A stretch of DNA of 64,000 bases, from the NCBI GenBank assembly GCA_963666275.2, contig CAXXOA010000002.1, forward strand, positions 576,001-640,000. The letters are read 5' to 3'. This stretch comes from Oceanispirochaeta sp. (GTDB taxonomy: Bacteria > Spirochaetota > Spirochaetia > DSM-2461). Positions 1 through 64,000 of this stretch are shown in pieces. Numbering within the stretch: position 1 is the first letter of the stretch; each line of letters begins with the position of its first letter. The position numbers and the translations under genes are program-made. The notes beneath the pieces are model-generated. The model worked only from the letters and a program-made list of their open reading frames with translations, was not told the DNA's origin and did no database searches.

Positions 1-16
1 TAGGTTATAACTCTTT

Positions 17-445
17 TCATATATGTTTTTCATACATTTTATCAAGGATGGTTCTCAGCTTCGTACTGGACGTCTGTTTTGTGTAGGGAAAGTAGTGTAT
101 GGTCACGCCTTTTTCCGCGAAATCGGCTTCCAGCCTGTTCCACTTTTCAGAACCTTTCCAGTCATCCCCTACAAACATAATATTGAATTTAAGATTATTC
201 CAGGCTTCCCATTTATCATAGGAAGTCTGCGGGACAACCATATCGACATACTGAATACTTTCTACTATAGCCATTCTCTCCTGGAACGGAATGACAGGAG
301 TTTTTCCCTTTTCATTCTGTGAGAGTTCATCTGTTGTTACACCAACTATGAGGTAGTCGCATTCCAGTTTCGCGTTCCGCAGTATATTCAAGTGTCCTAT
401 GTGAAATAAATCAAAAACCCCGGTGGTATAACCAATTTTGACCAC
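17..445 (-). CDS. Glycerol-3-phosphate cytidylyltransferase-like (TagD/CTP_transf family)
   Basis: GVFDLFHIGH (HxGH) motif, VGDDW, C-terminal TSSTKLR. Confidence 0.85.
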   Translation of the reverse strand: MVKIGYTTGVFDLFHIGHLNILRNAKLECDYLIVGVTTDELSQNEKGKTPVIPFQERMAIVESIQYVDMVVPQTSYDKWEAWNNLKFNIMFVGDDWKGSEKWNRLEADFAEKGVTIHYFPYTKQTSSTKLRTILDKMYEKHI

Positions 446-653
446 AATAATCTCCCAGTGTAAATTTCTGACATTATATCTTCAAAGCATCAATATTTCA
501 ATTCATAATGCCTTTGTTTCCAATCATATATTCAAGAACTAAGACTCTTTACAGATAAAAGAGTTACATGGTTTTCTCTTTCCACTTTTAAAGTTTCCAG
601 TCGCCAATCCCCATGTCTTAGAGGTCTGCCTCAGGCATTCCGGTACATTATTA

Positions 654-2045
654 TTAAAAGAGCACCCGTCTGTAACCAAGACCAATCGAAAAATCAAAGT
701 CATCTTTCTGAATATCAAATCCCAGTTTCCCCAGCAGAGCGTCCCTGCTTGAAAGAGTCCATTCGGCTTCGGTATCAATCATAACCGTATGGGTAACGGG
801 ATCTTCCAGTCTGTACCAGTTCTCATAGGGGGCTTCATAGGCTATCTCAATTCCCTCTGCTCCCGCTATAAGCCATTCAAGGCTTGTTGTTAATGCCAGC
901 GCCGGAGCAGTCCATTGGGCAGATAGCTTTGATGTTACCGTATCCGGGCCGTAAAGGGCGCCATAGAAGGTATTCATTGTTTCCCTCTCATACTCCCAGG
1001 AGTAGTACATGGGGTTGGTAAACTTTCCTGATTCGGATTCCCTGTTATAAAGGTATTTGCTCGCCCACATCCAGTCAAAACTGATTCTCAGCCTGGCAGG
1101 AGGCTGTTCCATTGCGCCGATACGGATCATATGGGCATAGGAGCTGCTTTGCCTTTCGGAAACATCCCTTCCCGGTCTGCCCCTGCCCCAGGACGCTCCT
1201 CCTGTCAGTCCCATAGCATTCGGGTTACTGTCGGAAGCTTCAATACTCATATTGTAGTCATCCATTATGAGTGATCCGTAGATCTGCAGTGATGAAACTG
1301 GCATATAGACGTAATAGAGTTCATCCATCACATTCTGGTAGTCCTGATAGTACCCGTGATAGAAGGTGATAAAACCCATATCCTGAATCATGGGAACCTG
1401 CTCATAGATGAGATTGTATTCTGTTATTCCGAAGAGAAATTTCTCCGTTTTCCAGTTAAAGCTGTGAGCAAAAAGAGATTTGTATTCGGTATCTGCCATT
1501 TTTTCCATGGCTTTCCTGTCTGATGTGATTCCTGTAAAAAAATAGGATAATTCTCCTTTGTTCATAAAGAAGGTTTTACTCAGTGCCAGGTGGTCGAAGT
1601 AGGGGGCCGTCCCAGAAAGACCCAGGGCATAATCTCCCGGTCCTATCTGGATCTTTCGCCTTCCTCCGGAGAGATTAAGACCATCCTTCTCCCACTCCAA
1701 ATAACCTACATTGGGAATATTGGGGTCCGTATAGATATTGCCGCTGCGGCTTATATAGGGAAGGTTGGTATAAGGCTGATGGTGCAGATCAACCATCAGG
1801 TCAGTATGAAGATCCATCTGGGTAAATGCTCTGAAGTTATCCTGATGGAGATCCAGGTTGAACATGAGAAAAGAAGGGGTGTCATACCACTCATAAAGCT
1901 GGTTTAACGAAGGGAGAGTCTGATCGCTGTTATACCCGCTGTTAAAGGTGAATAAGGGTGTTACCTCTCCGTTAAACGTGGATTCCGCTCCGGCTGTCAA
2001 GGCAAGGAACGGTAAGAGCAGCAGTAGGGAAACTGTTTTTTTCAT
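654..2045 (-). CDS. Exported, probably outer-membrane protein; divergent Wzi-like
   Basis: N-terminal signal peptide, beta-strand-like composition, C-terminal aromatic strand, coupled to upstream Wzi-like gene. Confidence 0.5.
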   Translation of the reverse strand: MKKTVSLLLLLPFLALTAGAESTFNGEVTPLFTFNSGYNSDQTLPSLNQLYEWYDTPSFLMFNLDLHQDNFRAFTQMDLHTDLMVDLHHQPYTNLPYISRSGNIYTDPNIPNVGYLEWEKDGLNLSGGRRKIQIGPGDYALGLSGTAPYFDHLALSKTFFMNKGELSYFFTGITSDRKAMEKMADTEYKSLFAHSFNWKTEKFLFGITEYNLIYEQVPMIQDMGFITFYHGYYQDYQNVMDELYYVYMPVSSLQIYGSLIMDDYNMSIEASDSNPNAMGLTGGASWGRGRPGRDVSERQSSSYAHMIRIGAMEQPPARLRISFDWMWASKYLYNRESESGKFTNPMYYSWEYERETMNTFYGALYGPDTVTSKLSAQWTAPALALTTSLEWLIAGAEGIEIAYEAPYENWYRLEDPVTHTVMIDTEAEWTLSSRDALLGKLGFDIQKDDFDFSIGLGYRRVLF

Positions 2046-2047
2046 TG

Positions 2048-3721
2048 TCAGTAGTAAAACTCCGCACCTATGCTGAATATATTATTTGTGTAGGATTCCC
2101 ATTTAAGATCAGAGGTTTCCCTGATTTCCCCGAAGACAAGAGCATATCCGCCGTTCAGTGTGACAGGCAGATCCGGAATATCCCAACGGCAATCCAGGGA
2201 AAGAGTATTGACCGATTCAATCAGATGGCCTCCATGGTCTTTAGTATCATATCCGCCCTCTTCGTAGAGGTCATAGTCTATAGAGTCTTTAATAGAGGTT
2301 CCGTATTGATCGCTATGGGTAATGAAGCTGTAGGTCAGGTCAATCAGAAAATTGCTGAACGCCGCTGTTCTGGCTGTAATGAGCAGTTCATGGCTGTCCG
2401 GAGGAAGATGGTATCCCAGATTTTCTCCCTTGTTGGCATAGTAGGTGAGCATCCGGGTTTTTTCCTCCGCATTGTAATAATCTGTGTAGCTGGGGTACTT
2501 CTGAGCATAATGGGTGTAGAAAAAGGGTTCCAGTCGGGTGTACTGAATATTGAGTGTTGTGAAGGGAAGTCCCGGCACAACACCTTTCACACCTCCCTGA
2601 AGGGCAAAGATATTCCGGACTTCGCTGAACCATTTATCATAGGTCCAGTAACGCATTTCATCTGCTGTATAGCTGCCATAGAGCTGATATCCTTCCAGAA
2701 AGTTCCAGGCCAGTTCCAGGCCCAGATACATGTTGTCATAATTCCCCAGGGTATTCTGATAGACAATGTCATTCATGAAAGGATTCATATAACCCAGTTC
2801 AAACCTTTTAACCCATATAACACTCTGATTGATAGAAAAGTCTATACCGTAGGGGAAGTGAAACTCCATCCGATTGCTGGTGAGCATATTCTGAAAAGTA
2901 TCGTCTTCCTCCCAGTCCGTCAGTGTTCCGGTCAGGAAAACATAACTGAAACTGTCGGTAAAATTGAAGGTTCCTTCAATAGCATCAAAAGAGCGGGCAT
3001 TCTCTGAAATCAGGATATTTCCTTCTGCAGGACCCCAGTCTCTTTCTATCATTCCCCAGCGGAGAAAAATCCTGTTGTTCAGAAGGGAAAGGGCCATCTC
3101 GGGGGAGGTATTGTAACTGGACGAATGGCTGTTGTTCTCTCCGTCAGAGTACCCGATAGGGGAATCCTCATTATAGCTGATGTAAAAACCTTCCCCCGGG
3201 GTGCTGTAGGTATAGGGTGCCCAGGCCACAGAACTCAGCTTATCGTATCTCAGACCTGCATCCATACGATAGGAAAAATGGTCTGTCAGGTTTCCCTGAA
3301 AAAGCATATTGAGAACATTGCGCTGATCATAGTTTTCCGGATCTTCGCTGGAGACATTCAGTGACGTGGCAAAGGATGCTCCCAGTTCAAAATCTGAAAT
3401 CTCCGTACCTTTCAGCGGTAGACGGCCGGTTTTTAAAATGTTCTGATCCTTTTCGGGTCTTAATTCAGAAAGGTACTCTCTGATGAGAGCGCTCTCTCTG
3501 GGAGAGTCGGTATTTTCCAGCATCGTATAAAGCATATCTACGACCTGAGCATTGGAATAGGGTTTGGCATAGCTTACAGAAGGAAAAAGGCCGCGGAGCT
3601 TTCCGGCATCCAGAAGCTGGTAAACAGGACTGTCCAGGGGGACAGAGAGCTGATTGGGAGTGGCTGATATTCCTGATAATATCAGGAATAGGAAAAGTAT
3701 CTGTAAAAATCTAAGTTTCAT
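2048..3721 (-). CDS. Capsule assembly Wzi-like outer-membrane protein
   Basis: Start re-called at ATG 3721 (AGGAG RBS); signal peptide; LDSPVYQLLD..KPYS, RDWGP..ILISENARSF, YMNPF and ENLGYHLPPDS segments typical of Wzi-like proteins; ends in FYY. Confidence 0.6.
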   Translation of the reverse strand: MKLRFLQILFLFLILSGISATPNQLSVPLDSPVYQLLDAGKLRGLFPSVSYAKPYSNAQVVDMLYTMLENTDSPRESALIREYLSELRPEKDQNILKTGRLPLKGTEISDFELGASFATSLNVSSEDPENYDQRNVLNMLFQGNLTDHFSYRMDAGLRYDKLSSVAWAPYTYSTPGEGFYISYNEDSPIGYSDGENNSHSSSYNTSPEMALSLLNNRIFLRWGMIERDWGPAEGNILISENARSFDAIEGTFNFTDSFSYVFLTGTLTDWEEDDTFQNMLTSNRMEFHFPYGIDFSINQSVIWVKRFELGYMNPFMNDIVYQNTLGNYDNMYLGLELAWNFLEGYQLYGSYTADEMRYWTYDKWFSEVRNIFALQGGVKGVVPGLPFTTLNIQYTRLEPFFYTHYAQKYPSYTDYYNAEEKTRMLTYYANKGENLGYHLPPDSHELLITARTAAFSNFLIDLTYSFITHSDQYGTSIKDSIDYDLYEEGGYDTKDHGGHLIESVNTLSLDCRWDIPDLPVTLNGGYALVFGEIRETSDLKWESYTNNIFSIGAEFYY

Positions 3722-3989
3722 GGAAAACTCCTGGCAGATTATTGATAGTAAATACGGGCAAATAATATGTGAGCCGTCAACTATGTATAACACTTAATTG
3801 AATACCAATAACTTTTAAAATTGGAAATTTAAATATTTACTGTAAATATGACCTTTTTTGAAGTTTTAGGAAAGTTAATAATACCACCTGGAGCGGGTTT
3901 CCGGATGAATTTTACTGGAACATTTTTCATAAAGAGGGAAAAGAGGATTCCTCCAGGGGGGATCCCTGTCTTCAAGGTGATTTATAAAC

Positions 3990-4019
3990 AAAAAAAGAGG
4001 CCACAGGGACCCCTTTTTT
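3990..4019 (-). terminator. Probable intrinsic terminator after tRNA-Leu
   Basis: Imperfect hairpin flanked by A/T runs immediately 3' of the tRNA. Confidence 0.5.
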
Positions 4020-4020
4020 A

Positions 4021-4104
4021 TACCGGCGATCGGACTCGAACCGATACAGGATTGCTCCCAGCAGATTTTGAGTCTGCCGTGTCTACCAATTTCACCACGC
4101 CGGC
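4021..4104 (-). tRNA. tRNA-Leu (CAA)
   Basis: GCCGGCGTGGTGAAATTGGTAGACAC-GCAGA CT CAA AA TCTGC-variable arm-GGTTCGAGTCC; CCA not encoded. Confidence 0.97.
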
Positions 4105-4117
4105 AGATCATTTGAGA

Positions 4118-4146
4118 AAGATAGCCCAACAGGATTGGCTTGTCAA
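4118..4146 (-). promoter_or_regulatory. sigma70-type promoter of tRNA-Leu
   Basis: TTGACA-N17-TATCTT on the minus strand. Confidence 0.7.
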
Positions 4147-4189
4147 GCCGAGATAATTGTGTAAAAATTTCCTGTGGAGGTAGGTTTCG

Positions 4190-4915
4190 ATGTTTCTTGC
4201 AGGCTCTTTTCTTTTCTGGCTTTTCTTTCTTGTGACAATAGTATTTATGTTCTTTCCGGCTCTGCTTATCTGGCTTCTAACGCTTCCCTTTGACAGGAAC
4301 AAGAGGATTCTTCATCAGTATTCCTGTTTCTGGGGGTCCCTTTATACATGGTTCAATCCCTTTTTAAAGCTCCAGATCCGGGGGCGGGAAAAGATAGAGA
4401 AGGGACAATCCTATGTTTTCTGCGCCAACCATCAGTCCATGATGGATATTGTCATTCTCTACAGACTTTTCCTGCATTTTAAATGGGTCTCCAAAAAAGA
4501 GATCTTCAAGGTCCCTTTTCTGGGGTGGAACATGCGCCTGAATAACTACCTCTCTCTGGATCGGGCCAGTCCCTCCAGTCAGATCAGAATGATGAAGCAG
4601 GGGGAACAGCTTCTGCGGAGAGGCAGCTCCCTCATGATTTTTCCCGAAGGAACCCGGTCAAAAGACGGAGCCCTTGGAAGATTCCGGGATGGGGCGTTTA
4701 TTCTGGCACAGAAAACAGACAGTCCTGTTGTTCCAGTTGTTCTGAAGGGCTCGGGAGATGTATTCCGGGATGGGGCTTTTTTCTATAAGAGGGTCTATTC
4801 CATGTCGATAGATCTGCTCGATCCTGTCTCTCCCCGGACTGAAGAGAGCCCTAAAGCTCTGGGACGTTCAGTCCGTAAAGAGATGCAGAAGGCCCTGGGT
4901 CAGTCATATGACTAG
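4190..4915 (+). CDS. plsC: 1-acyl-sn-glycerol-3-phosphate acyltransferase
   Basis: NHQSMMD and FPEGTRS motifs; GGAGT RBS. Confidence 0.88.
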   Translation: MFLAGSFLFWLFFLVTIVFMFFPALLIWLLTLPFDRNKRILHQYSCFWGSLYTWFNPFLKLQIRGREKIEKGQSYVFCANHQSMMDIVILYRLFLHFKWVSKKEIFKVPFLGWNMRLNNYLSLDRASPSSQIRMMKQGEQLLRRGSSLMIFPEGTRSKDGALGRFRDGAFILAQKTDSPVVPVVLKGSGDVFRDGAFFYKRVYSMSIDLLDPVSPRTEESPKALGRSVRKEMQKALGQSYD

Positions 4916-5780
4916 ATTCCTGAAGGGGCTGGTTTTCTCAGTACTCCTTCCGCTTATCCTTGCCACATCCTGCCAATCTGTTCCCTATCAGATGACCCCG
5001 GAGCAGCTGATAGCTCCGCCGGCAGATTCTCCCTTATGGACAGAGACAGAGTACGAGGGAATCTCCCGGCTTCAGTACAGGGAGGCAGAGCTGTCAGTCT
5101 CTCTATCGGCATTGCGTATTGATATGGGTTCCGGTCTTTATGATCTCATCCAGACAGAACCGGACCCTTCTGGTAAAGGAGAGGCCAGGAGTGCCCGGGT
5201 CTCTGAATTCGTACGGGATTATCATCTGATTGCCGGTATGAACGGCGCCCCCTTCAGTCCTGCCAATATTTTTAACAGAAAAAATATCTCAAGTGAAATA
5301 GCCGGGCTTATCCTTATAGACGGTACAATCATATCCTCTCCTGTTTCCTATTTTGATTCCCTCTATAAATTGAAGGGAGGAGAACTGCTTATCTCTTCTC
5401 AAAGTTCTCTGCCCGAGGACGTTGTCTGGGCTATAGGAGGCTTTCATATCGCTCTGGAAAACGGTGAGGTTACAGGAAGGAGGGATATCCGGCATCCCCG
5501 CAGCGTCCTGGGACTTTCCCGGGAAGGTAACCTTCTATATCTGGCTGTTTTTGACGGACGGCAGAAAAACGCTGCAGGAGTGACCACCGAAGAGATCGGC
5601 CTCTGGATGGCCTGGCTGGGAGCCTATGATGCCCTCAATATGGATGGCGGCGGCAGTTCCGCACTGGTTCTGAATGAGGACGGGGATTACCGCCTGTTGA
5701 ATACTCCCATTCACAGAGGGAAACCCGGGCTGGAACGGTCTGTTGCCAGCCATATCGGTGTATTCCTTCTGAAGGATTGA
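4908..5780 (+). CDS. Phosphodiester glycosidase (NAGPA) family lipoprotein
   Basis: Lipobox ATSC; HPRSVLG, DGRQ and ALNMDGGGSS motifs. Confidence 0.85.
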   Translation: MTRFLKGLVFSVLLPLILATSCQSVPYQMTPEQLIAPPADSPLWTETEYEGISRLQYREAELSVSLSALRIDMGSGLYDLIQTEPDPSGKGEARSARVSEFVRDYHLIAGMNGAPFSPANIFNRKNISSEIAGLILIDGTIISSPVSYFDSLYKLKGGELLISSQSSLPEDVVWAIGGFHIALENGEVTGRRDIRHPRSVLGLSREGNLLYLAVFDGRQKNAAGVTTEEIGLWMAWLGAYDALNMDGGGSSALVLNEDGDYRLLNTPIHRGKPGLERSVASHIGVFLLKD

Positions 5781-5783
5781 TAC

Positions 5784-7532
5784 TCAGACTTTGATTATTC
5801 CTGAATCATCCTGGGTCTTCAGCCATTCGATCACTTTGGGACGTTTGATCTTTTTGGTTGTCGTCATCTCCATGGGCTCATCCAGGATTCTGAATCTGGA
5901 GATCTTTTTATAAGAGAGGAGCTCTCTGTTCACATGGTGAACCGCTTCGATCATATCTTCCCGGATCTGATCTGTGTTGGTAATACTCAGGGATTCGTAG
6001 TGTTCCCTGTTCGGATAGATCAGAGCTTCTATTCCCTCACCTCTTGTCTCCTCATTGGCCAGATAGCCGAGGATCAGGATCTGCTCAATCTGCTGAAAAA
6101 GCTGGAAGTGATCTTCAATCTCTTCGGGGAAAACATTCTTCCCTCCTTCGGTGACAATCAGGGATTTGGCCCGACCTGTCAAATAGAGATAGTTCTCCTT
6201 GTCCAGATAACCCAGGTCACCTGTTTTCAGATAGCCGTCATCGGTAAAGAGTTCTTTTGTGGCTTCTTCGTTTTTGTAATATCCTCTACAGCAGATGGGG
6301 CCTTTTATAATGATCTCCCCTATGCCGTCCTCATCGGGATCAAGGATCTTCATATCAATAAGGGGAAAGACCTTTCCCACAGATTTTACCTTGAAGGCAT
6401 GAGCCGGATTGAGTGTGGAAATGGGGGCAGTTTCTGTCATTCCATACCCCTGTACAAAGTCCAATCCCAGTTCCTGGTATCTCCGGAAGGTCTCAGGAGC
6501 CAGAGGCCCGCCGCCGCAGATCATATAGCGCACAGTGTAGAGATTGGCTTTTTTCAGAAGGAGATTGCCAAAAATCTTTTTACCCAGGTTGATATCAAAT
6601 ATCTGTTTGATAATGCCGCTGACCCGCATCAGAAACCCGATAAGCAGATGAATGGCCAGTCCCTTGGAACGAACCTGTTTCATCATTCCCTTAAGGATCT
6701 TGTTGTAGAGAAGGGGGATCCCCATGATGACAGTAATTCCGCCGCGCTTCAGATCGTTCATCATCTGACCTACCGAGAGGCCCCCTGCAAAGACAAGTTC
6801 ACAGCCTATGGAGATGGCCTCCAGAAAAACCGCGGTCATGCAGTAGCTATGGTGGAGGGGGAGAAGAGCATAGAGTACATCTTCGGGCACCACTCCCAGA
6901 AACATGGGATGATTCGCCTGCAGGGCATCGGTGGAAAAGTTTTTGTGGGTAAGCATCACCCCTTTTTCATTGCCCGTTGTACCTGAAGTAAACAGAATCG
7001 CCGCCAGGTCCTCCTCTTCGGCCCATGTGGTTATGGTTTCCGGAGTCTCAGGCAGATCCAGGATATAGTTTTCTTTCTCCCCGGAAAGGGAAATTCTTGT
7101 TTTTACAGAAGAATTTTCCCATCCAAGGGAGTCATATTTCTCTTTATCGACAAAGAGGAATTCGGCTTCTACAAAATTGAGAATCCGCTCGGTCGTTTCT
7201 TTTTCCAGCTGATAGTCTATGGGGACGATGATTCCCCCGAATTCCAGAACCGCCAGATAGGCCATGGCCCATTCGGGGGAATTCTTGCCGGTCAGAGCAA
7301 TGCGGTCTCCTTTGGCCGCTCCCCTGCTGACAAGAAAGTTTGCTGTATTCCGGATGATCGCCTTGGCTTCAGAGAAGGTATAGTGAGTCTCTTTGGGAGC
7401 AAAAGACGTGAAACAGACCTTGTCGGGAAATCGGTGAAGCGAGACATTGAACATTTCGGAAATGGTCGGCCACTCTCCTTTGATGAATTCTCCCCTGAAG
7501 CTATCAAGCCAGGAATATGCGGAATCTGCCAT
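5784..7532 (-). CDS. Long-chain fatty acid--CoA ligase (AMP-binding)
   Basis: FTSGTTGNEKG, QGYGMTE, TGDLG and GRAK motifs. Confidence 0.9.
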   Translation of the reverse strand: MADSAYSWLDSFRGEFIKGEWPTISEMFNVSLHRFPDKVCFTSFAPKETHYTFSEAKAIIRNTANFLVSRGAAKGDRIALTGKNSPEWAMAYLAVLEFGGIIVPIDYQLEKETTERILNFVEAEFLFVDKEKYDSLGWENSSVKTRISLSGEKENYILDLPETPETITTWAEEEDLAAILFTSGTTGNEKGVMLTHKNFSTDALQANHPMFLGVVPEDVLYALLPLHHSYCMTAVFLEAISIGCELVFAGGLSVGQMMNDLKRGGITVIMGIPLLYNKILKGMMKQVRSKGLAIHLLIGFLMRVSGIIKQIFDINLGKKIFGNLLLKKANLYTVRYMICGGGPLAPETFRRYQELGLDFVQGYGMTETAPISTLNPAHAFKVKSVGKVFPLIDMKILDPDEDGIGEIIIKGPICCRGYYKNEEATKELFTDDGYLKTGDLGYLDKENYLYLTGRAKSLIVTEGGKNVFPEEIEDHFQLFQQIEQILILGYLANEETRGEGIEALIYPNREHYESLSITNTDQIREDMIEAVHHVNRELLSYKKISRFRILDEPMEMTTTKKIKRPKVIEWLKTQDDSGIIKV

Positions 7533-7652
7533 AAACTCTCTCCTGAATAACGATTTTGAATGGATCTATTATAACAGTAAAACAGTCTTTGTATAGAAAA
7601 AAAGGCGGATAGGCAAGGATGGGATGATACTGGATGATAGGGACGGTGTGAT

Positions 7653-8499
7653 AGGGACGGAGGAACTCTCTGTAGGGAAGATGCGGATTAATACACGATA
7701 AACCTGGGTTTATTGGAAAATTGAGCCGGTTTTTCAACAATTTGAAGAGGGCGATTCGGAGTGCAATCTATCTTTTCAAAAGTTGGTACTTACCAGTGAG
7801 AGATTTCAGAAAGAATCCTTATAAAAAGAGAAAAAAGGTATCTTTAGACTTTGTTTTCCGGTCAATCCTGGCCATTTTCAAGCAGTATTCCACTATGATT
7901 ATAAGATGAGGATTGTTATTTACCTTTTGAAATCGATAAAAATCGCCTACATAATCAGTTTTAACCATTCATCGGGAGGATCAAGCAGCCGTAAGCGGCC
8001 CTTTTTCAGCTCGTACAGTCCTCCCCATATGTAATTTTCAGCTTTTTCACATAATCCGGCTTTCACAGGGTTATTGGAATATAATGGAATGTGTTCACCA
8101 GCTGCCGGAAGCTGGCGATAATTTTACTTTTGAAACGATCATACCAGACATGCCCTTGCAATCCGAACAATTTGTTAAACCGCATGGCAAACACTCCCAG
8201 GATCCATTGCATCAGTTTGGATAATATGGTGTCTCCTTTCGGTTTAATCAGTAAGTGGACGTGGTTAGTCATTATGGAGTAATGAATTAGTTCAACATCG
8301 AATTTCTTTTTTGCCTCTTCGACCACACGTGAAAAGAGTTCCTTCACTTCATCCGTATTGAGAATAAATTCTCCCCGGTTTGTTTTGGCTGTCACATGAT
8401 ATGTGGCACCGTCCTGTAAATATCTTGGTTTTCTCATAACTGGTATACAGCAGAATTAACAGTCATGCTTCAAATTTTCTCATTTCTTCCTCCGTCCCT
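7653..8499 (-). mobile_element. RAYT/Y1 HUH transposase element, copy 1, bounded by 13-bp inverted repeats
   Basis: AGGGACGGAGGAA (7653-7665) and TTCCTCCGTCCCT (8487-8499). Confidence 0.7.
7947..8437 (-). pseudogene. Frameshifted REP-associated tyrosine transposase (RAYT)
   Basis: One A missing near 8079 relative to copy 2; frame stops after HYIPITL (124 aa) and loses NPVKAGL and the C-terminus. Confidence 0.85.
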
Positions 8500-8565
8500 C
8501 TCTTTTAGCTGTCCTTTTATCCATCACATTGAAACAAACAAAGAAAACTGGCTATTCTCATAAAT

Positions 8566-8703
8566 ATGAATACACTGGGTATCGGACTGGATTTCGGAAA
8601 TTCCAATACTACTATGGCTGTCTTTGACGGCGAGACTCTCACATATGTTAAAATCGATCACTCTCTGGAGAGGGGAACGGTCATGCCCTCGGCTCTTTAT
8701 ATT
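8566..8703 (+). pseudogene. Duplicated 5' fragment (46 codons) of the Hsp70-like gene
   Basis: Matches 9638-9775; reads into copy 2 to give the chimeric 64-aa ORF 8566-8760. Confidence 0.9.
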
Positions 8704-8711
8704 GGTGTGAT

Positions 8712-9560
8712 AGGGACGGAGGAACTCTCTGTAGGGAAGATGCGGATTAATACACGATAAACCTGGGTTTATTTGAAAATTGAGCCGGTTTTTCAACAAT
8801 TTGAAGAGGGCGATTCGGAGGGCAATCTATCTTTTCAAAAGTTGGTACTTACCAGTGAGAGATTTCAGAAAGAATCCTTATAAAAAGAGAAAAAAGGTCT
8901 CCTTAGACTTTGTTTTCCGGTCAATCCTGGCCATTTTCAAGCAGTATTCCACTATGTTTGTAAGATGAGGATTGTTATTTACCTTTTAAAATCGATAAAA
9001 AATCGCCTACATAATCAGTTTTAACCATTCATCGGGAGGATCAAGCAGCCGTAAGCGGCCCTTTTTCAGCTCGTACAGTCCTCCCCATATGTAATTTTCA
9101 GCTTTTTCACATAATCCGGCTTTCACAGGGTTATTGGAAATATAATGGAATGTGTTCACCAGCTGCCGGAAGCTGGCGATAATTTTACTTTTGAAACGAT
9201 CATACCAGACATGCCCTTGCAATCCGAACAATTTGTTAAACCGCATGGCAAACACTCCCAGGATCCATTGCATCAGTTTGGATAATATGGTGTCTCCTTT
9301 CGGTTTAATCAGTAAGTGGACGTGGTTAGTCATTATGGAGTATTGAATTAGTTCAACATCGAATTTCTTTTTTGCCTCTTCGACCACACGTGAAAAGAGT
9401 TCCTTCACTTCATCCGTATTGAGAATGAATTCTCCCCGGTTTGTTTTGGCTGTCACATGATATGTGGCACCGTCCTGTAAATATCTTGGTTTTCTCATAA
9501 CTGGTATACAGCAGAATTAACTGTCATGCTTCAAATTTTCTCATTTCTTCCTCCGTCCCT
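8712..9560 (-). mobile_element. RAYT/Y1 HUH transposase element, copy 2, bounded by 13-bp inverted repeats
   Basis: AGGGACGGAGGAA (8712-8724) and TTCCTCCGTCCCT (9548-9560). Confidence 0.7.
9007..9498 (-). CDS. REP-associated tyrosine transposase (RAYT, Y1_Tnp superfamily), intact
   Basis: YHVT, MTNHVHLL (HUH), GHVWYDRF and YISNNPVKAGL (catalytic Tyr). Confidence 0.9.
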   Translation of the reverse strand: MRKPRYLQDGATYHVTAKTNRGEFILNTDEVKELFSRVVEEAKKKFDVELIQYSIMTNHVHLLIKPKGDTILSKLMQWILGVFAMRFNKLFGLQGHVWYDRFKSKIIASFRQLVNTFHYISNNPVKAGLCEKAENYIWGGLYELKKGRLRLLDPPDEWLKLIM

Positions 9561-9637
9561 CTCTTTTCCCTCTCTTTTAGCTGTCCTTTTATCCATCACA
9601 TTGAAACAAACAAAGAAAACTGGCTATTCTCATAAAT

Positions 9638-11035
9638 ATGAATACACTGGGTATCGGACTGGATTTCGGAAATTCCAATACTACTATGGCTGTCTTTGAC
9701 GGCGAGACTCTCACATATGTTAAAATCGATCACTCTCTGGAGAGGGGAACGGTCATGCCCTCGGCTCTTTATATTAACAGGGATTACAGCTCTTTTACGG
9801 GCAGCCGGGCGCTGCAGCAGTACCTGGAGGACAATACGGACAGGAAAATCCGTTTGTCCGAGGTGAATGTGGGGACCATAGAGGTCCACATGGGGGAGAT
9901 GGACCGGGATTATTTTATTGAGAGGGACCGGTCCTTTACGGCCCAGCTGCATGCCCGGGTGGATAAGGACCTTCCCGGACGGCTTTTTCGTGGACTGAAG
10001 GCGTATCTGGGAGGGACGGAGGATACCCGGTTCAGGGTTTTTGGAAAGACCTTCCGCCTGGAGGCTCTTCTCAATCTCCTGCTGCGGGAGATCCGAGAGT
10101 CCGCTGAAAAACAGGGGATTCCCCTCTCTTCCATTCATGTGGGGCGGCCTGTCCGCTACGAGGGGAGCGGAGACTACAGAGAAGATCTGGGCATGGTCCG
10201 AATGACAAAAGCCCTGGAGAATGCAGGATATCCTGCTCCCGTTTTTATGGAAGAGCCTGTGGGCGCTGCCTGGAGCTATATGGAAAAGCACTTCATGAAA
10301 GAAGGAGAAACCCTCCTTGTTTTTGACTTCGGCGGAGGGACTCTGGATCTGGCTGTTCTACAGAACAGGGACGGAGCTCATCAGGTCCTGGCTACCCGGG
10401 GGCTGGCCCGGGCGGGAGACTGGATCGACAGGGAGATCTTTAAATCTGTCATTTTCCCCCTCCTCGGAAAGGGGGAGATGATTTCCCACAGGCGGGATGA
10501 CGGGACTATGGCAGAGTATCCTTTTCCCTTTTCGGACTTTGAAGAGCTCCTTTTGAACTGGCAGAGCACATTCCTTCTGAATCAGCCGAAGTACCTGGAA
10601 GAGATCAACAGGGCTGCCAAAGAGGGCGGTGTCATTGCGGAAAAAGTTGGACGTCTGAGCCGCCTGATCCGCTGCAACGGCTCCTTTCCCCTGCTCAAGC
10701 TGATAGAACAGGCCAAAAAAGACCTGACAGAACAGCAGGAAACTCTGCTTTCCTTTGAAGAAGCCGGCCTGTCTGTCCGCATTACCCGGAAGGATCTGGA
10801 AGATCTTCTCTCTCCCCTGGTGGTTGAGATCGACAGCCTTATCAGGGAGGTTCTGGAGCGTGCCGGAAGCCCCCGGATTGACCGGGTTGTCTGTGCGGGA
10901 GGCTCCTCTCTTATCCCTCTGGTCCGGCAGACTCTCGATCGGCATTTTCCCGGAAAAGTAGAGGAGTGGGACCCCTTCCGCAGCATCGCCGCCGGCCTGG
11001 CCACGGCGGATTATCACCATAAAGATAAAAATTGA
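9638..11035 (+). CDS. Hsp70 family protein, YegD-like (ATPase domain only)
   Basis: GLDFGNSNT, VGRPV, EPVGAA, DFGGGTLD and GGSSLIP; no substrate-binding domain. Confidence 0.85.
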   Translation: MNTLGIGLDFGNSNTTMAVFDGETLTYVKIDHSLERGTVMPSALYINRDYSSFTGSRALQQYLEDNTDRKIRLSEVNVGTIEVHMGEMDRDYFIERDRSFTAQLHARVDKDLPGRLFRGLKAYLGGTEDTRFRVFGKTFRLEALLNLLLREIRESAEKQGIPLSSIHVGRPVRYEGSGDYREDLGMVRMTKALENAGYPAPVFMEEPVGAAWSYMEKHFMKEGETLLVFDFGGGTLDLAVLQNRDGAHQVLATRGLARAGDWIDREIFKSVIFPLLGKGEMISHRRDDGTMAEYPFPFSDFEELLLNWQSTFLLNQPKYLEEINRAAKEGGVIAEKVGRLSRLIRCNGSFPLLKLIEQAKKDLTEQQETLLSFEEAGLSVRITRKDLEDLLSPLVVEIDSLIREVLERAGSPRIDRVVCAGGSSLIPLVRQTLDRHFPGKVEEWDPFRSIAAGLATADYHHKDKN

Positions 11036-11101
11036 TTTAGTGTAATACTAGTTACCCCGTAGTATATTAATAAGTAGATGATTTACAGAAGGAGATTTTT
11101 T

Positions 11102-11647
11102 ATGAAAAGAATAAAAATTCTGCTAATTCCTCTCCTTATTTTCGGACTATTTCTTTCCTGCGACGATGGTTCTTCTTCTATAACAGATGAAGATGCGGCC
11201 GAAAAAGCTGCGGAATTTGCCCTTCAGATGGCATCTCTCTCACAGGATCAATCCAATTCCGGTATTTCTACCGGAGTCAGCCGGGCTTTGGAACCTTTTA
11301 TTGAAGACTTGGAAATTGAAGAGGGTCTTTCTTTTTCAATGGCTGTGGACTGGGTAACAGGGGAAGTGGAAGTTACAATGGTTTTTACTTCATATATTAT
11401 TGATGATGTAACCATTGACGGAACTCTCGTATACAATTTTGTAAGCGACTCCAATAGTTCAATAGGAAATATGACGGGAAGCTATACCATGCTTTATGAA
11501 GGGGAAACCTATAATGTGACAATGGATCTTATAACGGTTACTTCCGTTGATCCTACTTCACTTCAGATGACAATATCTACTAATGGTTCAATAACCTGTA
11601 ATAACGTGACATTTGTGGTAGACGAGTCAGAGACTTTCTCCGCCTGA
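11102..11647 (+). CDS. Hypothetical lipoprotein
   Basis: AAGGAG RBS, MKRIK signal, lipobox FLSC; AT-rich. Confidence 0.7.
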   Translation: MKRIKILLIPLLIFGLFLSCDDGSSSITDEDAAEKAAEFALQMASLSQDQSNSGISTGVSRALEPFIEDLEIEEGLSFSMAVDWVTGEVEVTMVFTSYIIDDVTIDGTLVYNFVSDSNSSIGNMTGSYTMLYEGETYNVTMDLITVTSVDPTSLQMTISTNGSITCNNVTFVVDESETFSA

Positions 11648-12673
11648 TTTCTTCTTTTCAACCTGTTCCAGTGTCGACAGCAGGCCGCAGGCGGCCTGAA
11701 TGTCCAGTCCCCGGGAGCGGCGGATGGTGGTGGTAATGCCCTTTTTCTGCAGCTCCTGCTGGAACTCTTCCATCCTGTTCCGGGGGGATCCTTTCCAGGG
11801 AAGTCCCGGTACGGGGTGGAAAGCTATCAGATTCACCCGGGTTTTCACTCCATTCAGAATCCTTGCCAGCTCTCTGGCGTGGCGCATCTCATCATTAAAA
11901 CCGTCAAAAAGTATGTACTCCACAGAAAACCGCCTCTGACCTGAGAAGTCTCCGGCACTGCGGATCAGGGATAAAACTTCCTGCAGGGGATACTTCTTTT
12001 CAACTGGCATGATCTGTTCCCTTTCTTCCGGAAAAGGGTTGTGGAGACTCAGAGCCAGGTGGCAGCTGGACTCTTTCAGAAAGCGTTCCAGCCCGGGCAG
12101 GATCCCCACTGTGGAGAGGGTGATCCTTTTAGGGCTCCAGGCCAGGCCCTTCTCCGAGGTCAGCACATCCAGGGTACTCAGGACTTCATCGGGATTATCC
12201 AGGGGCTCTCCCATGCCCATAAAAACAAGATTTGTCAGGTTTTCCCATTCGGGAATACTGTAGATCTGGTTGAGGATTTCTCCGCTTGTAAGGTTGGCCT
12301 GTAGTCCCTGCTTGCCGGTCATGCAGAACTGACACTGCCGGCGGCATCCCGCCTGGGAGGAGACACAGAGGGTGGCCCGCTGTTCATCAGGGATATAGGC
12401 GGCTTCGATATAGTTTCCAGCTGCTTCAAAAAGGTATTTCTTTGTTCCGTCTGTACTGACCGAACAGTTCACTGGCTCAGACCGTTCCAGGCTGTACGAG
12501 TCCTGGAGAGCAGCCCGGTTTTTCTTGGAGAGATTGGTCATCTCATCGATAGAGCGGACATTTTTTTTATAGAGCCAGTCTGAAATCTGACCGGCTGTGA
12601 ATCCGGGAAATCCCTCTTTCCTGACTATCTCCTGTAGTTCCTGATAGGTTCTGCCCCATAATGGCTGTTTCAT
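11627..12673 (-). CDS. rlmN: 23S rRNA/tRNA adenine-C2 methyltransferase RlmN
   Basis: CRRQCQFC radical SAM motif, MGMGEP, DIQAACG. Confidence 0.95.
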   Translation of the reverse strand: MKQPLWGRTYQELQEIVRKEGFPGFTAGQISDWLYKKNVRSIDEMTNLSKKNRAALQDSYSLERSEPVNCSVSTDGTKKYLFEAAGNYIEAAYIPDEQRATLCVSSQAGCRRQCQFCMTGKQGLQANLTSGEILNQIYSIPEWENLTNLVFMGMGEPLDNPDEVLSTLDVLTSEKGLAWSPKRITLSTVGILPGLERFLKESSCHLALSLHNPFPEEREQIMPVEKKYPLQEVLSLIRSAGDFSGQRRFSVEYILFDGFNDEMRHARELARILNGVKTRVNLIAFHPVPGLPWKGSPRNRMEEFQQELQKKGITTTIRRSRGLDIQAACGLLSTLEQVEKKKSGGESL

Positions 12674-12784
12674 CTGCCCAAATTACACTCCCGCTGTGAT
12701 ATATGCAAGAGTGGAAAGCAGGGTTCGGGAAGGATAATCCGGGAGCGATGGAAGCACAGGAAGGGTATTTTCTTCAAAAAGAGG

Positions 12785-13714
12785 CTATTTGTTTCGAACC
12801 AGGCGGGAAAGGTCTTTTTCTTTAAATCCCGCTTCTTCAAGGTCTTTGAGGAATCTTTTCCCGTCACTGTAATAGCCGGCGGTACCCTTCAGGCCGGGAT
12901 ACTTCTTCTGCCAGTAGCTGTTAAATCCTGTCATGTAGAGCTCCCGCAGATACTTGGCACCCATGGAGGCCAGGGCTGTCTCAAAACACAGCGCATCTGC
13001 TCCCACCTGAAAGTGGATTTCACTCTCTCCCGACTGATAGAGCGATAGCTGCGAGGTTTCCTGCCGGGCTGTCAGGAGGTCTCCCGGGTAGAGTTCCAGG
13101 AGCCACTCCCCGTAGTAGCGCCTTCCTCCCTGGCGGTCTACAATCAGCTTTCCTCCGGGATACCTGCCCTTCCGCATAAAAGGAGAGAGGATCTCCTGGC
13201 AGGCACTGGCTTTGTTTTTTCTTTTATCAAGAAGTCTGTTAAACCCGTGGGGTACTGTCATTTTCAGAGAAAAGTCTGTAAGTTCCAATCCGGCGGAAGC
13301 CCACTCCGCCGCCAGTTTGTCCGCTTTTTTCAGAATCTCCTCGGGGGGATGAACCAGAGGGAGGGCCAGGGAGAGGATCTCTTTGTTCCAGGGCTCTTCC
13401 TCCAGAGGAGTCAGGCTCAGAGAATCGTCTGTGACTGTTCTGATAAACTCATCCGCTGTGGCGGGGATTTTTCCCTGCCTGAGCAGATAGAAGGCCAGAA
13501 CCGTTTCCTCCAGAAAGGATATATCCTTTGAGGAGGAGAGCTTTTTGCTGTCTCCCACAGCCAGTTTACCGTCTTCGGGACGTTCCGCCAGTATGGCGGG
13601 ACAGAGAGCCCTGGGATCCGTTTCTCCGGAGGGATAGGTTGTTGTTACGAGACCGGCGCAGTAGGGGCCCAGAAGGGGACCGAGACCGGCTTCATCGATA
13701 CCCGAGACGATCAA
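12785..13714 (-). CDS. Ribonuclease HII-like protein (divergent)
   Basis: GIDEAGLGPLLGP, DSKKL, DRQGGR and ALASMGAKYLRE. Confidence 0.7.
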   Translation of the reverse strand: MIVSGIDEAGLGPLLGPYCAGLVTTTYPSGETDPRALCPAILAERPEDGKLAVGDSKKLSSSKDISFLEETVLAFYLLRQGKIPATADEFIRTVTDDSLSLTPLEEEPWNKEILSLALPLVHPPEEILKKADKLAAEWASAGLELTDFSLKMTVPHGFNRLLDKRKNKASACQEILSPFMRKGRYPGGKLIVDRQGGRRYYGEWLLELYPGDLLTARQETSQLSLYQSGESEIHFQVGADALCFETALASMGAKYLRELYMTGFNSYWQKKYPGLKGTAGYYSDGKRFLKDLEEAGFKEKDLSRLVRNK

Positions 13715-15381
13715 AAGTTGAATATCCTTGAACCATGGGGGGGGAGGATCAGATCCAGTTGTCCTGTCTGCATTCCCGTATTGCCCTCTTTTATATAGGT
13801 TCCGGTTTTCTGGCCGATCATATCTCTGAGATTCTGGAGATCCAGATTGATCGATTGGGTTTTTCCTGAAAGATTGAATACTCCGAGCTTGCCTGCCGTG
13901 TTATACAGGATCGCCGGATCATTCAGTCCGCTGTCTTTGATCAGGTAGAGTTTCCCCCGGGAAAAAGCTTCAAAGGCCTCAAAGGTGGATTTCAGCTCTT
14001 CCAGCTCCGGCTCTTTCAATTCTGTATGATCCACTCTGGTCATAAGAACTCCTCCTGAAAGAAGGATCATCTGTCTGAGAGACTCTCTGATCTGCAGGGG
14101 GAGTTTTGTTCTCCAGGATCCGCAGGGGAAAATCCCGGGGTTTCCGATCCACAGACTTTTCTGAAGGGGCGCATTCTGAATGCCCTTGATCACAATCTGT
14201 CTGAACGCTTCGGCAGGTTTTTTCTTTTCCAGTCCCGCCGGAAAGGTATCAAAAATCTTAATACTCCCCGAACCGGGAAGGTGGGGAATCCCTTCTGTGC
14301 TGAGGCTTTCGTTTTTTCCCATATTCTCTTTAAAGAACTGGAGGGTTTCCCTCTGCAGGTCCCCGGATGTGAAGGTGTTGTCCTTCTTTATCAAAGGCTG
14401 CTGCAGAGCCGAGAGGCCTGTCAGGTGGAGGGCTCTGAAGCCCCATTGATCCCGGATCGTTTTTATACACTCCCTCAGGTAGTTTTTCACCTCCGGGTTG
14501 GATATATCCAGCAGAGGGATCAGGTCATCCCTGAGGTTCCTCATAAGCCATTCGGGATGCCTTTTGAATACATCAGAATCCGGTGAGACTTTCAGGGGGG
14601 AGAAGGCTAGGCAGGGAGTCATGCCGTTGTGTTCAATGCGCCTTGTCAATGTGCCGATCCGGCTGTTGAAATCACTGCCCAGAGTGGTCCAGTCCCCTTC
14701 CTTCTGATGGATCCCTTCCAGGCGGATCTGCTGATAGAACAGTCTTGTATTTTCCAGAACCGTCAGGTTTTCCTCCAGCTTCTTTACCGAAAGCTTCCCC
14801 GAAGCTGTTTCGGGAGAGATTGTCCATATGGTCCTGTCCCAGTCCTGAAAAAGAGAAGAATATTTCCGGGAAATATCGTTGGTCAGTTTTGTCAGAAGCT
14901 CTTTCATGTCTCCCATTCGGAGGTACACATTATCCAGCTCTGCATGGGTATCCTTCTGCAGCACTCTGTTGAACTGCCACTCTATGGTCAGGAGGCCTTT
15001 TCGTATGTTTATGGTAAAATGGACATTCTGATGAAGAGGATTCTTTCTGCCTGCAATCAGGGATACATTGCTCTGCTCATCCTTCAGGGAAATGAAGGGT
15101 GACAGAGAGTCCCCGGTGGCATAGTAGTTATGCTTTTTTACTTTTTTAAGACTGATCTGAATTTTCAGAGAACGGAGATACTGATCCTCTTCGCAGCGGA
15201 TCTGACCGGCAATCACATCATCGATTATTGCCAGTTGGAGAGTAAAGGGGGCTATCTCCTGGCTTACGGGAGAACTCCTTTTGGGCCAGAGGGTCGACAG
15301 GCGAGTCCTCTTTTCCCTTTCAGCCCCGAACTTAACAGAGATATGGATTTTGTTTTTATCTATACCGAAACCATTCATCAT
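13711..15381 (-). CDS. Alpha-galactosidase (GH36)-like protein, apparently degenerate
   Basis: GDW...F, GMTPCL, S.VFKRHPEWL, LDISNPEVKNYL and WGF segments. Confidence 0.55.
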   Translation of the reverse strand: MMNGFGIDKNKIHISVKFGAEREKRTRLSTLWPKRSSPVSQEIAPFTLQLAIIDDVIAGQIRCEEDQYLRSLKIQISLKKVKKHNYYATGDSLSPFISLKDEQSNVSLIAGRKNPLHQNVHFTINIRKGLLTIEWQFNRVLQKDTHAELDNVYLRMGDMKELLTKLTNDISRKYSSLFQDWDRTIWTISPETASGKLSVKKLEENLTVLENTRLFYQQIRLEGIHQKEGDWTTLGSDFNSRIGTLTRRIEHNGMTPCLAFSPLKVSPDSDVFKRHPEWLMRNLRDDLIPLLDISNPEVKNYLRECIKTIRDQWGFRALHLTGLSALQQPLIKKDNTFTSGDLQRETLQFFKENMGKNESLSTEGIPHLPGSGSIKIFDTFPAGLEKKKPAEAFRQIVIKGIQNAPLQKSLWIGNPGIFPCGSWRTKLPLQIRESLRQMILLSGGVLMTRVDHTELKEPELEELKSTFEAFEAFSRGKLYLIKDSGLNDPAILYNTAGKLGVFNLSGKTQSINLDLQNLRDMIGQKTGTYIKEGNTGMQTGQLDLILPPHGSRIFNF

Positions 15382-15473
15382 AGGATATTCTCACTTCCAG
15401 GTATTTGGGTTCTCGTAAGTTCACTTTATTCTATGTCTAAATTTAAACTTTTCCCGGAAGGAAAAGCAAATAC

Positions 15474-17552
15474 TTATTTTTTCTTTCTTTTATCCTCTTT
15501 CACTTTTATCATATCCGCCAGAGTAAAGGTATCCTTTGACTGATCGCTGTACTGACTGATCAGTTTCCGGTTCAGGGCTTTTTCTTTCCTTCCCGGCCGT
15601 CTGGACTGATAGGGGTCAGAACTCTTATTCTGTTCCTCTTCGTACCCGCAGGAGAGGGCCAGGCAGGCCAGGATAACAGCGCCCTTTTTTCCTCTGGTGG
15701 TAATCATCTCCCTTCCGCAGAAAGGGCAGGGTTTTCCAGATGTTTCCAGGGAACTGTAGGTTTTTGTACTGGTTTTTATCTCTTTAACAAGACGCGCCGT
15801 GTGTTCCCTGATCTCTTTCCGGAACTCCTGACTTTTCAGCTGTCCTTCGGCAATCCGTGTAAAAGCCATTTCCCAGCGGGCTGTAAGATCGGGAAACTGA
15901 AACTCATCCGGTACAAGCTCCATAAGTTCCTCCCCCCGTTTGGTGGGAAGAATCTCCTTCCCCTGCCGCTCCATATAGTAGTGGTTGATCAGCTTCTCGA
16001 TAAGATCCGCCCTGGTGGCGGGAGTCCCCAGTCCGGCCTGTTTCAGGTTCTCCTTCAGTTTAGGGTCCTTCAGGTAGGGGGCGGGGTTTTCCATGGCTGT
16101 CAGCAGGGTGGCTTCGGTATAGCGGGGCGGGGGAGATGTCATCCCTTTTTTCACAGCAAGACTTTTCAGAGGGAGAGGCTCCCCTTTCCGGGGGAGCTCT
16201 TTTCCGAAGAAATTTTCCCTTTCATCCCTATCCTCTTTCTCTCTGCCTCCATGCTCCAGCTGCTTCCAGCCCCGGGAAACTGTCCTTCTCCCGCTTGCCC
16301 TGAATGTGTGGTCTTCCGTCCGGATCCGGAGTTTTATGGATTCTGATTCCGCCGGTGGGGATAGTATCGCCAGAAACCGGCGGACGATCAGATCCCAGAG
16401 CATTTTTTCATCGCTGCTCAGGCGGTCCGGAAAGGCCGGTTCTTCAGTGGGAATAATGGCATGGTGATCGGTCACGCCCGCATCGTTGACAAAGCGTTTT
16501 CCCGGATTCAGGTCCTTTGCCATCAATTCGTCGGCATTTTTTTTCCACTGTGTTCCCCTCAGGGCTTTCAGCCTGTCTTTGAGGGTTCCGGTCATATCAG
16601 AAGTGATATACCGGGAATCCGTCCGGGGGTAGGTGACAATCTTGTGCCGCTCATACAGGCCCTGGAGAACCTGCAGGGTTTTTCTGGCGGAAAAACCCAT
16701 CTGTCTGTTGGCCTCTCTCTGCAGTTCTGTCAGGTCATAGGCAAGGGGCGGCATTTCGTTGACCTTTTTTACAGTGATCTCTTCAAGGATATGTTCTTTT
16801 CCGGACAGGTCTCTCTGGAGTTTTTCAGCCGCTTCCCCTGTCTGTATTCTGATCTGGCCTTTCGGATCCTGCCACAGGGCCTGAAAGCTTCCGTAATCCG
16901 CTTCCAGAGTCCAGTAGGGGGAAGGAGAAAACCGTCGGATCTTCTTTTCCCTGTTCACAATCAGAGCCAGGGTGGGAGTCTGAACACGGCCGGCGGTCAG
17001 TTTTGTATCGTGTTTGCAGCTCAGGGCCCTGGAGGCATTCAGTCCTATGAGCCAGTCCGCTTCGGCCCGGCACTCGGCCGCCCTGGAGAGGTTTTCGTAG
17101 TCTTTTCCGGGTTTCAGGTTTTTAAAACCCTCCCGGATAGCCTTGTCGGTCTGGGAGCTGATCCACAGGCGCTGCACCTTCCCTTTCCAGCCTCCCATAC
17201 GGAGAATCCATCGGGCCACCAGCTCTCCCTCCCGGCCCGCATCGGTGGCAATGATGACTTCGTCCACATCCTTCCGTTTCAGGAGGGAGCTGATCTGCCG
17301 GAACTGATGGGAGCTCTTCCGTATGATCTGGTGCTTCATTTTTTCAGGGAGCATGGGGAGGAGGGACAGATCCCATTTCTGGAACCGGGAATCGTAGGCG
17401 GAAGGCTCTGCCAGTTCCACCAGATGGCCCATCGCCCAGGTGACAATCCACTCTCTGCCTTCCATAAAAGCCTTATTTTTCTGATGACAGCCCAGAACCC
17501 GGGCCAGCTCCCTGCCTACGCTGGGTTTCTCTGCCAGTACCAGTTTTTTCAT
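15474..17552 (-). CDS. topB: DNA topoisomerase III
   Basis: AEKPSV, ATDAGREGELV, GRVQTPTL, TYPRTDS (catalytic Tyr), LGTPATRA, C-terminal Zn ribbon. Confidence 0.92.
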   Translation of the reverse strand: MKKLVLAEKPSVGRELARVLGCHQKNKAFMEGREWIVTWAMGHLVELAEPSAYDSRFQKWDLSLLPMLPEKMKHQIIRKSSHQFRQISSLLKRKDVDEVIIATDAGREGELVARWILRMGGWKGKVQRLWISSQTDKAIREGFKNLKPGKDYENLSRAAECRAEADWLIGLNASRALSCKHDTKLTAGRVQTPTLALIVNREKKIRRFSPSPYWTLEADYGSFQALWQDPKGQIRIQTGEAAEKLQRDLSGKEHILEEITVKKVNEMPPLAYDLTELQREANRQMGFSARKTLQVLQGLYERHKIVTYPRTDSRYITSDMTGTLKDRLKALRGTQWKKNADELMAKDLNPGKRFVNDAGVTDHHAIIPTEEPAFPDRLSSDEKMLWDLIVRRFLAILSPPAESESIKLRIRTEDHTFRASGRRTVSRGWKQLEHGGREKEDRDERENFFGKELPRKGEPLPLKSLAVKKGMTSPPPRYTEATLLTAMENPAPYLKDPKLKENLKQAGLGTPATRADLIEKLINHYYMERQGKEILPTKRGEELMELVPDEFQFPDLTARWEMAFTRIAEGQLKSQEFRKEIREHTARLVKEIKTSTKTYSSLETSGKPCPFCGREMITTRGKKGAVILACLALSCGYEEEQNKSSDPYQSRRPGRKEKALNRKLISQYSDQSKDTFTLADMIKVKEDKRKKK

Positions 17553-17664
17553 GACTTCGCCCCTTTGTGAATAATCCGCCAAAGTATACCCTCCCCATGG
17601 GGGAAAGAAAAGGGATTCCTTTTTGGCCCCTAACGGAATTCCTGCCGATAATGGAGTGTACTCT

Positions 17665-18435
17665 ATGAAAATTTCAGATCACTCTTCGGCAGAAAACAGA
17701 GGCCTCCCCAGAACAGCCCGCCTCCGGAATAGTAAGATCTCCCGAGGAGATCCGGCTGTTATGAAAAAAGCCGCCCCCTCCACCGGGACTTCCGGAAAGC
17801 TCATGGTTCTGAGACAGGAACTTATCAGCGAAACTCTGAAATCTCTCTCCTCACTGAAATCTCCCATACACCGGGTTCTCTCTCTGCTCCAGCAGTACCG
17901 ACCCTCCCCAGAGTCCCGGGACTTTCACATTACCCTTCAGATTCTGGAGGAACTTGTCAAAAGGGAGCATCCGGAGGGACAGGAACATATGGATAAGCCC
18001 CTGGGAAAACTTCTGACCTTTCTCAGACAGGAGAGGGACCTGGCCGGCAGTTCCAGGGAGTCTCCTGTCGTTCTGGCAGAGTCTCTTCAGAATCCGCCCC
18101 CCGGGCTGCCCTGGTCCCTCCGGGCGGAAAGGAAAGCGGGGCGCGATGAATCCCCCTCCGGGGAGGGCGGGAAGGAGCAGGAGCTTGTTCTTCAGGTGGA
18201 CCATCCCCTGCTGGGGCCGGTTAAAGCTCTCCTTTCCAGCGGAAAATCCGGAAGCTCCTGTACCTTTTATTCTCCCCGCTCCAAATCCCGCCGCCTTCTC
18301 CGTCAGAGCTTCCGGAATTTTGCCTTGAAGCTGAAAGAGAAGGGACTCGGAACTGTCAGGTTGAAGGTTCAGGCCCGGGACGCAGAGCTGTCTTCCCGAG
18401 TTCAGGACCATCCGGGGGTCAATGTATGGGGATAG
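17665..18435 (+). CDS. FliK-like (hook-length control C-terminal domain) protein
   Basis: LQVDHPLLGPVKALL motif, ends GVNVWG, overlaps FlhB-like gene; start re-called at ATG 17665. Confidence 0.5.
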   Translation: MKISDHSSAENRGLPRTARLRNSKISRGDPAVMKKAAPSTGTSGKLMVLRQELISETLKSLSSLKSPIHRVLSLLQQYRPSPESRDFHITLQILEELVKREHPEGQEHMDKPLGKLLTFLRQERDLAGSSRESPVVLAESLQNPPPGLPWSLRAERKAGRDESPSGEGGKEQELVLQVDHPLLGPVKALLSSGKSGSSCTFYSPRSKSRRLLRQSFRNFALKLKEKGLGTVRLKVQARDAELSSRVQDHPGVNVWG

Positions 18436-18695
18436 GAAAAAAAGCGGCGGCCCTGAAATGGGACCCTTCAAAAGATGAGGCCCCCAGGATGATTGCCTCT
18501 GGGAAGGATGCCCTGGCGGAAAAAATTCTGATGATAGCGGAGGAGGAAAATATTCCTGTTCTGGAAAAGGGCCCCCTGGCAGAGGCCCTCTCATCCCTGG
18601 AACCCGGTCAGACGATCCCTGCGGAACTTTTTATACTGGCCGCAGAGGTTTATGCCTTTCTGGCTGATCTGGATGAATCAGGTTACTTCGGCTGA
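18426..18695 (+). CDS. FlhB C-terminal-like export switch protein (EscU/YscU/HrcU; FlhX/YlqH-like)
   Basis: AAALKW...APRMIASG...AEKIL.IA...IP.EL...AEV pattern. Confidence 0.88.
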   Translation: MGIGKKAAALKWDPSKDEAPRMIASGKDALAEKILMIAEEENIPVLEKGPLAEALSSLEPGQTIPAELFILAAEVYAFLADLDESGYFG

Positions 18696-19475
18696 ACGGA
18701 GCATCCTGGCCAGCACACCGGGAATGGCCCGGCTCAGAAAAAGGGCAAAATGAACTTTCGGTTTGATTCCCAGATAGATCTCTCTTTTCCGCCTGGAAAG
18801 GCCATTGAGGATAATCTCCGCCGCTTTCCGGGGAGAAATACCAGCCGCCTGATTGGGGTCCATCTTTTCATGTTTCTGTCCTGACCCCTCCAGCGCGTTC
18901 AGAGATATACTGGTTTTGACAAATCCCGGGATAATCAGAGAGACCGAGATCCCATGGCGGTGAACTTCCGCCCGTAAGGCGTCATAAAAACCCTGCAGGG
19001 CCATCTTTGAGGCGCTGTAGCTGCTTCTCAGGGGGGTCGCAAACTTCCCGGCCACACTGTTGACCGCGGCGATACTGCCGCTTTTCTGACGTATCATATA
19101 GGGTAGAATACACCTGGTCAGCCAGGCGGCTCCCAGATAATTCACATCGATTATGGTTTTCATCACCTCGTAATCGGTTACCGCCGCTTCCGATCTCTGG
19201 CTGATCCCGGCGTTATTGATAAGCACGTCAATGCCGTTCCATCGGTTCCAGGCCTCTGCCGCTGCTTCCTCCAGTCGGCTGTGATCCTGCATATCCAGAG
19301 GAAGGATCATATATCGCTCCCTGTCCTCCCAGTCCCGGCAGATTTCCTCGAGTTTTTCCCTGTTCCGGGCAGAAAGAATCACTCTTCCCCCCCTGTTGTA
19401 TACTGTCTCTGCCAGGGCTTCTCCGATTCCGGATGAGGCGCCTGTTATCCAGTAAATCCTGTTGTTTTCCATCAT
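18678..19475 (-). CDS. SDR family oxidoreductase
   Basis: TGASSGIG, NNAG, YSASK; exact start uncertain. Confidence 0.9.
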   Translation of the reverse strand: MMENNRIYWITGASSGIGEALAETVYNRGGRVILSARNREKLEEICRDWEDRERYMILPLDMQDHSRLEEAAAEAWNRWNGIDVLINNAGISQRSEAAVTDYEVMKTIIDVNYLGAAWLTRCILPYMIRQKSGSIAAVNSVAGKFATPLRSSYSASKMALQGFYDALRAEVHRHGISVSLIIPGFVKTSISLNALEGSGQKHEKMDPNQAAGISPRKAAEIILNGLSRRKREIYLGIKPKVHFALFLSRAIPGVLARMLRSAEVT

Positions 19476-19580
19476 CTTCCCATCATAAACCAAAGGCCCG
19501 AAAAATAAAAAGATAATAATTTACCGATTTTATTGATTTTTTGGTTGGCTCCCTTTAAGGAGTGACCTATACTAGGAGAT

Positions 19581-20276
19581 ATGAAACTGAATTCTTATGT
19601 GAATATTCCTCTGCCTACCCTGAAAAGATTTCCTGTCTATCTGGGGTTACTGAAAGAGTGTGAGCAACGGGGAGAAGAGTGGATATCCGCCAGCTATATA
19701 GCCGGAAAACTTGGTCTTAAATCCATCCAGGTCCGGAAAGATCTCTCCTGTACCGGAATTGTGGGAAAACCGAAAAAAGGGTTTCTTCTGAAAGAGCTGA
19801 TGGACGCCATCTCCTTTTACCTCGGTCAGGGAAACCAGTCTGATGTCCTCCTTGTGGGAGTCGGAAATCTGGGAAAGGCCCTTCTGGGTGAAAAACGTCT
19901 GACCCGGCACGGATTTAAGATTGTCGCCGCTTTTGATGTGGATGAAAGCCTTATAGGAACAGTCATGGCGGGGCATAAAATTTTCAGCATGGACAAGCTG
20001 GAAGATCTGATCAAAAGGATGGGAATAAAAATAGCCATTCTGACAGTCCCCGAAGAAGAAGCTCAGGCTGTTTCGGACCGTCTGGTTTCGGCCGGGATTG
20101 AAGGGATCTGGAACTTTTCCAGTCTATTTCTGGATGTTCCCTGCAATATAGCTCTTATTAACGAGGATCTCGGGTCAAGACTGGCCCTGCTCGCCGGGCA
20201 GGTTACCCATGGAGGCTCCTGTGAGGATACTCCCACCGCCTCCCGCCTGGGCAGTGTTCCCTTTTCCAATAAATAA
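19581..20276 (+). CDS. rex: Redox-sensing transcriptional repressor Rex
   Basis: PTLKRFPVY, QVRKDLS, GVGNLG, GIWNF. Confidence 0.9.
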   Translation: MKLNSYVNIPLPTLKRFPVYLGLLKECEQRGEEWISASYIAGKLGLKSIQVRKDLSCTGIVGKPKKGFLLKELMDAISFYLGQGNQSDVLLVGVGNLGKALLGEKRLTRHGFKIVAAFDVDESLIGTVMAGHKIFSMDKLEDLIKRMGIKIAILTVPEEEAQAVSDRLVSAGIEGIWNFSSLFLDVPCNIALINEDLGSRLALLAGQVTHGGSCEDTPTASRLGSVPFSNK

Positions 20277-20403
20277 AAAGAGACTCATGTTCCATGACTG
20301 GATCCTGATGACAATCGCATGTCTATTCAGGTTCTGTCAGCAGAGTCTCCGGGAGGGAACTCAACTGAGTTCTCTCAAAGGGAGGCCCCTGAACAGAAGA
20401 CTC

Positions 20404-20463
20404 CACTGAGCGGAGCTGAAGTGCCGAAGTGCCGAAGGGTGGTCCCTGAGCGGAGCCGAAGGG
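20404..20463. repeat. REP-like cluster of short palindromic units
   Basis: CACTGAGCGGAGCTGAAGTG (20404-20423) and CCCTGAGCGGAGCCGAAGGG (20444-20463) with CCGAAG repeats between, in a convergent intergenic gap. Confidence 0.6.
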
Positions 20464-20694
20464 TTATTTTACAAGTTTAAGTGACGGTCCCCGGGGCGGT
20501 TCCGGACGGTCCAGGGCGAATACGATGGTTTTTCCATCTTCCTCGTGCTGAGTAATTCTGATTGTTCCGCCCCCCTCATCAGATTCCACATGGACCAGCA
20601 TTCTTTCCTGTTCGTCTTTTGTGATTGTCAGAATCAGATCTGCTCCGTAAACTTCCACTACTTCCGTTTTGTCAATATTAATTGCTCTTCCCAT
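20464..20694 (-). CDS. Hypothetical protein
   Basis: 76 aa, GGAAGG RBS, fills the gap between genes. Confidence 0.65.
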   Translation of the reverse strand: MGRAINIDKTEVVEVYGADLILTITKDEQERMLVHVESDEGGGTIRITQHEEDGKTIVFALDRPEPPRGPSLKLVK

Positions 20695-20758
20695 TTGAAA
20701 CCTTCCGGGGTAAATATTAGTTGATTATTTCAAACCAGAGAGATCAGGTCAATCCGCG

Positions 20759-21208
20759 TCAGGCGTACTGGCTTATCTCTTCCGCCAGTACCTCAGCCCA
20801 TTCGCGGCTCTCTTCCTCTGTATTTCCCGCCATTTCATTTACTTTCAGGGAGGGGAGAATCATTCGGGTTCCCAGGCTTCTCAGTTTGGCTTCAAGGATA
20901 TTGACGGCTTCGCAGAAAAAACGAAATCTGCTGCTTCCAGGACCGAATACAGCCCCATAATGGCCTTTCAGGTCCAGATCATCCATTTCCCGCTCAAAAT
21001 TTATAAAATCTACAGCCAGATCTCCGTCACTCCAGGTGGAGGAGCCCAGTATTATAAATTTATAGTCTGCCAGTTCCGATGGCCTGGCTTCAAAAGTATT
21101 TTTTACAATATTCTCGACGCCTCGGCTCCGGAGTTCCTGAGAGATGGCTCTGGCCATCATTTCAGTTGTTCCTCTTTTGCTGGCGTATACAATTATTACG
21201 TCTGCCAT
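20759..21208 (-). CDS. Flavodoxin
   Basis: YASKRGTTE, GSSTWSDG, FCEAV. Confidence 0.9.
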   Translation of the reverse strand: MADVIIVYASKRGTTEMMARAISQELRSRGVENIVKNTFEARPSELADYKFIILGSSTWSDGDLAVDFINFEREMDDLDLKGHYGAVFGPGSSRFRFFCEAVNILEAKLRSLGTRMILPSLKVNEMAGNTEEESREWAEVLAEEISQYA

Positions 21209-21245
21209 AGGGATAATGTGATCTAAAACGGAAAAGACCGCAAGG

Positions 21246-21268
21246 GGCAGTCCCCCTGAAGGACTGCC
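21246..21268 (-). terminator. Hairpin after the thioesterase gene
   Basis: GGCAGTCC-N7-GGACTGCC. Confidence 0.45.
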
Positions 21269-21275
21269 GGAATCT

Positions 21276-21674
21276 TTACAGAATTGTTTTTAAAACAGCT
21301 GCCCTGTCGTCAGCCAGTTTTTTCAGGTTGATCCTGTCTACAATCAATCGCTCGTTCAGTCCATGAGCTATGACACCGGTTTCGTCCACTGCTTTCAGGG
21401 CGATCAGGATTTTGTTTTCTTCAACGGTTTTTACTGTTGCCTCTACTGTTACAGTTTCGCCGGCCACTGTGGGTTCCTCATGATTGACCTGTACCATTGT
21501 GGCTACGGTGGTCACTCCTTCATGCATCCTGTCATCCAGGAGTTTCCAGGCCGTGTCCAGCATCAGCTTTGTTAACGATGCCGTTGAAAGGAGTCCGTCA
21601 TAGGTGTCATTCTGTTTAACATCCTTCTGAAGTGTCAGAGATATTCCTGCTAATTCCTCAAAACTGGTTTTCAT
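21276..21674 (-). CDS. Hotdog-fold thioesterase (FlK-like)
   Basis: LLSTASL, TTVAT.VQVNHEEPT..G, HGLNER.IV. Confidence 0.75.
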   Translation of the reverse strand: MKTSFEELAGISLTLQKDVKQNDTYDGLLSTASLTKLMLDTAWKLLDDRMHEGVTTVATMVQVNHEEPTVAGETVTVEATVKTVEENKILIALKAVDETGVIAHGLNERLIVDRINLKKLADDRAAVLKTIL

Positions 21675-21803
21675 AGCATCCCCCTTACAGAAGAAATTCT
21701 AAATCGACAGAGAGGGAAAGTCCAAAAAAACTCCCTAATATATCTTCCCGGCTTTTCTGCCGGAGTCAATTCAAAAGAAATGTCTTCAAATCAGTGCCAA
21801 TCA

Positions 21804-22853
21804 TTACCGGGGTTTTCGTCCGGGGGGAGACGATGGCCGCTTTTTCCCTCCGGGGGCACCGTTTCGTTTTCCGGGTTTTCTGGCAGGAGGTGATGGTTTT
21901 TTCGCCCCTTTTTTCCTTGGAAACAGAGTCCAGCAGCGGTGCAGAGGTTTTCCGAGAAAGTCCTCATCGGTTGTGAGGGATGTCATATCTTCAATACGGA
22001 ATTTCGCGCTCAGATTCCTTTTATCCAGAAAGAATTTCTTATAGTTTGTGGAAAAGAGGATCACTCCTCCCTTGGCTGTGACGGCGCTGCAGAGATCCAG
22101 CATCTTTTCATAGTCCTTCTGAATATCCCAGACGCCTTCCATTTTCCTGCTGTTGGAAAAGGTGGGAGGATCCAGGATAATAATGTCCCATTTCCTTCCT
22201 TCGCGGCCTGCTTTCTCCAGAAAAGGGGTCACATCGCTGCAGACAAACTCGAACATTCCCGGAAGGAAGTTATTCTCCCGGAAATTTCTCTCCGCCCAGT
22301 TCAGATAGTTGGAGGACATATCTACTGTGGTAATGGATTCTGCTCCGCCTGACGCGGCATAGACTGAAAAAGAGCCTGTATAGGCGAAAAGGTTCAAAAC
22401 CCTTTTTCCGGCACTGTCTTCCCGGATCATCTGGCGGGTTTTTCTGTGATCCAGAAATAACCCCGTATCAATATAGTCATGAAGATTGACAAGAAAGATC
22501 AATCCGTTTTCCGAAACCTGACGAAACTCTTTCTCTTCTCCCTTGGCAGAATACTGGCGATGTTCCTTCAGCTTCTCCCGGGTTTTCTGGAAGATATTTT
22601 CCGGTTTAATGTAAAGAGCTCCTCCGATTTTACTGATCTCCTCATCGGTGAATATCGCGGTCTCCGAGGAATCGGCTTCGCTTATTGAAATATGAAGGGC
22701 ATCTCCGTAGACATCCAGTGTGACGGGTACATTTTCCACAGTCATGCTGTGAATTCTGTAGCAGTCTGTTCCCGAGGAATTGAAATAGGGCCTGAGTTTT
22801 TTATGTTTTTTTTTCAGCTGAAGAATCAGCTGATCGAATTTTTCCTGATCCAT
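21804..22853 (-). CDS. Class I SAM-dependent rRNA methyltransferase (RlmK/RlmI-like)
   Basis: DTGLFLDHR, LNLFAYTGSFS, LDPPTFSNS. Confidence 0.85.
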   Translation of the reverse strand: MDQEKFDQLILQLKKKHKKLRPYFNSSGTDCYRIHSMTVENVPVTLDVYGDALHISISEADSSETAIFTDEEISKIGGALYIKPENIFQKTREKLKEHRQYSAKGEEKEFRQVSENGLIFLVNLHDYIDTGLFLDHRKTRQMIREDSAGKRVLNLFAYTGSFSVYAASGGAESITTVDMSSNYLNWAERNFRENNFLPGMFEFVCSDVTPFLEKAGREGRKWDIIILDPPTFSNSRKMEGVWDIQKDYEKMLDLCSAVTAKGGVILFSTNYKKFFLDKRNLSAKFRIEDMTSLTTDEDFLGKPLHRCWTLFPRKKGAKKPSPPARKPGKRNGAPGGKKRPSSPPGRKPR

Positions 22854-22926
22854 TATTTTTCTCCAGGCCCTACCTTATCCCATATCGCTTGTGCTTGAAA
22901 ATCCGCAGGGCCCGGAGAATATCAAA

Positions 22927-23544
22927 TCAGCCGGAAAAGCCATTCATATAGGGCAGGTTCTGAGCCACTTTCTTTGCCCGGGGAAGATTTTCAAGGAGCA
23001 GAGCCGTACTGTCCCAGGTTCCTTCTGTCAGAGCGGAACGCCTGCTTTCTGTGAGGTTCACCTTCCAGCTCCTGTCTCCCGCCTTCAGAGAAAGATCTTT
23101 CAGATCCAATTCCAGTTCCAGGGAAGGATCTTTTTCTACAAGATACTGAAGTTCCAGGATAGATGCTGCTTCCATTGTGACCGCAGGAACTCCCAGCATC
23201 ATGCAGTTTCCAGCAAAAATCTCTGCCAGAGACTCTGCGATTACCACCTGAATACCCCATCTTTTGAGAGACTGGGGAGCATGCTCTCTGCTGGAACCGC
23301 AGCCGAAGTTGTCATTGGCAATGAGAAAACCCGCTTCCTGACGTTCCGGGTCGTTAAAGGGATGGTCTTTTTCTGAACCGTCCTGATTAAATCTCTCATC
23401 AAAAAAAGGATACTCTCCCATTCTGGCAAAGGTTATCTCCTTCAAAAAACGGGCGGGAATGATCCTGTCTGTATCTATATCATTTCCCCTGATCGCAATC
23501 CCCCTGGATTTGATGGTTGTTATTTTTTTGATTTCTTTTCCCAT
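22927..23544 (-). CDS. leuD: 3-isopropylmalate dehydratase small subunit
   Basis: DIDTDRIIPARFLK, NFGCGSSREHAP. Confidence 0.95.
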   Translation of the reverse strand: MGKEIKKITTIKSRGIAIRGNDIDTDRIIPARFLKEITFARMGEYPFFDERFNQDGSEKDHPFNDPERQEAGFLIANDNFGCGSSREHAPQSLKRWGIQVVIAESLAEIFAGNCMMLGVPAVTMEAASILELQYLVEKDPSLELELDLKDLSLKAGDRSWKVNLTESRRSALTEGTWDSTALLLENLPRAKKVAQNLPYMNGFSG

Positions 23545-23547
23545 GTT

Positions 23548-24954
23548 CTATTCCTGTTCCTTTCTGATATCGCATACATGTCCGGCAACCGCAGCAGCCG
23601 CAACCATAACAGGAGACATCAGGAGGGTTCTTCCAGTGGCGCTTCCCTGTCTTCCGATGAAGTTTCTGTTACTGGAGCTGGCACATATTTCATCTCCCTG
23701 GAGTTTATCCGGGTTCATGGCCAGACACATGGAACATCCCGCAAAGCGCCAGTCAAATCCGGCAGCCTGAAAGATTTCATGGAGCCCTTCGTCCATAGCC
23801 TGTTTTCTGACGGCAAGAGAGCCGGGAACAACGATGCCCCTGACTCCCTTTGCGATCTTTTTTCCCTTCAGATAGGAAGCCGCCGCCCGGAGGTCTCCAA
23901 TCCTTCCGTTGGTACAGCTGCCGATAAAGGCTACCTGTACCGGAATCTCCTCGGCTTTCATCCCGGGAGTCAGTTTCATATGGGCGTAGGCTTCTTCAAG
24001 GGATTTCTTCTGAACCGGATCCGACGGATCGGGAACAGGTAGATTCTCATCGACCGCCACACTCTCTCCGGGAGTTATCCCCCAGGTCACCATGGGAGAT
24101 ATCTCATCGGCGGAGTATCTCACAACATCGTCGTAGACCGCATCTTTTTCGGAGGGCAGGGAATTCCACCAGCTGACAGCTTTTTTCCAGTTTTCTCCGG
24201 AGGGTGCATAGGGGCGCCCCTTTATATAGGCATAGGTGGTTTCGTCGGGATTCACATAGCCGATCCGGGCTCCCCCTTCGATGGACATGTTGCAGACGGT
24301 CATGCGTCCTTCCATGGTCATTTCATCAAAAACGGTTCCTCCGTACTCGTAGGCATAGCCGATTCCCCCTTTGACTCCCAGCCTGTTTATAATAAACAGA
24401 ATTACATCCTTGGGAGTGACTCCCGGTTTGAGAGTGCCATTCACCTCAATCCTTCTTACTTTCAGGGGATCCATTGCCAGGCATCCGGTAGCCAGAACAT
24501 CCCGGACCTGGCTTGTTCCGATCCCGAAGGCCAGGGTTCCGAAAGCCCCGTGGGTAGAGGTATGGGAATCGCCGCAGGCAATAGTCATTCCCGGCTGGGT
24601 CAGCCCCTGTTCGGGGCCTACCATATGAACGATTCCCTGCTTGCCCGAGGGAGGGTCAAAAAGAGGAACGCCGAATTCCTTTGTGTTTTTCTCCAGGGCG
24701 CTCATCATCTCTTCCGCCTGGGAATCGGCAAAAGGCCTCATTGCTGAGACCGTGGGGACTATATGATCACAGGTTGCAAATGTCCTTTCCGGGAAGGCTA
24801 CCTGAAGTCCCTCTTCCCTCAGACCGTCAAAAGCCTGAGGACTGGTCACTTCATGAACCAGATGCAGTCCTATGAGTAACTGATCCTGTCCACTGGGCAG
24901 CGGCCCCGCATTATGTGCATCCCAAATCTTGTTATACAGTGTTTTCTGTGCCAC
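23548..24954 (-). CDS. leuC: 3-isopropylmalate dehydratase large subunit
   Basis: [30 protein letters not shown]; start re-called at GTG 24954 after an AAGGA RBS. Confidence 0.95.
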
Positions 24955-24982
24955 AACTTTTTCCTTATAAAATGATCTATCT

Positions 24983-25012
24983 AATAAAAACCGCTCCGCC
25001 TGAGCGGAGCAG
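24983..25012 (-). terminator. Terminator-like hairpin in the leuC leader
   Basis: CTGCTCCGC-TCAG-GCGGAGCGG followed by TTTTTATT on the minus strand. Confidence 0.6.
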
Positions 25013-25059
25013 CAACTCATCTGTCCTTTATATTGTATATATCCAATACGGGAAAAAGC

Positions 25060-25107
25060 AAAAAAAAGAGGGGGTGCTGCAGAAATCTTTCTTCCTGCAG
25101 CACCCCC
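25060..25107 (-). terminator. Intrinsic terminator of hsp20
   Basis: GGGGGTGCTGCAG/CTGCAGCACCCCC stem followed by a T run on the minus strand. Confidence 0.85.
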
Positions 25108-25137
25108 CGAAACACAATCAACGGAGTATGAAGCCCT

Positions 25138-25569
25138 TTATCCTTTCACTTTTATCGAGAGGGGAGCCGGTTTGGGCTGCTTGGGGATGGTCATTGTGAG
25201 AAGTCCGTTTTTCAGGTCCGCTTCGATCTTCTCCTTGTCTATGTCCTGGGGAAGAACAAAGGTCTTCTCAAACTTCAGTTCCTGATGCTCCTCTCTCAGG
25301 GAGTCTTTCTTTTTCTCTTTTTTATCCTGTTTATGCTGAGCCTGAATTTTCAGGATATTTTCTTCTACATGGACATTCAGTTCCTCCGCGCTGAAGCCGG
25401 GAAGTTCCGCTGTCAGGGAAAATCCTGTTTCAGTTTCGGTCACTCTGGTGACAGGGGTCCTGGTTTCTCCCCATTCGGAAGAAGAATTGAAAAATGATTC
25501 GAACATTTTATCGAAGTCCTTCCACAGATCAATGTTCCTGTTGTTTCTTTTTACGGTCATATAGTTCAT
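25138..25569 (-). CDS. Small heat-shock protein Hsp20
   Basis: AELPGF, FEKTFVLP and IEADLKNGLLTMTIPK; GGAGG RBS. Confidence 0.93.
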   Translation of the reverse strand: MNYMTVKRNNRNIDLWKDFDKMFESFFNSSSEWGETRTPVTRVTETETGFSLTAELPGFSAEELNVHVEENILKIQAQHKQDKKEKKKDSLREEHQELKFEKTFVLPQDIDKEKIEADLKNGLLTMTIPKQPKPAPLSIKVKG

Positions 25570-25614
25570 ATCTTACCTCCATAAGGATTTTTTTATTTTC
25601 TCTAATAAATACAT

Positions 25615-25630
25615 TGCAAATGCTGTGCCA
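25615..25630 (-). promoter_or_regulatory. sigma54 (-24/-12) promoter upstream of hsp20
   Basis: TGGCACAGCATTTGCA with exact GG-N10-GC spacing. Confidence 0.75.
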
Positions 25631-25921
25631 AAAGCTTCTTTTCTAACTGAAAATCCTCAGAAAATCTCTCTCATGGGATTTTATTCCCCTTTTATGCGGA
25701 ATTTTCCGTATCTCTCCCGGAAAATTCATACAGATGAGTCTGTTTGGCGGGTCACCTCAGGCTCTTCCCGGCGTCCTTTGTGTCAGAATGGCCCAACAGT
25801 TTTTTTTCGCTGGAATTTTTTGAGTATAAATTGGATAATTGAAACGCATTTGCTCATTTGTATGATGTCATTTATGATTAGAAAGAGGAGCTCCCTATCA
25901 ATTTTCTGAAGGAATTTTCTG

Positions 25922-27472
25922 TTGACAGAGGCTGTTAAAAAGCAAATGGTATTTTCCAAGACCAAAAAACCGCAGGTATCCGGATTTGACAGTAAAGATT
26001 CTCCCTGGAAGATTCTTATTGTTGATGATGAACCAATTATCCACTCCGTGACCGAGCTTGTCCTGAGGGACTTTCATTTTGAGAATCGACCGCTGAAACT
26101 CCTTTCAGCCTACAGCGAGGCAGATGCCAGAAAAATCCTTTCTGAAGAAGAGGGGATCGCCGTAGCGATTGTCGATGTGGTTATGGAAGAGGACAACTCC
26201 GGGCTGAAGCTTATAAAGTGGATCCGGGACGTTCTCGGATACAGGGAGATCCGACTGATTCTCAGAACCGGTCAGCCCGGAGTGGCTCCGGAAAAAGAGA
26301 TCATTCACCGCTATGAAATCAATGATTATAAAGAAAAAACCGAGCTGACAGATATCAAGCTTCTGACAGCGTTAACCGTTGCGATCAGAGGCTACAGGGA
26401 TCTTGTGGAGCTCAAAAGGAATCAGTTCGGCTTTGCCAGGATACTGGATGGCGCCAATGAACTTTGGCAGAACCCCAGGGAATCGGCCCTGTTGAGTGTT
26501 ATCCTCAGGCAGTTCAGTTCTCTCCTTTTCAATATAGGGGATTCTGAAGAGGTCCGGGACTGTTTTGCCGTGACCTGTAAGGACGGCAGATATCTGATCA
26601 ATATCGCCCAGGGCCGGTATGCGGATTTTCAGGGAAAACCCCTGGGGTCCACGGACCTGGCCTATCTGAAAGAGTCCATGGCTCAGTGTTCCCATGAAAA
26701 GCCCATTGTCTTCAAAGATCCCTTCATTGTCTGTTCCCTGGATACCAGGCAGGTTTCCGGTCTCTATCTTGTAATGAAAACCTCTGTCCGTCCCGACGAT
26801 ACGGATAATACGATCCTGGGAGCTTTTCTTGTTAACTCATCCCTGGCCATGGACTACTGGCTGCTGACTGCCAACAAGAACAGATCCCAGAAGAATATGC
26901 TTATCTTTCTCAGTGAAGTTATTGAGCATCACTTTATGGAAAACGGCAATCACATCAGACGTGTTTCAGAAATGATGTACCTGCTGAGCAGAAAAATCGA
27001 CATCGACGAGGAGAGTGCGGAGCGCTGGAAGATGGCGTCCATCCTTCACGATATCGGCAAGATAGGTATTCCTGACAATATCCTGAAAAAACCGGGGATC
27101 CTGACGGAACAGGAGTTTGAAATTATGAAGACTCATGTTCAGATCGGGCATAAACTCCTGAGTACCAACAAAGATGAGTTTTTTCCCGATGCCTCTGAGA
27201 TCGCCCTGTACCATCATGAAAAATGGAACGGTTCCGGTTATCCCCAGGGGCTGAAAGGCCATGATATTCCTCTCCCGGCCAGGATTCTCTCTATCATTGA
27301 TGTTTTTGATGCCCTTACCCATACCAGGATCTATAAGGATGCCTGGAGTATTGAAAAGGCTCTGGATCATATCAAGAGTCAGAAGGAGATCAGTTTTGAT
27401 CCTGAACTGGTCAATTCATTTGTAGAGATTGTTCCGGAATTACAGTGGGTGCTAGATGAATATCCGGATTAA
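25922..27472 (+). CDS. Response regulator with DUF3369-like and HD-GYP phosphodiesterase domains
   Basis: REC (IVDDE, DVVME, RTGQPG); HDIGK and HHEKWNGSGYP; start may be 25946. Confidence 0.88.
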   Translation: MTEAVKKQMVFSKTKKPQVSGFDSKDSPWKILIVDDEPIIHSVTELVLRDFHFENRPLKLLSAYSEADARKILSEEEGIAVAIVDVVMEEDNSGLKLIKWIRDVLGYREIRLILRTGQPGVAPEKEIIHRYEINDYKEKTELTDIKLLTALTVAIRGYRDLVELKRNQFGFARILDGANELWQNPRESALLSVILRQFSSLLFNIGDSEEVRDCFAVTCKDGRYLINIAQGRYADFQGKPLGSTDLAYLKESMAQCSHEKPIVFKDPFIVCSLDTRQVSGLYLVMKTSVRPDDTDNTILGAFLVNSSLAMDYWLLTANKNRSQKNMLIFLSEVIEHHFMENGNHIRRVSEMMYLLSRKIDIDEESAERWKMASILHDIGKIGIPDNILKKPGILTEQEFEIMKTHVQIGHKLLSTNKDEFFPDASEIALYHHEKWNGSGYPQGLKGHDIPLPARILSIIDVFDALTHTRIYKDAWSIEKALDHIKSQKEISFDPELVNSFVEIVPELQWVLDEYPD

Positions 27473-29456
27473 GGGCTTTGCCTCCGCTGTCATTCTGATT
27501 TTGCTTTCAGTATTTCTGCAGGCCCAGGATTTGCCTGGAGTCTCTGATGCTTTCAGTATCAGACAGTACAATCCGGAATTCTATACAGAGAAATCAGAGG
27601 ACACCAGTCCCCTGGATATCATTAATCTGCCTGATCAGAGCTGGGCCCCTCTCCCGGAATCCAGCAGATTGCCGGCGGGGGAAGACGCGGTCTGGTTAAG
27701 GATAGCACTTCCTGAAGGCGCTCTGGGGCAGGACGTCTACCTGACAGAACATTTTGGCATCCGCAAGTGGAATGTCTACTTTTTCTCGGAGAACCTGCTC
27801 CTGGATCAGGAAGTCATCAGCTGGACTGAAGACTTCCGGGATAATCAGAGTACCCACTCCCAGTACAGGGGTTTCACAAACTTTCATGTTTTCAACAGCA
27901 ATCATAAGGATGTTGTTCTTCTGGTCAGACTGGAACCGCAGTATGGCCTGATCTACAGCTTTTATCTCCGGGGAAGGGTGAACTTCCAGAATCAGTACAA
28001 CTCCTGGATTTTCCTTCAGGGCGTCGGGGTGGGGATCATTGTTGTGGTGATTCTTCTGACCCTGGCGATGTCCCTCCGGCTGATGTACAAGATTGACTGG
28101 CTCTATCTGGCCGTTGTGGTGATTACGGGGCTGAGCATCAGTTACTACACCGGTATGGGCCCGGCGCTGATCTCCTATGTATTTCCCCGGTTTTCCCATA
28201 CAGCCTGGCTGTTCCTTCTCAGTCTGTCCAATCTCTTTTTTATCCTCTTTATCGAGGAGTTCTCTGATTTTCCCGCAGAGAAGAAGGGAGTGGGGACCTA
28301 CTTCCTTGTGATTCGCTTTCTATCTCTTCTGTTTCCTGTGGTTCTTCTGTTCCTTCCTGCCTATCTGGGGGCGGAGGTCATGCACTTCGGTACTCTTTTC
28401 ATATCTCTTCTGATACTGGCCGGACTGATTCAGCTCGTGGTGATACAGTCTGTCCAGGCGGCCTGGATCTTCAGCGGATGGCTTGTGATGATCCTTTTCA
28501 TCACTCTGGGGACAATCCTGAAACTGAATCATATCACCATACAGATCATGCCTATCATATCCTTTATCCTGGGCTACGCCCTGCTTCTGATTTTTCTGGG
28601 GACAGCACTTATAAAGCAGATGGACCAGCAGCGGCGGATTGAACTGCGGCGAAGACGGTCGGCGGAACATATGGCTGAGAGCGTCCTGAAGAGGATGGGA
28701 GAAAACAAAAGGATGGCTGACCTGGGAGAGATGGTCAGCAGTGTAACCCACGAACTGGGAACTCCCCTGGGGGTAACAGTGACCCTTTCATCCAATATGA
28801 CCAATATAGGCCAGCATATCAGACAGCTCTTCAATGAGAGTGAGTTGAGCGAGGATGATTTTAAACAGTTCATGACGGATGTACTGGAATCATCGGAACT
28901 TATTGAAAAGAATATGGAAACGGCCCGGGGCCTCATTGAAGGTTTCAAACAGGTTGCCTCCGATCAGGCGGCTCCGGATATCAGGGAGTTCAACCTCTTT
29001 CAGTATATCTCACAGGTTGTACGGATTCTTATGACCCAGTTCAAAAGGCGTCCCTACAAGCTGAATCTGAATATCCCGGGAGATCTGACGATCCGCTCCA
29101 ACCCCGGAATTCTAACACAGGTGCTGACAAATCTGATTAATAATGCGATTGTGCACGGTTTTGCGAACAGAGAGGAAGGATCGATTAATCTGAACGCCCG
29201 GAAGATCCTTAAAAACGACAAAAACTACGTGGAGCTTGTTGTTGAGGATGATGGAAACGGCATACTCCTTGAAATCCAGAAGAAAGTCTTTAATATGTAC
29301 TTTACAACACGAAAGGGATTCGGTGGTACGGGAGTTGGGCTTTCCATAGTCAAATCTCTTGTGGAGGAGCGTTTGCAGGGCTCCATCTCTCTGGTCAGTA
29401 AACCCGAGAAGGGGACGACCTTTACTCTGCTGATCCCTGAAAGTATCGAGGAATAG
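27456..29456 (+). CDS. 7TM-DISM-type sensor histidine kinase
   Basis: Signal peptide, about 7 TM helices, H-box THELGTPLG, NLINNA, DDGNGI, GTGVGL. Confidence 0.88.
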   Translation: MNIRIKGFASAVILILLSVFLQAQDLPGVSDAFSIRQYNPEFYTEKSEDTSPLDIINLPDQSWAPLPESSRLPAGEDAVWLRIALPEGALGQDVYLTEHFGIRKWNVYFFSENLLLDQEVISWTEDFRDNQSTHSQYRGFTNFHVFNSNHKDVVLLVRLEPQYGLIYSFYLRGRVNFQNQYNSWIFLQGVGVGIIVVVILLTLAMSLRLMYKIDWLYLAVVVITGLSISYYTGMGPALISYVFPRFSHTAWLFLLSLSNLFFILFIEEFSDFPAEKKGVGTYFLVIRFLSLLFPVVLLFLPAYLGAEVMHFGTLFISLLILAGLIQLVVIQSVQAAWIFSGWLVMILFITLGTILKLNHITIQIMPIISFILGYALLLIFLGTALIKQMDQQRRIELRRRRSAEHMAESVLKRMGENKRMADLGEMVSSVTHELGTPLGVTVTLSSNMTNIGQHIRQLFNESELSEDDFKQFMTDVLESSELIEKNMETARGLIEGFKQVASDQAAPDIREFNLFQYISQVVRILMTQFKRRPYKLNLNIPGDLTIRSNPGILTQVLTNLINNAIVHGFANREEGSINLNARKILKNDKNYVELVVEDDGNGILLEIQKKVFNMYFTTRKGFGGTGVGLSIVKSLVEERLQGSISLVSKPEKGTTFTLLIPESIEE

Positions 29457-29458
29457 GT

Positions 29459-30385
29459 TTGAAACACATAATACTCTTCTTTTTCATCATTGCTTTCTCC
29501 TGCATGAATACGGCTTTTTTCATGGGACTGATCTACTACCTCAAAGATAAAATGATGTGGAAGTTCAAAGGACTTCTTTTTCTGGGCTATATCCTGTTTC
29601 TGTTTTTTCTCTCGGGCATGGGATTTTATATGACCGAGCTGGCCGGCATGGCCAATTCCATCCTCTATGACCTTTTCCGTGTGCTCTATGTTATCGGATA
29701 CTCCCTTCTTATCTACTATCTGCCAGCCACCATAAACTATCTTCTTAACCGTCCCTGGAAGAGGAACCGTCTGTTCTGGACGATTCTGGCCTCTTTTTCC
29801 TATTTCTGTGTTGGGATCGTCCTGATGCTCAAGGGGATCTCCCCCCTCTGGAATCTTCCTCTGGGGCTGTTTTTCTTTACTGCCCTTGTGTTTGTTCTGC
29901 TTGACGGATTACGGTCTCTTCCCCTGGTCCGTGACAACCGGGGCCGGTTTACGGTGACCCTGATTTATGCGGGAACCTTTATCTTTCTGCCTCTGCTGCT
30001 GATCGTCAGGATTATCAGCTCCAATTTTTCGTCGGATCTGGAAAAACACGCCCTCTACTTTCCTGTGCAGACATTCTACTTTTTCTGGCTGGCACTGGTT
30101 CTAATGCAGTTTCTGATCTTCCGTATCCTTGCTTCCGATTCTGTGCCTCTCCCTCTCACCGAGCGGCCCCTCTCTTTTTTTGAAGAGAAGGGTATTACCT
30201 CCCGGGAAAGAGACATTATTCTGTGTCTGGAGAAAGGGCTTACCTATAAAGAGATCGGGCAGGAACTGTTCATATCCTCTCACACTGTGAGCAATCATGT
30301 GGCCAGTATCTATAAAAAGATCGGAGTCCGATCCCGGGTGGAAATGCTGAATGCTCTCAGAGGAGCCTCTGAGAGTATTCTTTAG
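29459..30385 (+). CDS. Membrane-anchored LuxR-family HTH regulator
   Basis: Multiple TM helices plus ITSRERDI..GLTYKEIGQELFISSHTVSNH..IYKK. Confidence 0.85.
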   Translation: MKHIILFFFIIAFSCMNTAFFMGLIYYLKDKMMWKFKGLLFLGYILFLFFLSGMGFYMTELAGMANSILYDLFRVLYVIGYSLLIYYLPATINYLLNRPWKRNRLFWTILASFSYFCVGIVLMLKGISPLWNLPLGLFFFTALVFVLLDGLRSLPLVRDNRGRFTVTLIYAGTFIFLPLLLIVRIISSNFSSDLEKHALYFPVQTFYFFWLALVLMQFLIFRILASDSVPLPLTERPLSFFEEKGITSRERDIILCLEKGLTYKEIGQELFISSHTVSNHVASIYKKIGVRSRVEMLNALRGASESIL

Positions 30386-30393
30386 AATCCGGT

Positions 30394-32586
30394 TTAGAAA
30401 CCGGGGATTTTCAGTTTCTCCGCGGCTTTTTCAGCCTCTTCCTGAGCTCTTCTTTCTGCTTCGGCCTGCTGCCGGGCCGCTTCGGCTTCGGCTTCCGCTT
30501 TCAGTCTGTCCGCTTCCGCCTGCAGCCGGGCGGCTTCTTCCCGGGCCCGTCTTTCCGCTTCGGCTTTCAGACGGTCCGCTTCGGCCAGAATCGCATCGGT
30601 TTTATCTGTAAGAACTTTCTTCTGCGAGTCTACCAGGTCTTCAATGGCATCCATGGAACTCAGCTGATCCAGCGATTCCACTCCCAGCCTGTCCATGGTG
30701 CTGTTCAGAAGTTCGTTCTCTTCCAGATAGGGCTTCAGATATTCCGCCAGATACTCTCTGATCATCTCATCCACCTGATCTCCCAGACCTTTCAGATATT
30801 CTCCTATGCTGTCAGCCAGAATATTGTCCAGGTCAGTTTTTACCTTCACCTCTTCAATCCCTTTCCGTGATACCAGAATTTCCGCCTTGAGCGAGACTTC
30901 CTGAATGCCGCTCATGACCTCGGCGACAGCTTCCGCCAGGAATCCTTCGCTGTTTGACTGTCTGATTTCGAGAGAGCTGAGCTGTATGTCCAGCTCGGTC
31001 ATGATCCCTTCCGATTCAATCGAATAGGAGACGCCAGTAATATCTGCTTCGCTTTCCACGCTGTCTATCTGAATGGCAGGAACACCCTCTTTGAGTTCCA
31101 GGTGGTTGCCGGGAGACTGTATGTTCATTCTGAAGGCTTCTTCTGCCTCGGTTCTGGCGTCGAAATAACCTGCAAGCTGAAGGGAGGAGTTGTCTTTTTT
31201 CCAGTCCGCCGTAAACGTGGAGGGAGTATCCAGCTTGTCCGGATCATCGGTGAGGCTGAGAATCTCCGAGTTCAGAATTCCCGAGTCATCGGTTCCTCCG
31301 GAAAGACTGATCTGTCTGACCAGAACGGTCGGAAGATCCGGAGAAGGAAAGGGGATGACCCTGCCGCCCCGCTGTATTGCCTTCTCTTCTGTCTCTTCTG
31401 CTTTGGCTGAACGCATACTCTGGAATCTCTCATAGACCTCCAGGGCCTTCAAACCCTTTTCGTAATAGTCATTCCACCGGTTCCGTATATACTTTTCCGC
31501 GGTCTGGGAGGCAAGGGATCTGACATCTCCTCCTGAAAAATCCAGAAGGCTTTTCAGATAATCGATATCGCTTTCTATTGAGGACTGAATATCTCCGTAG
31601 AGCCCTACAATATGATCTTTTTCGTCCAGAAACTCCCGGCGCATGGTTTTCAGGCTGTCTGTTGTTTCTTCGATCCTGGGATAGAAGCTGTTGATCTGAT
31701 CCAGCATATCACGGCCTTCCTCCAGGGATCTGACCCCCTGGATATCAAGGGACTTCAGGGTTTCCACATCGTCCCGGAGAGCCTGGATTTCCTCTTTTTT
31801 CTTTACAAATCTCTGAGTCCATCTCTCCTGAAACTCCTCTACTTCTCTGTTCCCCTCATTGATGAGGTTCAGAGATTTCAGATTTTCCTTCTGTGAGTCC
31901 AGCAGGGCTTCATAGTCCATCTCTTCCGGAGTGAGTGCCAGGGTGTCCATCAGATCCCGGCTTCCCGAAGTATCACTGTCGGGTTCTGATCCCGGCTGAT
32001 CCTGAAGTTCTCCCGCGGGGATCTCTCTTTTGGTGTCCCACTGAAAATCCCTGAGGGATGTCTCTTCAATATGGACTCTTTTGCGGGTGAGCTCCGCCAT
32101 GTTGAGTCTGAAGGCGGCCGAACCTGTTTCGATCAGATTCCGGGACAGATCTTTTGAGTCTGCGATCTGGAGGGAGTCATAGGAAAAAATACCCTTCAGA
32201 AGGGATAACTGGGGATTTTCAATGGTGGATTCGGCCTGAAAAACCCTTTCCATTCCCATTTCAAGCAGAGATTTGAGGGCTTTGTCCTTGAAAAAAAGGT
32301 TGAAAACCAAAGCTCCGCCCACCAGAACCAGAAGGATTACAGCCTTCCATGTGGATACCATACCCTTATTCTTTTTGATTGATTTAGCGAGACCCTCCAG
32401 TTTTTTCCGGGTTTCCTCGGGAATGTCCACCCGGATCTGAAGTTTGCCTTTCTCGTCCGGCAGAAAGAGGGATTCCACCAGCTCTCTGTCTTTGGGAATG
32501 TGGATCCGTTTGAGGATCTTCTTCCTGAATTTCTTTGGAGAATATTTTTTTCTGAAGAGTTTGGGATTTTTTTTCTGTTTTTTCAT
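30394..32586 (-). CDS. TIGR03545-family protein
   Basis: TM anchor, coiled-coil middle, RGGRVIPF motif, adjacent to TIGR03546-like gene; C-terminal AEADRLKAEAE repeats. Confidence 0.7.
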   Translation of the reverse strand: MKKQKKNPKLFRKKYSPKKFRKKILKRIHIPKDRELVESLFLPDEKGKLQIRVDIPEETRKKLEGLAKSIKKNKGMVSTWKAVILLVLVGGALVFNLFFKDKALKSLLEMGMERVFQAESTIENPQLSLLKGIFSYDSLQIADSKDLSRNLIETGSAAFRLNMAELTRKRVHIEETSLRDFQWDTKREIPAGELQDQPGSEPDSDTSGSRDLMDTLALTPEEMDYEALLDSQKENLKSLNLINEGNREVEEFQERWTQRFVKKKEEIQALRDDVETLKSLDIQGVRSLEEGRDMLDQINSFYPRIEETTDSLKTMRREFLDEKDHIVGLYGDIQSSIESDIDYLKSLLDFSGGDVRSLASQTAEKYIRNRWNDYYEKGLKALEVYERFQSMRSAKAEETEEKAIQRGGRVIPFPSPDLPTVLVRQISLSGGTDDSGILNSEILSLTDDPDKLDTPSTFTADWKKDNSSLQLAGYFDARTEAEEAFRMNIQSPGNHLELKEGVPAIQIDSVESEADITGVSYSIESEGIMTELDIQLSSLEIRQSNSEGFLAEAVAEVMSGIQEVSLKAEILVSRKGIEEVKVKTDLDNILADSIGEYLKGLGDQVDEMIREYLAEYLKPYLEENELLNSTMDRLGVESLDQLSSMDAIEDLVDSQKKVLTDKTDAILAEADRLKAEAERRAREEAARLQAEADRLKAEAEAEAARQQAEAERRAQEEAEKAAEKLKIPGF

Positions 32587-32604
32587 TTCATCAGTTCCTT
32601 TGGA

Positions 32605-33129
32605 TCAGGCAAATGCAGAGGCTTTCCGAACAGCCTTCGTCAGTTTAGAAATAAGAGGGATCTTCTTGAGACTTTTGATCACCTTGTTTTCCGCCAGCCT
32701 GGGGGCAATGGTTTTTCGGTAGACTTTCACAAGCTGAAGAAAGAGAAAGAACACTGGTATCCAGAGAATGATGCCTGAAAGAAAACCACCCATGACAACA
32801 GTATTGTTGAAACTGCTGTAGGGGACGATCGGAGTGTTGTAGAGGCCTGTGAAAAAGTCCTGAAAAGAGGGGCTTTCCAGAACCCTGGATCCCAGTCTAT
32901 CCAGGAGGGAATCCGTTAAAGGGGTTACCAGGCGGAAGAGTCCCATACTCAGTAGCAGGGCCGCCAGGTTGTGTTTCAGGAGAAACGCCAGTATGAACAG
33001 GACTGTCCATAAAAGGTTTCCTCCTGGAATGAGAGCCAGCCAGAAGCCGAAGGCTATACCCGAGGCCAGTTCGGACGGTCTGGAGTTACTGTTCAGAGCA
33101 ACAACCAGTTTGGCTATAAATGAAATCAT
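32605..33129 (-). CDS. TIGR03546/DUF2062-family membrane protein
   Basis: LNSNSRPSELA, LDRLG, YNTP..FNNTVVMG. Confidence 0.8.
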   Translation of the reverse strand: MISFIAKLVVALNSNSRPSELASGIAFGFWLALIPGGNLLWTVLFILAFLLKHNLAALLLSMGLFRLVTPLTDSLLDRLGSRVLESPSFQDFFTGLYNTPIVPYSSFNNTVVMGGFLSGIILWIPVFFLFLQLVKVYRKTIAPRLAENKVIKSLKKIPLISKLTKAVRKASAFA

Positions 33130-33249
33130 GGATCCTCCAAAATCTTTATGGTGTTATAAGAAAAAAACTGGAATTACAGTAATGGTGGAAATACAATACT
33201 GATTAATATTATAGTATTCTTATTCATTATTACTAAGTATAGAAGTTAT

Positions 33250-35118
33250 TTGAGTAAAAAAAAGAGGAATCCTGTGTTAAAAAAGAGTGGTTGTGTATTA
33301 AGTTTGTGCATTTTTATTGTTCCCCAGATTCTTATGGCATTTGTTCTGAGATACCTGGGAATTTTTTCTATTGAGGAGTTCAGGATTCTGGTCTATTCCC
33401 CGGTTACATGGGGTATAGTTCTTATCGTTCCGGCTCTCTACTTCTATATTTTCCGAAAAATGGTTTCTTCCATCATACAGTGGAAAAAAGACCCCTCCTC
33501 TGTTTCGCTGGACAAAGTGAGTAAAGCCGTTGTTTCCGTACCGAAATATGTCCTTATCAGCGGAGCTGTCTATGGCATGATACTGCCTCAGGTTATCACC
33601 CTTCTTCATCCGGAGATCCCCATGAATGTAAGGCTGGATCTCTCTCTCATCGGTTATGCCAGTATTATGTTTTTCGGCATTCCCTTCTACATTCCTTTCA
33701 TTCGGCATTTCGAGATCTGGAGCGATGATGTTCCCTTCCGGAAGAATTTTATGTCCATGACCATTCCTGTGAGAACAAACCTTGTGGTTTTTTTCCTTTT
33801 CACTTCCATACTTCTGACTGTCAGGATGGGGATCAAATACCAGATGCTGAATGCAGTGTCCCTTGAGGATATACAGGCCTCACTGCAGGGAAAGCTTCTC
33901 CCTATGGAGCTCATCGGCGTTGCCATGGGTCTTTACAGTATTTCCATGCTGATGAAAGGGATCAACCACAGAATCCATCAGTGTCAGCAGTATACGGAAG
34001 TTCTTGCCTCTGGAGACTTCACAGGGCACAAAAGCCCCTGTATTTCCCGGGATGAGCTGGGGGATCTTTTTGAAAGTCTCAATATGGTGCTTCTCAATAA
34101 TGCGGAGCTTCTCCGCGGTCTGGATGATCCCGTCAAGAAGACTATGAATTCCAAGGATGCCGTTCTCAATGTCTCTATGGATACCTCTTCTTCCATTGAG
34201 CAGATTTCCCGGAATATTCAGAGTGTAAACAGCAGAATGGACGAACTGAACAGCCATGTGCAGAGCTCTCTGGAGTCGACCAATCATCTGAGTCAGAATA
34301 TTTCCCACCTGGGAAGCAGCGTGCTGGAGCAGAATGAAATGGTTGAGGACTCCTCCGGAGCGATCGAGGAGATCACAAGCTCCATCGACAGTCTGACGAA
34401 TGTGGCCCACGGAAAAATTCACAGTGCGGAGAAACTGACCCTTATTGCCGATGAGGGCAAGGAAAAGCTCGATAATACGGTAGAGAAGATCAACCGGATT
34501 AATGAAAACGTAGAGAACATCCGGGAGATCCTTTCTCTGATTCAGAATATTTCAGCCCGGACAAATCTGCTGGCTATGAATGCGGCCATTGAAGCCGCCC
34601 ATGCGGGAGATGCGGGGCGGGGTTTTGCCGTGGTGGCCGATGAGATCAGGAAACTGGCGGAGACATCCTCAAACAGCTCCAGGCAGATTAATGACAACAT
34701 CGGAAATATTATCGCTGTGATTCAGGAGACTTCCGAAGCCGGAGGGGAAGCCATACAGAGCTTCAATGAGATCACCACGGAAATCAGGGGAATGATAAAC
34801 TCCTTCCGTGAGATAAATTCCGGTCTGGGAGAGCTGAAGAACGGAAGCTCCCTCATTCTGGATTCTGTGACGAGTCTGAAAAATATATCTACCGATGTGA
34901 AAACCCGGTCGGACGATATGAACACAATGACAAGCAGCGTCAACAACTCCCTGGACAAGCTGCACGAGATCTTTATGGATACAACCAAAGCAGCTCAGGA
35001 GATGCATCAGGGGTCGGAAGATGTCAAAGTGGTGGTTGAGATGCTTAAAGGTCAGAGTCGGGTTCTGGATGAAGCTTCAAGCAAGATTGTAGAAGGTCTG
35101 GGGAAATTCCGCTTCTGA
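33250..35118 (+). CDS. Methyl-accepting chemotaxis protein
   Basis: TM helices, HAMP (RDELG), [34 protein letters not shown]. Confidence 0.93.
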
Positions 35119-35140
35119 GAGGTGAAAGAACAGGTATCTG

Positions 35141-35758
35141 TCACTGATAGATACCGTTCTTCAGAATAGAAATATAGAAGTCCCAGTTGTTCATGTAGTT
35201 ATCATGGATCGTCTGAATATCCTGATCCTTGCTGAGCTCCTCCATGAACTCCTGTCTGGTCTTCAGCAGAAGCCAGGAAAACAGGTCCAGTATCTTTTCT
35301 TTGGGGAAGTTCAGGCGGGATTCATCCACATCCCCGAAAATATCCAGGAACTGACTGGCAAAGTAGTTATGGATCTGCCGGGAAATTTCCTTTTCTGTTA
35401 TCTGTTGTGTTTTTGTGATCAGTGAGATGAAACCCGGATGGATCAGATAAAAATCGATGGCAAAGCTGGAGACAAGGAGAATCCTTTCCAGGATATCTTT
35501 CGGGAAGTTCTGATGGTCTGCCCTGATCCTCTCTTTGAGATAGTCATAAAGTTCGCTATAGGAGTGTTCCACAATAAAAAGGAACAGCTCCTTTTTACTG
35601 CTTATATATTCGTAGAGTCCTCCCTTGGATATGCCGGCTTTTTTGATGATCCTGTCGGTTGAACTCTTTTCATATCCCCAGGTACTGAATTCTTCTATAC
35701 AGGCCTGGATAATCTTTTCTCTTTTTTCAGGAGATATTCTGGCAAATGCCTTTTTCAT
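35141..35758 (-). CDS. TetR/AcrR family regulator
   Basis: GYEKSSTDRIIKKAGISKGGLYEY HTH. Confidence 0.9.
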   Translation of the reverse strand: MKKAFARISPEKREKIIQACIEEFSTWGYEKSSTDRIIKKAGISKGGLYEYISSKKELFLFIVEHSYSELYDYLKERIRADHQNFPKDILERILLVSSFAIDFYLIHPGFISLITKTQQITEKEISRQIHNYFASQFLDIFGDVDESRLNFPKEKILDLFSWLLLKTRQEFMEELSKDQDIQTIHDNYMNNWDFYISILKNGIYQ

Positions 35759-35801
35759 ATTAAGGATGTTAAAGGAAGTTCAGGAAAATGACAAACAGAT
35801 T

Positions 35802-35984
35802 TTACAGCAGCCCCTGGAGAGTCTCTCCATAGCAGCTGTCCTGCCGGGGTTCCTCCGAATTTTCCGGGGTTTCCCTTTTGCCTTTTCTGGTGATTCTGTT
35901 TTCAAGGCTGAAGGCAAAGGTTATAAGAAACGTTAAGAGGATCATGAGGAAGGCCAGAGTTATGAATATACCCGCATAGGTCAT
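35802..35984 (-). CDS. Small single-TM membrane protein
   Basis: GGAGG RBS 7 nt before ATG; hydrophobic N-terminus. Confidence 0.55.
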   Translation of the reverse strand: MTYAGIFITLAFLMILLTFLITFAFSLENRITRKGKRETPENSEEPRQDSCYGETLQGLL

Positions 35985-36110
35985 AGATGATCCTCCGAAT
36001 AGCCGCTGTCAAAAACGGTTTTAATAATTATCGGTCGTTTTTTTCAATTTGAGAAGCTTTTTTTTAAAGCCCCTCCGCATCCTTTCGGAATAAAGAGGGG
36101 CAGTATAAAA

Positions 36111-37700
36111 TCAGGCTATTCCCTTGAAGCTTTTCTCAACAAGTTCCGTATTTTCAACCCTGGTGATCAGGCTCACCGCGATTGTGAATACGATGGAAAC
36201 GGGAAGGCCCAGAACCATGGGGTCAACAGAAGGCCAGGCTCCTCCGAGAAGGGTTGTCCTTCCGAAGAGGGCTTCACAGAGTCCGAAGACAGCTGCTTCT
36301 GAACCATGAAGAAACAGGAAGCCGAAAACTGTCACTGAAAGGCCCGATATGATCCCCGCAATGGCTCCTTTCCTTGTGAGCCTTTTCCAGTAGAGGGAGG
36401 CAAAGTAGGGCGCCAGGAAGCTGGAGGCCATGAGGCCGAAGAAGATTGCCGTTGCCCTGGCTATGATGCCCGACCCCATTTTGATTCCCAGAAGGACAGT
36501 CAGAAGAATACTGAACACAATCCCGATCCGGGTGATCAGGATCTCTTTCTGTTTCTTCTCCTTTGTCACATGGCCGGAGGAGTAGAAATCTCTTCCGATG
36601 GAAGTTCCGATGGCATGGAACTGGGAGCTGAGAGTCGACATTCCTGCAGAGAGGATGACAAGCATGAAAAGGTAGCCGAACCAGGAAGGCATGGCATCGG
36701 CGATAATCAGGGGTATCAGTTTGTCCGAGTTCCCTTCGGCGGCCTGAATCGCCAGGATCCCGGCATTGTTATGGTAGTAGACATTGGAAAGGGCTCCCAC
36801 AATAAAGGAGGTTCCCACGGTCATCATGATAAAGACAGCCCCGATGATGATGGCTCTGTTGAGCTCCTTATCGGATTTTACTGTCATATAGCGGACAACC
36901 AGCTGAGGCTGAGCCAGAACGCCGATTCCCACACCCAGGACCAGGGAGGAGTAGATGATCCACCAGAGGTTGCTTCCCGCTGCGGGAGAACTGGTCCAGC
37001 CCTGATGGCCTATGGCTTTCAGCCCCTCGGGTACCAGATCTTTCATCTCTGTGAGAGCTCTATGGGCTGTGCCCACCCCGCCCAGTTTGGCATAGATAAA
37101 AATGAGGAGGAAAAACATACCGAAAAACATCAGGGTTCCCTGGAGCGCATCGGTATACATAACCCCTTTCAGGCCTCCCATAATAACGTAGCAGGCCACC
37201 AGAACGGAAAAGATGATGACAGAATACATATAGGGTATTCCCAGAAGTCCTTCCAGAATCCTCGAGGCGCCGATAAGCACCGCCGCAGCATAGAGGGGCA
37301 TGAAAACAAATATTATAAGCCCCATGAAACGCTGGATAAAAGGGGATCCCAGGCGCCTTCCCAGAAGTTCAGGAAAGGTATGGGCATTCAGGTTCAGCCC
37401 CATTTTACGGGTTCTTTTTCCGAAGAACATAAAGGCGATCAGTACGCCCACGCCAACATTGCAGACAGCCAGCCAGAGAAGACTCATCCCGAAAAGAGCG
37501 GCTACGCCGCCGAATCCCACGATGGCCGAGGTGGAGATAAAGGTAGCTCCATAGGACATGGCCATAACAAAGGGATGGGTTTTCCTTCCTCCCAGCATGT
37601 AGTCGGCCGAGTTCTTTGTCTGGGAGAATCCTCTGTATCCCAGATAGGCTACCACAGAGAGGTAGAGCACGATGATCACCACAAGGAAGTACAAATTCAT
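36111..37700 (-). CDS. Sodium:solute symporter family protein
   Basis: DYMLGGR, ATFISTSAIVGFGG, GGLKGVMYTD, AGMSTLSS. Confidence 0.92.
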   Translation of the reverse strand: MNLYFLVVIIVLYLSVVAYLGYRGFSQTKNSADYMLGGRKTHPFVMAMSYGATFISTSAIVGFGGVAALFGMSLLWLAVCNVGVGVLIAFMFFGKRTRKMGLNLNAHTFPELLGRRLGSPFIQRFMGLIIFVFMPLYAAAVLIGASRILEGLLGIPYMYSVIIFSVLVACYVIMGGLKGVMYTDALQGTLMFFGMFFLLIFIYAKLGGVGTAHRALTEMKDLVPEGLKAIGHQGWTSSPAAGSNLWWIIYSSLVLGVGIGVLAQPQLVVRYMTVKSDKELNRAIIIGAVFIMMTVGTSFIVGALSNVYYHNNAGILAIQAAEGNSDKLIPLIIADAMPSWFGYLFMLVILSAGMSTLSSQFHAIGTSIGRDFYSSGHVTKEKKQKEILITRIGIVFSILLTVLLGIKMGSGIIARATAIFFGLMASSFLAPYFASLYWKRLTRKGAIAGIISGLSVTVFGFLFLHGSEAAVFGLCEALFGRTTLLGGAWPSVDPMVLGLPVSIVFTIAVSLITRVENTELVEKSFKGIA

Positions 37701-37891
37701 GATACAACACCTCCGTCCACTTCTTCTTCCAATTCAATTTCTTCTTTCATCCACTGTTTTTCTGTTTCCAGTTCCTCTTCAGTGGCTTCACCTTTGTTCC
37801 AGTTGACTATACCGTAGATCGCTGACATCAGGGTTGAAAGAATCAGCAACAGAAAAGCCATGGCTACCGAAGGATCGGGTATCCCGAACAT
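37697..37891 (-). CDS. Symporter small accessory membrane protein
   Basis: MFGIPDP..YGIVNWN pattern; ATGA overlap with the symporter. Confidence 0.8.
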   Translation of the reverse strand: MFGIPDPSVAMAFLLLILSTLMSAIYGIVNWNKGEATEEELETEKQWMKEEIELEEEVDGGVVS

Positions 37892-37914
37892 AGAGCACTC
37901 CTCATTTTATAAAA

Positions 37915-37965
37915 CCGACTTGCAAGTCGGCAGCTGTTTTAGAAAAACCCGACCGGATGGTCGGG
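37915..37965. promoter_or_regulatory. Twin palindromes CCGAC-N6-GTCGG (putative operators)
   Basis: CCGACTTGCAAGTCGG (37915-37930) and CCGACCGGATGGTCGG (37949-37964). Confidence 0.55.
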
Positions 37966-38022
37966 GTAAGTCTTTAAACACAATAAAGGGAGTTTTAGAT
38001 TTTCGTCAACAAGAATTTCCTT

Positions 38023-38691
38023 TTAAAAACCAGTGGCGTGCCCGTAGGACTGGGAGTCCGGACCGGTGAGATTCATATAGTGGGTGGGCGGTTCGTAATA
38101 GGAGCTGCGGCTCATAATGCCGCGGGATATTGTGAAAGGATGTGTGGCCAGGGCTTTGAGGATCATCTCCCGGGAAAAATGATTGACGTTAAACAGGCAG
38201 ACCGAAACCATGCTTCTCCGGGGAACCACAGTATTAAGCTCTTCTTCAAAGGCTTCCATCTCTTCCAGGGGATGACTGCTGTCCAGCAGCCATGACATTT
38301 CTGTGACCATTCTCAGGTTCCTGTGATAATCCGCATGCTGTCTGGAGTAGAGGCCTTTCAGTGTACTGTCCAGACCGATAGTGGAAAAGGACCCTTCCGA
38401 GGAAAATATCTCATCGGCTCTGAGAATATTGATCCTGTCGGGATCCTGGATGTGAAGACGGAATTCGGGGCAGGACTTAACAAGATGCTTTTTGAAATCA
38501 TCCACCTGAGACCCGGAAATTCCGTATAGCAGATAATCGTCATCCTTCAGTCCGCGGCACATGAATCCGCTTAAGAAATGGTCCCGTTCCTCTTCGTTCT
38601 GGTAGAGGCAGGCTATATGGGACCCCCAGTGGCAGCGGGTATTTCTGTAGCCCAGCTTCATGGGCGTGAAGCCGCTGGTATCAGAACTCAT
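38023..38691 (-). CDS. Stand-alone MEDS domain protein
   Basis: GSHIACLY, LRMVTEMSW, SVCLF..F..LATHP. Confidence 0.8.
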   Translation of the reverse strand: MSSDTSGFTPMKLGYRNTRCHWGSHIACLYQNEEERDHFLSGFMCRGLKDDDYLLYGISGSQVDDFKKHLVKSCPEFRLHIQDPDRINILRADEIFSSEGSFSTIGLDSTLKGLYSRQHADYHRNLRMVTEMSWLLDSSHPLEEMEAFEEELNTVVPRRSMVSVCLFNVNHFSREMILKALATHPFTISRGIMSRSSYYEPPTHYMNLTGPDSQSYGHATGF

Positions 38692-38987
38692 TCTTTACCT
38701 CCTTAAAAGGTTTAGGGCCCGGAAAACAGCTCTCCCCCTGTTCTCAGGGAACAGTTTCTCCGGGTTTGGATATAAAAAAACAAACCTAATTTGATTTGTA
38801 AAAACACTGAAGATGGCATGGATTAGCAGATATGATGTTGCGGGTATCTTTAAATGTAATTGATGGGAGAAACTATTTCCTCTGTATTTAACAGGTTTTT
38901 CCCGAAAATCGGGATTGGTTCCTGATTAAATGTTTAGTATTTTGTATGATACGGACAATCTATCCCCAATTTAAATTAAGGATTCCT

Positions 38988-39800
38988 ATGGCTTTCGAGA
39001 CGATTACCTGTTACGGCAAAAACTGTGACCATCCTCCGGTTCCTGAAACCCCGGCTCTGGATATTCAGGGACTGACCTTTCAGTATCCCGGGACTCTCCA
39101 TCCTGCTGTTCAGGATGTTTCTGTTTCCATCCAGCCGGGAGAGAAAGTGGCTCTTGTCGGCCCCAACGGAGCGGGAAAGTCCACCTTCATGAAGCTTATT
39201 GTGGGACTGGAGAATATTCAGCAGGGCGTTGTCAGCGTTTACGGCAACAGGGCCCACTCCTGCAAGCACCGGGTTGCCATGGTTCCCCAGAGATCTTCCG
39301 TTGACTGGTCCTTTCCCGTTACGGTCAGGCAGGTTGTTGCCATGGGCCGGTATGTGCATCTGGGCTGGTTCAAACGCCTCCGGGCGAAGGATCACGAAAA
39401 AGTCCAGCAGGCTCTTGAGACCATGGAGATCGCCGATCTGGCCGACAGGCAGGTGGGAGACCTTTCGGGAGGACAGCAGCAGAGGGTTATGCTTGCCAGA
39501 ACCCTGGCCCATGATGCGGATCTGCTGTTGATGGACGAACCCCTGAACCATGTGGATATAGCCACGCAGGAACTGATTTTTCATGTGATAGAGAAGATCT
39601 GTAAAAAGGGCAAGAGCGTCCTGATCAGCTCCCACGATCTGGGGCTGCTGACGGTCCATTTCAACAGAGCCCTGTTTCTGGATCATAAACTGAAAGCCGA
39701 CGGACCGATCAAAGAGGTTCTGACGGCGGAGAATATAGCCAGTGCCTACGGGTTCCGGTTTCATCAGACAAAGGAGTTGGGTCCATGGTTGAATGGCTGA
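38988..39800 (+). CDS. Mn/Zn ABC transporter ATP-binding protein
   Basis: GPNGAGKST, VPQRSSVDWSFPVTV, LSGGQQQR, MDEP; start re-called at 38988. Confidence 0.9.
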   Translation: MAFETITCYGKNCDHPPVPETPALDIQGLTFQYPGTLHPAVQDVSVSIQPGEKVALVGPNGAGKSTFMKLIVGLENIQQGVVSVYGNRAHSCKHRVAMVPQRSSVDWSFPVTVRQVVAMGRYVHLGWFKRLRAKDHEKVQQALETMEIADLADRQVGDLSGGQQQRVMLARTLAHDADLLLMDEPLNHVDIATQELIFHVIEKICKKGKSVLISSHDLGLLTVHFNRALFLDHKLKADGPIKEVLTAENIASAYGFRFHQTKELGPWLNG

Positions 39801-40600
39801 TTGAACCCTTAACATACGGTTTCTTTTTAAGAGGTCTGGCCGGAGGAGCCCTGGCGGCCCTGGCCTGCGGAATCCTCAGCGGTTTTATTGTCTGGAGAGG
39901 GATGGCTTTTATCGGAGACGCCCTGTCCCATTCTATCCTGCCGGGGATCGTCCTTGCCTATGCGCTGGGTGCCAACCTTCTGGTGGGGGCTCTTCTGTCC
40001 TCCATGGTGGCGGTGGCCGGGATCGGTCTGATCACAAGAAGGAACGGACTGAAAGAGGACTCTGCCATCGGAGTTATTTTTACAGGTTTCTTTGCCCTGG
40101 GAATCATGCTTCTCAGTAAAATTTCCACATCCCAGGATCTGAGTCATATCCTGTTCGGCAATATCCTTGGAATTTCCAATACGGATCTGATTATTATCAG
40201 CGGGATTGTCCTGCTGGTGATGGCAGGGGTTTTCTTTTTCTATAAGGAACTCCTCGTCACATCCTTCGACCCGGTTCATGCTGTGACCATCGGTCTCTCC
40301 CCGCTGCTGATCCACTACGGCCTGCTGGTTGTGGTGGCCCTGACCACAGTGGTCTCCATTCAGTCCGTGGGAGTGGTCCTGATCCTGGCTCTTCTTGTCA
40401 CCCCCGCCGCCTCGGCGTCCATGCTTGTCAAACAGCTCCCCCGGGTGATCGGCCTGGGATCTCTTTTTGCCGTGTTTGCCAGTGTCAGCGGTTTCTATGC
40501 CTCCTACTATCTGGACGTGGCTTCGGGGCCTTCCATTGTGATTATTCTGTCCCTGATTTTCCTGGTCTGTTTTGTAATAAGTCATATCCGGAACCGGTAA
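39785..40600 (+). CDS. Mn/Zn ABC transporter permease
   Basis: GDALSHSILPG, EDSAIG, LFGNILG, PAASA. Confidence 0.92.
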   Translation: MVEWLIEPLTYGFFLRGLAGGALAALACGILSGFIVWRGMAFIGDALSHSILPGIVLAYALGANLLVGALLSSMVAVAGIGLITRRNGLKEDSAIGVIFTGFFALGIMLLSKISTSQDLSHILFGNILGISNTDLIIISGIVLLVMAGVFFFYKELLVTSFDPVHAVTIGLSPLLIHYGLLVVVALTTVVSIQSVGVVLILALLVTPAASASMLVKQLPRVIGLGSLFAVFASVSGFYASYYLDVASGPSIVIILSLIFLVCFVISHIRNR

Positions 40601-40706
40601 TTTTCTGTCCTCCCGGGGATGTCGGGGCGCAGTAAGAAAGTTTCTGCTTTAATTTAAACTAATTCAGAGTAATCTCTGTGAGAAACGATTATAATGGTAA
40701 TTAATC

Positions 40707-41729
40707 ATGAATTTCCGAAAGTTTCTGGGAGTTCTGTTTCTCCTCTCTCTGTTTCCGCATCGCTCCTTTCTGACAGCTCAGATCCTTGAAGCCGCCAATA
40801 TCAGGGTGCTCCTCCTGGTGGAGTATGACGGGGAAGAGGACAATGTCCCTCTCCAATCTGTCATAACGGATTCGGTTTCTCTGGAATTTACTATCCGAAA
40901 TCTTGATGTCCTGGTTGTGGAACCTGAGGATCTGGACGCTCTTTCCTCCGGTGATGAAGATCCTCTTGCCGCTCTGGAGCGCCGCAGCCGTTCCTCCTAT
41001 GTGATGCATGTTCTCTACAGCGTGGACAAGGGGAAGGTGGAACTCAAAACGGAGTGCCTCCGGATCAGTGACAGTTCTTCCCTTTTGAAGGAAACCTTTA
41101 AGGTCCCTGTCGGACTGTCTCTGGACGATGAGATACAGCAGGAGGTGAGCGGCTACATTGACAGGATAGAGGCTGATATCCAGGAGAATCCGGACCTCAT
41201 GACCTATTTAGTGTATGAGGAGGAAAAGGATTCTGCCCCCGCCTCTTTTCCCGTCCCCGGAATCACGACGACTTTTACCTTTTTTATGCCCCTGGGGGAA
41301 TCGATGGACTATCTGGGATACGGTATCAATCCGCGGATCAGGGCTCACTATCCTCTCCCTCTTTCTTTTGGAGAGATCGGATTCGGCTGGTCCGTTTCAG
41401 TCAATTCTGTATCGGCGGAAGGGGAACTGAACACGTCGCGGAATATTTTTACAAGCACTGGTCCGGATATCCTTCTGAAATGGAACTTCCTTGACCGGTA
41501 CTATCTCTATGCGGGCCTTTCCGGGGGAATGTGTATCTGGATGGTGAATAGAAACAGCGAAGGCTACCAGGGTGTTCTGCTCCCCGGCCTGATTGCCGAT
41601 GCAGGAGCCGGATGGGCCTATAATGACTGGATCCATCTTGTCCTCGGTGCGGACTATTCTCTCTATTTTGAAGAATCTCTGAATATTATGGGGATTTCTC
41701 CCTCTCTGGGAGTATATTTAAATTTATAA
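40707..41729 (+). CDS. Exported protein with C-terminal outer-membrane beta-barrel-like region
   Basis: Signal peptide; alternating aromatic/glycine strands ending SLGVYLNL. Confidence 0.55.
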   Translation: MNFRKFLGVLFLLSLFPHRSFLTAQILEAANIRVLLLVEYDGEEDNVPLQSVITDSVSLEFTIRNLDVLVVEPEDLDALSSGDEDPLAALERRSRSSYVMHVLYSVDKGKVELKTECLRISDSSSLLKETFKVPVGLSLDDEIQQEVSGYIDRIEADIQENPDLMTYLVYEEEKDSAPASFPVPGITTTFTFFMPLGESMDYLGYGINPRIRAHYPLPLSFGEIGFGWSVSVNSVSAEGELNTSRNIFTSTGPDILLKWNFLDRYYLYAGLSGGMCIWMVNRNSEGYQGVLLPGLIADAGAGWAYNDWIHLVLGADYSLYFEESLNIMGISPSLGVYLNL

Positions 41730-41745
41730 GCAGAGGAAATGGAAT

Positions 41746-43620
41746 ATGAAACTGACGTATTCTCATGCATCTGCCCCTGTCCTAAAAACCCGGATCCTGA
41801 GATTCTGGTTTCTCATTTTCCTGATTGCCTCATGCAAACAGCCATTTTCATTCAAAGAGATTCTTGATGAACCTGCCACAGATCCTGCTCCCCTGACGAT
41901 CAATCCTCAATCGGCAACTCTGTATATTGAGAGCAGTCTGAATTTTTATGTTTCCGGAGGATCCGAACCCTATTCCTATTCTGTTACAGAGGGAACAGGA
42001 TCCATTACGGAAGAGGGATTATATACAGCCCCTGAGACTGCCGGAACAGAAGTTATTACAGTGGAAGACAGGTCTGGGGATAGTATTACAGCCACTCTGA
42101 CTATTACAGACCAGCAGCTGAATGCGGATTATTACGTTGCAAGTTTATCCAATTCCCCCTCTGTTGCCTCCGTTGGTTCCATGATCGGGCAGAGCTTTGT
42201 TTATGCCAATCAGGGCGTAGATGGGGGTGCTGTCAAGGTCTTCTGGAGCGCCTATATCTCTACAGATACAGAACTGGACGGAGCCGATATCCTTGCCTCT
42301 TCCGGTCTGGTAGATCCCCTGGCTGCCGGAGCCGCTTCGGCTTCCATTCCCATTGGGGGGAACTGGCCTGTTTCGGGAGGTATCTATTATCTGTTGGTCA
42401 GGCTCACTTCCGCAGACGACAGGGATCCTTCCAATAATAATGAATCAAGCGCTGCCTTTACCATTAACGCGTCCAGTTCGGATATAGACTATGTGGTTAC
42501 ATCCATAACAACCAAATATCCCACGGTCTCCACGGGAAGCCTCTGCGGTGAAACTTTCAAAATCTCCAATATTGGCGGAATGGACGGCTCTGCGGTCATC
42601 AACTGGTCTGCCTATGCTTCGACAGATCTGATTATAGACGGAGGAGACACCCTGATTGATTCGGATACCACATCCTTTGCGGGGCTTGTTTCCGGGGATA
42701 CCTCGTCTAATATTCCCATCAACGGATCCTGGCCGGGTACCGCTGGAACCTATTATCTGCTTGTTCAGATCTCCTCGGCAGATGAGACCATCACTTCCAA
42801 TAATATCGGGTCTCAGGGAAGCTATGAGGTGGTGGCTCCTCCTGACTATATAGTCTCCAATGTGGTGTACCAGACTCAGGGATCAACCGGGCAGCCCTTC
42901 AGTGACGATGGTGTATATAGTTTTGAAATCAAGGAGATCGCCGGGAATGACGGCAGCCAACCCATAGGTTATGAAGTTTTTTATTCTCTGGATACCATAC
43001 TGGATGCCGGGGATACTTCCATTTTTAGTGGAAGTCATATTCCTTTGGCCGCGAATACCTTTTCAGGAGCTATTTCTTTTGAAAGTGCTGTGAATGCGGT
43101 CTGGCCGAGTCTGGGAGGCTATTACAACCTTATCATTAGCCTTGTCTCGGGAGACGATTCCAATTCTTTCAATAACATTTATGTGACTCCTGCTAGTATA
43201 ACCGTGCCGGAAGTTGTTACGGAAAATATTCTTGATGACAACTCTTCCATTGCACCGCCATGGACCAATGTTTCTACAATCCCCATGGACAGTGTCGCAG
43301 GCCTGAAATTAGGGGAGTTGATCTATGTGGATGGACAGATGGATGGAAGCGCCTCTACCTATGACACCTATAGTATCGATGTAGAGAATATTGCTGCTAT
43401 CGATCTGACAGTTCTCTGGAGTACTGGTTCTGATTCTATTAATGTCCATTTCTGGGATTCCACAGGGGCTGGAGATTCCTACACAGATACCGGTAATGAT
43501 GAAGAGCCTAAGAATCCTCCGGAAAGAATCGCCGTATCATCCAATTCAACCTACTATATTGGGATTGAATTTCTGGGAACCGATACGGCCGCTTACCGGA
43601 TTATTCTTCACGGGAAATAG
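41746..43620 (+). CDS. Surface lipoprotein with Ig-like and three CARDB-like repeats
   Basis: Lipobox LIASC; three ~120-aa repeats of form DYxV...Y.S.D...D..D...WP...G.Y.L...S.D....NN. Confidence 0.7.
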   Translation: MKLTYSHASAPVLKTRILRFWFLIFLIASCKQPFSFKEILDEPATDPAPLTINPQSATLYIESSLNFYVSGGSEPYSYSVTEGTGSITEEGLYTAPETAGTEVITVEDRSGDSITATLTITDQQLNADYYVASLSNSPSVASVGSMIGQSFVYANQGVDGGAVKVFWSAYISTDTELDGADILASSGLVDPLAAGAASASIPIGGNWPVSGGIYYLLVRLTSADDRDPSNNNESSAAFTINASSSDIDYVVTSITTKYPTVSTGSLCGETFKISNIGGMDGSAVINWSAYASTDLIIDGGDTLIDSDTTSFAGLVSGDTSSNIPINGSWPGTAGTYYLLVQISSADETITSNNIGSQGSYEVVAPPDYIVSNVVYQTQGSTGQPFSDDGVYSFEIKEIAGNDGSQPIGYEVFYSLDTILDAGDTSIFSGSHIPLAANTFSGAISFESAVNAVWPSLGGYYNLIISLVSGDDSNSFNNIYVTPASITVPEVVTENILDDNSSIAPPWTNVSTIPMDSVAGLKLGELIYVDGQMDGSASTYDTYSIDVENIAAIDLTVLWSTGSDSINVHFWDSTGAGDSYTDTGNDEEPKNPPERIAVSSNSTYYIGIEFLGTDTAAYRIILHGK

Positions 43621-45439
43621 GTTCCACCATTCTGGTCAGATCAGACAGTATCTCCTGATAGAGATCCTTCTGCTCCGGATCGTCCGGGGAGGGCAGGTAG
43701 ATGGATTCCTTCAGAAGGGCATCCAGCATGGAGGCGGTTTCTCTCAGGGCCAGGGTTTTTCCGATCGATGCCTGAATGATCCCGTAGCTGTCCATATACT
43801 CTTCCAGAGAGTTGTACACATCGGGAGACTCCCGGCTGACCGTATCAGACACCAGGATCTCTTTTAAAAGGACCTTTTTCTGCAGCAGTTTCAGGAGGTC
43901 CTCCTCATTGTCCGCATAGGGGAGGCCCTCCTGAATTTCGTCCATTACAGTATCGAGGTTCCGGATGGTTTCCATGAGCTCCAGACGGGTTTTGTAATCG
44001 ACTCTGGCATATTCCAGAAAGGCCAGATCTTCGTCGCTAATCAGATTGGACTGCACTTCGGCAATGGCCGACCGGGCTCCCATTGACCGGAGATTGTTCA
44101 TGATCTCAAGGATAGAGTTGCTGTTCAGTCCTGTAAGAGTCAGAGCATTGTAGTAGTCCTGCCTGGCTGTGAGATCATTTTTGGAAAGGAACGCCCTCTG
44201 TCCCTTCTGGAATTCCTGTTCAAACCGGAGCATCAGCTCATTCCGCTCCGACTCTTCCATACTCTGGAGTACCTGGTATCCGGACTGAAGATCCGGTATA
44301 AGAGCCAGAGCTTTCAGAATCGCCTCTTTCGCTTCGGGGAAGCGGCTGCTGTCAAAATGCTGCTGTCCCTCTTCTATAAGCGCTGTTATTTCAGCAAATA
44401 CAGGCGGAGGCCCTGTCTCTCCGTCCAGAGGCTGTGACAGCAGGATCATGGTGTCCAGAGTATCAAGGATCCTTCGATCCGTACCTGCCCGGCTCATAAG
44501 GGCCGGGTATTCTGCGAAGTTCCCGTTACTGAGGAATGTTTTAAAAGTATCTATCTCCTCCAGAGCCCGGGGATAGTTCCCGGACTGGAGTGATTGGGTG
44601 ATTCCGTCAAAAGACGCGTTGATCTGGCTGTCCAGGAACTGTTCGTTTTCCAGTTTTTTCGTCAGAGTTTCAAAGGCCTGTTCTGTGGTGCTACGGGTTC
44701 TCTGCTGTTCCGTCAGGTCAGCCGTGAGGGTTTCTTTCTCCCTCTGAGCCGATTCCAGTGACTCCTCCATCCTGGCGATCTCCTCTTCCAGTTCCTGCTC
44801 CCGGCGGAGCCTCTTCTCCTCTTCCGCTGCAAGGGAAGCTTTGAGTTCCTCTTCATACTGATCCTGAAGGCTGCTTCTGAGAGAGTCCAGCTGCTCGTCT
44901 ATGGCTTCCTGATTCATGTTCAGAGCCAGAAGGCGATCCTCCTCCCGGCTGAGCTGATCTTCCAGCCTTCGGGCCAGGGCCTCTTCCAGCCTTATCCTTT
45001 CGCTTTCCGCCTCCATGAGCAGGATCTCTTTCTGGTCTAGAAGGGAGTCCATTTCCGTCTGAATCCGGGAAATCTCACTCTCCTTTTCTGTGAGTTCCTT
45101 TTCCGATTCTTCTCTCAGCGCTGTAATGATCCGGCTTTCGGTCAGGTTAACAGAAGAGCTGTTTGATATGATTTCCTGCTCGGAGATGCTGAAGTAGATT
45201 ATGAGAGAGGCACCGACAATCAGTAAAACCGCCAGAGAGACCAGATTTATCAGGATCGGGAAGGTCCTTCCTTTTTTTCGGGGGCTGAATCGGAAGGTTT
45301 CGCTGGTTATTTTAAGTTTACCCCGGTCTATGGCCCTGTCTATTTCAGCATAGACCTGGTCTCTTTCGGACAGAGGGATGGATTCTATTTCAAAAAAGTG
45401 ATCATGGATCGGTGTCGCTCTTTCCAGTAAACCAGACAT
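43601..45439 (-). CDS. Single-TM coiled-coil/TPR-like protein
   Basis: One TM helix, long E/L/Q-rich heptads, TPR-like helices; start uncertain (45439 or 45472). Confidence 0.6.
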   Translation of the reverse strand: MSGLLERATPIHDHFFEIESIPLSERDQVYAEIDRAIDRGKLKITSETFRFSPRKKGRTFPILINLVSLAVLLIVGASLIIYFSISEQEIISNSSSVNLTESRIITALREESEKELTEKESEISRIQTEMDSLLDQKEILLMEAESERIRLEEALARRLEDQLSREEDRLLALNMNQEAIDEQLDSLRSSLQDQYEEELKASLAAEEEKRLRREQELEEEIARMEESLESAQREKETLTADLTEQQRTRSTTEQAFETLTKKLENEQFLDSQINASFDGITQSLQSGNYPRALEEIDTFKTFLSNGNFAEYPALMSRAGTDRRILDTLDTMILLSQPLDGETGPPPVFAEITALIEEGQQHFDSSRFPEAKEAILKALALIPDLQSGYQVLQSMEESERNELMLRFEQEFQKGQRAFLSKNDLTARQDYYNALTLTGLNSNSILEIMNNLRSMGARSAIAEVQSNLISDEDLAFLEYARVDYKTRLELMETIRNLDTVMDEIQEGLPYADNEEDLLKLLQKKVLLKEILVSDTVSRESPDVYNSLEEYMDSYGIIQASIGKTLALRETASMLDALLKESIYLPSPDDPEQKDLYQEILSDLTRMVEPISREE

Positions 45440-45516
45440 AACACCACCAGAAAATAACAAAATTTCTCTCAATTGAAGATAAAAACAATTATAATAACTA
45501 TTGAACAGGAAAACAA

Positions 45517-47175
45517 ATGACTATACGTTCAAAAATCATATATGTTTTTCTCCCCCTCCTTGTGGTTCCCCTTATTCTTACACTGCTGGTGGGTGTCCTC
45601 TCTACCCGGAATGGGATTACCCATATAGCCTCCCAGCAGATGGCCTTCAAATCAAGAATCCTGAATCAGTTTATGGAAAACCAGTGGCTCCTGCTTGTGA
45701 ACAATGGGTTTTCAGAGAATGAGGCATACCTTTCTGTTTCAAAAAAAACAATAGAAGATTATGCGGGAACCCTGGTGGAAAACAGGGAAGAGCTTATTTT
45801 TGCTCTGGATGCCCTGGGGAATGTGACCATGAACACCGGTGACTTTGACATGGCCCCGGAGACGGGTCTGTCCATATCCAGTGAGTTCAAAGATCAGGGA
45901 AAGAAGTGGATTGAGTTTTCCATGGGAAAGGAGCGTTTTGTTTCGGATGTGACAGCTTTTGAGCCCTACGGATGGACCGTGGTCAATGCGGTACAGAGGG
46001 AGTTCTTTTTCGGCTATATCATGACCATGGTGATGAGAATCCTTCTGATATTCCTTATTTCCCTGACAGCCTCTGTGATCCTTCTTATATTTTTCTCGGG
46101 CTATCTGACAAAGCCTCTTCTCAGGATTGCCGAAGTGATCCGGAAAATTATCGAGACCAATGACCTCTCTGTAAAAGTGGATATCTTTTATGACGATGAA
46201 ATCGGGGAGATCGGCCATTACTTCAATATCATGACAAGGGAGCTGGACCTGGCCAATGATCAGATGAAAAACTATGCTCTGAAGGCCGTTGTGGCCAAGC
46301 GGAACGAAATGAAGATCCGGAATATTTTTCAGAAGTATGTGCCCAAGGAAGTGATTGATCAGTACTACGGCGAACCCGAGTCCATGCTGGAGGGAGACAG
46401 CCGGGTTCTGGGGATTCTCTTTTCGGATATCCGGAAATTTACGACCTTTTCGGAAAAACTCCCTCCCCATGAGGTTGTTGAGTCGCTGAACCGGTATTTT
46501 GAATATATGGTTGATATCATCATGGATCACAAGGGGATCGTAGACAAGTATATCGGCGATGCGATCATGGCTTTTTTCGGAGCCCCTGTGCATCATGACA
46601 ACGATGCCCTGGAAGCCACCAGAGCCGGTCTTTCCATGCTGGAGCAGGTGGAATCTTTTAACCAGTGGCAGAGGAAATACGGAAGGTCGCCCTTTCATAT
46701 CGGTGTGGGGATCAATTACGGTTATGTGACCGTAGGGAATATCGGGACAGAGAAAAAGATGGACTATACTGTCATCGGCGATATGGTCAACCTGGCCTCC
46801 CGGCTGGAAGGGCTGACAAAGTATTACAACCAGCCGATTCTATTGTCCCAGTCTGTTCAGATCAAGGTCCGGGAGGAGCTGCCCTGCCGCCTTGTCGACA
46901 AGGTTGTGGTGAAGGGAAAAACAGAAGGGACCAATATCTATACCGTCAAAAGAGAGCTGACCGAAAAGGAAAAGGAGCTCTGGCTCAGCTATGATGACGG
47001 GATTACCCAGTATTACAAAGGGAACTTTACAGAGGCCGAAAAGTTTTTCAAAGAAGCCCTGACTTACGTGCCCGATGATTTCTGCTCCCTTCAGTTTATG
47101 AAGCGGTGCAAACATTACATGAAGTATCCGCCTGTCGAGAACTGGTCCGGCGCTGTCGTGCTTCAGGCCAAATAG
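45517..47175 (+). CDS. Membrane class III adenylate cyclase (Cache-HAMP-cyclase-TPR)
   Basis: LFSDIRKFT, DKYIGDAIMAFFGAP, DYTVIGDMVNLASRLEG; K/D residues indicate ATP specificity. Confidence 0.9.
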   Translation: MTIRSKIIYVFLPLLVVPLILTLLVGVLSTRNGITHIASQQMAFKSRILNQFMENQWLLLVNNGFSENEAYLSVSKKTIEDYAGTLVENREELIFALDALGNVTMNTGDFDMAPETGLSISSEFKDQGKKWIEFSMGKERFVSDVTAFEPYGWTVVNAVQREFFFGYIMTMVMRILLIFLISLTASVILLIFFSGYLTKPLLRIAEVIRKIIETNDLSVKVDIFYDDEIGEIGHYFNIMTRELDLANDQMKNYALKAVVAKRNEMKIRNIFQKYVPKEVIDQYYGEPESMLEGDSRVLGILFSDIRKFTTFSEKLPPHEVVESLNRYFEYMVDIIMDHKGIVDKYIGDAIMAFFGAPVHHDNDALEATRAGLSMLEQVESFNQWQRKYGRSPFHIGVGINYGYVTVGNIGTEKKMDYTVIGDMVNLASRLEGLTKYYNQPILLSQSVQIKVREELPCRLVDKVVVKGKTEGTNIYTVKRELTEKEKELWLSYDDGITQYYKGNFTEAEKFFKEALTYVPDDFCSLQFMKRCKHYMKYPPVENWSGAVVLQAK

Positions 47176-47241
47176 GGCAGATGAACTTTACCTTACCCGT
47201 TGTTGCAGTAATGTCCTGTACACAGAAGGAATTGATTGATA

Positions 47242-47270
47242 TTGACAAGTTAAATGGTTTTTTATACTAT
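47242..47270 (+). promoter_or_regulatory. sigma70-type promoter of the tRNA transcript
   Basis: TTGACA-N17-TACTAT. Confidence 0.75.
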
Positions 47271-47281
47271 TAGCCACCATC

Positions 47282-47362
47282 GGGCTGGTCGTAAGCTTCG
47301 CTTACTGCTCGCCCATGCATCCGGGGCTAGTCGTAGATTCGTCTACTTCTCGCCCATGCATC
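47282..47362 (+). repeat. Two tandem ~40-nt hairpin units in the tRNA leader
   Basis: GGGCTGGTCGTAAGCTTCGCTTACTGCTCGCCCATGCATC and GGGCTAGTCGTAGATTCGTCTACTTCTCGCCCATGCATC. Confidence 0.85.
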
Positions 47363-47365
47363 TAA

Positions 47366-47439
47366 GGGCCTATAGCTCAGTTGGTTAGAGTCCCTGACTC
47401 ATAATCAGGTTGTCCTAGGTTCAAGTCCTAGTGGGCCCA
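47366..47439 (+). tRNA. tRNA with CAT anticodon, most likely tRNA-Ile2 (lysidine)
   Basis: Cloverleaf with CCTGA CT CAT AA TCAGG; paired G1-C72 (not initiator); C4-G69 and C5-G68 match TilS determinants. Confidence 0.92.
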
Positions 47440-47531
47440 CTAAGCACTCCATTTTTGGAGTGCTTTTTTTATGTCTAAACGCTTATAATACATGGGTTTA
47501 ATGTGTTTTAGATAAAACGGGTGTCTGGTTT
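47419..47531 (+). repeat. Left att repeat (tRNA 3' end, terminator and flank)
   Basis: 47419-47470 identical to 56037-56088 (52 bp); gap-free similarity continues 61 bp with 9 mismatches. Confidence 0.92.
47442..47470 (+). terminator. Intrinsic terminator of the tRNA
   Basis: AAGCACTCC..GGAGTGCTTTTTTT. Confidence 0.85.
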
Positions 47532-48095
47532 TTAACGGGGACTGACGCCTTTATCGACGCCAATTGAAAATTCTTATGGTCCTGGAATGATGAAGGAATT
47601 CTGTTTAATCCGGAAAAGTTTCTATTTTACCTGCTCTCACGACCGCATCGCATAATGGGTATTATGAAGTATGAAAACATATCTTTTATGTACTACAAAG
47701 CTCTCTATCAAGAATAAACATAAGAAAAAAAATAAAAAAGAAGGGGTAGTATTTAAGTACCAGAAAAATACTACTTTCATTTTTAACATACTACTTACGT
47801 GCATTTTGCATCTATTTATAACACTTATTTACTACCTATTTCTGGATAATCTCTCAGTCAGTTGTCAATCAGATTTTTGATCCTATAAAATCATCATTGA
47901 TTTATTTCTGGTTTGTTGTATTAATAAGATTGTTTAAGGTTTTCATAAGGGTCGAAAAAGTTTTTCTGCAACATGGGTATTATGAAAACAGCTTTTTTTA
48001 ATTGCTCTTCATTATACCTCAATAAATAACAGACTCATAAAAAATACCGGTGAAAATCTTCTTTAAGACATAGTTATGAATCTCTGGAGGTCGAT

Positions 48096-48152
48096 ATGAA
48101 TATTATTCGAATAGTTTATTTCAGTGTCAAAAAATGTGTGGGAATAAATTGA
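48096..48152 (+). CDS. 18-aa leader or remnant ORF MNIIRIVYFSVKKCVGIN
   Basis: GGAGG RBS at 48086-48090; stop overlaps the next ATG (TGATG). Confidence 0.4.
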   Translation: MNIIRIVYFSVKKCVGIN

Positions 48153-49876
48153 TGGCCTGGGGATTCAGCACCATACTGGAAGAGTTTAAACAGGATTACT
48201 ACGACCCTACTGATCCTATCGACCGGATGGTATACGAGGAGAACCAGAGAAAGCAGAACTTCTCCTTCGGGATCGTCACGGACAATCAGGACCCGGATAA
48301 ACGGGGACGTATCAAAGTGCATTTACCCATGATTGCCAAAAACTATATCAGTAAATGGATCTGGATATTCCGCCCCTACGGGGGAGACAACAAAGGCATC
48401 TGGGCCCTGCCCGATATAGGTGATCAGGTCATGATCGCTTTTATCAGAGGCGATATCCATCATCCCGTCTGCATCGGAGGAATGTACACGCCCCGGCACA
48501 GGCCTCCGATCAAAGACAATCCGGACAACAACATCAAAGCCATAAAAACCAAAGCCTGTTACCTTCTCATGGATGAGACTCCCGGAGAGGAACGGATGGA
48601 AGCTTCTATCAAGGATGGACAGATCCGCGTGATGATCGATACCAAGGGGGTTCATCTGACCAATGAGCTGGGTGGAATTGATATACAGTGCAGGAAACTG
48701 GCCATTGCCGGAGGAGCTTCTACGATTCAGACTGAAAAAGACCTGAGCATTAAGACAGGTGGTAATCTGAACATGGAGGCCAAGAGTAACCTGGCCATCA
48801 GTGCCGGTGGGGATATCACCATAAAGGGAAGTACAGTCGACCTGAAGGGAAGCACAGGCGTCACAGCCGAGGGCAAACAAATTGCCAAAGAGAACGACCC
48901 TGTGGCAGGTATGGACATGCATGATATAGAAGTGCCCACCAATAGCGGAACCAAAAAGGTTCCCGCCGTACGCCACCCCTATCTCGGTAAACTGGTGGAT
49001 AAACTGAGCGGGGATGTCACCATCGGCGGCAAGGCGGCGGCTACTCAAGGCTCCAAGAGTGAGTTTGGGGCTCCAGGGCACTTCCCCATGCTTCCGGGAA
49101 TCAAGTTTTCCAGCAACCCCGACAATATGGGAGAGGTCACAGGCGGCTGTATCGACAGCGTGAAGATCAACGGCAACCCTGCGGCGGTTATGGGCAGCTC
49201 TGTAACCACCTGCGATGACGCGGGCCAGAGTGACCAGTGCAAGGTCCTCGCTCCCGGTACGGTAGTCACCTTCCCCATTCAATACCCCGGTCAGGACCCG
49301 GAGCAGTACAAACGAGACGGTGGGTTACCTATCAATGTATCAAACCCGACGGTGTATACAGCGGCGGAAGCGGCGTATGCCACGGAGCCCAAGAGCCTGA
49401 CGGCCCTGCAGTGGAGCGCCAGCGAAGTCAACAAAGGGGAAGAGGTCACCCTGAGCTGTTCCACAAGCGGTGTGAAAGATGGTGCGGGGGTGATGTTCAG
49501 TATCTATCCCGAAGGGGCGGATACGGAGGTGGATCCTCCTTTGATGGATATCAGGGGAGAGAACAAAGGCAGCCGGGCTGAGGTGAAGTGGATTGCCAAG
49601 GATATTCGGAAGGCTGATGGGGATCAGCCTATGAAGTGGTTTTTTACGGCCTGGACGCTGTATTGTCCGAAGGAAACGAGCGGGATGATTCGGGTTGTTC
49701 AGCCCTATAAACATAAATTTGTTAACAAACAAAATGAACCTTTAGCTAATCGAAACTATACACTTCGATATTCATCGGGAAACACACTTCAAGGGACAAC
49801 TGATGGTGATGGGTATATAGAGATTGATGACCTTCATCCTGGAAAGTTCAAGATAGAAATTGAGGTGGCAGAATAA
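48152..49876 (+). CDS. Phage baseplate V (gp5/VgrG OB-fold) - PAAR-like - TTR-like fusion spike protein
   Basis: GIVTDNQDPDKRGRIKV..LPDIGDQVMIAF..PVCIGGMY (gp5 OB fold); beta-helix; VTIGGKAAAT and VKINGNPAAV (PAAR-like); PLANRNYTL..GTTDGDG (TTR-like). Confidence 0.8.
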   Translation: MAWGFSTILEEFKQDYYDPTDPIDRMVYEENQRKQNFSFGIVTDNQDPDKRGRIKVHLPMIAKNYISKWIWIFRPYGGDNKGIWALPDIGDQVMIAFIRGDIHHPVCIGGMYTPRHRPPIKDNPDNNIKAIKTKACYLLMDETPGEERMEASIKDGQIRVMIDTKGVHLTNELGGIDIQCRKLAIAGGASTIQTEKDLSIKTGGNLNMEAKSNLAISAGGDITIKGSTVDLKGSTGVTAEGKQIAKENDPVAGMDMHDIEVPTNSGTKKVPAVRHPYLGKLVDKLSGDVTIGGKAAATQGSKSEFGAPGHFPMLPGIKFSSNPDNMGEVTGGCIDSVKINGNPAAVMGSSVTTCDDAGQSDQCKVLAPGTVVTFPIQYPGQDPEQYKRDGGLPINVSNPTVYTAAEAAYATEPKSLTALQWSASEVNKGEEVTLSCSTSGVKDGAGVMFSIYPEGADTEVDPPLMDIRGENKGSRAEVKWIAKDIRKADGDQPMKWFFTAWTLYCPKETSGMIRVVQPYKHKFVNKQNEPLANRNYTLRYSSGNTLQGTTDGDGYIEIDDLHPGKFKIEIEVAE

Positions 49877-52209
49877 TGGGAAATAAAGTAGTAGTTTTTG
49901 ATGGTGAACAGAATGATCCAGAAGATAAGATCAGCTACCTTCTGGAACCATTCATAAATATCTTTCCCCGATCCAAGGATAAATGTTTTACCACGATTGA
50001 ATGGGAAGAGGAAGCCGCAGGAATAGCGACATCCTATGTTTTCAATAATGAATATGTAAAAGAGTTTTCACTTAATGATAAAGTAAATAATTCTTATGGA
50101 GAGGAAATCCCCGTTGATTCATTCGGCTTTAAAAAGATTGACGGACTATTTTATGTAGATCTCAGACGAAAGCTAATCTACACAGATATACACGGAGAAG
50201 TACAGGCGGATGTATATGGTTCGACCAAAAAAATTAGTTTTTTCTTTGAAAGAGCACTGGGAGAACATAGGCTGTTAAAACAGAATATAACCTATGTTTT
50301 TAATAAGATTTACGATTTTTTTACTCATCACATAGGGACTCCCGGAGAAGAGGCATACGGTATTGAAGATGGCCTGAAATGCTATGAAGAAGTTGTTTTT
50401 CGTATAACTGGAGAAAATCAAGGCATTACCCTTCTTGATGAGCACAATCAGGAATATACCGAATATCATATTGATACATCAGATATTCAAACAGATGTTA
50501 AGGGTATGCATGAAATGCAGCTTCTTTTTACCGGCTCGTCTGATGCCATCAGTAATGACAGTATAGTTACCATTGAGGTACGAGGTTTTTCCAAAAACGA
50601 TTCTGAAGGAGAGATATTAGCCTCGTTGGATATTACCCTCATGACAAACAAGCTTCTACCTTCCATAGATACAATAAAAGAAGAAGACTTCAATATATGG
50701 GTTTATCCAGGAGAATCAGGAGAAGAATCTGAGCATAATGGCATCCAGAGATTGAAATACATATGTAATCAGGTCATTTCACGGCATAAAGGAATAAGTG
50801 ATTTTCATTTTCTTACTGAAAACGGAGTCTACTGCGAAGACATGAAGGGTGCTCTGGCTTCCTATTTAGAAAGTTTTCCCCAAACGGAGAATACTGGGTT
50901 CTATCCTTACGGAGATAAGCTGACCACCTTGGGATGTAATCCGCTAATAGAAGAGTATTTTTCTACTGAATACGGGATTCCTAAAGATAAAATAAAAGGA
51001 TGTTTCGTTGATAAGAGACTTCTTATTGGTGATGAAACAGGAACTGAACTGAATAAAACAGACGGACTGATAGATCTTTATGAAAACGTAGTTAAAGTTT
51101 TTCAAAGGAAGTTTGTCGAACGGGCTAAAGCATACGTAGACGTTTCCCACAGCTGGTTTAGCAATGCCTCCCAGAACCCCAATTACAAAATGGGCACGAT
51201 CACACTAACCAGTGATAGAACCACGAATGATGGTAAAACATTACCTGCAGGAACAGAGGTGAAAGTTTCCTATGAATTTAATGCTATAAAGAAGGGCGAT
51301 GATGGTGCAAAGGAAGATGATTACTCGGCCAAACTACCATTTGATGATGAAGGAAACCCTAAAGCGGGAGAATATCAGATTGAGGCAACCCTTAATGGAC
51401 AGAAAATAAGCAGTAAGGTCTCTTTATCGGTAGAAGACCTAAAAACAAGAGTAGATGTTAATCATAATGAAAACAAGGGAAATTATGCTAAAAATATAGC
51501 AGGGACAGGTAGTGAAGACTTCCAGAATTGGGGGATGCCATATGGGTTTGGAAAAAAAGACACCCTGGAGACTCATATGGGAAGAGAAACTATTGACACA
51601 GGAAACCTTAAGAACAGAAGTGAATATAAAGAAAATAATGACAAGAGCATCTATCCCGGTGATACGGAGACGAGAAGGCCAAAGATATTCGGTATAGACT
51701 GCTCCGGATTTGTGGAAAACTGTCTGAAAGAAATAACCTTTGGTGATTCCAATAAAACAAAAATTGTGCCCTTCGACAATCTGAAAGGCCAGGGAGATTT
51801 TTACACAGGTAAAACAGAACGGATTTCCCGAACTATCCCCACAACCGAAGAGAGGAATGAAAGGATAAGGATCGGCGATCTGTTCTGGAATGATGGGAAA
51901 AATGCTCATGTAGCCATTGCTTATGGAAAAGGTGATGAAACGAATGAAGAAGCGGAACTTTCGTCGGAAAAGGAAACAAAGGATGGAGCGACGATAACTT
52001 TTCTAGACCATAAAAAGATTGAAATTATTCATGCTTATGGGAATTCATATAGGTTAAAGGCGGATAGTTACCAAGTAATAAATACGGTTACTAAAGAGTA
52101 TACCGATACAATTAAGGCATGTGTGGCAAAAACTGTTAAGTCTCCCTTTCAATTATGGTCCACAGAAATTGGAAACAGAAACATAGGTAGGGTTTACCTA
52201 TGGAAATAA
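49876..52209 (+). CDS. Putative effector with C-terminal NlpC/P60-like cysteine peptidase/amidase
   Basis: PYGFG..GIDCSGFV..GDLFW..HVAI..IIHA; no signal peptide; TAATG coupling to the spike gene. Confidence 0.65.
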   Translation: MGNKVVVFDGEQNDPEDKISYLLEPFINIFPRSKDKCFTTIEWEEEAAGIATSYVFNNEYVKEFSLNDKVNNSYGEEIPVDSFGFKKIDGLFYVDLRRKLIYTDIHGEVQADVYGSTKKISFFFERALGEHRLLKQNITYVFNKIYDFFTHHIGTPGEEAYGIEDGLKCYEEVVFRITGENQGITLLDEHNQEYTEYHIDTSDIQTDVKGMHEMQLLFTGSSDAISNDSIVTIEVRGFSKNDSEGEILASLDITLMTNKLLPSIDTIKEEDFNIWVYPGESGEESEHNGIQRLKYICNQVISRHKGISDFHFLTENGVYCEDMKGALASYLESFPQTENTGFYPYGDKLTTLGCNPLIEEYFSTEYGIPKDKIKGCFVDKRLLIGDETGTELNKTDGLIDLYENVVKVFQRKFVERAKAYVDVSHSWFSNASQNPNYKMGTITLTSDRTTNDGKTLPAGTEVKVSYEFNAIKKGDDGAKEDDYSAKLPFDDEGNPKAGEYQIEATLNGQKISSKVSLSVEDLKTRVDVNHNENKGNYAKNIAGTGSEDFQNWGMPYGFGKKDTLETHMGRETIDTGNLKNRSEYKENNDKSIYPGDTETRRPKIFGIDCSGFVENCLKEITFGDSNKTKIVPFDNLKGQGDFYTGKTERISRTIPTTEERNERIRIGDLFWNDGKNAHVAIAYGKGDETNEEAELSSEKETKDGATITFLDHKKIEIIHAYGNSYRLKADSYQVINTVTKEYTDTIKACVAKTVKSPFQLWSTEIGNRNIGRVYLWK

Positions 52210-53537
52210 AAAGGTACTTCTTGTTATTAACAATATTTTTACAAGGATTTTTTAACCTTATGGCGAATGATGTTCAAATAACTAGAAAAGAAAAAATGGG
52301 TTGGATTACTCCTCAGGAATTGAATATGAGGGGAGGTATGGAAACATATGAGGGTATACATAGTCTTACTCTTGATGGAGATCACAGGCCTGTATTAAGG
52401 GTTGGAAGAAGATCTTCTTATACCACAGATGAAAACTTGAATCTTTATTTGAGAAATGATGGTTCCAAGTTTATTGATGATACTTTTTTTTATTCAAAGG
52501 GAGAGACATATGTTCTGTCTGGTAATCTAGAAGAGTATAAGTTGCAAATGAGAAAATCCATTGACAATGATTTTAAAGTTATTCTCAATGTTGAACATCC
52601 TGAATATATTAGCACTGGATATGGAGCTTCTCAATGCATCCCTCAAGCTAGTGGCGATGTGATATTTTGGGAAAGAAATACCGAGAGCTGCCTCCGAGCA
52701 CTCTACTCCGTAGAAAAAAACACAGTTAGCCCCCTCTTTCCCATTGATGAAAATGACGCATTTTTTCTCCGTTTTATCGACGAATACGGGTACCATTATT
52801 TTTACAATGAAGTCCTGGATATCAATGGAAATTATGTCGCCCCCTTGCAGTGGGCCGTTCCTGAAGGAGATTCAAAATGGACTCAAGGCGGGAAGATTCA
52901 GGGGGGTAATTCAAATAATTTTTTCTATAGCTTTGTCGAAACAGAAGGGAATGAATATAAAGACGCTGCTGATAGCTGGGAATATGAAACAGGAATAAAA
53001 ATTTACTCCATCTTCCGTTGTAAAGAATACTGGGAAGTTATTTATGAAGGAGTCGCTCCATTAAATCAAGTAATCACCACGCGACGCGGGCCAGTGCTAA
53101 GTATTGCTCCTCCCCTGAAAAATTACACAAGCACACAATTGGAAGAACAGATCTACAACAACACCACCATGGATGAAGAAGGTCGCATCTACTACATGGA
53201 ACTGGATGCGGATGAACTGCGAGTTATGCGGGTCACCGTAGATCTGGATGTAAAGTTTATAAAATGGGCCCGTGACGGTATTACAGAAGCTCAAGTCTCT
53301 ACCCCTCCTGATGAGATTGTCTGGTATCTGGAACAGGCTACCCCGGAAGAACTCAGACTGTTCCGGAATGCCTTTTTTGCTTTGAAAAATTACCAATTTA
53401 AAAGTGATGATTTAACAGATTACTTCAGCCGGTATAGCTGGTACAAACCGAATCATTCCGTAAAAGCGGATGCAGCATTGCTTTCTGATAATCAGAGACG
53501 GCTTCTGGATTTGATTAGGCAGTATGAAGAGAAATAA
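52200..53537 (+). CDS. Exported YARHG-domain protein (putative immunity)
   Basis: Signal peptide; C-terminal ELRLFRNAFFALKNYQFKS.DL.DYFSRYSWYKP; overlaps the effector stop. Confidence 0.7.
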   Translation: MEIKRYFLLLTIFLQGFFNLMANDVQITRKEKMGWITPQELNMRGGMETYEGIHSLTLDGDHRPVLRVGRRSSYTTDENLNLYLRNDGSKFIDDTFFYSKGETYVLSGNLEEYKLQMRKSIDNDFKVILNVEHPEYISTGYGASQCIPQASGDVIFWERNTESCLRALYSVEKNTVSPLFPIDENDAFFLRFIDEYGYHYFYNEVLDINGNYVAPLQWAVPEGDSKWTQGGKIQGGNSNNFFYSFVETEGNEYKDAADSWEYETGIKIYSIFRCKEYWEVIYEGVAPLNQVITTRRGPVLSIAPPLKNYTSTQLEEQIYNNTTMDEEGRIYYMELDADELRVMRVTVDLDVKFIKWARDGITEAQVSTPPDEIVWYLEQATPEELRLFRNAFFALKNYQFKSDDLTDYFSRYSWYKPNHSVKADAALLSDNQRRLLDLIRQYEEK

Positions 53538-53545
53538 TGTATGCG

Positions 53546-55117
53546 TCAAATAAACACAGGCCCTTTATCAGCCGTAATGTTATCTTTTAAATTCCATGGT
53601 AATAATTCTTCCCATTCTTGTTCATTATTGATGAACGGAGCTTTAGAGAAAACATAATGCAGATAATCAAAGGGATTCAAGTTATTTTGTTTTGCAGTCT
53701 CAATCAGAGAATACATCCCGCAGGAACTGTCTGCCCCTTTGGGATTCCCGGAAAATAGCCAGTTTTTCCTCCCCAGAACAAAAGGACGAATAGCATTTTC
53801 ACTGGCATTATTATCCGGAGTCAGATAGGGGCTTTCCAGATATCGAATCAAATAATCCCATTGATTCAATGCATAGTGAACCGCTTTTCCCAAAGCACTT
53901 TCCGGTAGAATATTCTCAGAACGTTTATCCAGCCATCGTTTAAATGCATCAAGAATAGGCTCAGCCTTGCTTTTCCGTTGTTCCTGGAACTCTTCAGGAG
54001 ATAATTTCTTACTCCTTAGATCATTTTCCAAGGCATAGAGCTTCTTGATATGCTTGATTCCTTCCAGAGCACTTTTAGATTTTTTACTGGCTTTATCAGC
54101 CTCAAAGAACTTCCTTCTGGCATGTGCAAAGCAGCCTACCAGATGTATATCGGGATTGCCTTCTACCGCGGTTTTGTATCCTTGATATCCATCGGTTTGC
54201 AGATACCCTTTAAAACTAGTGAGAAAATTCTTTGCATATTCCGATGCCCGTGTTGGATGGTACTCATAATAAACAGCTTGTTGTCCCGGAGGACCGCCTC
54301 TGGACAGCCACATATAGGATTTCTGTTTGTTATCCCGACCTGGTTCATTCAGAACCTGTACGGTTGTTTCATCCATTTGGATCACCGAACCGGATTTTAT
54401 GTGGGTTTTCAGCAGTTCAAAGAGAGGGAGAAGAGCTTCATAAGCCTTTTTCTGCCAATTACTCATATTCTGACGGCTGATTCGGGCTCCCATACGCTCA
54501 AACCGCTTTTCCTGTCGGTAAAAAGGAAGATGGTCTACGTACTTGTTTACCATCAGAAATGCCAACAGACCGGGAGTGACAATCCCTTTGGGGATAATGG
54601 TAGGCTCCGGAGGGGCAATCTTTACAGCAGGAACATCTTCATCGGCGGTTCCTTCGCAATTACCACAGGCATATTTTAACCGGACAATCCGTTCTACCCA
54701 GATACGGGGAGGGATCACATGCAGTTTCTCAGAGATTTCTTCTCCGATTTTTTTCAGTTCTGTTCCGCAGGCACAGTTTTTTTCATCTTCAGGAATATCA
54801 ATAATCCGTTCTTTGCGGGGAAGGTTCTCATCCAGAGGCTTTCTGCCTGTTTTCTTACGCTTGTAAGAATCTATTTGCTGTTCTTCCGAACAGTCTTCCT
54901 CAGGAGTCACAGCTTCATCTGTATCAAATAATTCAATCTGATCAGGAATATTTTCTGCTCTTCGACCGAATTGACGATGCAAAGCCAAAGCCAACTTCTC
55001 TTCAAGAAGCTGATATTTCTTTTCCCAGTTCTGATTCTGGGCTTCTGATTCAGCAAGTTGCTTTTTCAGAGATAAAAATTCTCTTTGTGCTTCCAACGGA
55101 AGAGAAGAAATATCCAT
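53546..55117 (-). CDS. tnpC: IS66 transposase TnpC
   Basis: C-x-C..C-xx-C Zn finger, HLPFYRQ, QMDET, LQTDGY, CFAHARRKF, DNNASENAIRP. Confidence 0.95.
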   Translation of the reverse strand: MDISSLPLEAQREFLSLKKQLAESEAQNQNWEKKYQLLEEKLALALHRQFGRRAENIPDQIELFDTDEAVTPEEDCSEEQQIDSYKRKKTGRKPLDENLPRKERIIDIPEDEKNCACGTELKKIGEEISEKLHVIPPRIWVERIVRLKYACGNCEGTADEDVPAVKIAPPEPTIIPKGIVTPGLLAFLMVNKYVDHLPFYRQEKRFERMGARISRQNMSNWQKKAYEALLPLFELLKTHIKSGSVIQMDETTVQVLNEPGRDNKQKSYMWLSRGGPPGQQAVYYEYHPTRASEYAKNFLTSFKGYLQTDGYQGYKTAVEGNPDIHLVGCFAHARRKFFEADKASKKSKSALEGIKHIKKLYALENDLRSKKLSPEEFQEQRKSKAEPILDAFKRWLDKRSENILPESALGKAVHYALNQWDYLIRYLESPYLTPDNNASENAIRPFVLGRKNWLFSGNPKGADSSCGMYSLIETAKQNNLNPFDYLHYVFSKAPFINNEQEWEELLPWNLKDNITADKGPVFI

Positions 55118-55158
55118 AAGAGAATTTTAGCAAAGACAGGAATTTGAGTAAATTCCTT

Positions 55159-55506
55159 TCAGGCAATTTCTGAATATTTTAATGTTTCGTGGGCTTTCCA
55201 GAAATCTATGCCCTTCAGAAGCATAGAGAGTTCTTCAAAGCTGATGGCTTTAGCAGCTTCTTCCGTATCTGGCCAGGGGAAGCGGTGCTTCTCCAGACGC
55301 TTCTGCCAGAGGCAGAAGCCTGTCTGATCCCAGTAAAGGGCTTTCAGAATCCGTCTCTGTTTATTACAGAACATAAAAAGAGAGCCGCAAAAAGGATCAA
55401 GAGACATTTCATCCTGAACTTCTACCGCCAAACCATTAATAGCTTTCCGCATATCGGTAACACCGGGTCGGATAAATATCGTGATTTGAGAGAAATCCTT
55501 AATCAT
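55159..55506 (-). CDS. tnpB: IS66 accessory protein TnpB
   Basis: TDMRKAINGL, LYWDQTGFCLWQKRLE. Confidence 0.93.
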   Translation of the reverse strand: MIKDFSQITIFIRPGVTDMRKAINGLAVEVQDEMSLDPFCGSLFMFCNKQRRILKALYWDQTGFCLWQKRLEKHRFPWPDTEEAAKAISFEELSMLLKGIDFWKAHETLKYSEIA

Positions 55507-55801
55507 TGCACTGTTCCAAGGTCTGAAGCAGTTTTTTCAATGTGATTGTATCAAAGTTCCGATCCAGTTTTATCCGGTAGCCATTCCATTGTAACTCAAT
55601 GGATGAGCCTTTGACTGTTTCCTTGGGCAATTTAACAGGAACTTCAACCAAGGATGGAGTTTTACGGTCATACCGCTTTTGCCATCCGTGGAAAGTCGTT
55701 GTTTTCAGTTTTTTATCCCGGCAGAACTGACTTACAGATTTTCCGGACTGTTTCCACTCTGCCAAAAGAGCGTAGCGCTGATCCATTGTGTATTGTTTCA
55801 T
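55499..55801 (-). CDS. tnpA: IS66 accessory protein TnpA
   Basis: WKQSGKSVSQFCR..TFHGW HTH. Confidence 0.88.
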   Translation of the reverse strand: MKQYTMDQRYALLAEWKQSGKSVSQFCRDKKLKTTTFHGWQKRYDRKTPSLVEVPVKLPKETVKGSSIELQWNGYRIKLDRNFDTITLKKLLQTLEQCND

Positions 55802-56036
55802 AGTAATTCTCCTGATGGAGATTGTACCGGGATGACTGGGAGATTTTTAGATGCGGTTTATTTGACGCTTACGAAATAATGTGTATCTGATGGTATTTAT
55901 ATCAGCTAAATTCTGACGCCAATACCGACGCCTTTATTATACAAACCTAGAAGCATTATATGGAAAACTTACTACATAACAGCTTCTTATGCGGTACGAT
56001 ACAGCCCTATACGTACTGCATAAGGACACTGTACAA

Positions 56037-56149
56037 GTTCAAGTCCTAGTGGGCCCACTAAGCACTCCATTTTTGGAGTGCTTTTTTTGTGTCTAAACGC
56101 TTGTATTGCATGGGTTTATGGTGTTTGGGATAAACCGGGTGTCTGGTTT
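56037..56149 (+). repeat. Right att repeat (duplicated tRNA 3' end and terminator)
   Basis: Direct repeat of 47419-47531. Confidence 0.92.
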
Positions 56150-56160
56150 GGAAGTAAGCG

Positions 56161-57732
56161 TCAAATAAACACAGGCCCTTTATCAGCCGTAATGTTATCT
56201 TTTAAATTCCATGGTAATAATTCTTCCCATTCTTGTTCATTATTGATGAACGGAGCTTTAGAGAAAACATAATGCAGATAATCAAAGGGATTCAAATTAT
56301 TTTGTTTTGCAGTCTCAATCAGAGAATACATCCCGCAGGAACTGTCTGCCCCTTTGGGATTCCCGGAAAATAGCCAGTTTTTCCTCCCCAGAACAAAAGG
56401 ACGAATAGCATTTTCACTGGCATTATTATCCGGAGTCAGATAAGGGCTTTCCAGATATCGGATCAAATAATCCCATTGATTCAATGCATAGTGAACAGCC
56501 TTTCCTAAAGCACTTTCCGGTAAAACATTTTCAGCCCTTTTATCCAACCACTGTTTAAATGCATCAAGAATGGGTTCAGCCTTGCTTTTCCGTTGTTCCA
56601 GGAAATCTTCAGGAGACAATTTCCTACTCCTTAGATCATTTTCCAAGGCATAGAGCTTCTTGATATGTTTGATTCCTTCCAGAGCACTTTTAGATTTCTT
56701 ACTGGCTTTATCAGCCTCAATGAACTTCCTTCTGGCATGAGCAAAGCAGCCTACCAGATGTATATCGGGATTGCCTTCTACCGCGGTTTTGTATCCTTGA
56801 TATCCATCGGTTTGCAGATACCCTTTAAAACCAGTGAGAAAATTCTTCGCATATTCCGATGCCCGTGTCGGATGGTACTCATAATAAACAGCTTGTTGTC
56901 CCGGAGGACCGCCTCTGGCCAGCCACATATAGGATTTTTGTTTGTTATCCCGACCTGGTTCATTCAGAACCTGGACGGTTGTTTCATCCATTTGGAGCAC
57001 TGGACCGGATTTTATGTGTGTTTTCAGCAGTTCAAAGAGAGGGAGAAGGGCTTCGTAAGCCTTTTTCTGCCAATTACTCATATTCTGACGGCTAATCCGG
57101 GCTCCCATACGCTCAAACCGTTTTTCCTGTCGGTAAAAAGGAAGATGATCCACATACTTGTTTACCATCAGAAATGCCAACAGACCGGGAGTAACTATCC
57201 CTTTGGGGATAATGGTAGGCTCCGGGGGGGCAATCTTTACAGCAGGAACATCTTCATCGGCGGTTCCTTCGCAATTACCACAGGCATATTTTAACCGGAC
57301 AATCCGTTCTACCCAGATACGGGGAGGGATCACATGCAGTTTCTCAGAGATTTCTTCTCCGATTTTTTTCAGTTCTGTTCCGCAGGCACAGTTTTTTTCA
57401 TCTTCAGGAATATCAATAATCCGTTCTTTGCGGGGAAGGTTCTCATCCAGAGGCTTTCTGCCTGTTTTCTTACGCTTGTAAGAATCTATTTGCTGTTCTT
57501 CCGAACAGTCTTCCTCAGGAGTCTGTGGTTCATCAGAATCAAATAATTCAATCTGATCAGGGATATTTTCTGCTCTTCGACCGAATTGACGATGCAATGC
57601 CAAGGCCAACTTCTCTTCAAGAAGCTGATATTTCTTTTCCCAGTTCTGATTCTGGGCTTCTGATTCAGCAAGTTGCTTTTTCAGAGATAAAAATTCTTTT
57701 TGTGCTTCCAACGGAAGAGAGGAAATATCCAT
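56161..57732 (-). CDS. tnpC: IS66 transposase TnpC
   Basis: Same motifs as copy 1. Confidence 0.95.
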   Translation of the reverse strand: MDISSLPLEAQKEFLSLKKQLAESEAQNQNWEKKYQLLEEKLALALHRQFGRRAENIPDQIELFDSDEPQTPEEDCSEEQQIDSYKRKKTGRKPLDENLPRKERIIDIPEDEKNCACGTELKKIGEEISEKLHVIPPRIWVERIVRLKYACGNCEGTADEDVPAVKIAPPEPTIIPKGIVTPGLLAFLMVNKYVDHLPFYRQEKRFERMGARISRQNMSNWQKKAYEALLPLFELLKTHIKSGPVLQMDETTVQVLNEPGRDNKQKSYMWLARGGPPGQQAVYYEYHPTRASEYAKNFLTGFKGYLQTDGYQGYKTAVEGNPDIHLVGCFAHARRKFIEADKASKKSKSALEGIKHIKKLYALENDLRSRKLSPEDFLEQRKSKAEPILDAFKQWLDKRAENVLPESALGKAVHYALNQWDYLIRYLESPYLTPDNNASENAIRPFVLGRKNWLFSGNPKGADSSCGMYSLIETAKQNNLNPFDYLHYVFSKAPFINNEQEWEELLPWNLKDNITADKGPVFI

Positions 57733-57773
57733 AAGAGAATTTTAACAAAGACAGGAATTTGAGTAAATTCCTT

Positions 57774-58121
57774 TCAGGCAATTTCTGAATATTTTAATGT
57801 TTCGTGGGCTTTCCAGAAATCTATGCCCTTCAGAAGCATAGAGAGTTCTTCAAAGCTGATGGCTTTAGCAGCTTCTTCCGTATCTGGCCAGGGGAAGCGG
57901 TGCTTCTCCAGACGCTTCTGCCAGAGGCAGAAGCCTGTCTGATCCCAGTAAAGGGCTTTCAGAATCCGTCTCTGTTTATTACAGAACATAAAAAGAGAGC
58001 CGCAAAAAGGATCAAGAGACATTTCATCCTGAACTTCTACCGCCAAACCATTAATAGCTTTCCGCATATCGGTAACACCGGGTCGGATAAATATCTTGAT
58101 TTGAGAGAAATCCTTAATCAT
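57774..58121 (-). CDS. tnpB: IS66 accessory protein TnpB
   Basis: One residue different from copy 1. Confidence 0.93.
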   Translation of the reverse strand: MIKDFSQIKIFIRPGVTDMRKAINGLAVEVQDEMSLDPFCGSLFMFCNKQRRILKALYWDQTGFCLWQKRLEKHRFPWPDTEEAAKAISFEELSMLLKGIDFWKAHETLKYSEIA

Positions 58122-58416
58122 TGCACTGTTCCAAGGTCTGAAGCAGTTTTTTCAATGTGATTGTATCAAAGTTCCGATCCAGTTTTATCCGGTAGCCATT
58201 CCATTGTAACTCAATGGATGAGCCTTTGACTGTTTCCTTGGGCAATTTAACAGGAACTTCAACCAAGGATGGAGTTTTACGGTCATACCGCTTTTGCCAT
58301 CCGTGGAAAGTCGTTGTTTTCAGTTTTTTATCCCGGCAGAACTGACTTACAGATTTTCCGGACTGTTTCCACTCTGCCAAAAGAGCGTAGCGCTGATCCA
58401 TTGTGTATTGTTTCAT
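58114..58416 (-). CDS. tnpA: IS66 accessory protein TnpA
   Basis: Protein identical to copy 1. Confidence 0.88.
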   Translation of the reverse strand: MKQYTMDQRYALLAEWKQSGKSVSQFCRDKKLKTTTFHGWQKRYDRKTPSLVEVPVKLPKETVKGSSIELQWNGYRIKLDRNFDTITLKKLLQTLEQCND

Positions 58417-58538
58417 AGTAATTCTCCTGATGGAGATTGTACCGGGATGACTGGGAGATTTTTAGATGCGGTTTATTTGACGCTTACTAATAAACTAGAA
58501 AATAGGGAGAAGAATTGGAAAAAGAGTAATTCGTTATC

Positions 58539-58571
58539 AAGAGCACCTCTTTGCGGGGGTGCTTTTCTTTT
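58539..58571 (+). terminator. Intrinsic terminator with no intact upstream gene
   Basis: AGCACCTC-TTTGCG-GGGGTGCT then TTTCTTTT. Confidence 0.65.
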
Positions 58572-58756
58572 GTGGAAAAGTTTCGTCATTCAATTACCAA
58601 TAACATGCCTTATGTCTATAATTGAATACTAATGATATATTCCAAATAGCGATTATCGCACAATATGCATAGTTCTGTGCAAGATTTTTGCCTTACTTTT
58701 TTGCTGCTCCCGCCATCCAATGGTGGGCAATTATAGAAACATATGAGGATTTCAAA

Positions 58757-58957
58757 ATGATTTATGAAAGCTACTATTGGAAAGAAGAGCTTTACCGAAA
58801 TGCAAAATGGTTAGTAGAATCCTTATCAAAAAAGAAATGGTTAGATCGAAGTTTCGCAAAGTTAGAGAAATGCTTGATGCTTTCAGCATATTCTTTGCGT
58901 AAACTATCTGAATCAAAAAAAATACCAGATGAGTTTATGAATAAACAGAAGTTCTGA
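58757..58957 (+). pseudogene. Truncated hypothetical gene (MIYESYYWKEEL...)
   Basis: GAGG RBS before ATG 58757; frame runs into the IS3 remnant. Confidence 0.5.
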
Positions 58958-59325
58958 ATCAGGTGATTCACAACCTGTTTCTTTACTCCGGGTCGCAGAA
59001 CTTTTTTATGATTTCCTTCTGAGCCATGTTGTCCAATGAAAGTTCAGCAACAAGCTTCTTTAGGTTTTCATTTTCAGATTCTAGTTGCCTTAACCTGACA
59101 ACTTCTTTGGTAGTCATTCCACCATATTTCTTTTTCCAATTGAAAAAAGTGTTCTCACTAATGCCATAGTCTCGGGCTATCTCTTTTACCTTCTTGCCGG
59201 CAACCTGTTCATTCAGGATTTTTACAATTTGCTCTTCTGTAAATCTCTTTTTCATCTCAGCCTCCATTGTATAATTGGGCTGAAAACTAATCTAGCTCGT
59301 GGTACAGTTTAAAGGGATGGGGTCA
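58945..59325 (-). mobile_element. IS3-family remnant: left end, orfA and start of orfB
   Basis: TGACCCC.. left end at 59325; A6G frameshift motif at the end of orfA; orfB missing; inner boundary approximate. Confidence 0.8.
58983..59255 (-). CDS. IS3-family transposase OrfA
   Basis: KRFTEEQIVKIL..GISENTFFNWKKKYGGM..LESENENLKKLVAELSLD. Confidence 0.9.
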   Translation of the reverse strand: MKKRFTEEQIVKILNEQVAGKKVKEIARDYGISENTFFNWKKKYGGMTTKEVVRLRQLESENENLKKLVAELSLDNMAQKEIIKKFCDPE

Positions 59326-59435
59326 GGCCGATGAAATAAAACTTCGGCACACCCTATATGGAGAACATAAGGGAATGTTGAAAGGGCACCTCATTAGATG
59401 AAAATTTTTTTTGAATGAAAATATAACTTTTCCCA

Positions 59436-59798
59436 TTATTTTGATTGAGTTTTCTGTTGAAAGATAATTTTCCACTTCCCTCCGATATTCTGCCAGACAG
59501 AACTGTAATTGACTTTATTTCGCTTATTCTTAATCACTTGCACTGCTTCATACATAAGTAAAATGACACTGTCTGAAAGTATGATTGAATCCCTTTTTTC
59601 TCCTATAAAGGAGACCCCATCAAGTAAGTCTAATTTTGAAATCTTAGAATGAATTTTTATTCCAGCTTCATTGATTTCAATACATTCATCATTAAGTAGT
59701 TCTGAAACAAATTTTTTATCACCCCTATTCTTATTATTAAGCAGCTTTTCTTCAAATTGAATCAGCTTCTTTTCTAAACCATCTAGAGAATCGTTCAT
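59436..59798 (-). CDS. DUF4440/NTF2-like protein
   Basis: EEKLL..R.D...LL.DE.IEI..G and SSVW...GKWKIIFQQ.T; GGAGG RBS. Confidence 0.75.
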   Translation of the reverse strand: MNDSLDGLEKKLIQFEEKLLNNKNRGDKKFVSELLNDECIEINEAGIKIHSKISKLDLLDGVSFIGEKRDSIILSDSVILLMYEAVQVIKNKRNKVNYSSVWQNIGGKWKIIFQQKTQSK

Positions 59799-60233
59799 GG
59801 TAATACCTCCAATGAACCTTCTTCATTATATTTCAATTGAAGAAATCAAATAATAGACAAACCCATAGAAAAACTGATTGAGATAAATTATTACTGTAAA
59901 AAACTCTATTTTCCCATTGTTTTTTACAAAAAGTTAACAGTATGAAAACCATTCCATTTCTGATGATTTCATCAGTCATCAAAATATCGCTTTCACAAGC
60001 TATAATACCTTATGCCTAATTGGTTTTGCTCATTGAAGTTTGCTACATAAAACATGAGAAGTATTCAGGATGGCCGCCACCCTGAACATGGTCTGTCTCT
60101 GCTTTGAGTGTAGCGGCGGATAGAGTTTGCCTGCGTTATCCAGGCGGAAGTCGTAGGATTGATCCTTCGTTTGGAGTTCAATAAAAGTATAGCAGAGACC
60201 GTATCCGGTTCTTTGGCCGGAACTTGCTTTGTC

Positions 60234-61097
60234 CTAAAGATCTGAGAGGGTTGTCTTATTCCGCCCGTTTGTCTTTGATTGATAAAGGGCATTGTCTGCC
60301 TTCCTGATAATTTCCGAAATCTCATTGTTCTGTTCTGTAATAATCGAGATTCCGATACTGATCGTTATTTTCATCTCATCCCGGTACTTTTCTTCAACTC
60401 TTTCTCTGATGCGCTCTGCCAATTCATAGGATTCAGGTTCTGTCGTATGGGGAAGCACGATCATAAACTCTTCACCGCCGAATCTTGTACAGATATCCAG
60501 CTCTCTCAGATCAAGACTCAGTAACTTGCTGATTTCCACCAGTACTTCATCTCCCGTTTGATGTCCGTATTTATCATTGATGGATTTAAAATGATCTATG
60601 TCGATCATCAGAAGAGAGAATGGAATTTTATAACGTTTGAAACGGCTTGTTTCTATGGATAAAACCTGCGTCAGATGCTGTCTGTTGTACAATTTGGTCA
60701 ATGTATCCACGGAGGAAAGCTCTACAATTTTTCCTAAAAAAGCACTTCCGATTATTTTGGGTTCAATAATTTCATCTTTAATATTTGTCAGATAATCCAG
60801 GGTCGCTACTGTAATTTCGACATTTCTATTGAGCTGTCTGGATAAGCTGTTTTTATGATCTATTATGGCCTTCCAGATCATAGTGGCTTCATCTTTATCG
60901 AAGACTTCATTGGTAAGATGAAAAAGAACTTTTACATACAAATCGCTTTCTGATTCCTTCAAAAGGGTTTCAAAGAGTTCTTTTTCTTCGGTTGACTGTA
61001 AGCGGTCCCCGGCAATTCCCGAAATAAACCTGGGTGTAAAAATTTTATTATTTATTATATCAAAAAGTTTCGTATGGTCATTTTTCTCTCTTTTCAT
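60234..61097 (-). CDS. Diguanylate cyclase (GGDEF)
   Basis: DTLTKLYNR, DIDHFKSINDKYGH, RELD I-site, GGEEF; start re-called at 61097. Confidence 0.92.
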   Translation of the reverse strand: MKREKNDHTKLFDIINNKIFTPRFISGIAGDRLQSTEEKELFETLLKESESDLYVKVLFHLTNEVFDKDEATMIWKAIIDHKNSLSRQLNRNVEITVATLDYLTNIKDEIIEPKIIGSAFLGKIVELSSVDTLTKLYNRQHLTQVLSIETSRFKRYKIPFSLLMIDIDHFKSINDKYGHQTGDEVLVEISKLLSLDLRELDICTRFGGEEFMIVLPHTTEPESYELAERIRERVEEKYRDEMKITISIGISIITEQNNEISEIIRKADNALYQSKTNGRNKTTLSDL

Positions 61098-61806
61098 CCC
61101 ATTTCCCTCTGGTTGAGAATATATACCCTCTTTTTCGTATATTTTTGAAATACACAGGCTTGGAAGGGTCTTCTTCAAAGTATTTTCTTAACCGCATCAC
61201 AAAGTTATCGACTGTACGGGTTTCCGTTTCTGTACTTGTTTTCCAAACCTTTTTAAGAAGTTCCTGTTTGGATAGTATCTGGTCTTCGTTTAAGACAAAG
61301 CATTTTAACAAGGCGCTTTCAAGAGGTGTCAATTTGAATGAACCTTTTAAGGATTGGCAGGTCGAATTTTCAAAATCGATCCGGTTTTTACCAAAGGAAT
61401 ATTCGTCCATATCGGAAATATTCTTTCTATACCAGCTCCTTCTTTTTAACATACCGCTGATCCTCAGGAGCAGTTCTTTGATATGAAATGGTTTCGGCAG
61501 ATAATCATCTGCTCCCAGGGAAAGACCTATAATTTTATCCCGGATTTCAGATCTTGCCGAAACAATAAGAATAGGTAACGTGGGTGAGTCTGATCGTATT
61601 TTCTCCAGTATTTTGAATCCATTGTAATAGGGGAGCATTATATCGAGTATGATGAGATCTATATCATCATTATTCGACAGTTTCATTGCCTGTCTTCCCT
61701 CTTCTGCCCAGAGAACCCTGTACCCTTCTGTTTCCAGATTGAATATAATGCTGGACGCCAGATTCTTATCATCTTCTATGAGAAGAATTAATTCTCCGTC
61801 GGACAA
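61078..61806 (-). CDS. OmpR-family response regulator
   Basis: IEDD, LDIMLP, GADDYLPKPF, wHTH RTVDNFVMRLRK. Confidence 0.93.
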   Translation of the reverse strand: MSDGELILLIEDDKNLASSIIFNLETEGYRVLWAEEGRQAMKLSNNDDIDLIILDIMLPYYNGFKILEKIRSDSPTLPILIVSARSEIRDKIIGLSLGADDYLPKPFHIKELLLRISGMLKRRSWYRKNISDMDEYSFGKNRIDFENSTCQSLKGSFKLTPLESALLKCFVLNEDQILSKQELLKKVWKTSTETETRTVDNFVMRLRKYFEEDPSKPVYFKNIRKRGYIFSTRGKWDEKREK

Positions 61807-61821
61807 AGTGCTCCCCTGTTA

Positions 61822-62784
61822 TTAATTATTCGCCTTATCTGCTGGCAGTTCAATGTAAAACAGGGTTCCCTTACTTTTTCTTTTTTGGCGAATCTGAATT
61901 TTCCCTTTATGTATTTGGAGAATTTCCCTGCACCAGTTGAGACCCAAGCCCAGGCCTTTGAGAGATAAATCGGGAAAAGTTTTTATCTGAACAAATTTTT
62001 TAAAAACGCGTTTTCTGAATTTGCGGGAGATACCGATTCCTTCATCCGAAAAAACCATAATGAACTTCTTCTTTTTATATCCTAAATATATTCTGATTTT
62101 CACCGGCGGAGAACCGAATTTTATTGAGTTATCAATCAGATTGCTTAAAACTGCCATAAAAGCGGAAGGATCAATTTTTATAAGGGATTTGGAATTTCCG
62201 ATTACAGCAATACTGTTGTCATCCAGGTTGAACCGGCTTTGAAGGACTTTGATCGCTGTTCTGATATATATATCCGCAGGAAGCAGTACCGGTGAGAAAA
62301 TGTCTTTTTTCTTATGGATTTTTGAGATTTCCAGAATGGATGCAATCATTTGATTCAGTCTTATTGTGTCGTTTTCCAAGCGGTTGAGAAAATCATAATA
62401 GGCACTGTCGGAAAGGTTCCTGTTTCCGAGTGTTTCACAAATCACCTGAATGGACGCAACAGGTGTCTTTAAGTCATGTGTAATGCTGAAAAAAAAATCA
62501 TCATAAATACGATTGATTTTTGTCTGTCTGATCAACTTATAAAACAGAATAACCGTTCCGGCAGAATTCAGAAAAATCAGAATGAGCCCGCAGAGGAAGA
62601 GAAAGGTTTTTAACGGAACAGTAAAAGTAGCGAAATTAATGACATGTTGCAGAGTCGGGTAGATTTCATCATCAGAGAAAAACAGCCGAACCCATAGCCC
62701 TATCAGTATCAGGAAGAAGATCTGTACCAGAACAAATAGAGTCACCGAAGTCTGAAGGCTGATTCTTTTTTTTGTTTTGCTCAT
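61822..62784 (-). CDS. Sensor histidine kinase
   Basis: Two TM helices, THDLKTP, NLIDNSIKF, DEGIGI, GLGLGL. Confidence 0.9.
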   Translation of the reverse strand: MSKTKKRISLQTSVTLFVLVQIFFLILIGLWVRLFFSDDEIYPTLQHVINFATFTVPLKTFLFLCGLILIFLNSAGTVILFYKLIRQTKINRIYDDFFFSITHDLKTPVASIQVICETLGNRNLSDSAYYDFLNRLENDTIRLNQMIASILEISKIHKKKDIFSPVLLPADIYIRTAIKVLQSRFNLDDNSIAVIGNSKSLIKIDPSAFMAVLSNLIDNSIKFGSPPVKIRIYLGYKKKKFIMVFSDEGIGISRKFRKRVFKKFVQIKTFPDLSLKGLGLGLNWCREILQIHKGKIQIRQKRKSKGTLFYIELPADKANN

Positions 62785-62870
62785 CTGACTTTTACACTTC
62801 TTTTACTTTACCAGTTATTCAGGCTGTTATGATTATAAATATAGTACATTTGTACTTGGGAGGTTTGATC

Positions 62871-64000
62871 ATGAAAATTCTCCTGGTGTATCCGGAAATC
62901 CCTCCGACATTTTGGAGCTTCAAATATGCCCTGAAATTTATTGGCAAAAAGGCCTCCGACCCTCCTTTGGGACTGCTGACTTTAGCATCCTTACTTCCTT
63001 CGGTGTGGGAGAAAAAACTGGTGGATCTGAATACCCGCAGGTTGTCTCAAAAAGATGTCGCCTGGGCGGATTTAGTTTTCATCAGTGGTATGGATATTCA
63101 GAAGAAGTCTTTTATTGAAGTGGTTAAAAGATGTAAGGGGGCGGGGAAATTTGTTGTGGCTGGTGGTCCAATGGTCACCCAGTATCCGGAAGGTTTTCCC
63201 GATGTAGACTGTTTTATTCTGAATGAAGCGGAAATTACGATGGAACCTTTTCTCCGGGATCTGGAATCAGAGCATTTGAAAAGGGTCTATAAGACAGGAG
63301 GTTTTGCGGATCTGTCACAAACTCCCAGTCCGGACTGGAGTCTTCTACATTTGAAGGATTATGCTTCAATGGATCTTCAGTATTCCCGAGGGTGTCCATT
63401 CAATTGCGAGTTCTGCAGCATTACAGCTCTCTTCGGGCATAAACCCCGTGTAAAGGCGACAGATCAGTTTCTGGATGAGATAACCTCCCTGTATGATGCT
63501 AAGTGGAGAGGTCCTGTCTTTATTGTGGATGACAATTTCATAGGGAATAAAAGGCGTCTGAAGAATGAAATGCTTCCGGATTTGATCTCTTGGCAGGAAG
63601 ATCACCACTATCCCTTTAGTTTTACAACAGAGGTCTCCATAAACCTCTCTGATGATGAGGAACTCATGGACATGATGAGGCAGGCCGGTTTCAGTACCTG
63701 TTTTGTCGGAATTGAATCTTCGGAAGAGGCCAGTCTGACTGAGTGTCATAAAACACAAAACCAGGGCAGGGATATGGTTCAAAGTGTGAAAACCATGCAG
63801 CGGAAGGGTTTTAATATTTCGGGAGGGTTCATCATAGGGTTTGATAACGATCCTGCTGATATTTTTGACAGACAGGCCAAGTTCATTCAGAACAGCGGGA
63901 TTGTCACCGCTATGGTAGGACTTCTGAATGCACCTTTGGGCACCCGTTTGTATAAAAGACTGAAAGAAGAAAACAGGATAATTTCTGGTATAACTGGAAA
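62871..64000 (+). CDS. B12-binding radical SAM protein (DUF4070-type), truncated by the window end
   Basis: Not in the ORF track; GGAGG RBS, MKILLVYPEIPPTFWSF..PPLGLLT..VAGGP..RGCPFNCEFC..DDNF. Confidence 0.9.
   Translation, partial: MKILLVYPEIPPTFWSFKYALKFIGKKASDPPLGLLTLASLLPSVWEKKLVDLNTRRLSQKDVAWADLVFISGMDIQKKSFIEVVKRCKGAGKFVVAGGPMVTQYPEGFPDVDCFILNEAEITMEPFLRDLESEHLKRVYKTGGFADLSQTPSPDWSLLHLKDYASMDLQYSRGCPFNCEFCSITALFGHKPRVKATDQFLDEITSLYDAKWRGPVFIVDDNFIGNKRRLKNEMLPDLISWQEDHHYPFSFTTEVSINLSDDEELMDMMRQAGFSTCFVGIESSEEASLTECHKTQNQGRDMVQSVKTMQRKGFNISGGFIIGFDNDPADIFDRQAKFIQNSGIVTAMVGLLNAPLGTRLYKRLKEENRIISGITG

Follow-up and report, generated by a model that had tools for sequence, protein, structure and literature searches.

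A tRNA-island cassette of Oceanispirochaeta sp. encoding a spike-PAAR fusion, a predicted cell-wall effector and a candidate immunity protein as the likely orphan warhead of an eCIS-like injector

Three adjoining genes (g1, g2 and g3) on a tRNA island of Oceanispirochaeta sp. are likely to form an orphan warhead for a contractile injector encoded on another contig, C1, of the same genome. In this account, the spike of the injector would consist of two short gp5 chains and one fusion chain of the g1 type, the tail of g1 would hold g2 as cargo, g3 would provide immunity, and cassettes of this kind would re-arm the machine. Positions without a prefix refer to the window, the whole 64,000-nucleotide stretch that was analysed; G000 denotes the studied genome, C1 and C2 are contigs, other G numbers are compared genomes and L numbers are loci.

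The cassette and its island

The features of the first unit of the island are as follows.

47366..47440, + strand: tRNA-Met(CAT), the integration target (ARAGORN)
47419..47441, + strand: left att core, the 3' end of the tRNA, 23 bp, repeated at 56037-56059
47442-47465: terminator-like hairpin 3' of the left att core
47542..47561, + strand: left repeat CTGACGCC-N6-GACGCC, putative integrase arm site
48138..48152, + strand: scar of a short gp5 3' end (V-G-I-N-stop), matching the 3' terminus of the short gp5 gene on C1
48152..49876, + strand: g1, gp5 spike-PAAR-Ig-TTR fusion, 574 aa (580 aa from an upstream ATG at 48134)
49876..52209, + strand: g2, predicted cargo effector, 777 aa
52200..53537, + strand: g3, candidate periplasmic immunity protein, 445 aa
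53539..55872, - strand: IS element at the g3 stop, with an 8-bp target duplication GAAATAAT at 53531 and 55873
55913..55932, + strand: right arm-like repeat (CTGACGCC-N6-GACGCC)
56037..56059, + strand: right att core, an exact 23-bp copy of the tRNA 3' end, closing the unit

The three genes are the content of one att-bounded, integrase-less unit (47419-56059) of a tRNA-Met hotspot, with the CTGACGCC-N6-GACGCC copies lying just inside both unit ends, beside the att copies of the island. An earlier, sequence-only reading of this DNA had described them as the only non-IS cargo of the island, which holds for the first unit, whose IS element we take to be of IS66-type organisation, but not for the island, which extends at least 30 kb farther with unrelated cargo and more att repeats at C2:640830, 648572 (partial) and 653275. 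The same reading called the module mobile; att repeats do bound the unit, but the open reading frame list holds no intact tyrosine integrase gene in 47419-56059, PF00589 has no match anywhere in the island, and the joints listed for one sample (three runs, contigs only) include no att-to-att joint marking excision. Farther along the island there are only N-terminal integrase relics, which share 62% identity with a 412-aa frame of G010. The flank 3' of tRNA-Met also recurs in tandem in several relatives within the genus, for example in G009, G010 and G011.

Coupling of the three genes, as proposed, is visible in the sequence at the g1/g2 junction (TAATG) and in the 10-bp overlap of g2 and g3, but the TGATG at the g1 start belongs to the short gp5 scar and couples nothing. 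Upstream of this scar the sequence is unrelated to the C1 locus, and no open reading frame of at least 70 aa lies on the + strand between tRNA-Met and g1. The g1 frame itself is uninterrupted and is spanned by one 5,448-base sequencing contig.

Domain organisation of the fusion chain

The gp5 OB fold and in-frame PAAR anticipated for g1 were both recovered, with Pfam matches to Phage_base_V (aa 40-112, E 2.6e-23) and PAAR_motif (E 2e-8; PF05488, 34.8 bits against a cut-off of 27) and no Pfam match to gp27/GPD in g1. Both folds matched PDB structures, and the AlphaFold2 model of g1 had a pLDDT of 82. Four segments can be delimited.

48260..48847, + strand: aa 37-232, OB fold and beta-helix, best PDB matches to the eCIS spikes 9gtr_q and 7aef_q
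48860..49267, + strand: aa 237-372, PAAR tip behind a GSTG linker (4jiw_D, Z 9.0, rmsd 1.8, 85 aligned)
49382..49705, + strand: aa 411-518, conserved Ig-like domain (BtaeB-NTD 9jdh_A, Z 11.0, rmsd 2.5)
49706..49876, + strand: aa 519-574, variable TTR/prealbumin-like tail, where a low-GC exchangeable module begins

Residues 37-232 are collinear with the entire short gp5, the last residue of which, N210, aligns with K232 (hhalign probability 100, 198 columns). Candidate Zn ligands of the PAAR, judged from sequence, are H257, H275, H310 and C354; across 51 sequences H257, H275 and C354 are invariant and H310 is conserved in at least 90%. The Ig-like domain also matches other Ig folds at Z about 10, and a TTR-like character of the C-terminus is suggested by a match of aa 522-569 to prealbumin-like SpaA (E 2.3e-4; 21.7 bits, below the curated cut-off of 23.1), a region that is all-beta in the model. 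The GC content of g1 is 0.537 over aa 1-518 and 0.345 in the tail, and that of the C1 fusion also falls at aa ~519. Relative to the C1 copy, g1 has been under purifying selection, with dN/dS of 0.067 over aa 1-518 and 0.058 in the spike half, reflecting divergence that may predate acquisition.

An eCIS-like machine on contig C1

The contractile system predicted to lie elsewhere in the genome was found at ~2.184-2.225 Mb of C1, in an eCIS-like locus syntenic with G010 that also carries a paralogue of g1. Two Phage_sheath_1 proteins (Afp2/3/4 counterparts) and a tube (Afp1/5 counterpart; Phage_T4_gp19, E 1.8e-30) are accompanied by a second tube-like gene of 142 aa typed by BLAST only, a CIS_tube-LysM protein (Afp7; CIS_tube, E 9.6e-35), gp25 (Afp9; GPW_gp25, E 2e-25), baseplate J (Afp11; Baseplate_J, E 8e-16), an AAA ATPase (candidate Afp15; E 8e-29) and three eCIS_core genes (E about 1e-20), and TIGR02243 matches above its cut-off. 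The Afp8 counterpart is split into a stand-alone Phage_GPD hub of 349 aa and two Phage_base_V genes, with VgrG_rel matching both halves. The Afp16 cap family PF14065 (DUF4255, Pvc16_N) had no match here or in the control genomes. Judged by position, a conserved gene of 183 aa lying between baseplate J and sheath is a candidate for Afp16. Exported, lipoprotein, VWA-TM and FHA genes are likewise conserved in the locus and would be compatible with a cell-anchored rather than released machine. As for T6SS i-iii, PF05943 (VipB) and PF14331 (IcmF) were not found in G000 (97% complete), with the E. coli control matched.

The fusion on C1 shares 90% amino acid and 85% nucleotide identity with g1 over aa 1-518 and carries an unrelated 110-aa tail and different cargo. 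Directly upstream of it lies a short gp5 without PAAR (C1:2216409-2217041), and a search of the genome found no free PAAR gene, the only PF05488 matches sitting inside the two fusions.

A remnant of a prophage tail, comprising a spike, a tail-associated lysin and an accessory gene, is a highly improbable source of the cassette. Although gp5 and NlpC/P60 do occur in phage tails (PHROG matches, and a diffocin hub hydrolase among the g2 fold matches) and a Mu-like prophage, recognised by eye from its gene content, is present at C1:1.616-1.650 Mb, none of the 45 C1-locus proteins scanned matches a capsid, portal or terminase family, and three are eCIS_core. The best 80 viral loci match g1 only up to residue 273 and include no fusion, none of 50,697 phage records gave a tblastn match to the PAAR part, and the gene pairs downstream of fusions vary as effector and exported partner, the pattern that the sequence-only reading expected of an exchangeable module. 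A third sheath gene of G000 was rejected as part of the host machine, as it belongs to the separate Mu-like prophage.

C1 also holds headless PAAR-half cassettes, usable only by recombination, whose identity to the main gene is patchy, with 1-3 differences per 60 nt at aa 349-428 and 9-11 at aa 429-468. The donor promoter and short gp5 of g1 were left behind, with promoter-like sites 5' of g1 at chance level (3 versus 3.3 by chance). These observations would suit a cassette that is not loaded in trans and serves as a silent recombination reservoir, or is kept mainly for immunity against kin firing g2-like effectors. We consider this quite unlikely, as g1 is an intact, full-length gene, in contrast to the headless C1 fragment, and has the low dN/dS in its spike half given above, and as full-length orphan fusions with their own cargo are common, 11 of 23 fusion loci showing neither a short gp5 nor more than one CIS gene.

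Conservation of the short and fused gp5 pair

Rather than forming a separate monomer or an N-terminal domain that attaches non-covalently to a spike trimer, PAAR lies internally and in frame behind gp5 in 23 of 32 mostly spirochaete loci, whereas the fusion is present in 0 of 26 other loci, 18 of which have a free PAAR. Among 37 other genomes of the family, five have a fusion, all five with a short gp5 upstream (four adjacent, one with an intervening gene) and four with sheath genes; the PAAR matches in G010, G014, G180 and G288 likewise fall within fusion frames. DUF4280 PAAR-like genes were found in none of 5 genomes, a search in which no control matched either. Where fusions multiply, the short gp5 remains single-copy, as in G288, where a single short gp5 accompanies three intact fusions and two split or partial ones with differing cargo. 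There are exceptions to the pairing: G346 (99% complete, 30 contigs) has a CIS and a short gp5, but fusion and PAAR were not found; G012 (80%) has sheaths and no fusion match; and in 15 of 23 fusion loci no short gp5 lies within the fetched DNA, many of these being orphan or on short contigs.

In a gp5 tree of 43 rows, from which 9 fusions had been left out by a motif filter, the short and fused chains each occupy one side of a branch (support 82/63 and 88/84), with modest support for the short gp5 clade. The net charge of the short gp5 domain is -13 to -29 in 12 of 15 cases, whereas the fusion is near-neutral or basic. Over the last 62 spike residues, the fused chain is more positive than the short one in 10 and less positive in 2 of the 12 pairs compared (from 14 pairs, which are non-independent).

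A candidate 2:1 spike

The sequence-only reading had asked how a PAAR fused to a trimeric spike avoids a 3:1 mismatch, and a candidate answer is the second, PAAR-less gp5, which lies outside the window; the 2:1 ratio itself comes from modelling. A complex of two short gp5 chains and one fusion (aa 1-375), the one ratio modelled, scored 0.90, compared with 0.00 for the best of 3 controls. The pass mark is attained by 116 of 157 solved complexes, but also by 2 of 215 mismatched pairs, figures that are only roughly valid, and the pass may reflect memory of, or likeness to, solved spike-PAAR structures. The model runs agreed in at least 97% of contacts, with partner pLDDT of at least 83. In the model, residues 207-209 of one short chain contact PAAR residues 337-339, the same residues of the other short chain contact PAAR residues 237-239, and the single PAAR caps both. 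The spike probably consists of two plain subunits and one exchangeable tip-bearing subunit, and with a single PAAR per heterotrimer the 3:1 mismatch would disappear.

Solved CIS and phage spikes are as a rule homotrimeric, and the PDB matches of g1 mostly list three chains. With machine and cargo logic unchanged, two alternative homotrimeric spikes could be imagined: one would be made of short gp5 and lack PAAR, the other would be made of fusion chains, with one PAAR capping and the other two, together with their adaptors, held aside or clipped off. G346, with its short gp5 and no PAAR detected, would suit the former, and specialised VgrG homotrimers with three cargo copies are known (PMC10433429). 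We nevertheless regard this arrangement as unlikely, because the GSTG linker is just four residues long, so that three PAARs would be expected to crowd one tip, because the strongly acidic short gp5 differs from the near-neutral or basic fusion and stays single-copy while fusions multiply, and because the 2:1 model yields a canonical cap. The PAAR tip geometry assumed here follows PMC13402684.

Predicted cargo, candidate immunity and proposed action

The cell-wall hydrolase assignment of g2 was upheld by fold and motif. The protein has an N-terminal Ig-like part, a PG-binding-like helical middle and a C-terminal NlpC/P60 fold, with no signal peptide or TM segment, and its candidate catalytic residues, judged by motif, are C609 (DCSG), H678 and H719, the first two invariant across 41 homologues. 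The top 21 matches of a fold search (VIA-align) were all cell-wall hydrolases of the NlpC/P60 type or related to it, led by 7cfl_A (Z 9.0, rmsd 2.4, 120 aligned), and ESM Atlas placed g2 in an NlpC/P60 cluster at 0.94. The Pfam NlpC/P60 match was below cut-off (E 0.034), Foldseek with the whole model gave nothing at E<=0.001, and a profile of six homologues gave nothing significant against the PDB. Taken together, g2 is presumably a Cys-His NlpC/P60-type peptidoglycan peptidase. Across 400 genomes of the phylum the family gave one partial match; one homologue follows a fusion in L029, and another, on an unrelated metagenome contig, adjoins a T6SS adaptor of the DUF4123 family.

The gene beside this predicted toxin is, as had been noted, a YARHG gene (aa 377-444, Pfam E 7.6e-16), with an N-terminus that reads by eye as signal-peptide-like. 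One full-length homologue of g3 was found (48%), and YARHG genes also stand behind a different Cys-His-type cargo in L018 and G288. BLAST gave no significant match between g3 and the gene that follows the L225 homologue of g2, ESM Atlas gave leads under 0.9 only, and the literature search returned no relevant paper tying YARHG to immunity and an effector. From its position and apparent export we infer an immunity role for g3.

Tail type and effector type are not matched one to one, as TTR-like tails precede several unrelated effector types, and a strict pairing was rejected. Of 27 cargo proteins encoded downstream of fusions, 12 carry a W-H-x-G-x-H motif at a similar N-terminal position.

In the proposed mechanism, one covalent PAAR on the fusion chain of the C1 spike would cap the three beta-helix ends to give a Zn-stabilised point, and the Ig domain and variable tail behind it would hold the cognate cargo; tail-effector binding, expression and mode of release are presumed steps of the scheme. 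Delivered into the periplasm of a competitor, g2 would cleave peptidoglycan, while exported g3 would protect the producer and its kin. Since only one of the three spike chains would vary, a 6-kb cassette of fusion, effector and immunity gene would suffice to re-arm the machine, either acting in trans or recombining across the conserved PAAR-Ig region.

Comparison with known systems

The absence of a fused gp27, which had been taken as unusual, is not so, because split gp27/gp5 has been described for eCIS subtypes IIa-IIc (PMC6899500). The closest PDB spike sequences are those of the Streptomyces CIS (9GTR), Algoriphagus (7AEF) and Anabaena (7B5H). Like the eCIS lineage II with its split Afp8 (PMC6899500), the C1 locus has two sheaths, tubes, an Afp7-like LysM protein, gp25, baseplate J and an AAA ATPase; its DUF4157/eCIS_core genes adjoin toxins, and its gp27 and gp5 are separate. 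Unlike that lineage, it has two gp5 genes rather than one, of which one is fused to PAAR (Afp10); exported, lipoprotein, VWA-TM and FHA genes are conserved in it, and cargo is appended through variable tails, with exported immunity-like genes, in tandem and orphan cassettes. Most antibacterial eCIS toxins are reported without immunity genes (PMC8213781), and the string "spiroch" is absent from the main texts of PMC6899500 and PMC8213781.

In the CIS and T6SS literature compared, the PAAR that caps the trimeric spike has a gene of its own. PAAR proteins with C-terminal extensions (PMC8651086; c1882 PAAR 4JIW; Bacteroides PAAR 8GRA) share the three His and one Cys and an extension that carries or binds toxin, but there PAAR is a separate gene or N-terminal domain, whereas in g1 it is preceded by a whole gp5 chain. 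The cassette resembles T6SS orphan vgrG/PAAR-effector-immunity islands and EAEC VgrG-TTR-Tle1 in its spike-borne adaptor tail, adjoining immunity gene and horizontal acquisition; it differs in that neither VipB nor IcmF was found in the genome, the g1 spike has no gp27 and the adaptor is placed behind a covalent PAAR. Mixed structural and specialised spike trimers have been proposed for VgrG (PMC10433429), but here the structure would demand a mixed trimer instead of just allowing one. WHIX domains, described as T6SS-specific, bind the spike C-terminal tail (PMC12135965), and the motif-bearing fusion cargos resemble WHIX effectors, membership being judged by motif only. In contrast, g2 lacks this motif.

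Rhs/CDI systems provide a further comparison through their orphan C-terminal toxin-immunity modules. As there, headless repeats of a conserved region, each with a new toxin and immunity gene, occur in tandem at low GC in a form suited to recombination; unlike there, the toxins are separate genes, and the conserved handle in the right array is a spike subunit's PAAR-Ig half, while in the left array it is eCIS_core together with the end of a 1087-aa protein.

Implications

The machine is probably an eCIS variant, a polymorphic antibacterial injector with an asymmetric spike, for which no match was found in the literature searched. We lean slightly towards a broader reading, in which Spirochaetota would possess an antibacterial injector, maybe cell-anchored, with an obligate 2:1 spike, orphan units and cassettes swapped at as many as three sites of loading (spike-PAAR tail, gp27 hub tail and eCIS_core), and in which two constant acidic gp5 chains and one exchangeable PAAR/adaptor chain would mean that the 3:1 mismatch has been solved genetically. 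If true, the conserved duplicate-and-fuse tip would be a new tip architecture with a structurally required spike heterotrimer, an arrangement mostly discussed as optional in T6SS. For YARHG proteins, a role in immunity to Cys-His cell-wall peptidases would be suggested, and the cargo arrays with exported partner genes point to T6SS-like kin protection in an eCIS-type machine, a candidate interbacterial weapon for free-living and gut spirochaetes.

Anatomy of the cassette

The cassette consists of three genes, each recovered at the position proposed in the sequence-only reading:
48152–49876: g1, a gp5 spike–PAAR–Ig–TTR fusion (574 aa)
49876–52209: g2, the candidate cargo effector (777 aa)
52200–53537: g3, a YARHG protein (445 aa; YARHG Pfam E 7.6e-16, as had been predicted)

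The TAATG at the g1/g2 junction and the 10-bp overlap are present in the sequence; the TGATG at the g1 start, which had been read as gene coupling, is the remnant of the end of a short gp5 gene (a second spike gene lacking PAAR), and this junction is where the cassette was cut out of a complete locus. Pfam and fold matches for both halves bear out the description of g1 as a gp5 spike with an in-frame PAAR, with Phage_base_V at residues 40–112 (E 2.6e-23), PAAR_motif (E 2e-8) and a prealbumin-like domain at residues 522–569 that scored below the cut-off. The AlphaFold and fold check that had been proposed for g1 yielded matches to eCIS spikes (contractile injection systems of Afp/PVC type) and PAAR: in an AlphaFold2 model (pLDDT 82, from 51 sequences) the first half resembles eCIS spikes, residues 242–366 match the PAAR protein 4jiw_D (Z 9.0, rmsd 1.8) and residues 411–516 resemble Ig folds. 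In the 51-sequence alignment H257, H275 and C354 are invariant and H310 is conserved in 90% or more of the sequences. An assembly slip as the origin of the fusion is ruled out, because a single 5,448-base contig, obtained in a sequencing run on the same sample, spans 48120–53567 with 0 differences. GC content falls from 0.54 to 0.35 at residue 519 of g1 and is 0.38–0.39 across g2 and g3 (genome 0.48); the exchangeable unit therefore starts inside g1.

For g2, the Pfam match to NlpC/P60 is weak (E 0.034), and G606-D608-C609 and H678 are invariant across a family of 41 sequences. Foldseek returned 0 hits at E ≤ 0.001 for the g2 model (pTM 0.83), but the top 21 VIA matches were all cell-wall hydrolases, either NlpC/P60-type or related (best Z 9.0, rmsd 2.4), and ESM Atlas lists an NlpC/P60 cluster for g2 at 0.94. 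The proposed cell-wall hydrolase effector is supported at the level of predicted fold. g2 is without signal or TM segment, and the start of g3 is signal-peptide-like. One g2 homologue adjoins a DUF4123 adaptor gene and another lies downstream of a fusion; in locus L018 and the relative G288, YARHG genes likewise stand after a second cargo type that has conserved Cys and His residues. We infer hydrolase activity for g2 and immunity by g3.

An att-bounded unit at tRNA-Met

The surrounding island contains the following features:
47366–47440: tRNA-Met
56037–56059: att repeat, a second copy of the 23-bp 3' end of tRNA-Met
inside each end of the att-bounded unit: CTGACGCC-N6-GACGCC repeat
C2:640830, 648572 (partial) and 653275: further att copies with unrelated cargo

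Between the two att copies lie g1–g3 and a single IS, flanked by an 8-bp target duplication, and nothing else; the claim that the cassette is the only non-IS cargo thus holds for this unit and fails beyond it, at the further att copies. Given these copies, and a flank repeated in tandem in relatives, the tRNA-Met site is a genus-level hotspot. The integrase survives in the island as N-terminal relics only, 62% identical to a 412-aa frame in the relative G010, with 0 matches to PF00589 within the island, and the unit looks to have been delivered by an integrase in the past.

Across window 47419–64000 and C2:640000–675000, the tRNA-Met site carries att-bounded units in tandem, which share their right-end sequence and come with arm-like repeats and three integrase relics, all truncated; G009, G010 and G011 hold similar arrays with different cargo. 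Two near-identical IS copies (window 53539–58500) lie on either side of the att site at 56037, one inserted precisely at the stop codon of g3 and the other directly past the att flank; we take the IS beside g3 to be IS66-type. Upstream of tRNA-Met (window 47270–47365), two short repeats (GTCGTA...CTCGCCCATGCATC) also have matches at several other intergenic positions of the genome.

An injector locus elsewhere in the genome

A genome-wide search found the machine that had been predicted to be encoded elsewhere: the three further tblastn matches to g1 all lie at C1:2.216–2.223 Mb, within a contractile injection locus. A Pfam scan of 45 proteins there identified two sheaths, tube, CIS_tube-LysM, a stand-alone GPD hub, Tail_P2_I, baseplate J, gp25, an AAA ATPase, DUF6760, three eCIS_core proteins and a LuxR regulator, with no head genes among the 45. 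Gene order is identical in G010, and VipB and IcmF of T6SS were not found in the host genome by profile search. The structural block is flanked by cargo genes:
left, C1:2182893–2195407: three eCIS_core genes, each heading a cargo of its own (CHAP-like, unknown, M23) with an exported partner
right, in order: 210-aa gp5; 628-aa fusion; exported protein; C39-like cargo
after the C39-like cargo: PAAR-half cassette without a spike half, another exported protein, truncated cargo

The 628-aa fusion is 90% identical to g1 over residues 1–518 and has an unrelated tail; g1 and its C1 paralogue are 85% identical in DNA, with a dN/dS of 0.067 that shows selection. The cassette very probably belongs functionally to an injector of this C1 type.

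The left flank is a second polymorphic array, in which the C-terminal part of a 1087-aa protein is repeated, each time with an eCIS_core gene after it (DNA repeats 72–91%). On the right, the exported partners of the C39-like cargos (C1:2218905–2220035 and 2223597–2224751) contain an F5/8 type C (NADase_transloc) domain, and their genes precede, rather than follow, those of the cargo. Conserved in the locus (C1:2203623–2209783) are genes for an exported 458-aa protein, a 168-aa lipoprotein, a VWA-TM-zinc-ribbon protein and an FHA protein, possibly an envelope anchor or sensing module; an NrdG-like radical SAM gene, DUF1257, DUF2997 and a pentapeptide-repeat gene are also conserved. A separate prophage at C1:1616000–1650000, presumably Mu-like, has its own sheath and spike, as judged by eye from gene content.

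Paired short and fused spike genes

A PAAR tip fused to a trimeric spike poses a 3:1 problem. The short gp5 aligns end to end with g1, its last residue matching K232 of g1, after which g1 continues with GSTG into PAAR, and PAAR_motif matches in the host genome are confined to fusions. In a gp5 tree from which a motif filter left out 9 fusions, short and fused chains are each confined to one side of a branch (support 82/63, 88/84), and over the last 62 spike residues the fused chain is more positive than the short chain in 10 of 12 pairs. A complex model of two short chains with g1 residues 1–375 scored 0.90 (best control 0.00), against a mark passed by 116/157 solved complexes and 2/215 mismatched pairs, counts that are only roughly valid here. 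Runs shared at least 97% of contacts, with partner pLDDT at least 83, and in the model the C-terminal residues 207–209 of the short chains touch PAAR at strands 337–339 and 237–239, the same geometry as in the capping of VgrG by PAAR described in PMC13402684. The model supports a 2:1 heterotrimer and does not establish it, because similar complexes have already been solved and one ratio only was modelled. We consider it likely that the spike comprises two short chains and one fused chain; G346, in which an injection system and short gp5 are present and no fusion or PAAR was found, counts against an obligate pair.

Distribution and variable cargo

A protein search gave 159 g1 homologues, and every named one with a taxon belongs to Spirochaetales. 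Of the 58 genome loci, 32 have a spirochaete in their title or are small contigs that hold the same gene (4 bear other labels), and 26 are others. OB and PAAR share one ORF in 23 of the 32, and of these fusion loci 8 have a short gp5, 10 have at least two injection-system genes nearby and 11 have neither; the 26 others include no fusion (0/26), and 18 of them have a free PAAR. Within the family, 5 of 37 other genomes hold a fusion, with short gp5 just upstream in 5/5, a conserved pair, and sheaths in 4/5 (the records of G004 and G014 are identical with L010 and L011). A sample of 400 phylum genomes gave 5 matches, 2 of them full fusions, so the system is patchy.

As expected from the sequence-only reading, which had proposed comparing neighbourhoods, genes downstream of fusions vary: 7 of 19 scanned first downstream genes encode M23 peptidases and the remainder are of unrelated types. 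Of 27 cargo proteins, 12 carry a WHIX-like motif. In the first 100 kb of the 166-kb G288:C2, a single short gp5 occurs with three complete fusions, two further ones that are split or partial, and GPD hubs in six copies, with different cargo and partner genes downstream of nearly all fusion and hub copies. A weak prealbumin-like match was found at the C-terminus of two of the three hubs scanned, and the gp27 hub is a putative third loading site.

The injection system occupies most of this contig (positions 1–100000, L119–L123); five of six gp27 hubs are C-terminally extended, and four tandem YARHG-like genes follow one cargo. The fusions at L019:10644–12320 (nuclease-like tail, judged by eye) and L040:2–1729 (M23-like tail) are evolved rather than cargo effectors, their tails being themselves toxin-like. 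Large cargo proteins of 768–1463 aa in L012, L014, L034 and L037 share an amidohydrolase-like motif, D-x-H-x-H, in their N-terminal part; one of these proteins also has an OmpA domain.

Relation to known systems and proposed mechanism

Searches of the openly available full-text literature turned up neither a spirochaete eCIS nor a gp5/VgrG–PAAR fusion; spirochaetes are not mentioned in the main text of PMC6899500, PMC8213781 and PMC8651086, and the supplementary tables of dbeCIS and eCIStem may list such loci. Published work describes split gp27/gp5 in IIa–IIc (PMC6899500), DUF4157 and antibacterial toxins mostly without immunity (PMC8213781), PAAR types (PMC8651086), heterotrimers, TTR and orphan islands (PMC10433429) and WHIX (PMC12135965; see also PMC7714669). 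The machine works like an eCIS and has its structural components, cap gene and release mode apart; cargo handling is like that of T6SS orphan islands, but the machine itself is not a T6SS. The cassettes can also be likened to Rhs/CDI modules.

The finding made from sequence is real and its interpretation is supported; for the whole explanation, joining cassette, injector, 2:1 spike, cargo and partner, the balance is favourable, somewhat less so than for the spike composition. Computation shows the anatomy, the host machine, the conserved gene pair, the variable cargo and selection on g1. In the mechanism proposed from these, a hub trimer would carry the 2:1 spike with its Zn-bearing tip, the g1 tail would bind g2, and this spike chain with its cargo would be loaded in trans; g2 would then be injected into a competitor's periplasm, where peptidoglycan would be cleaved, and g3 would protect the producer.
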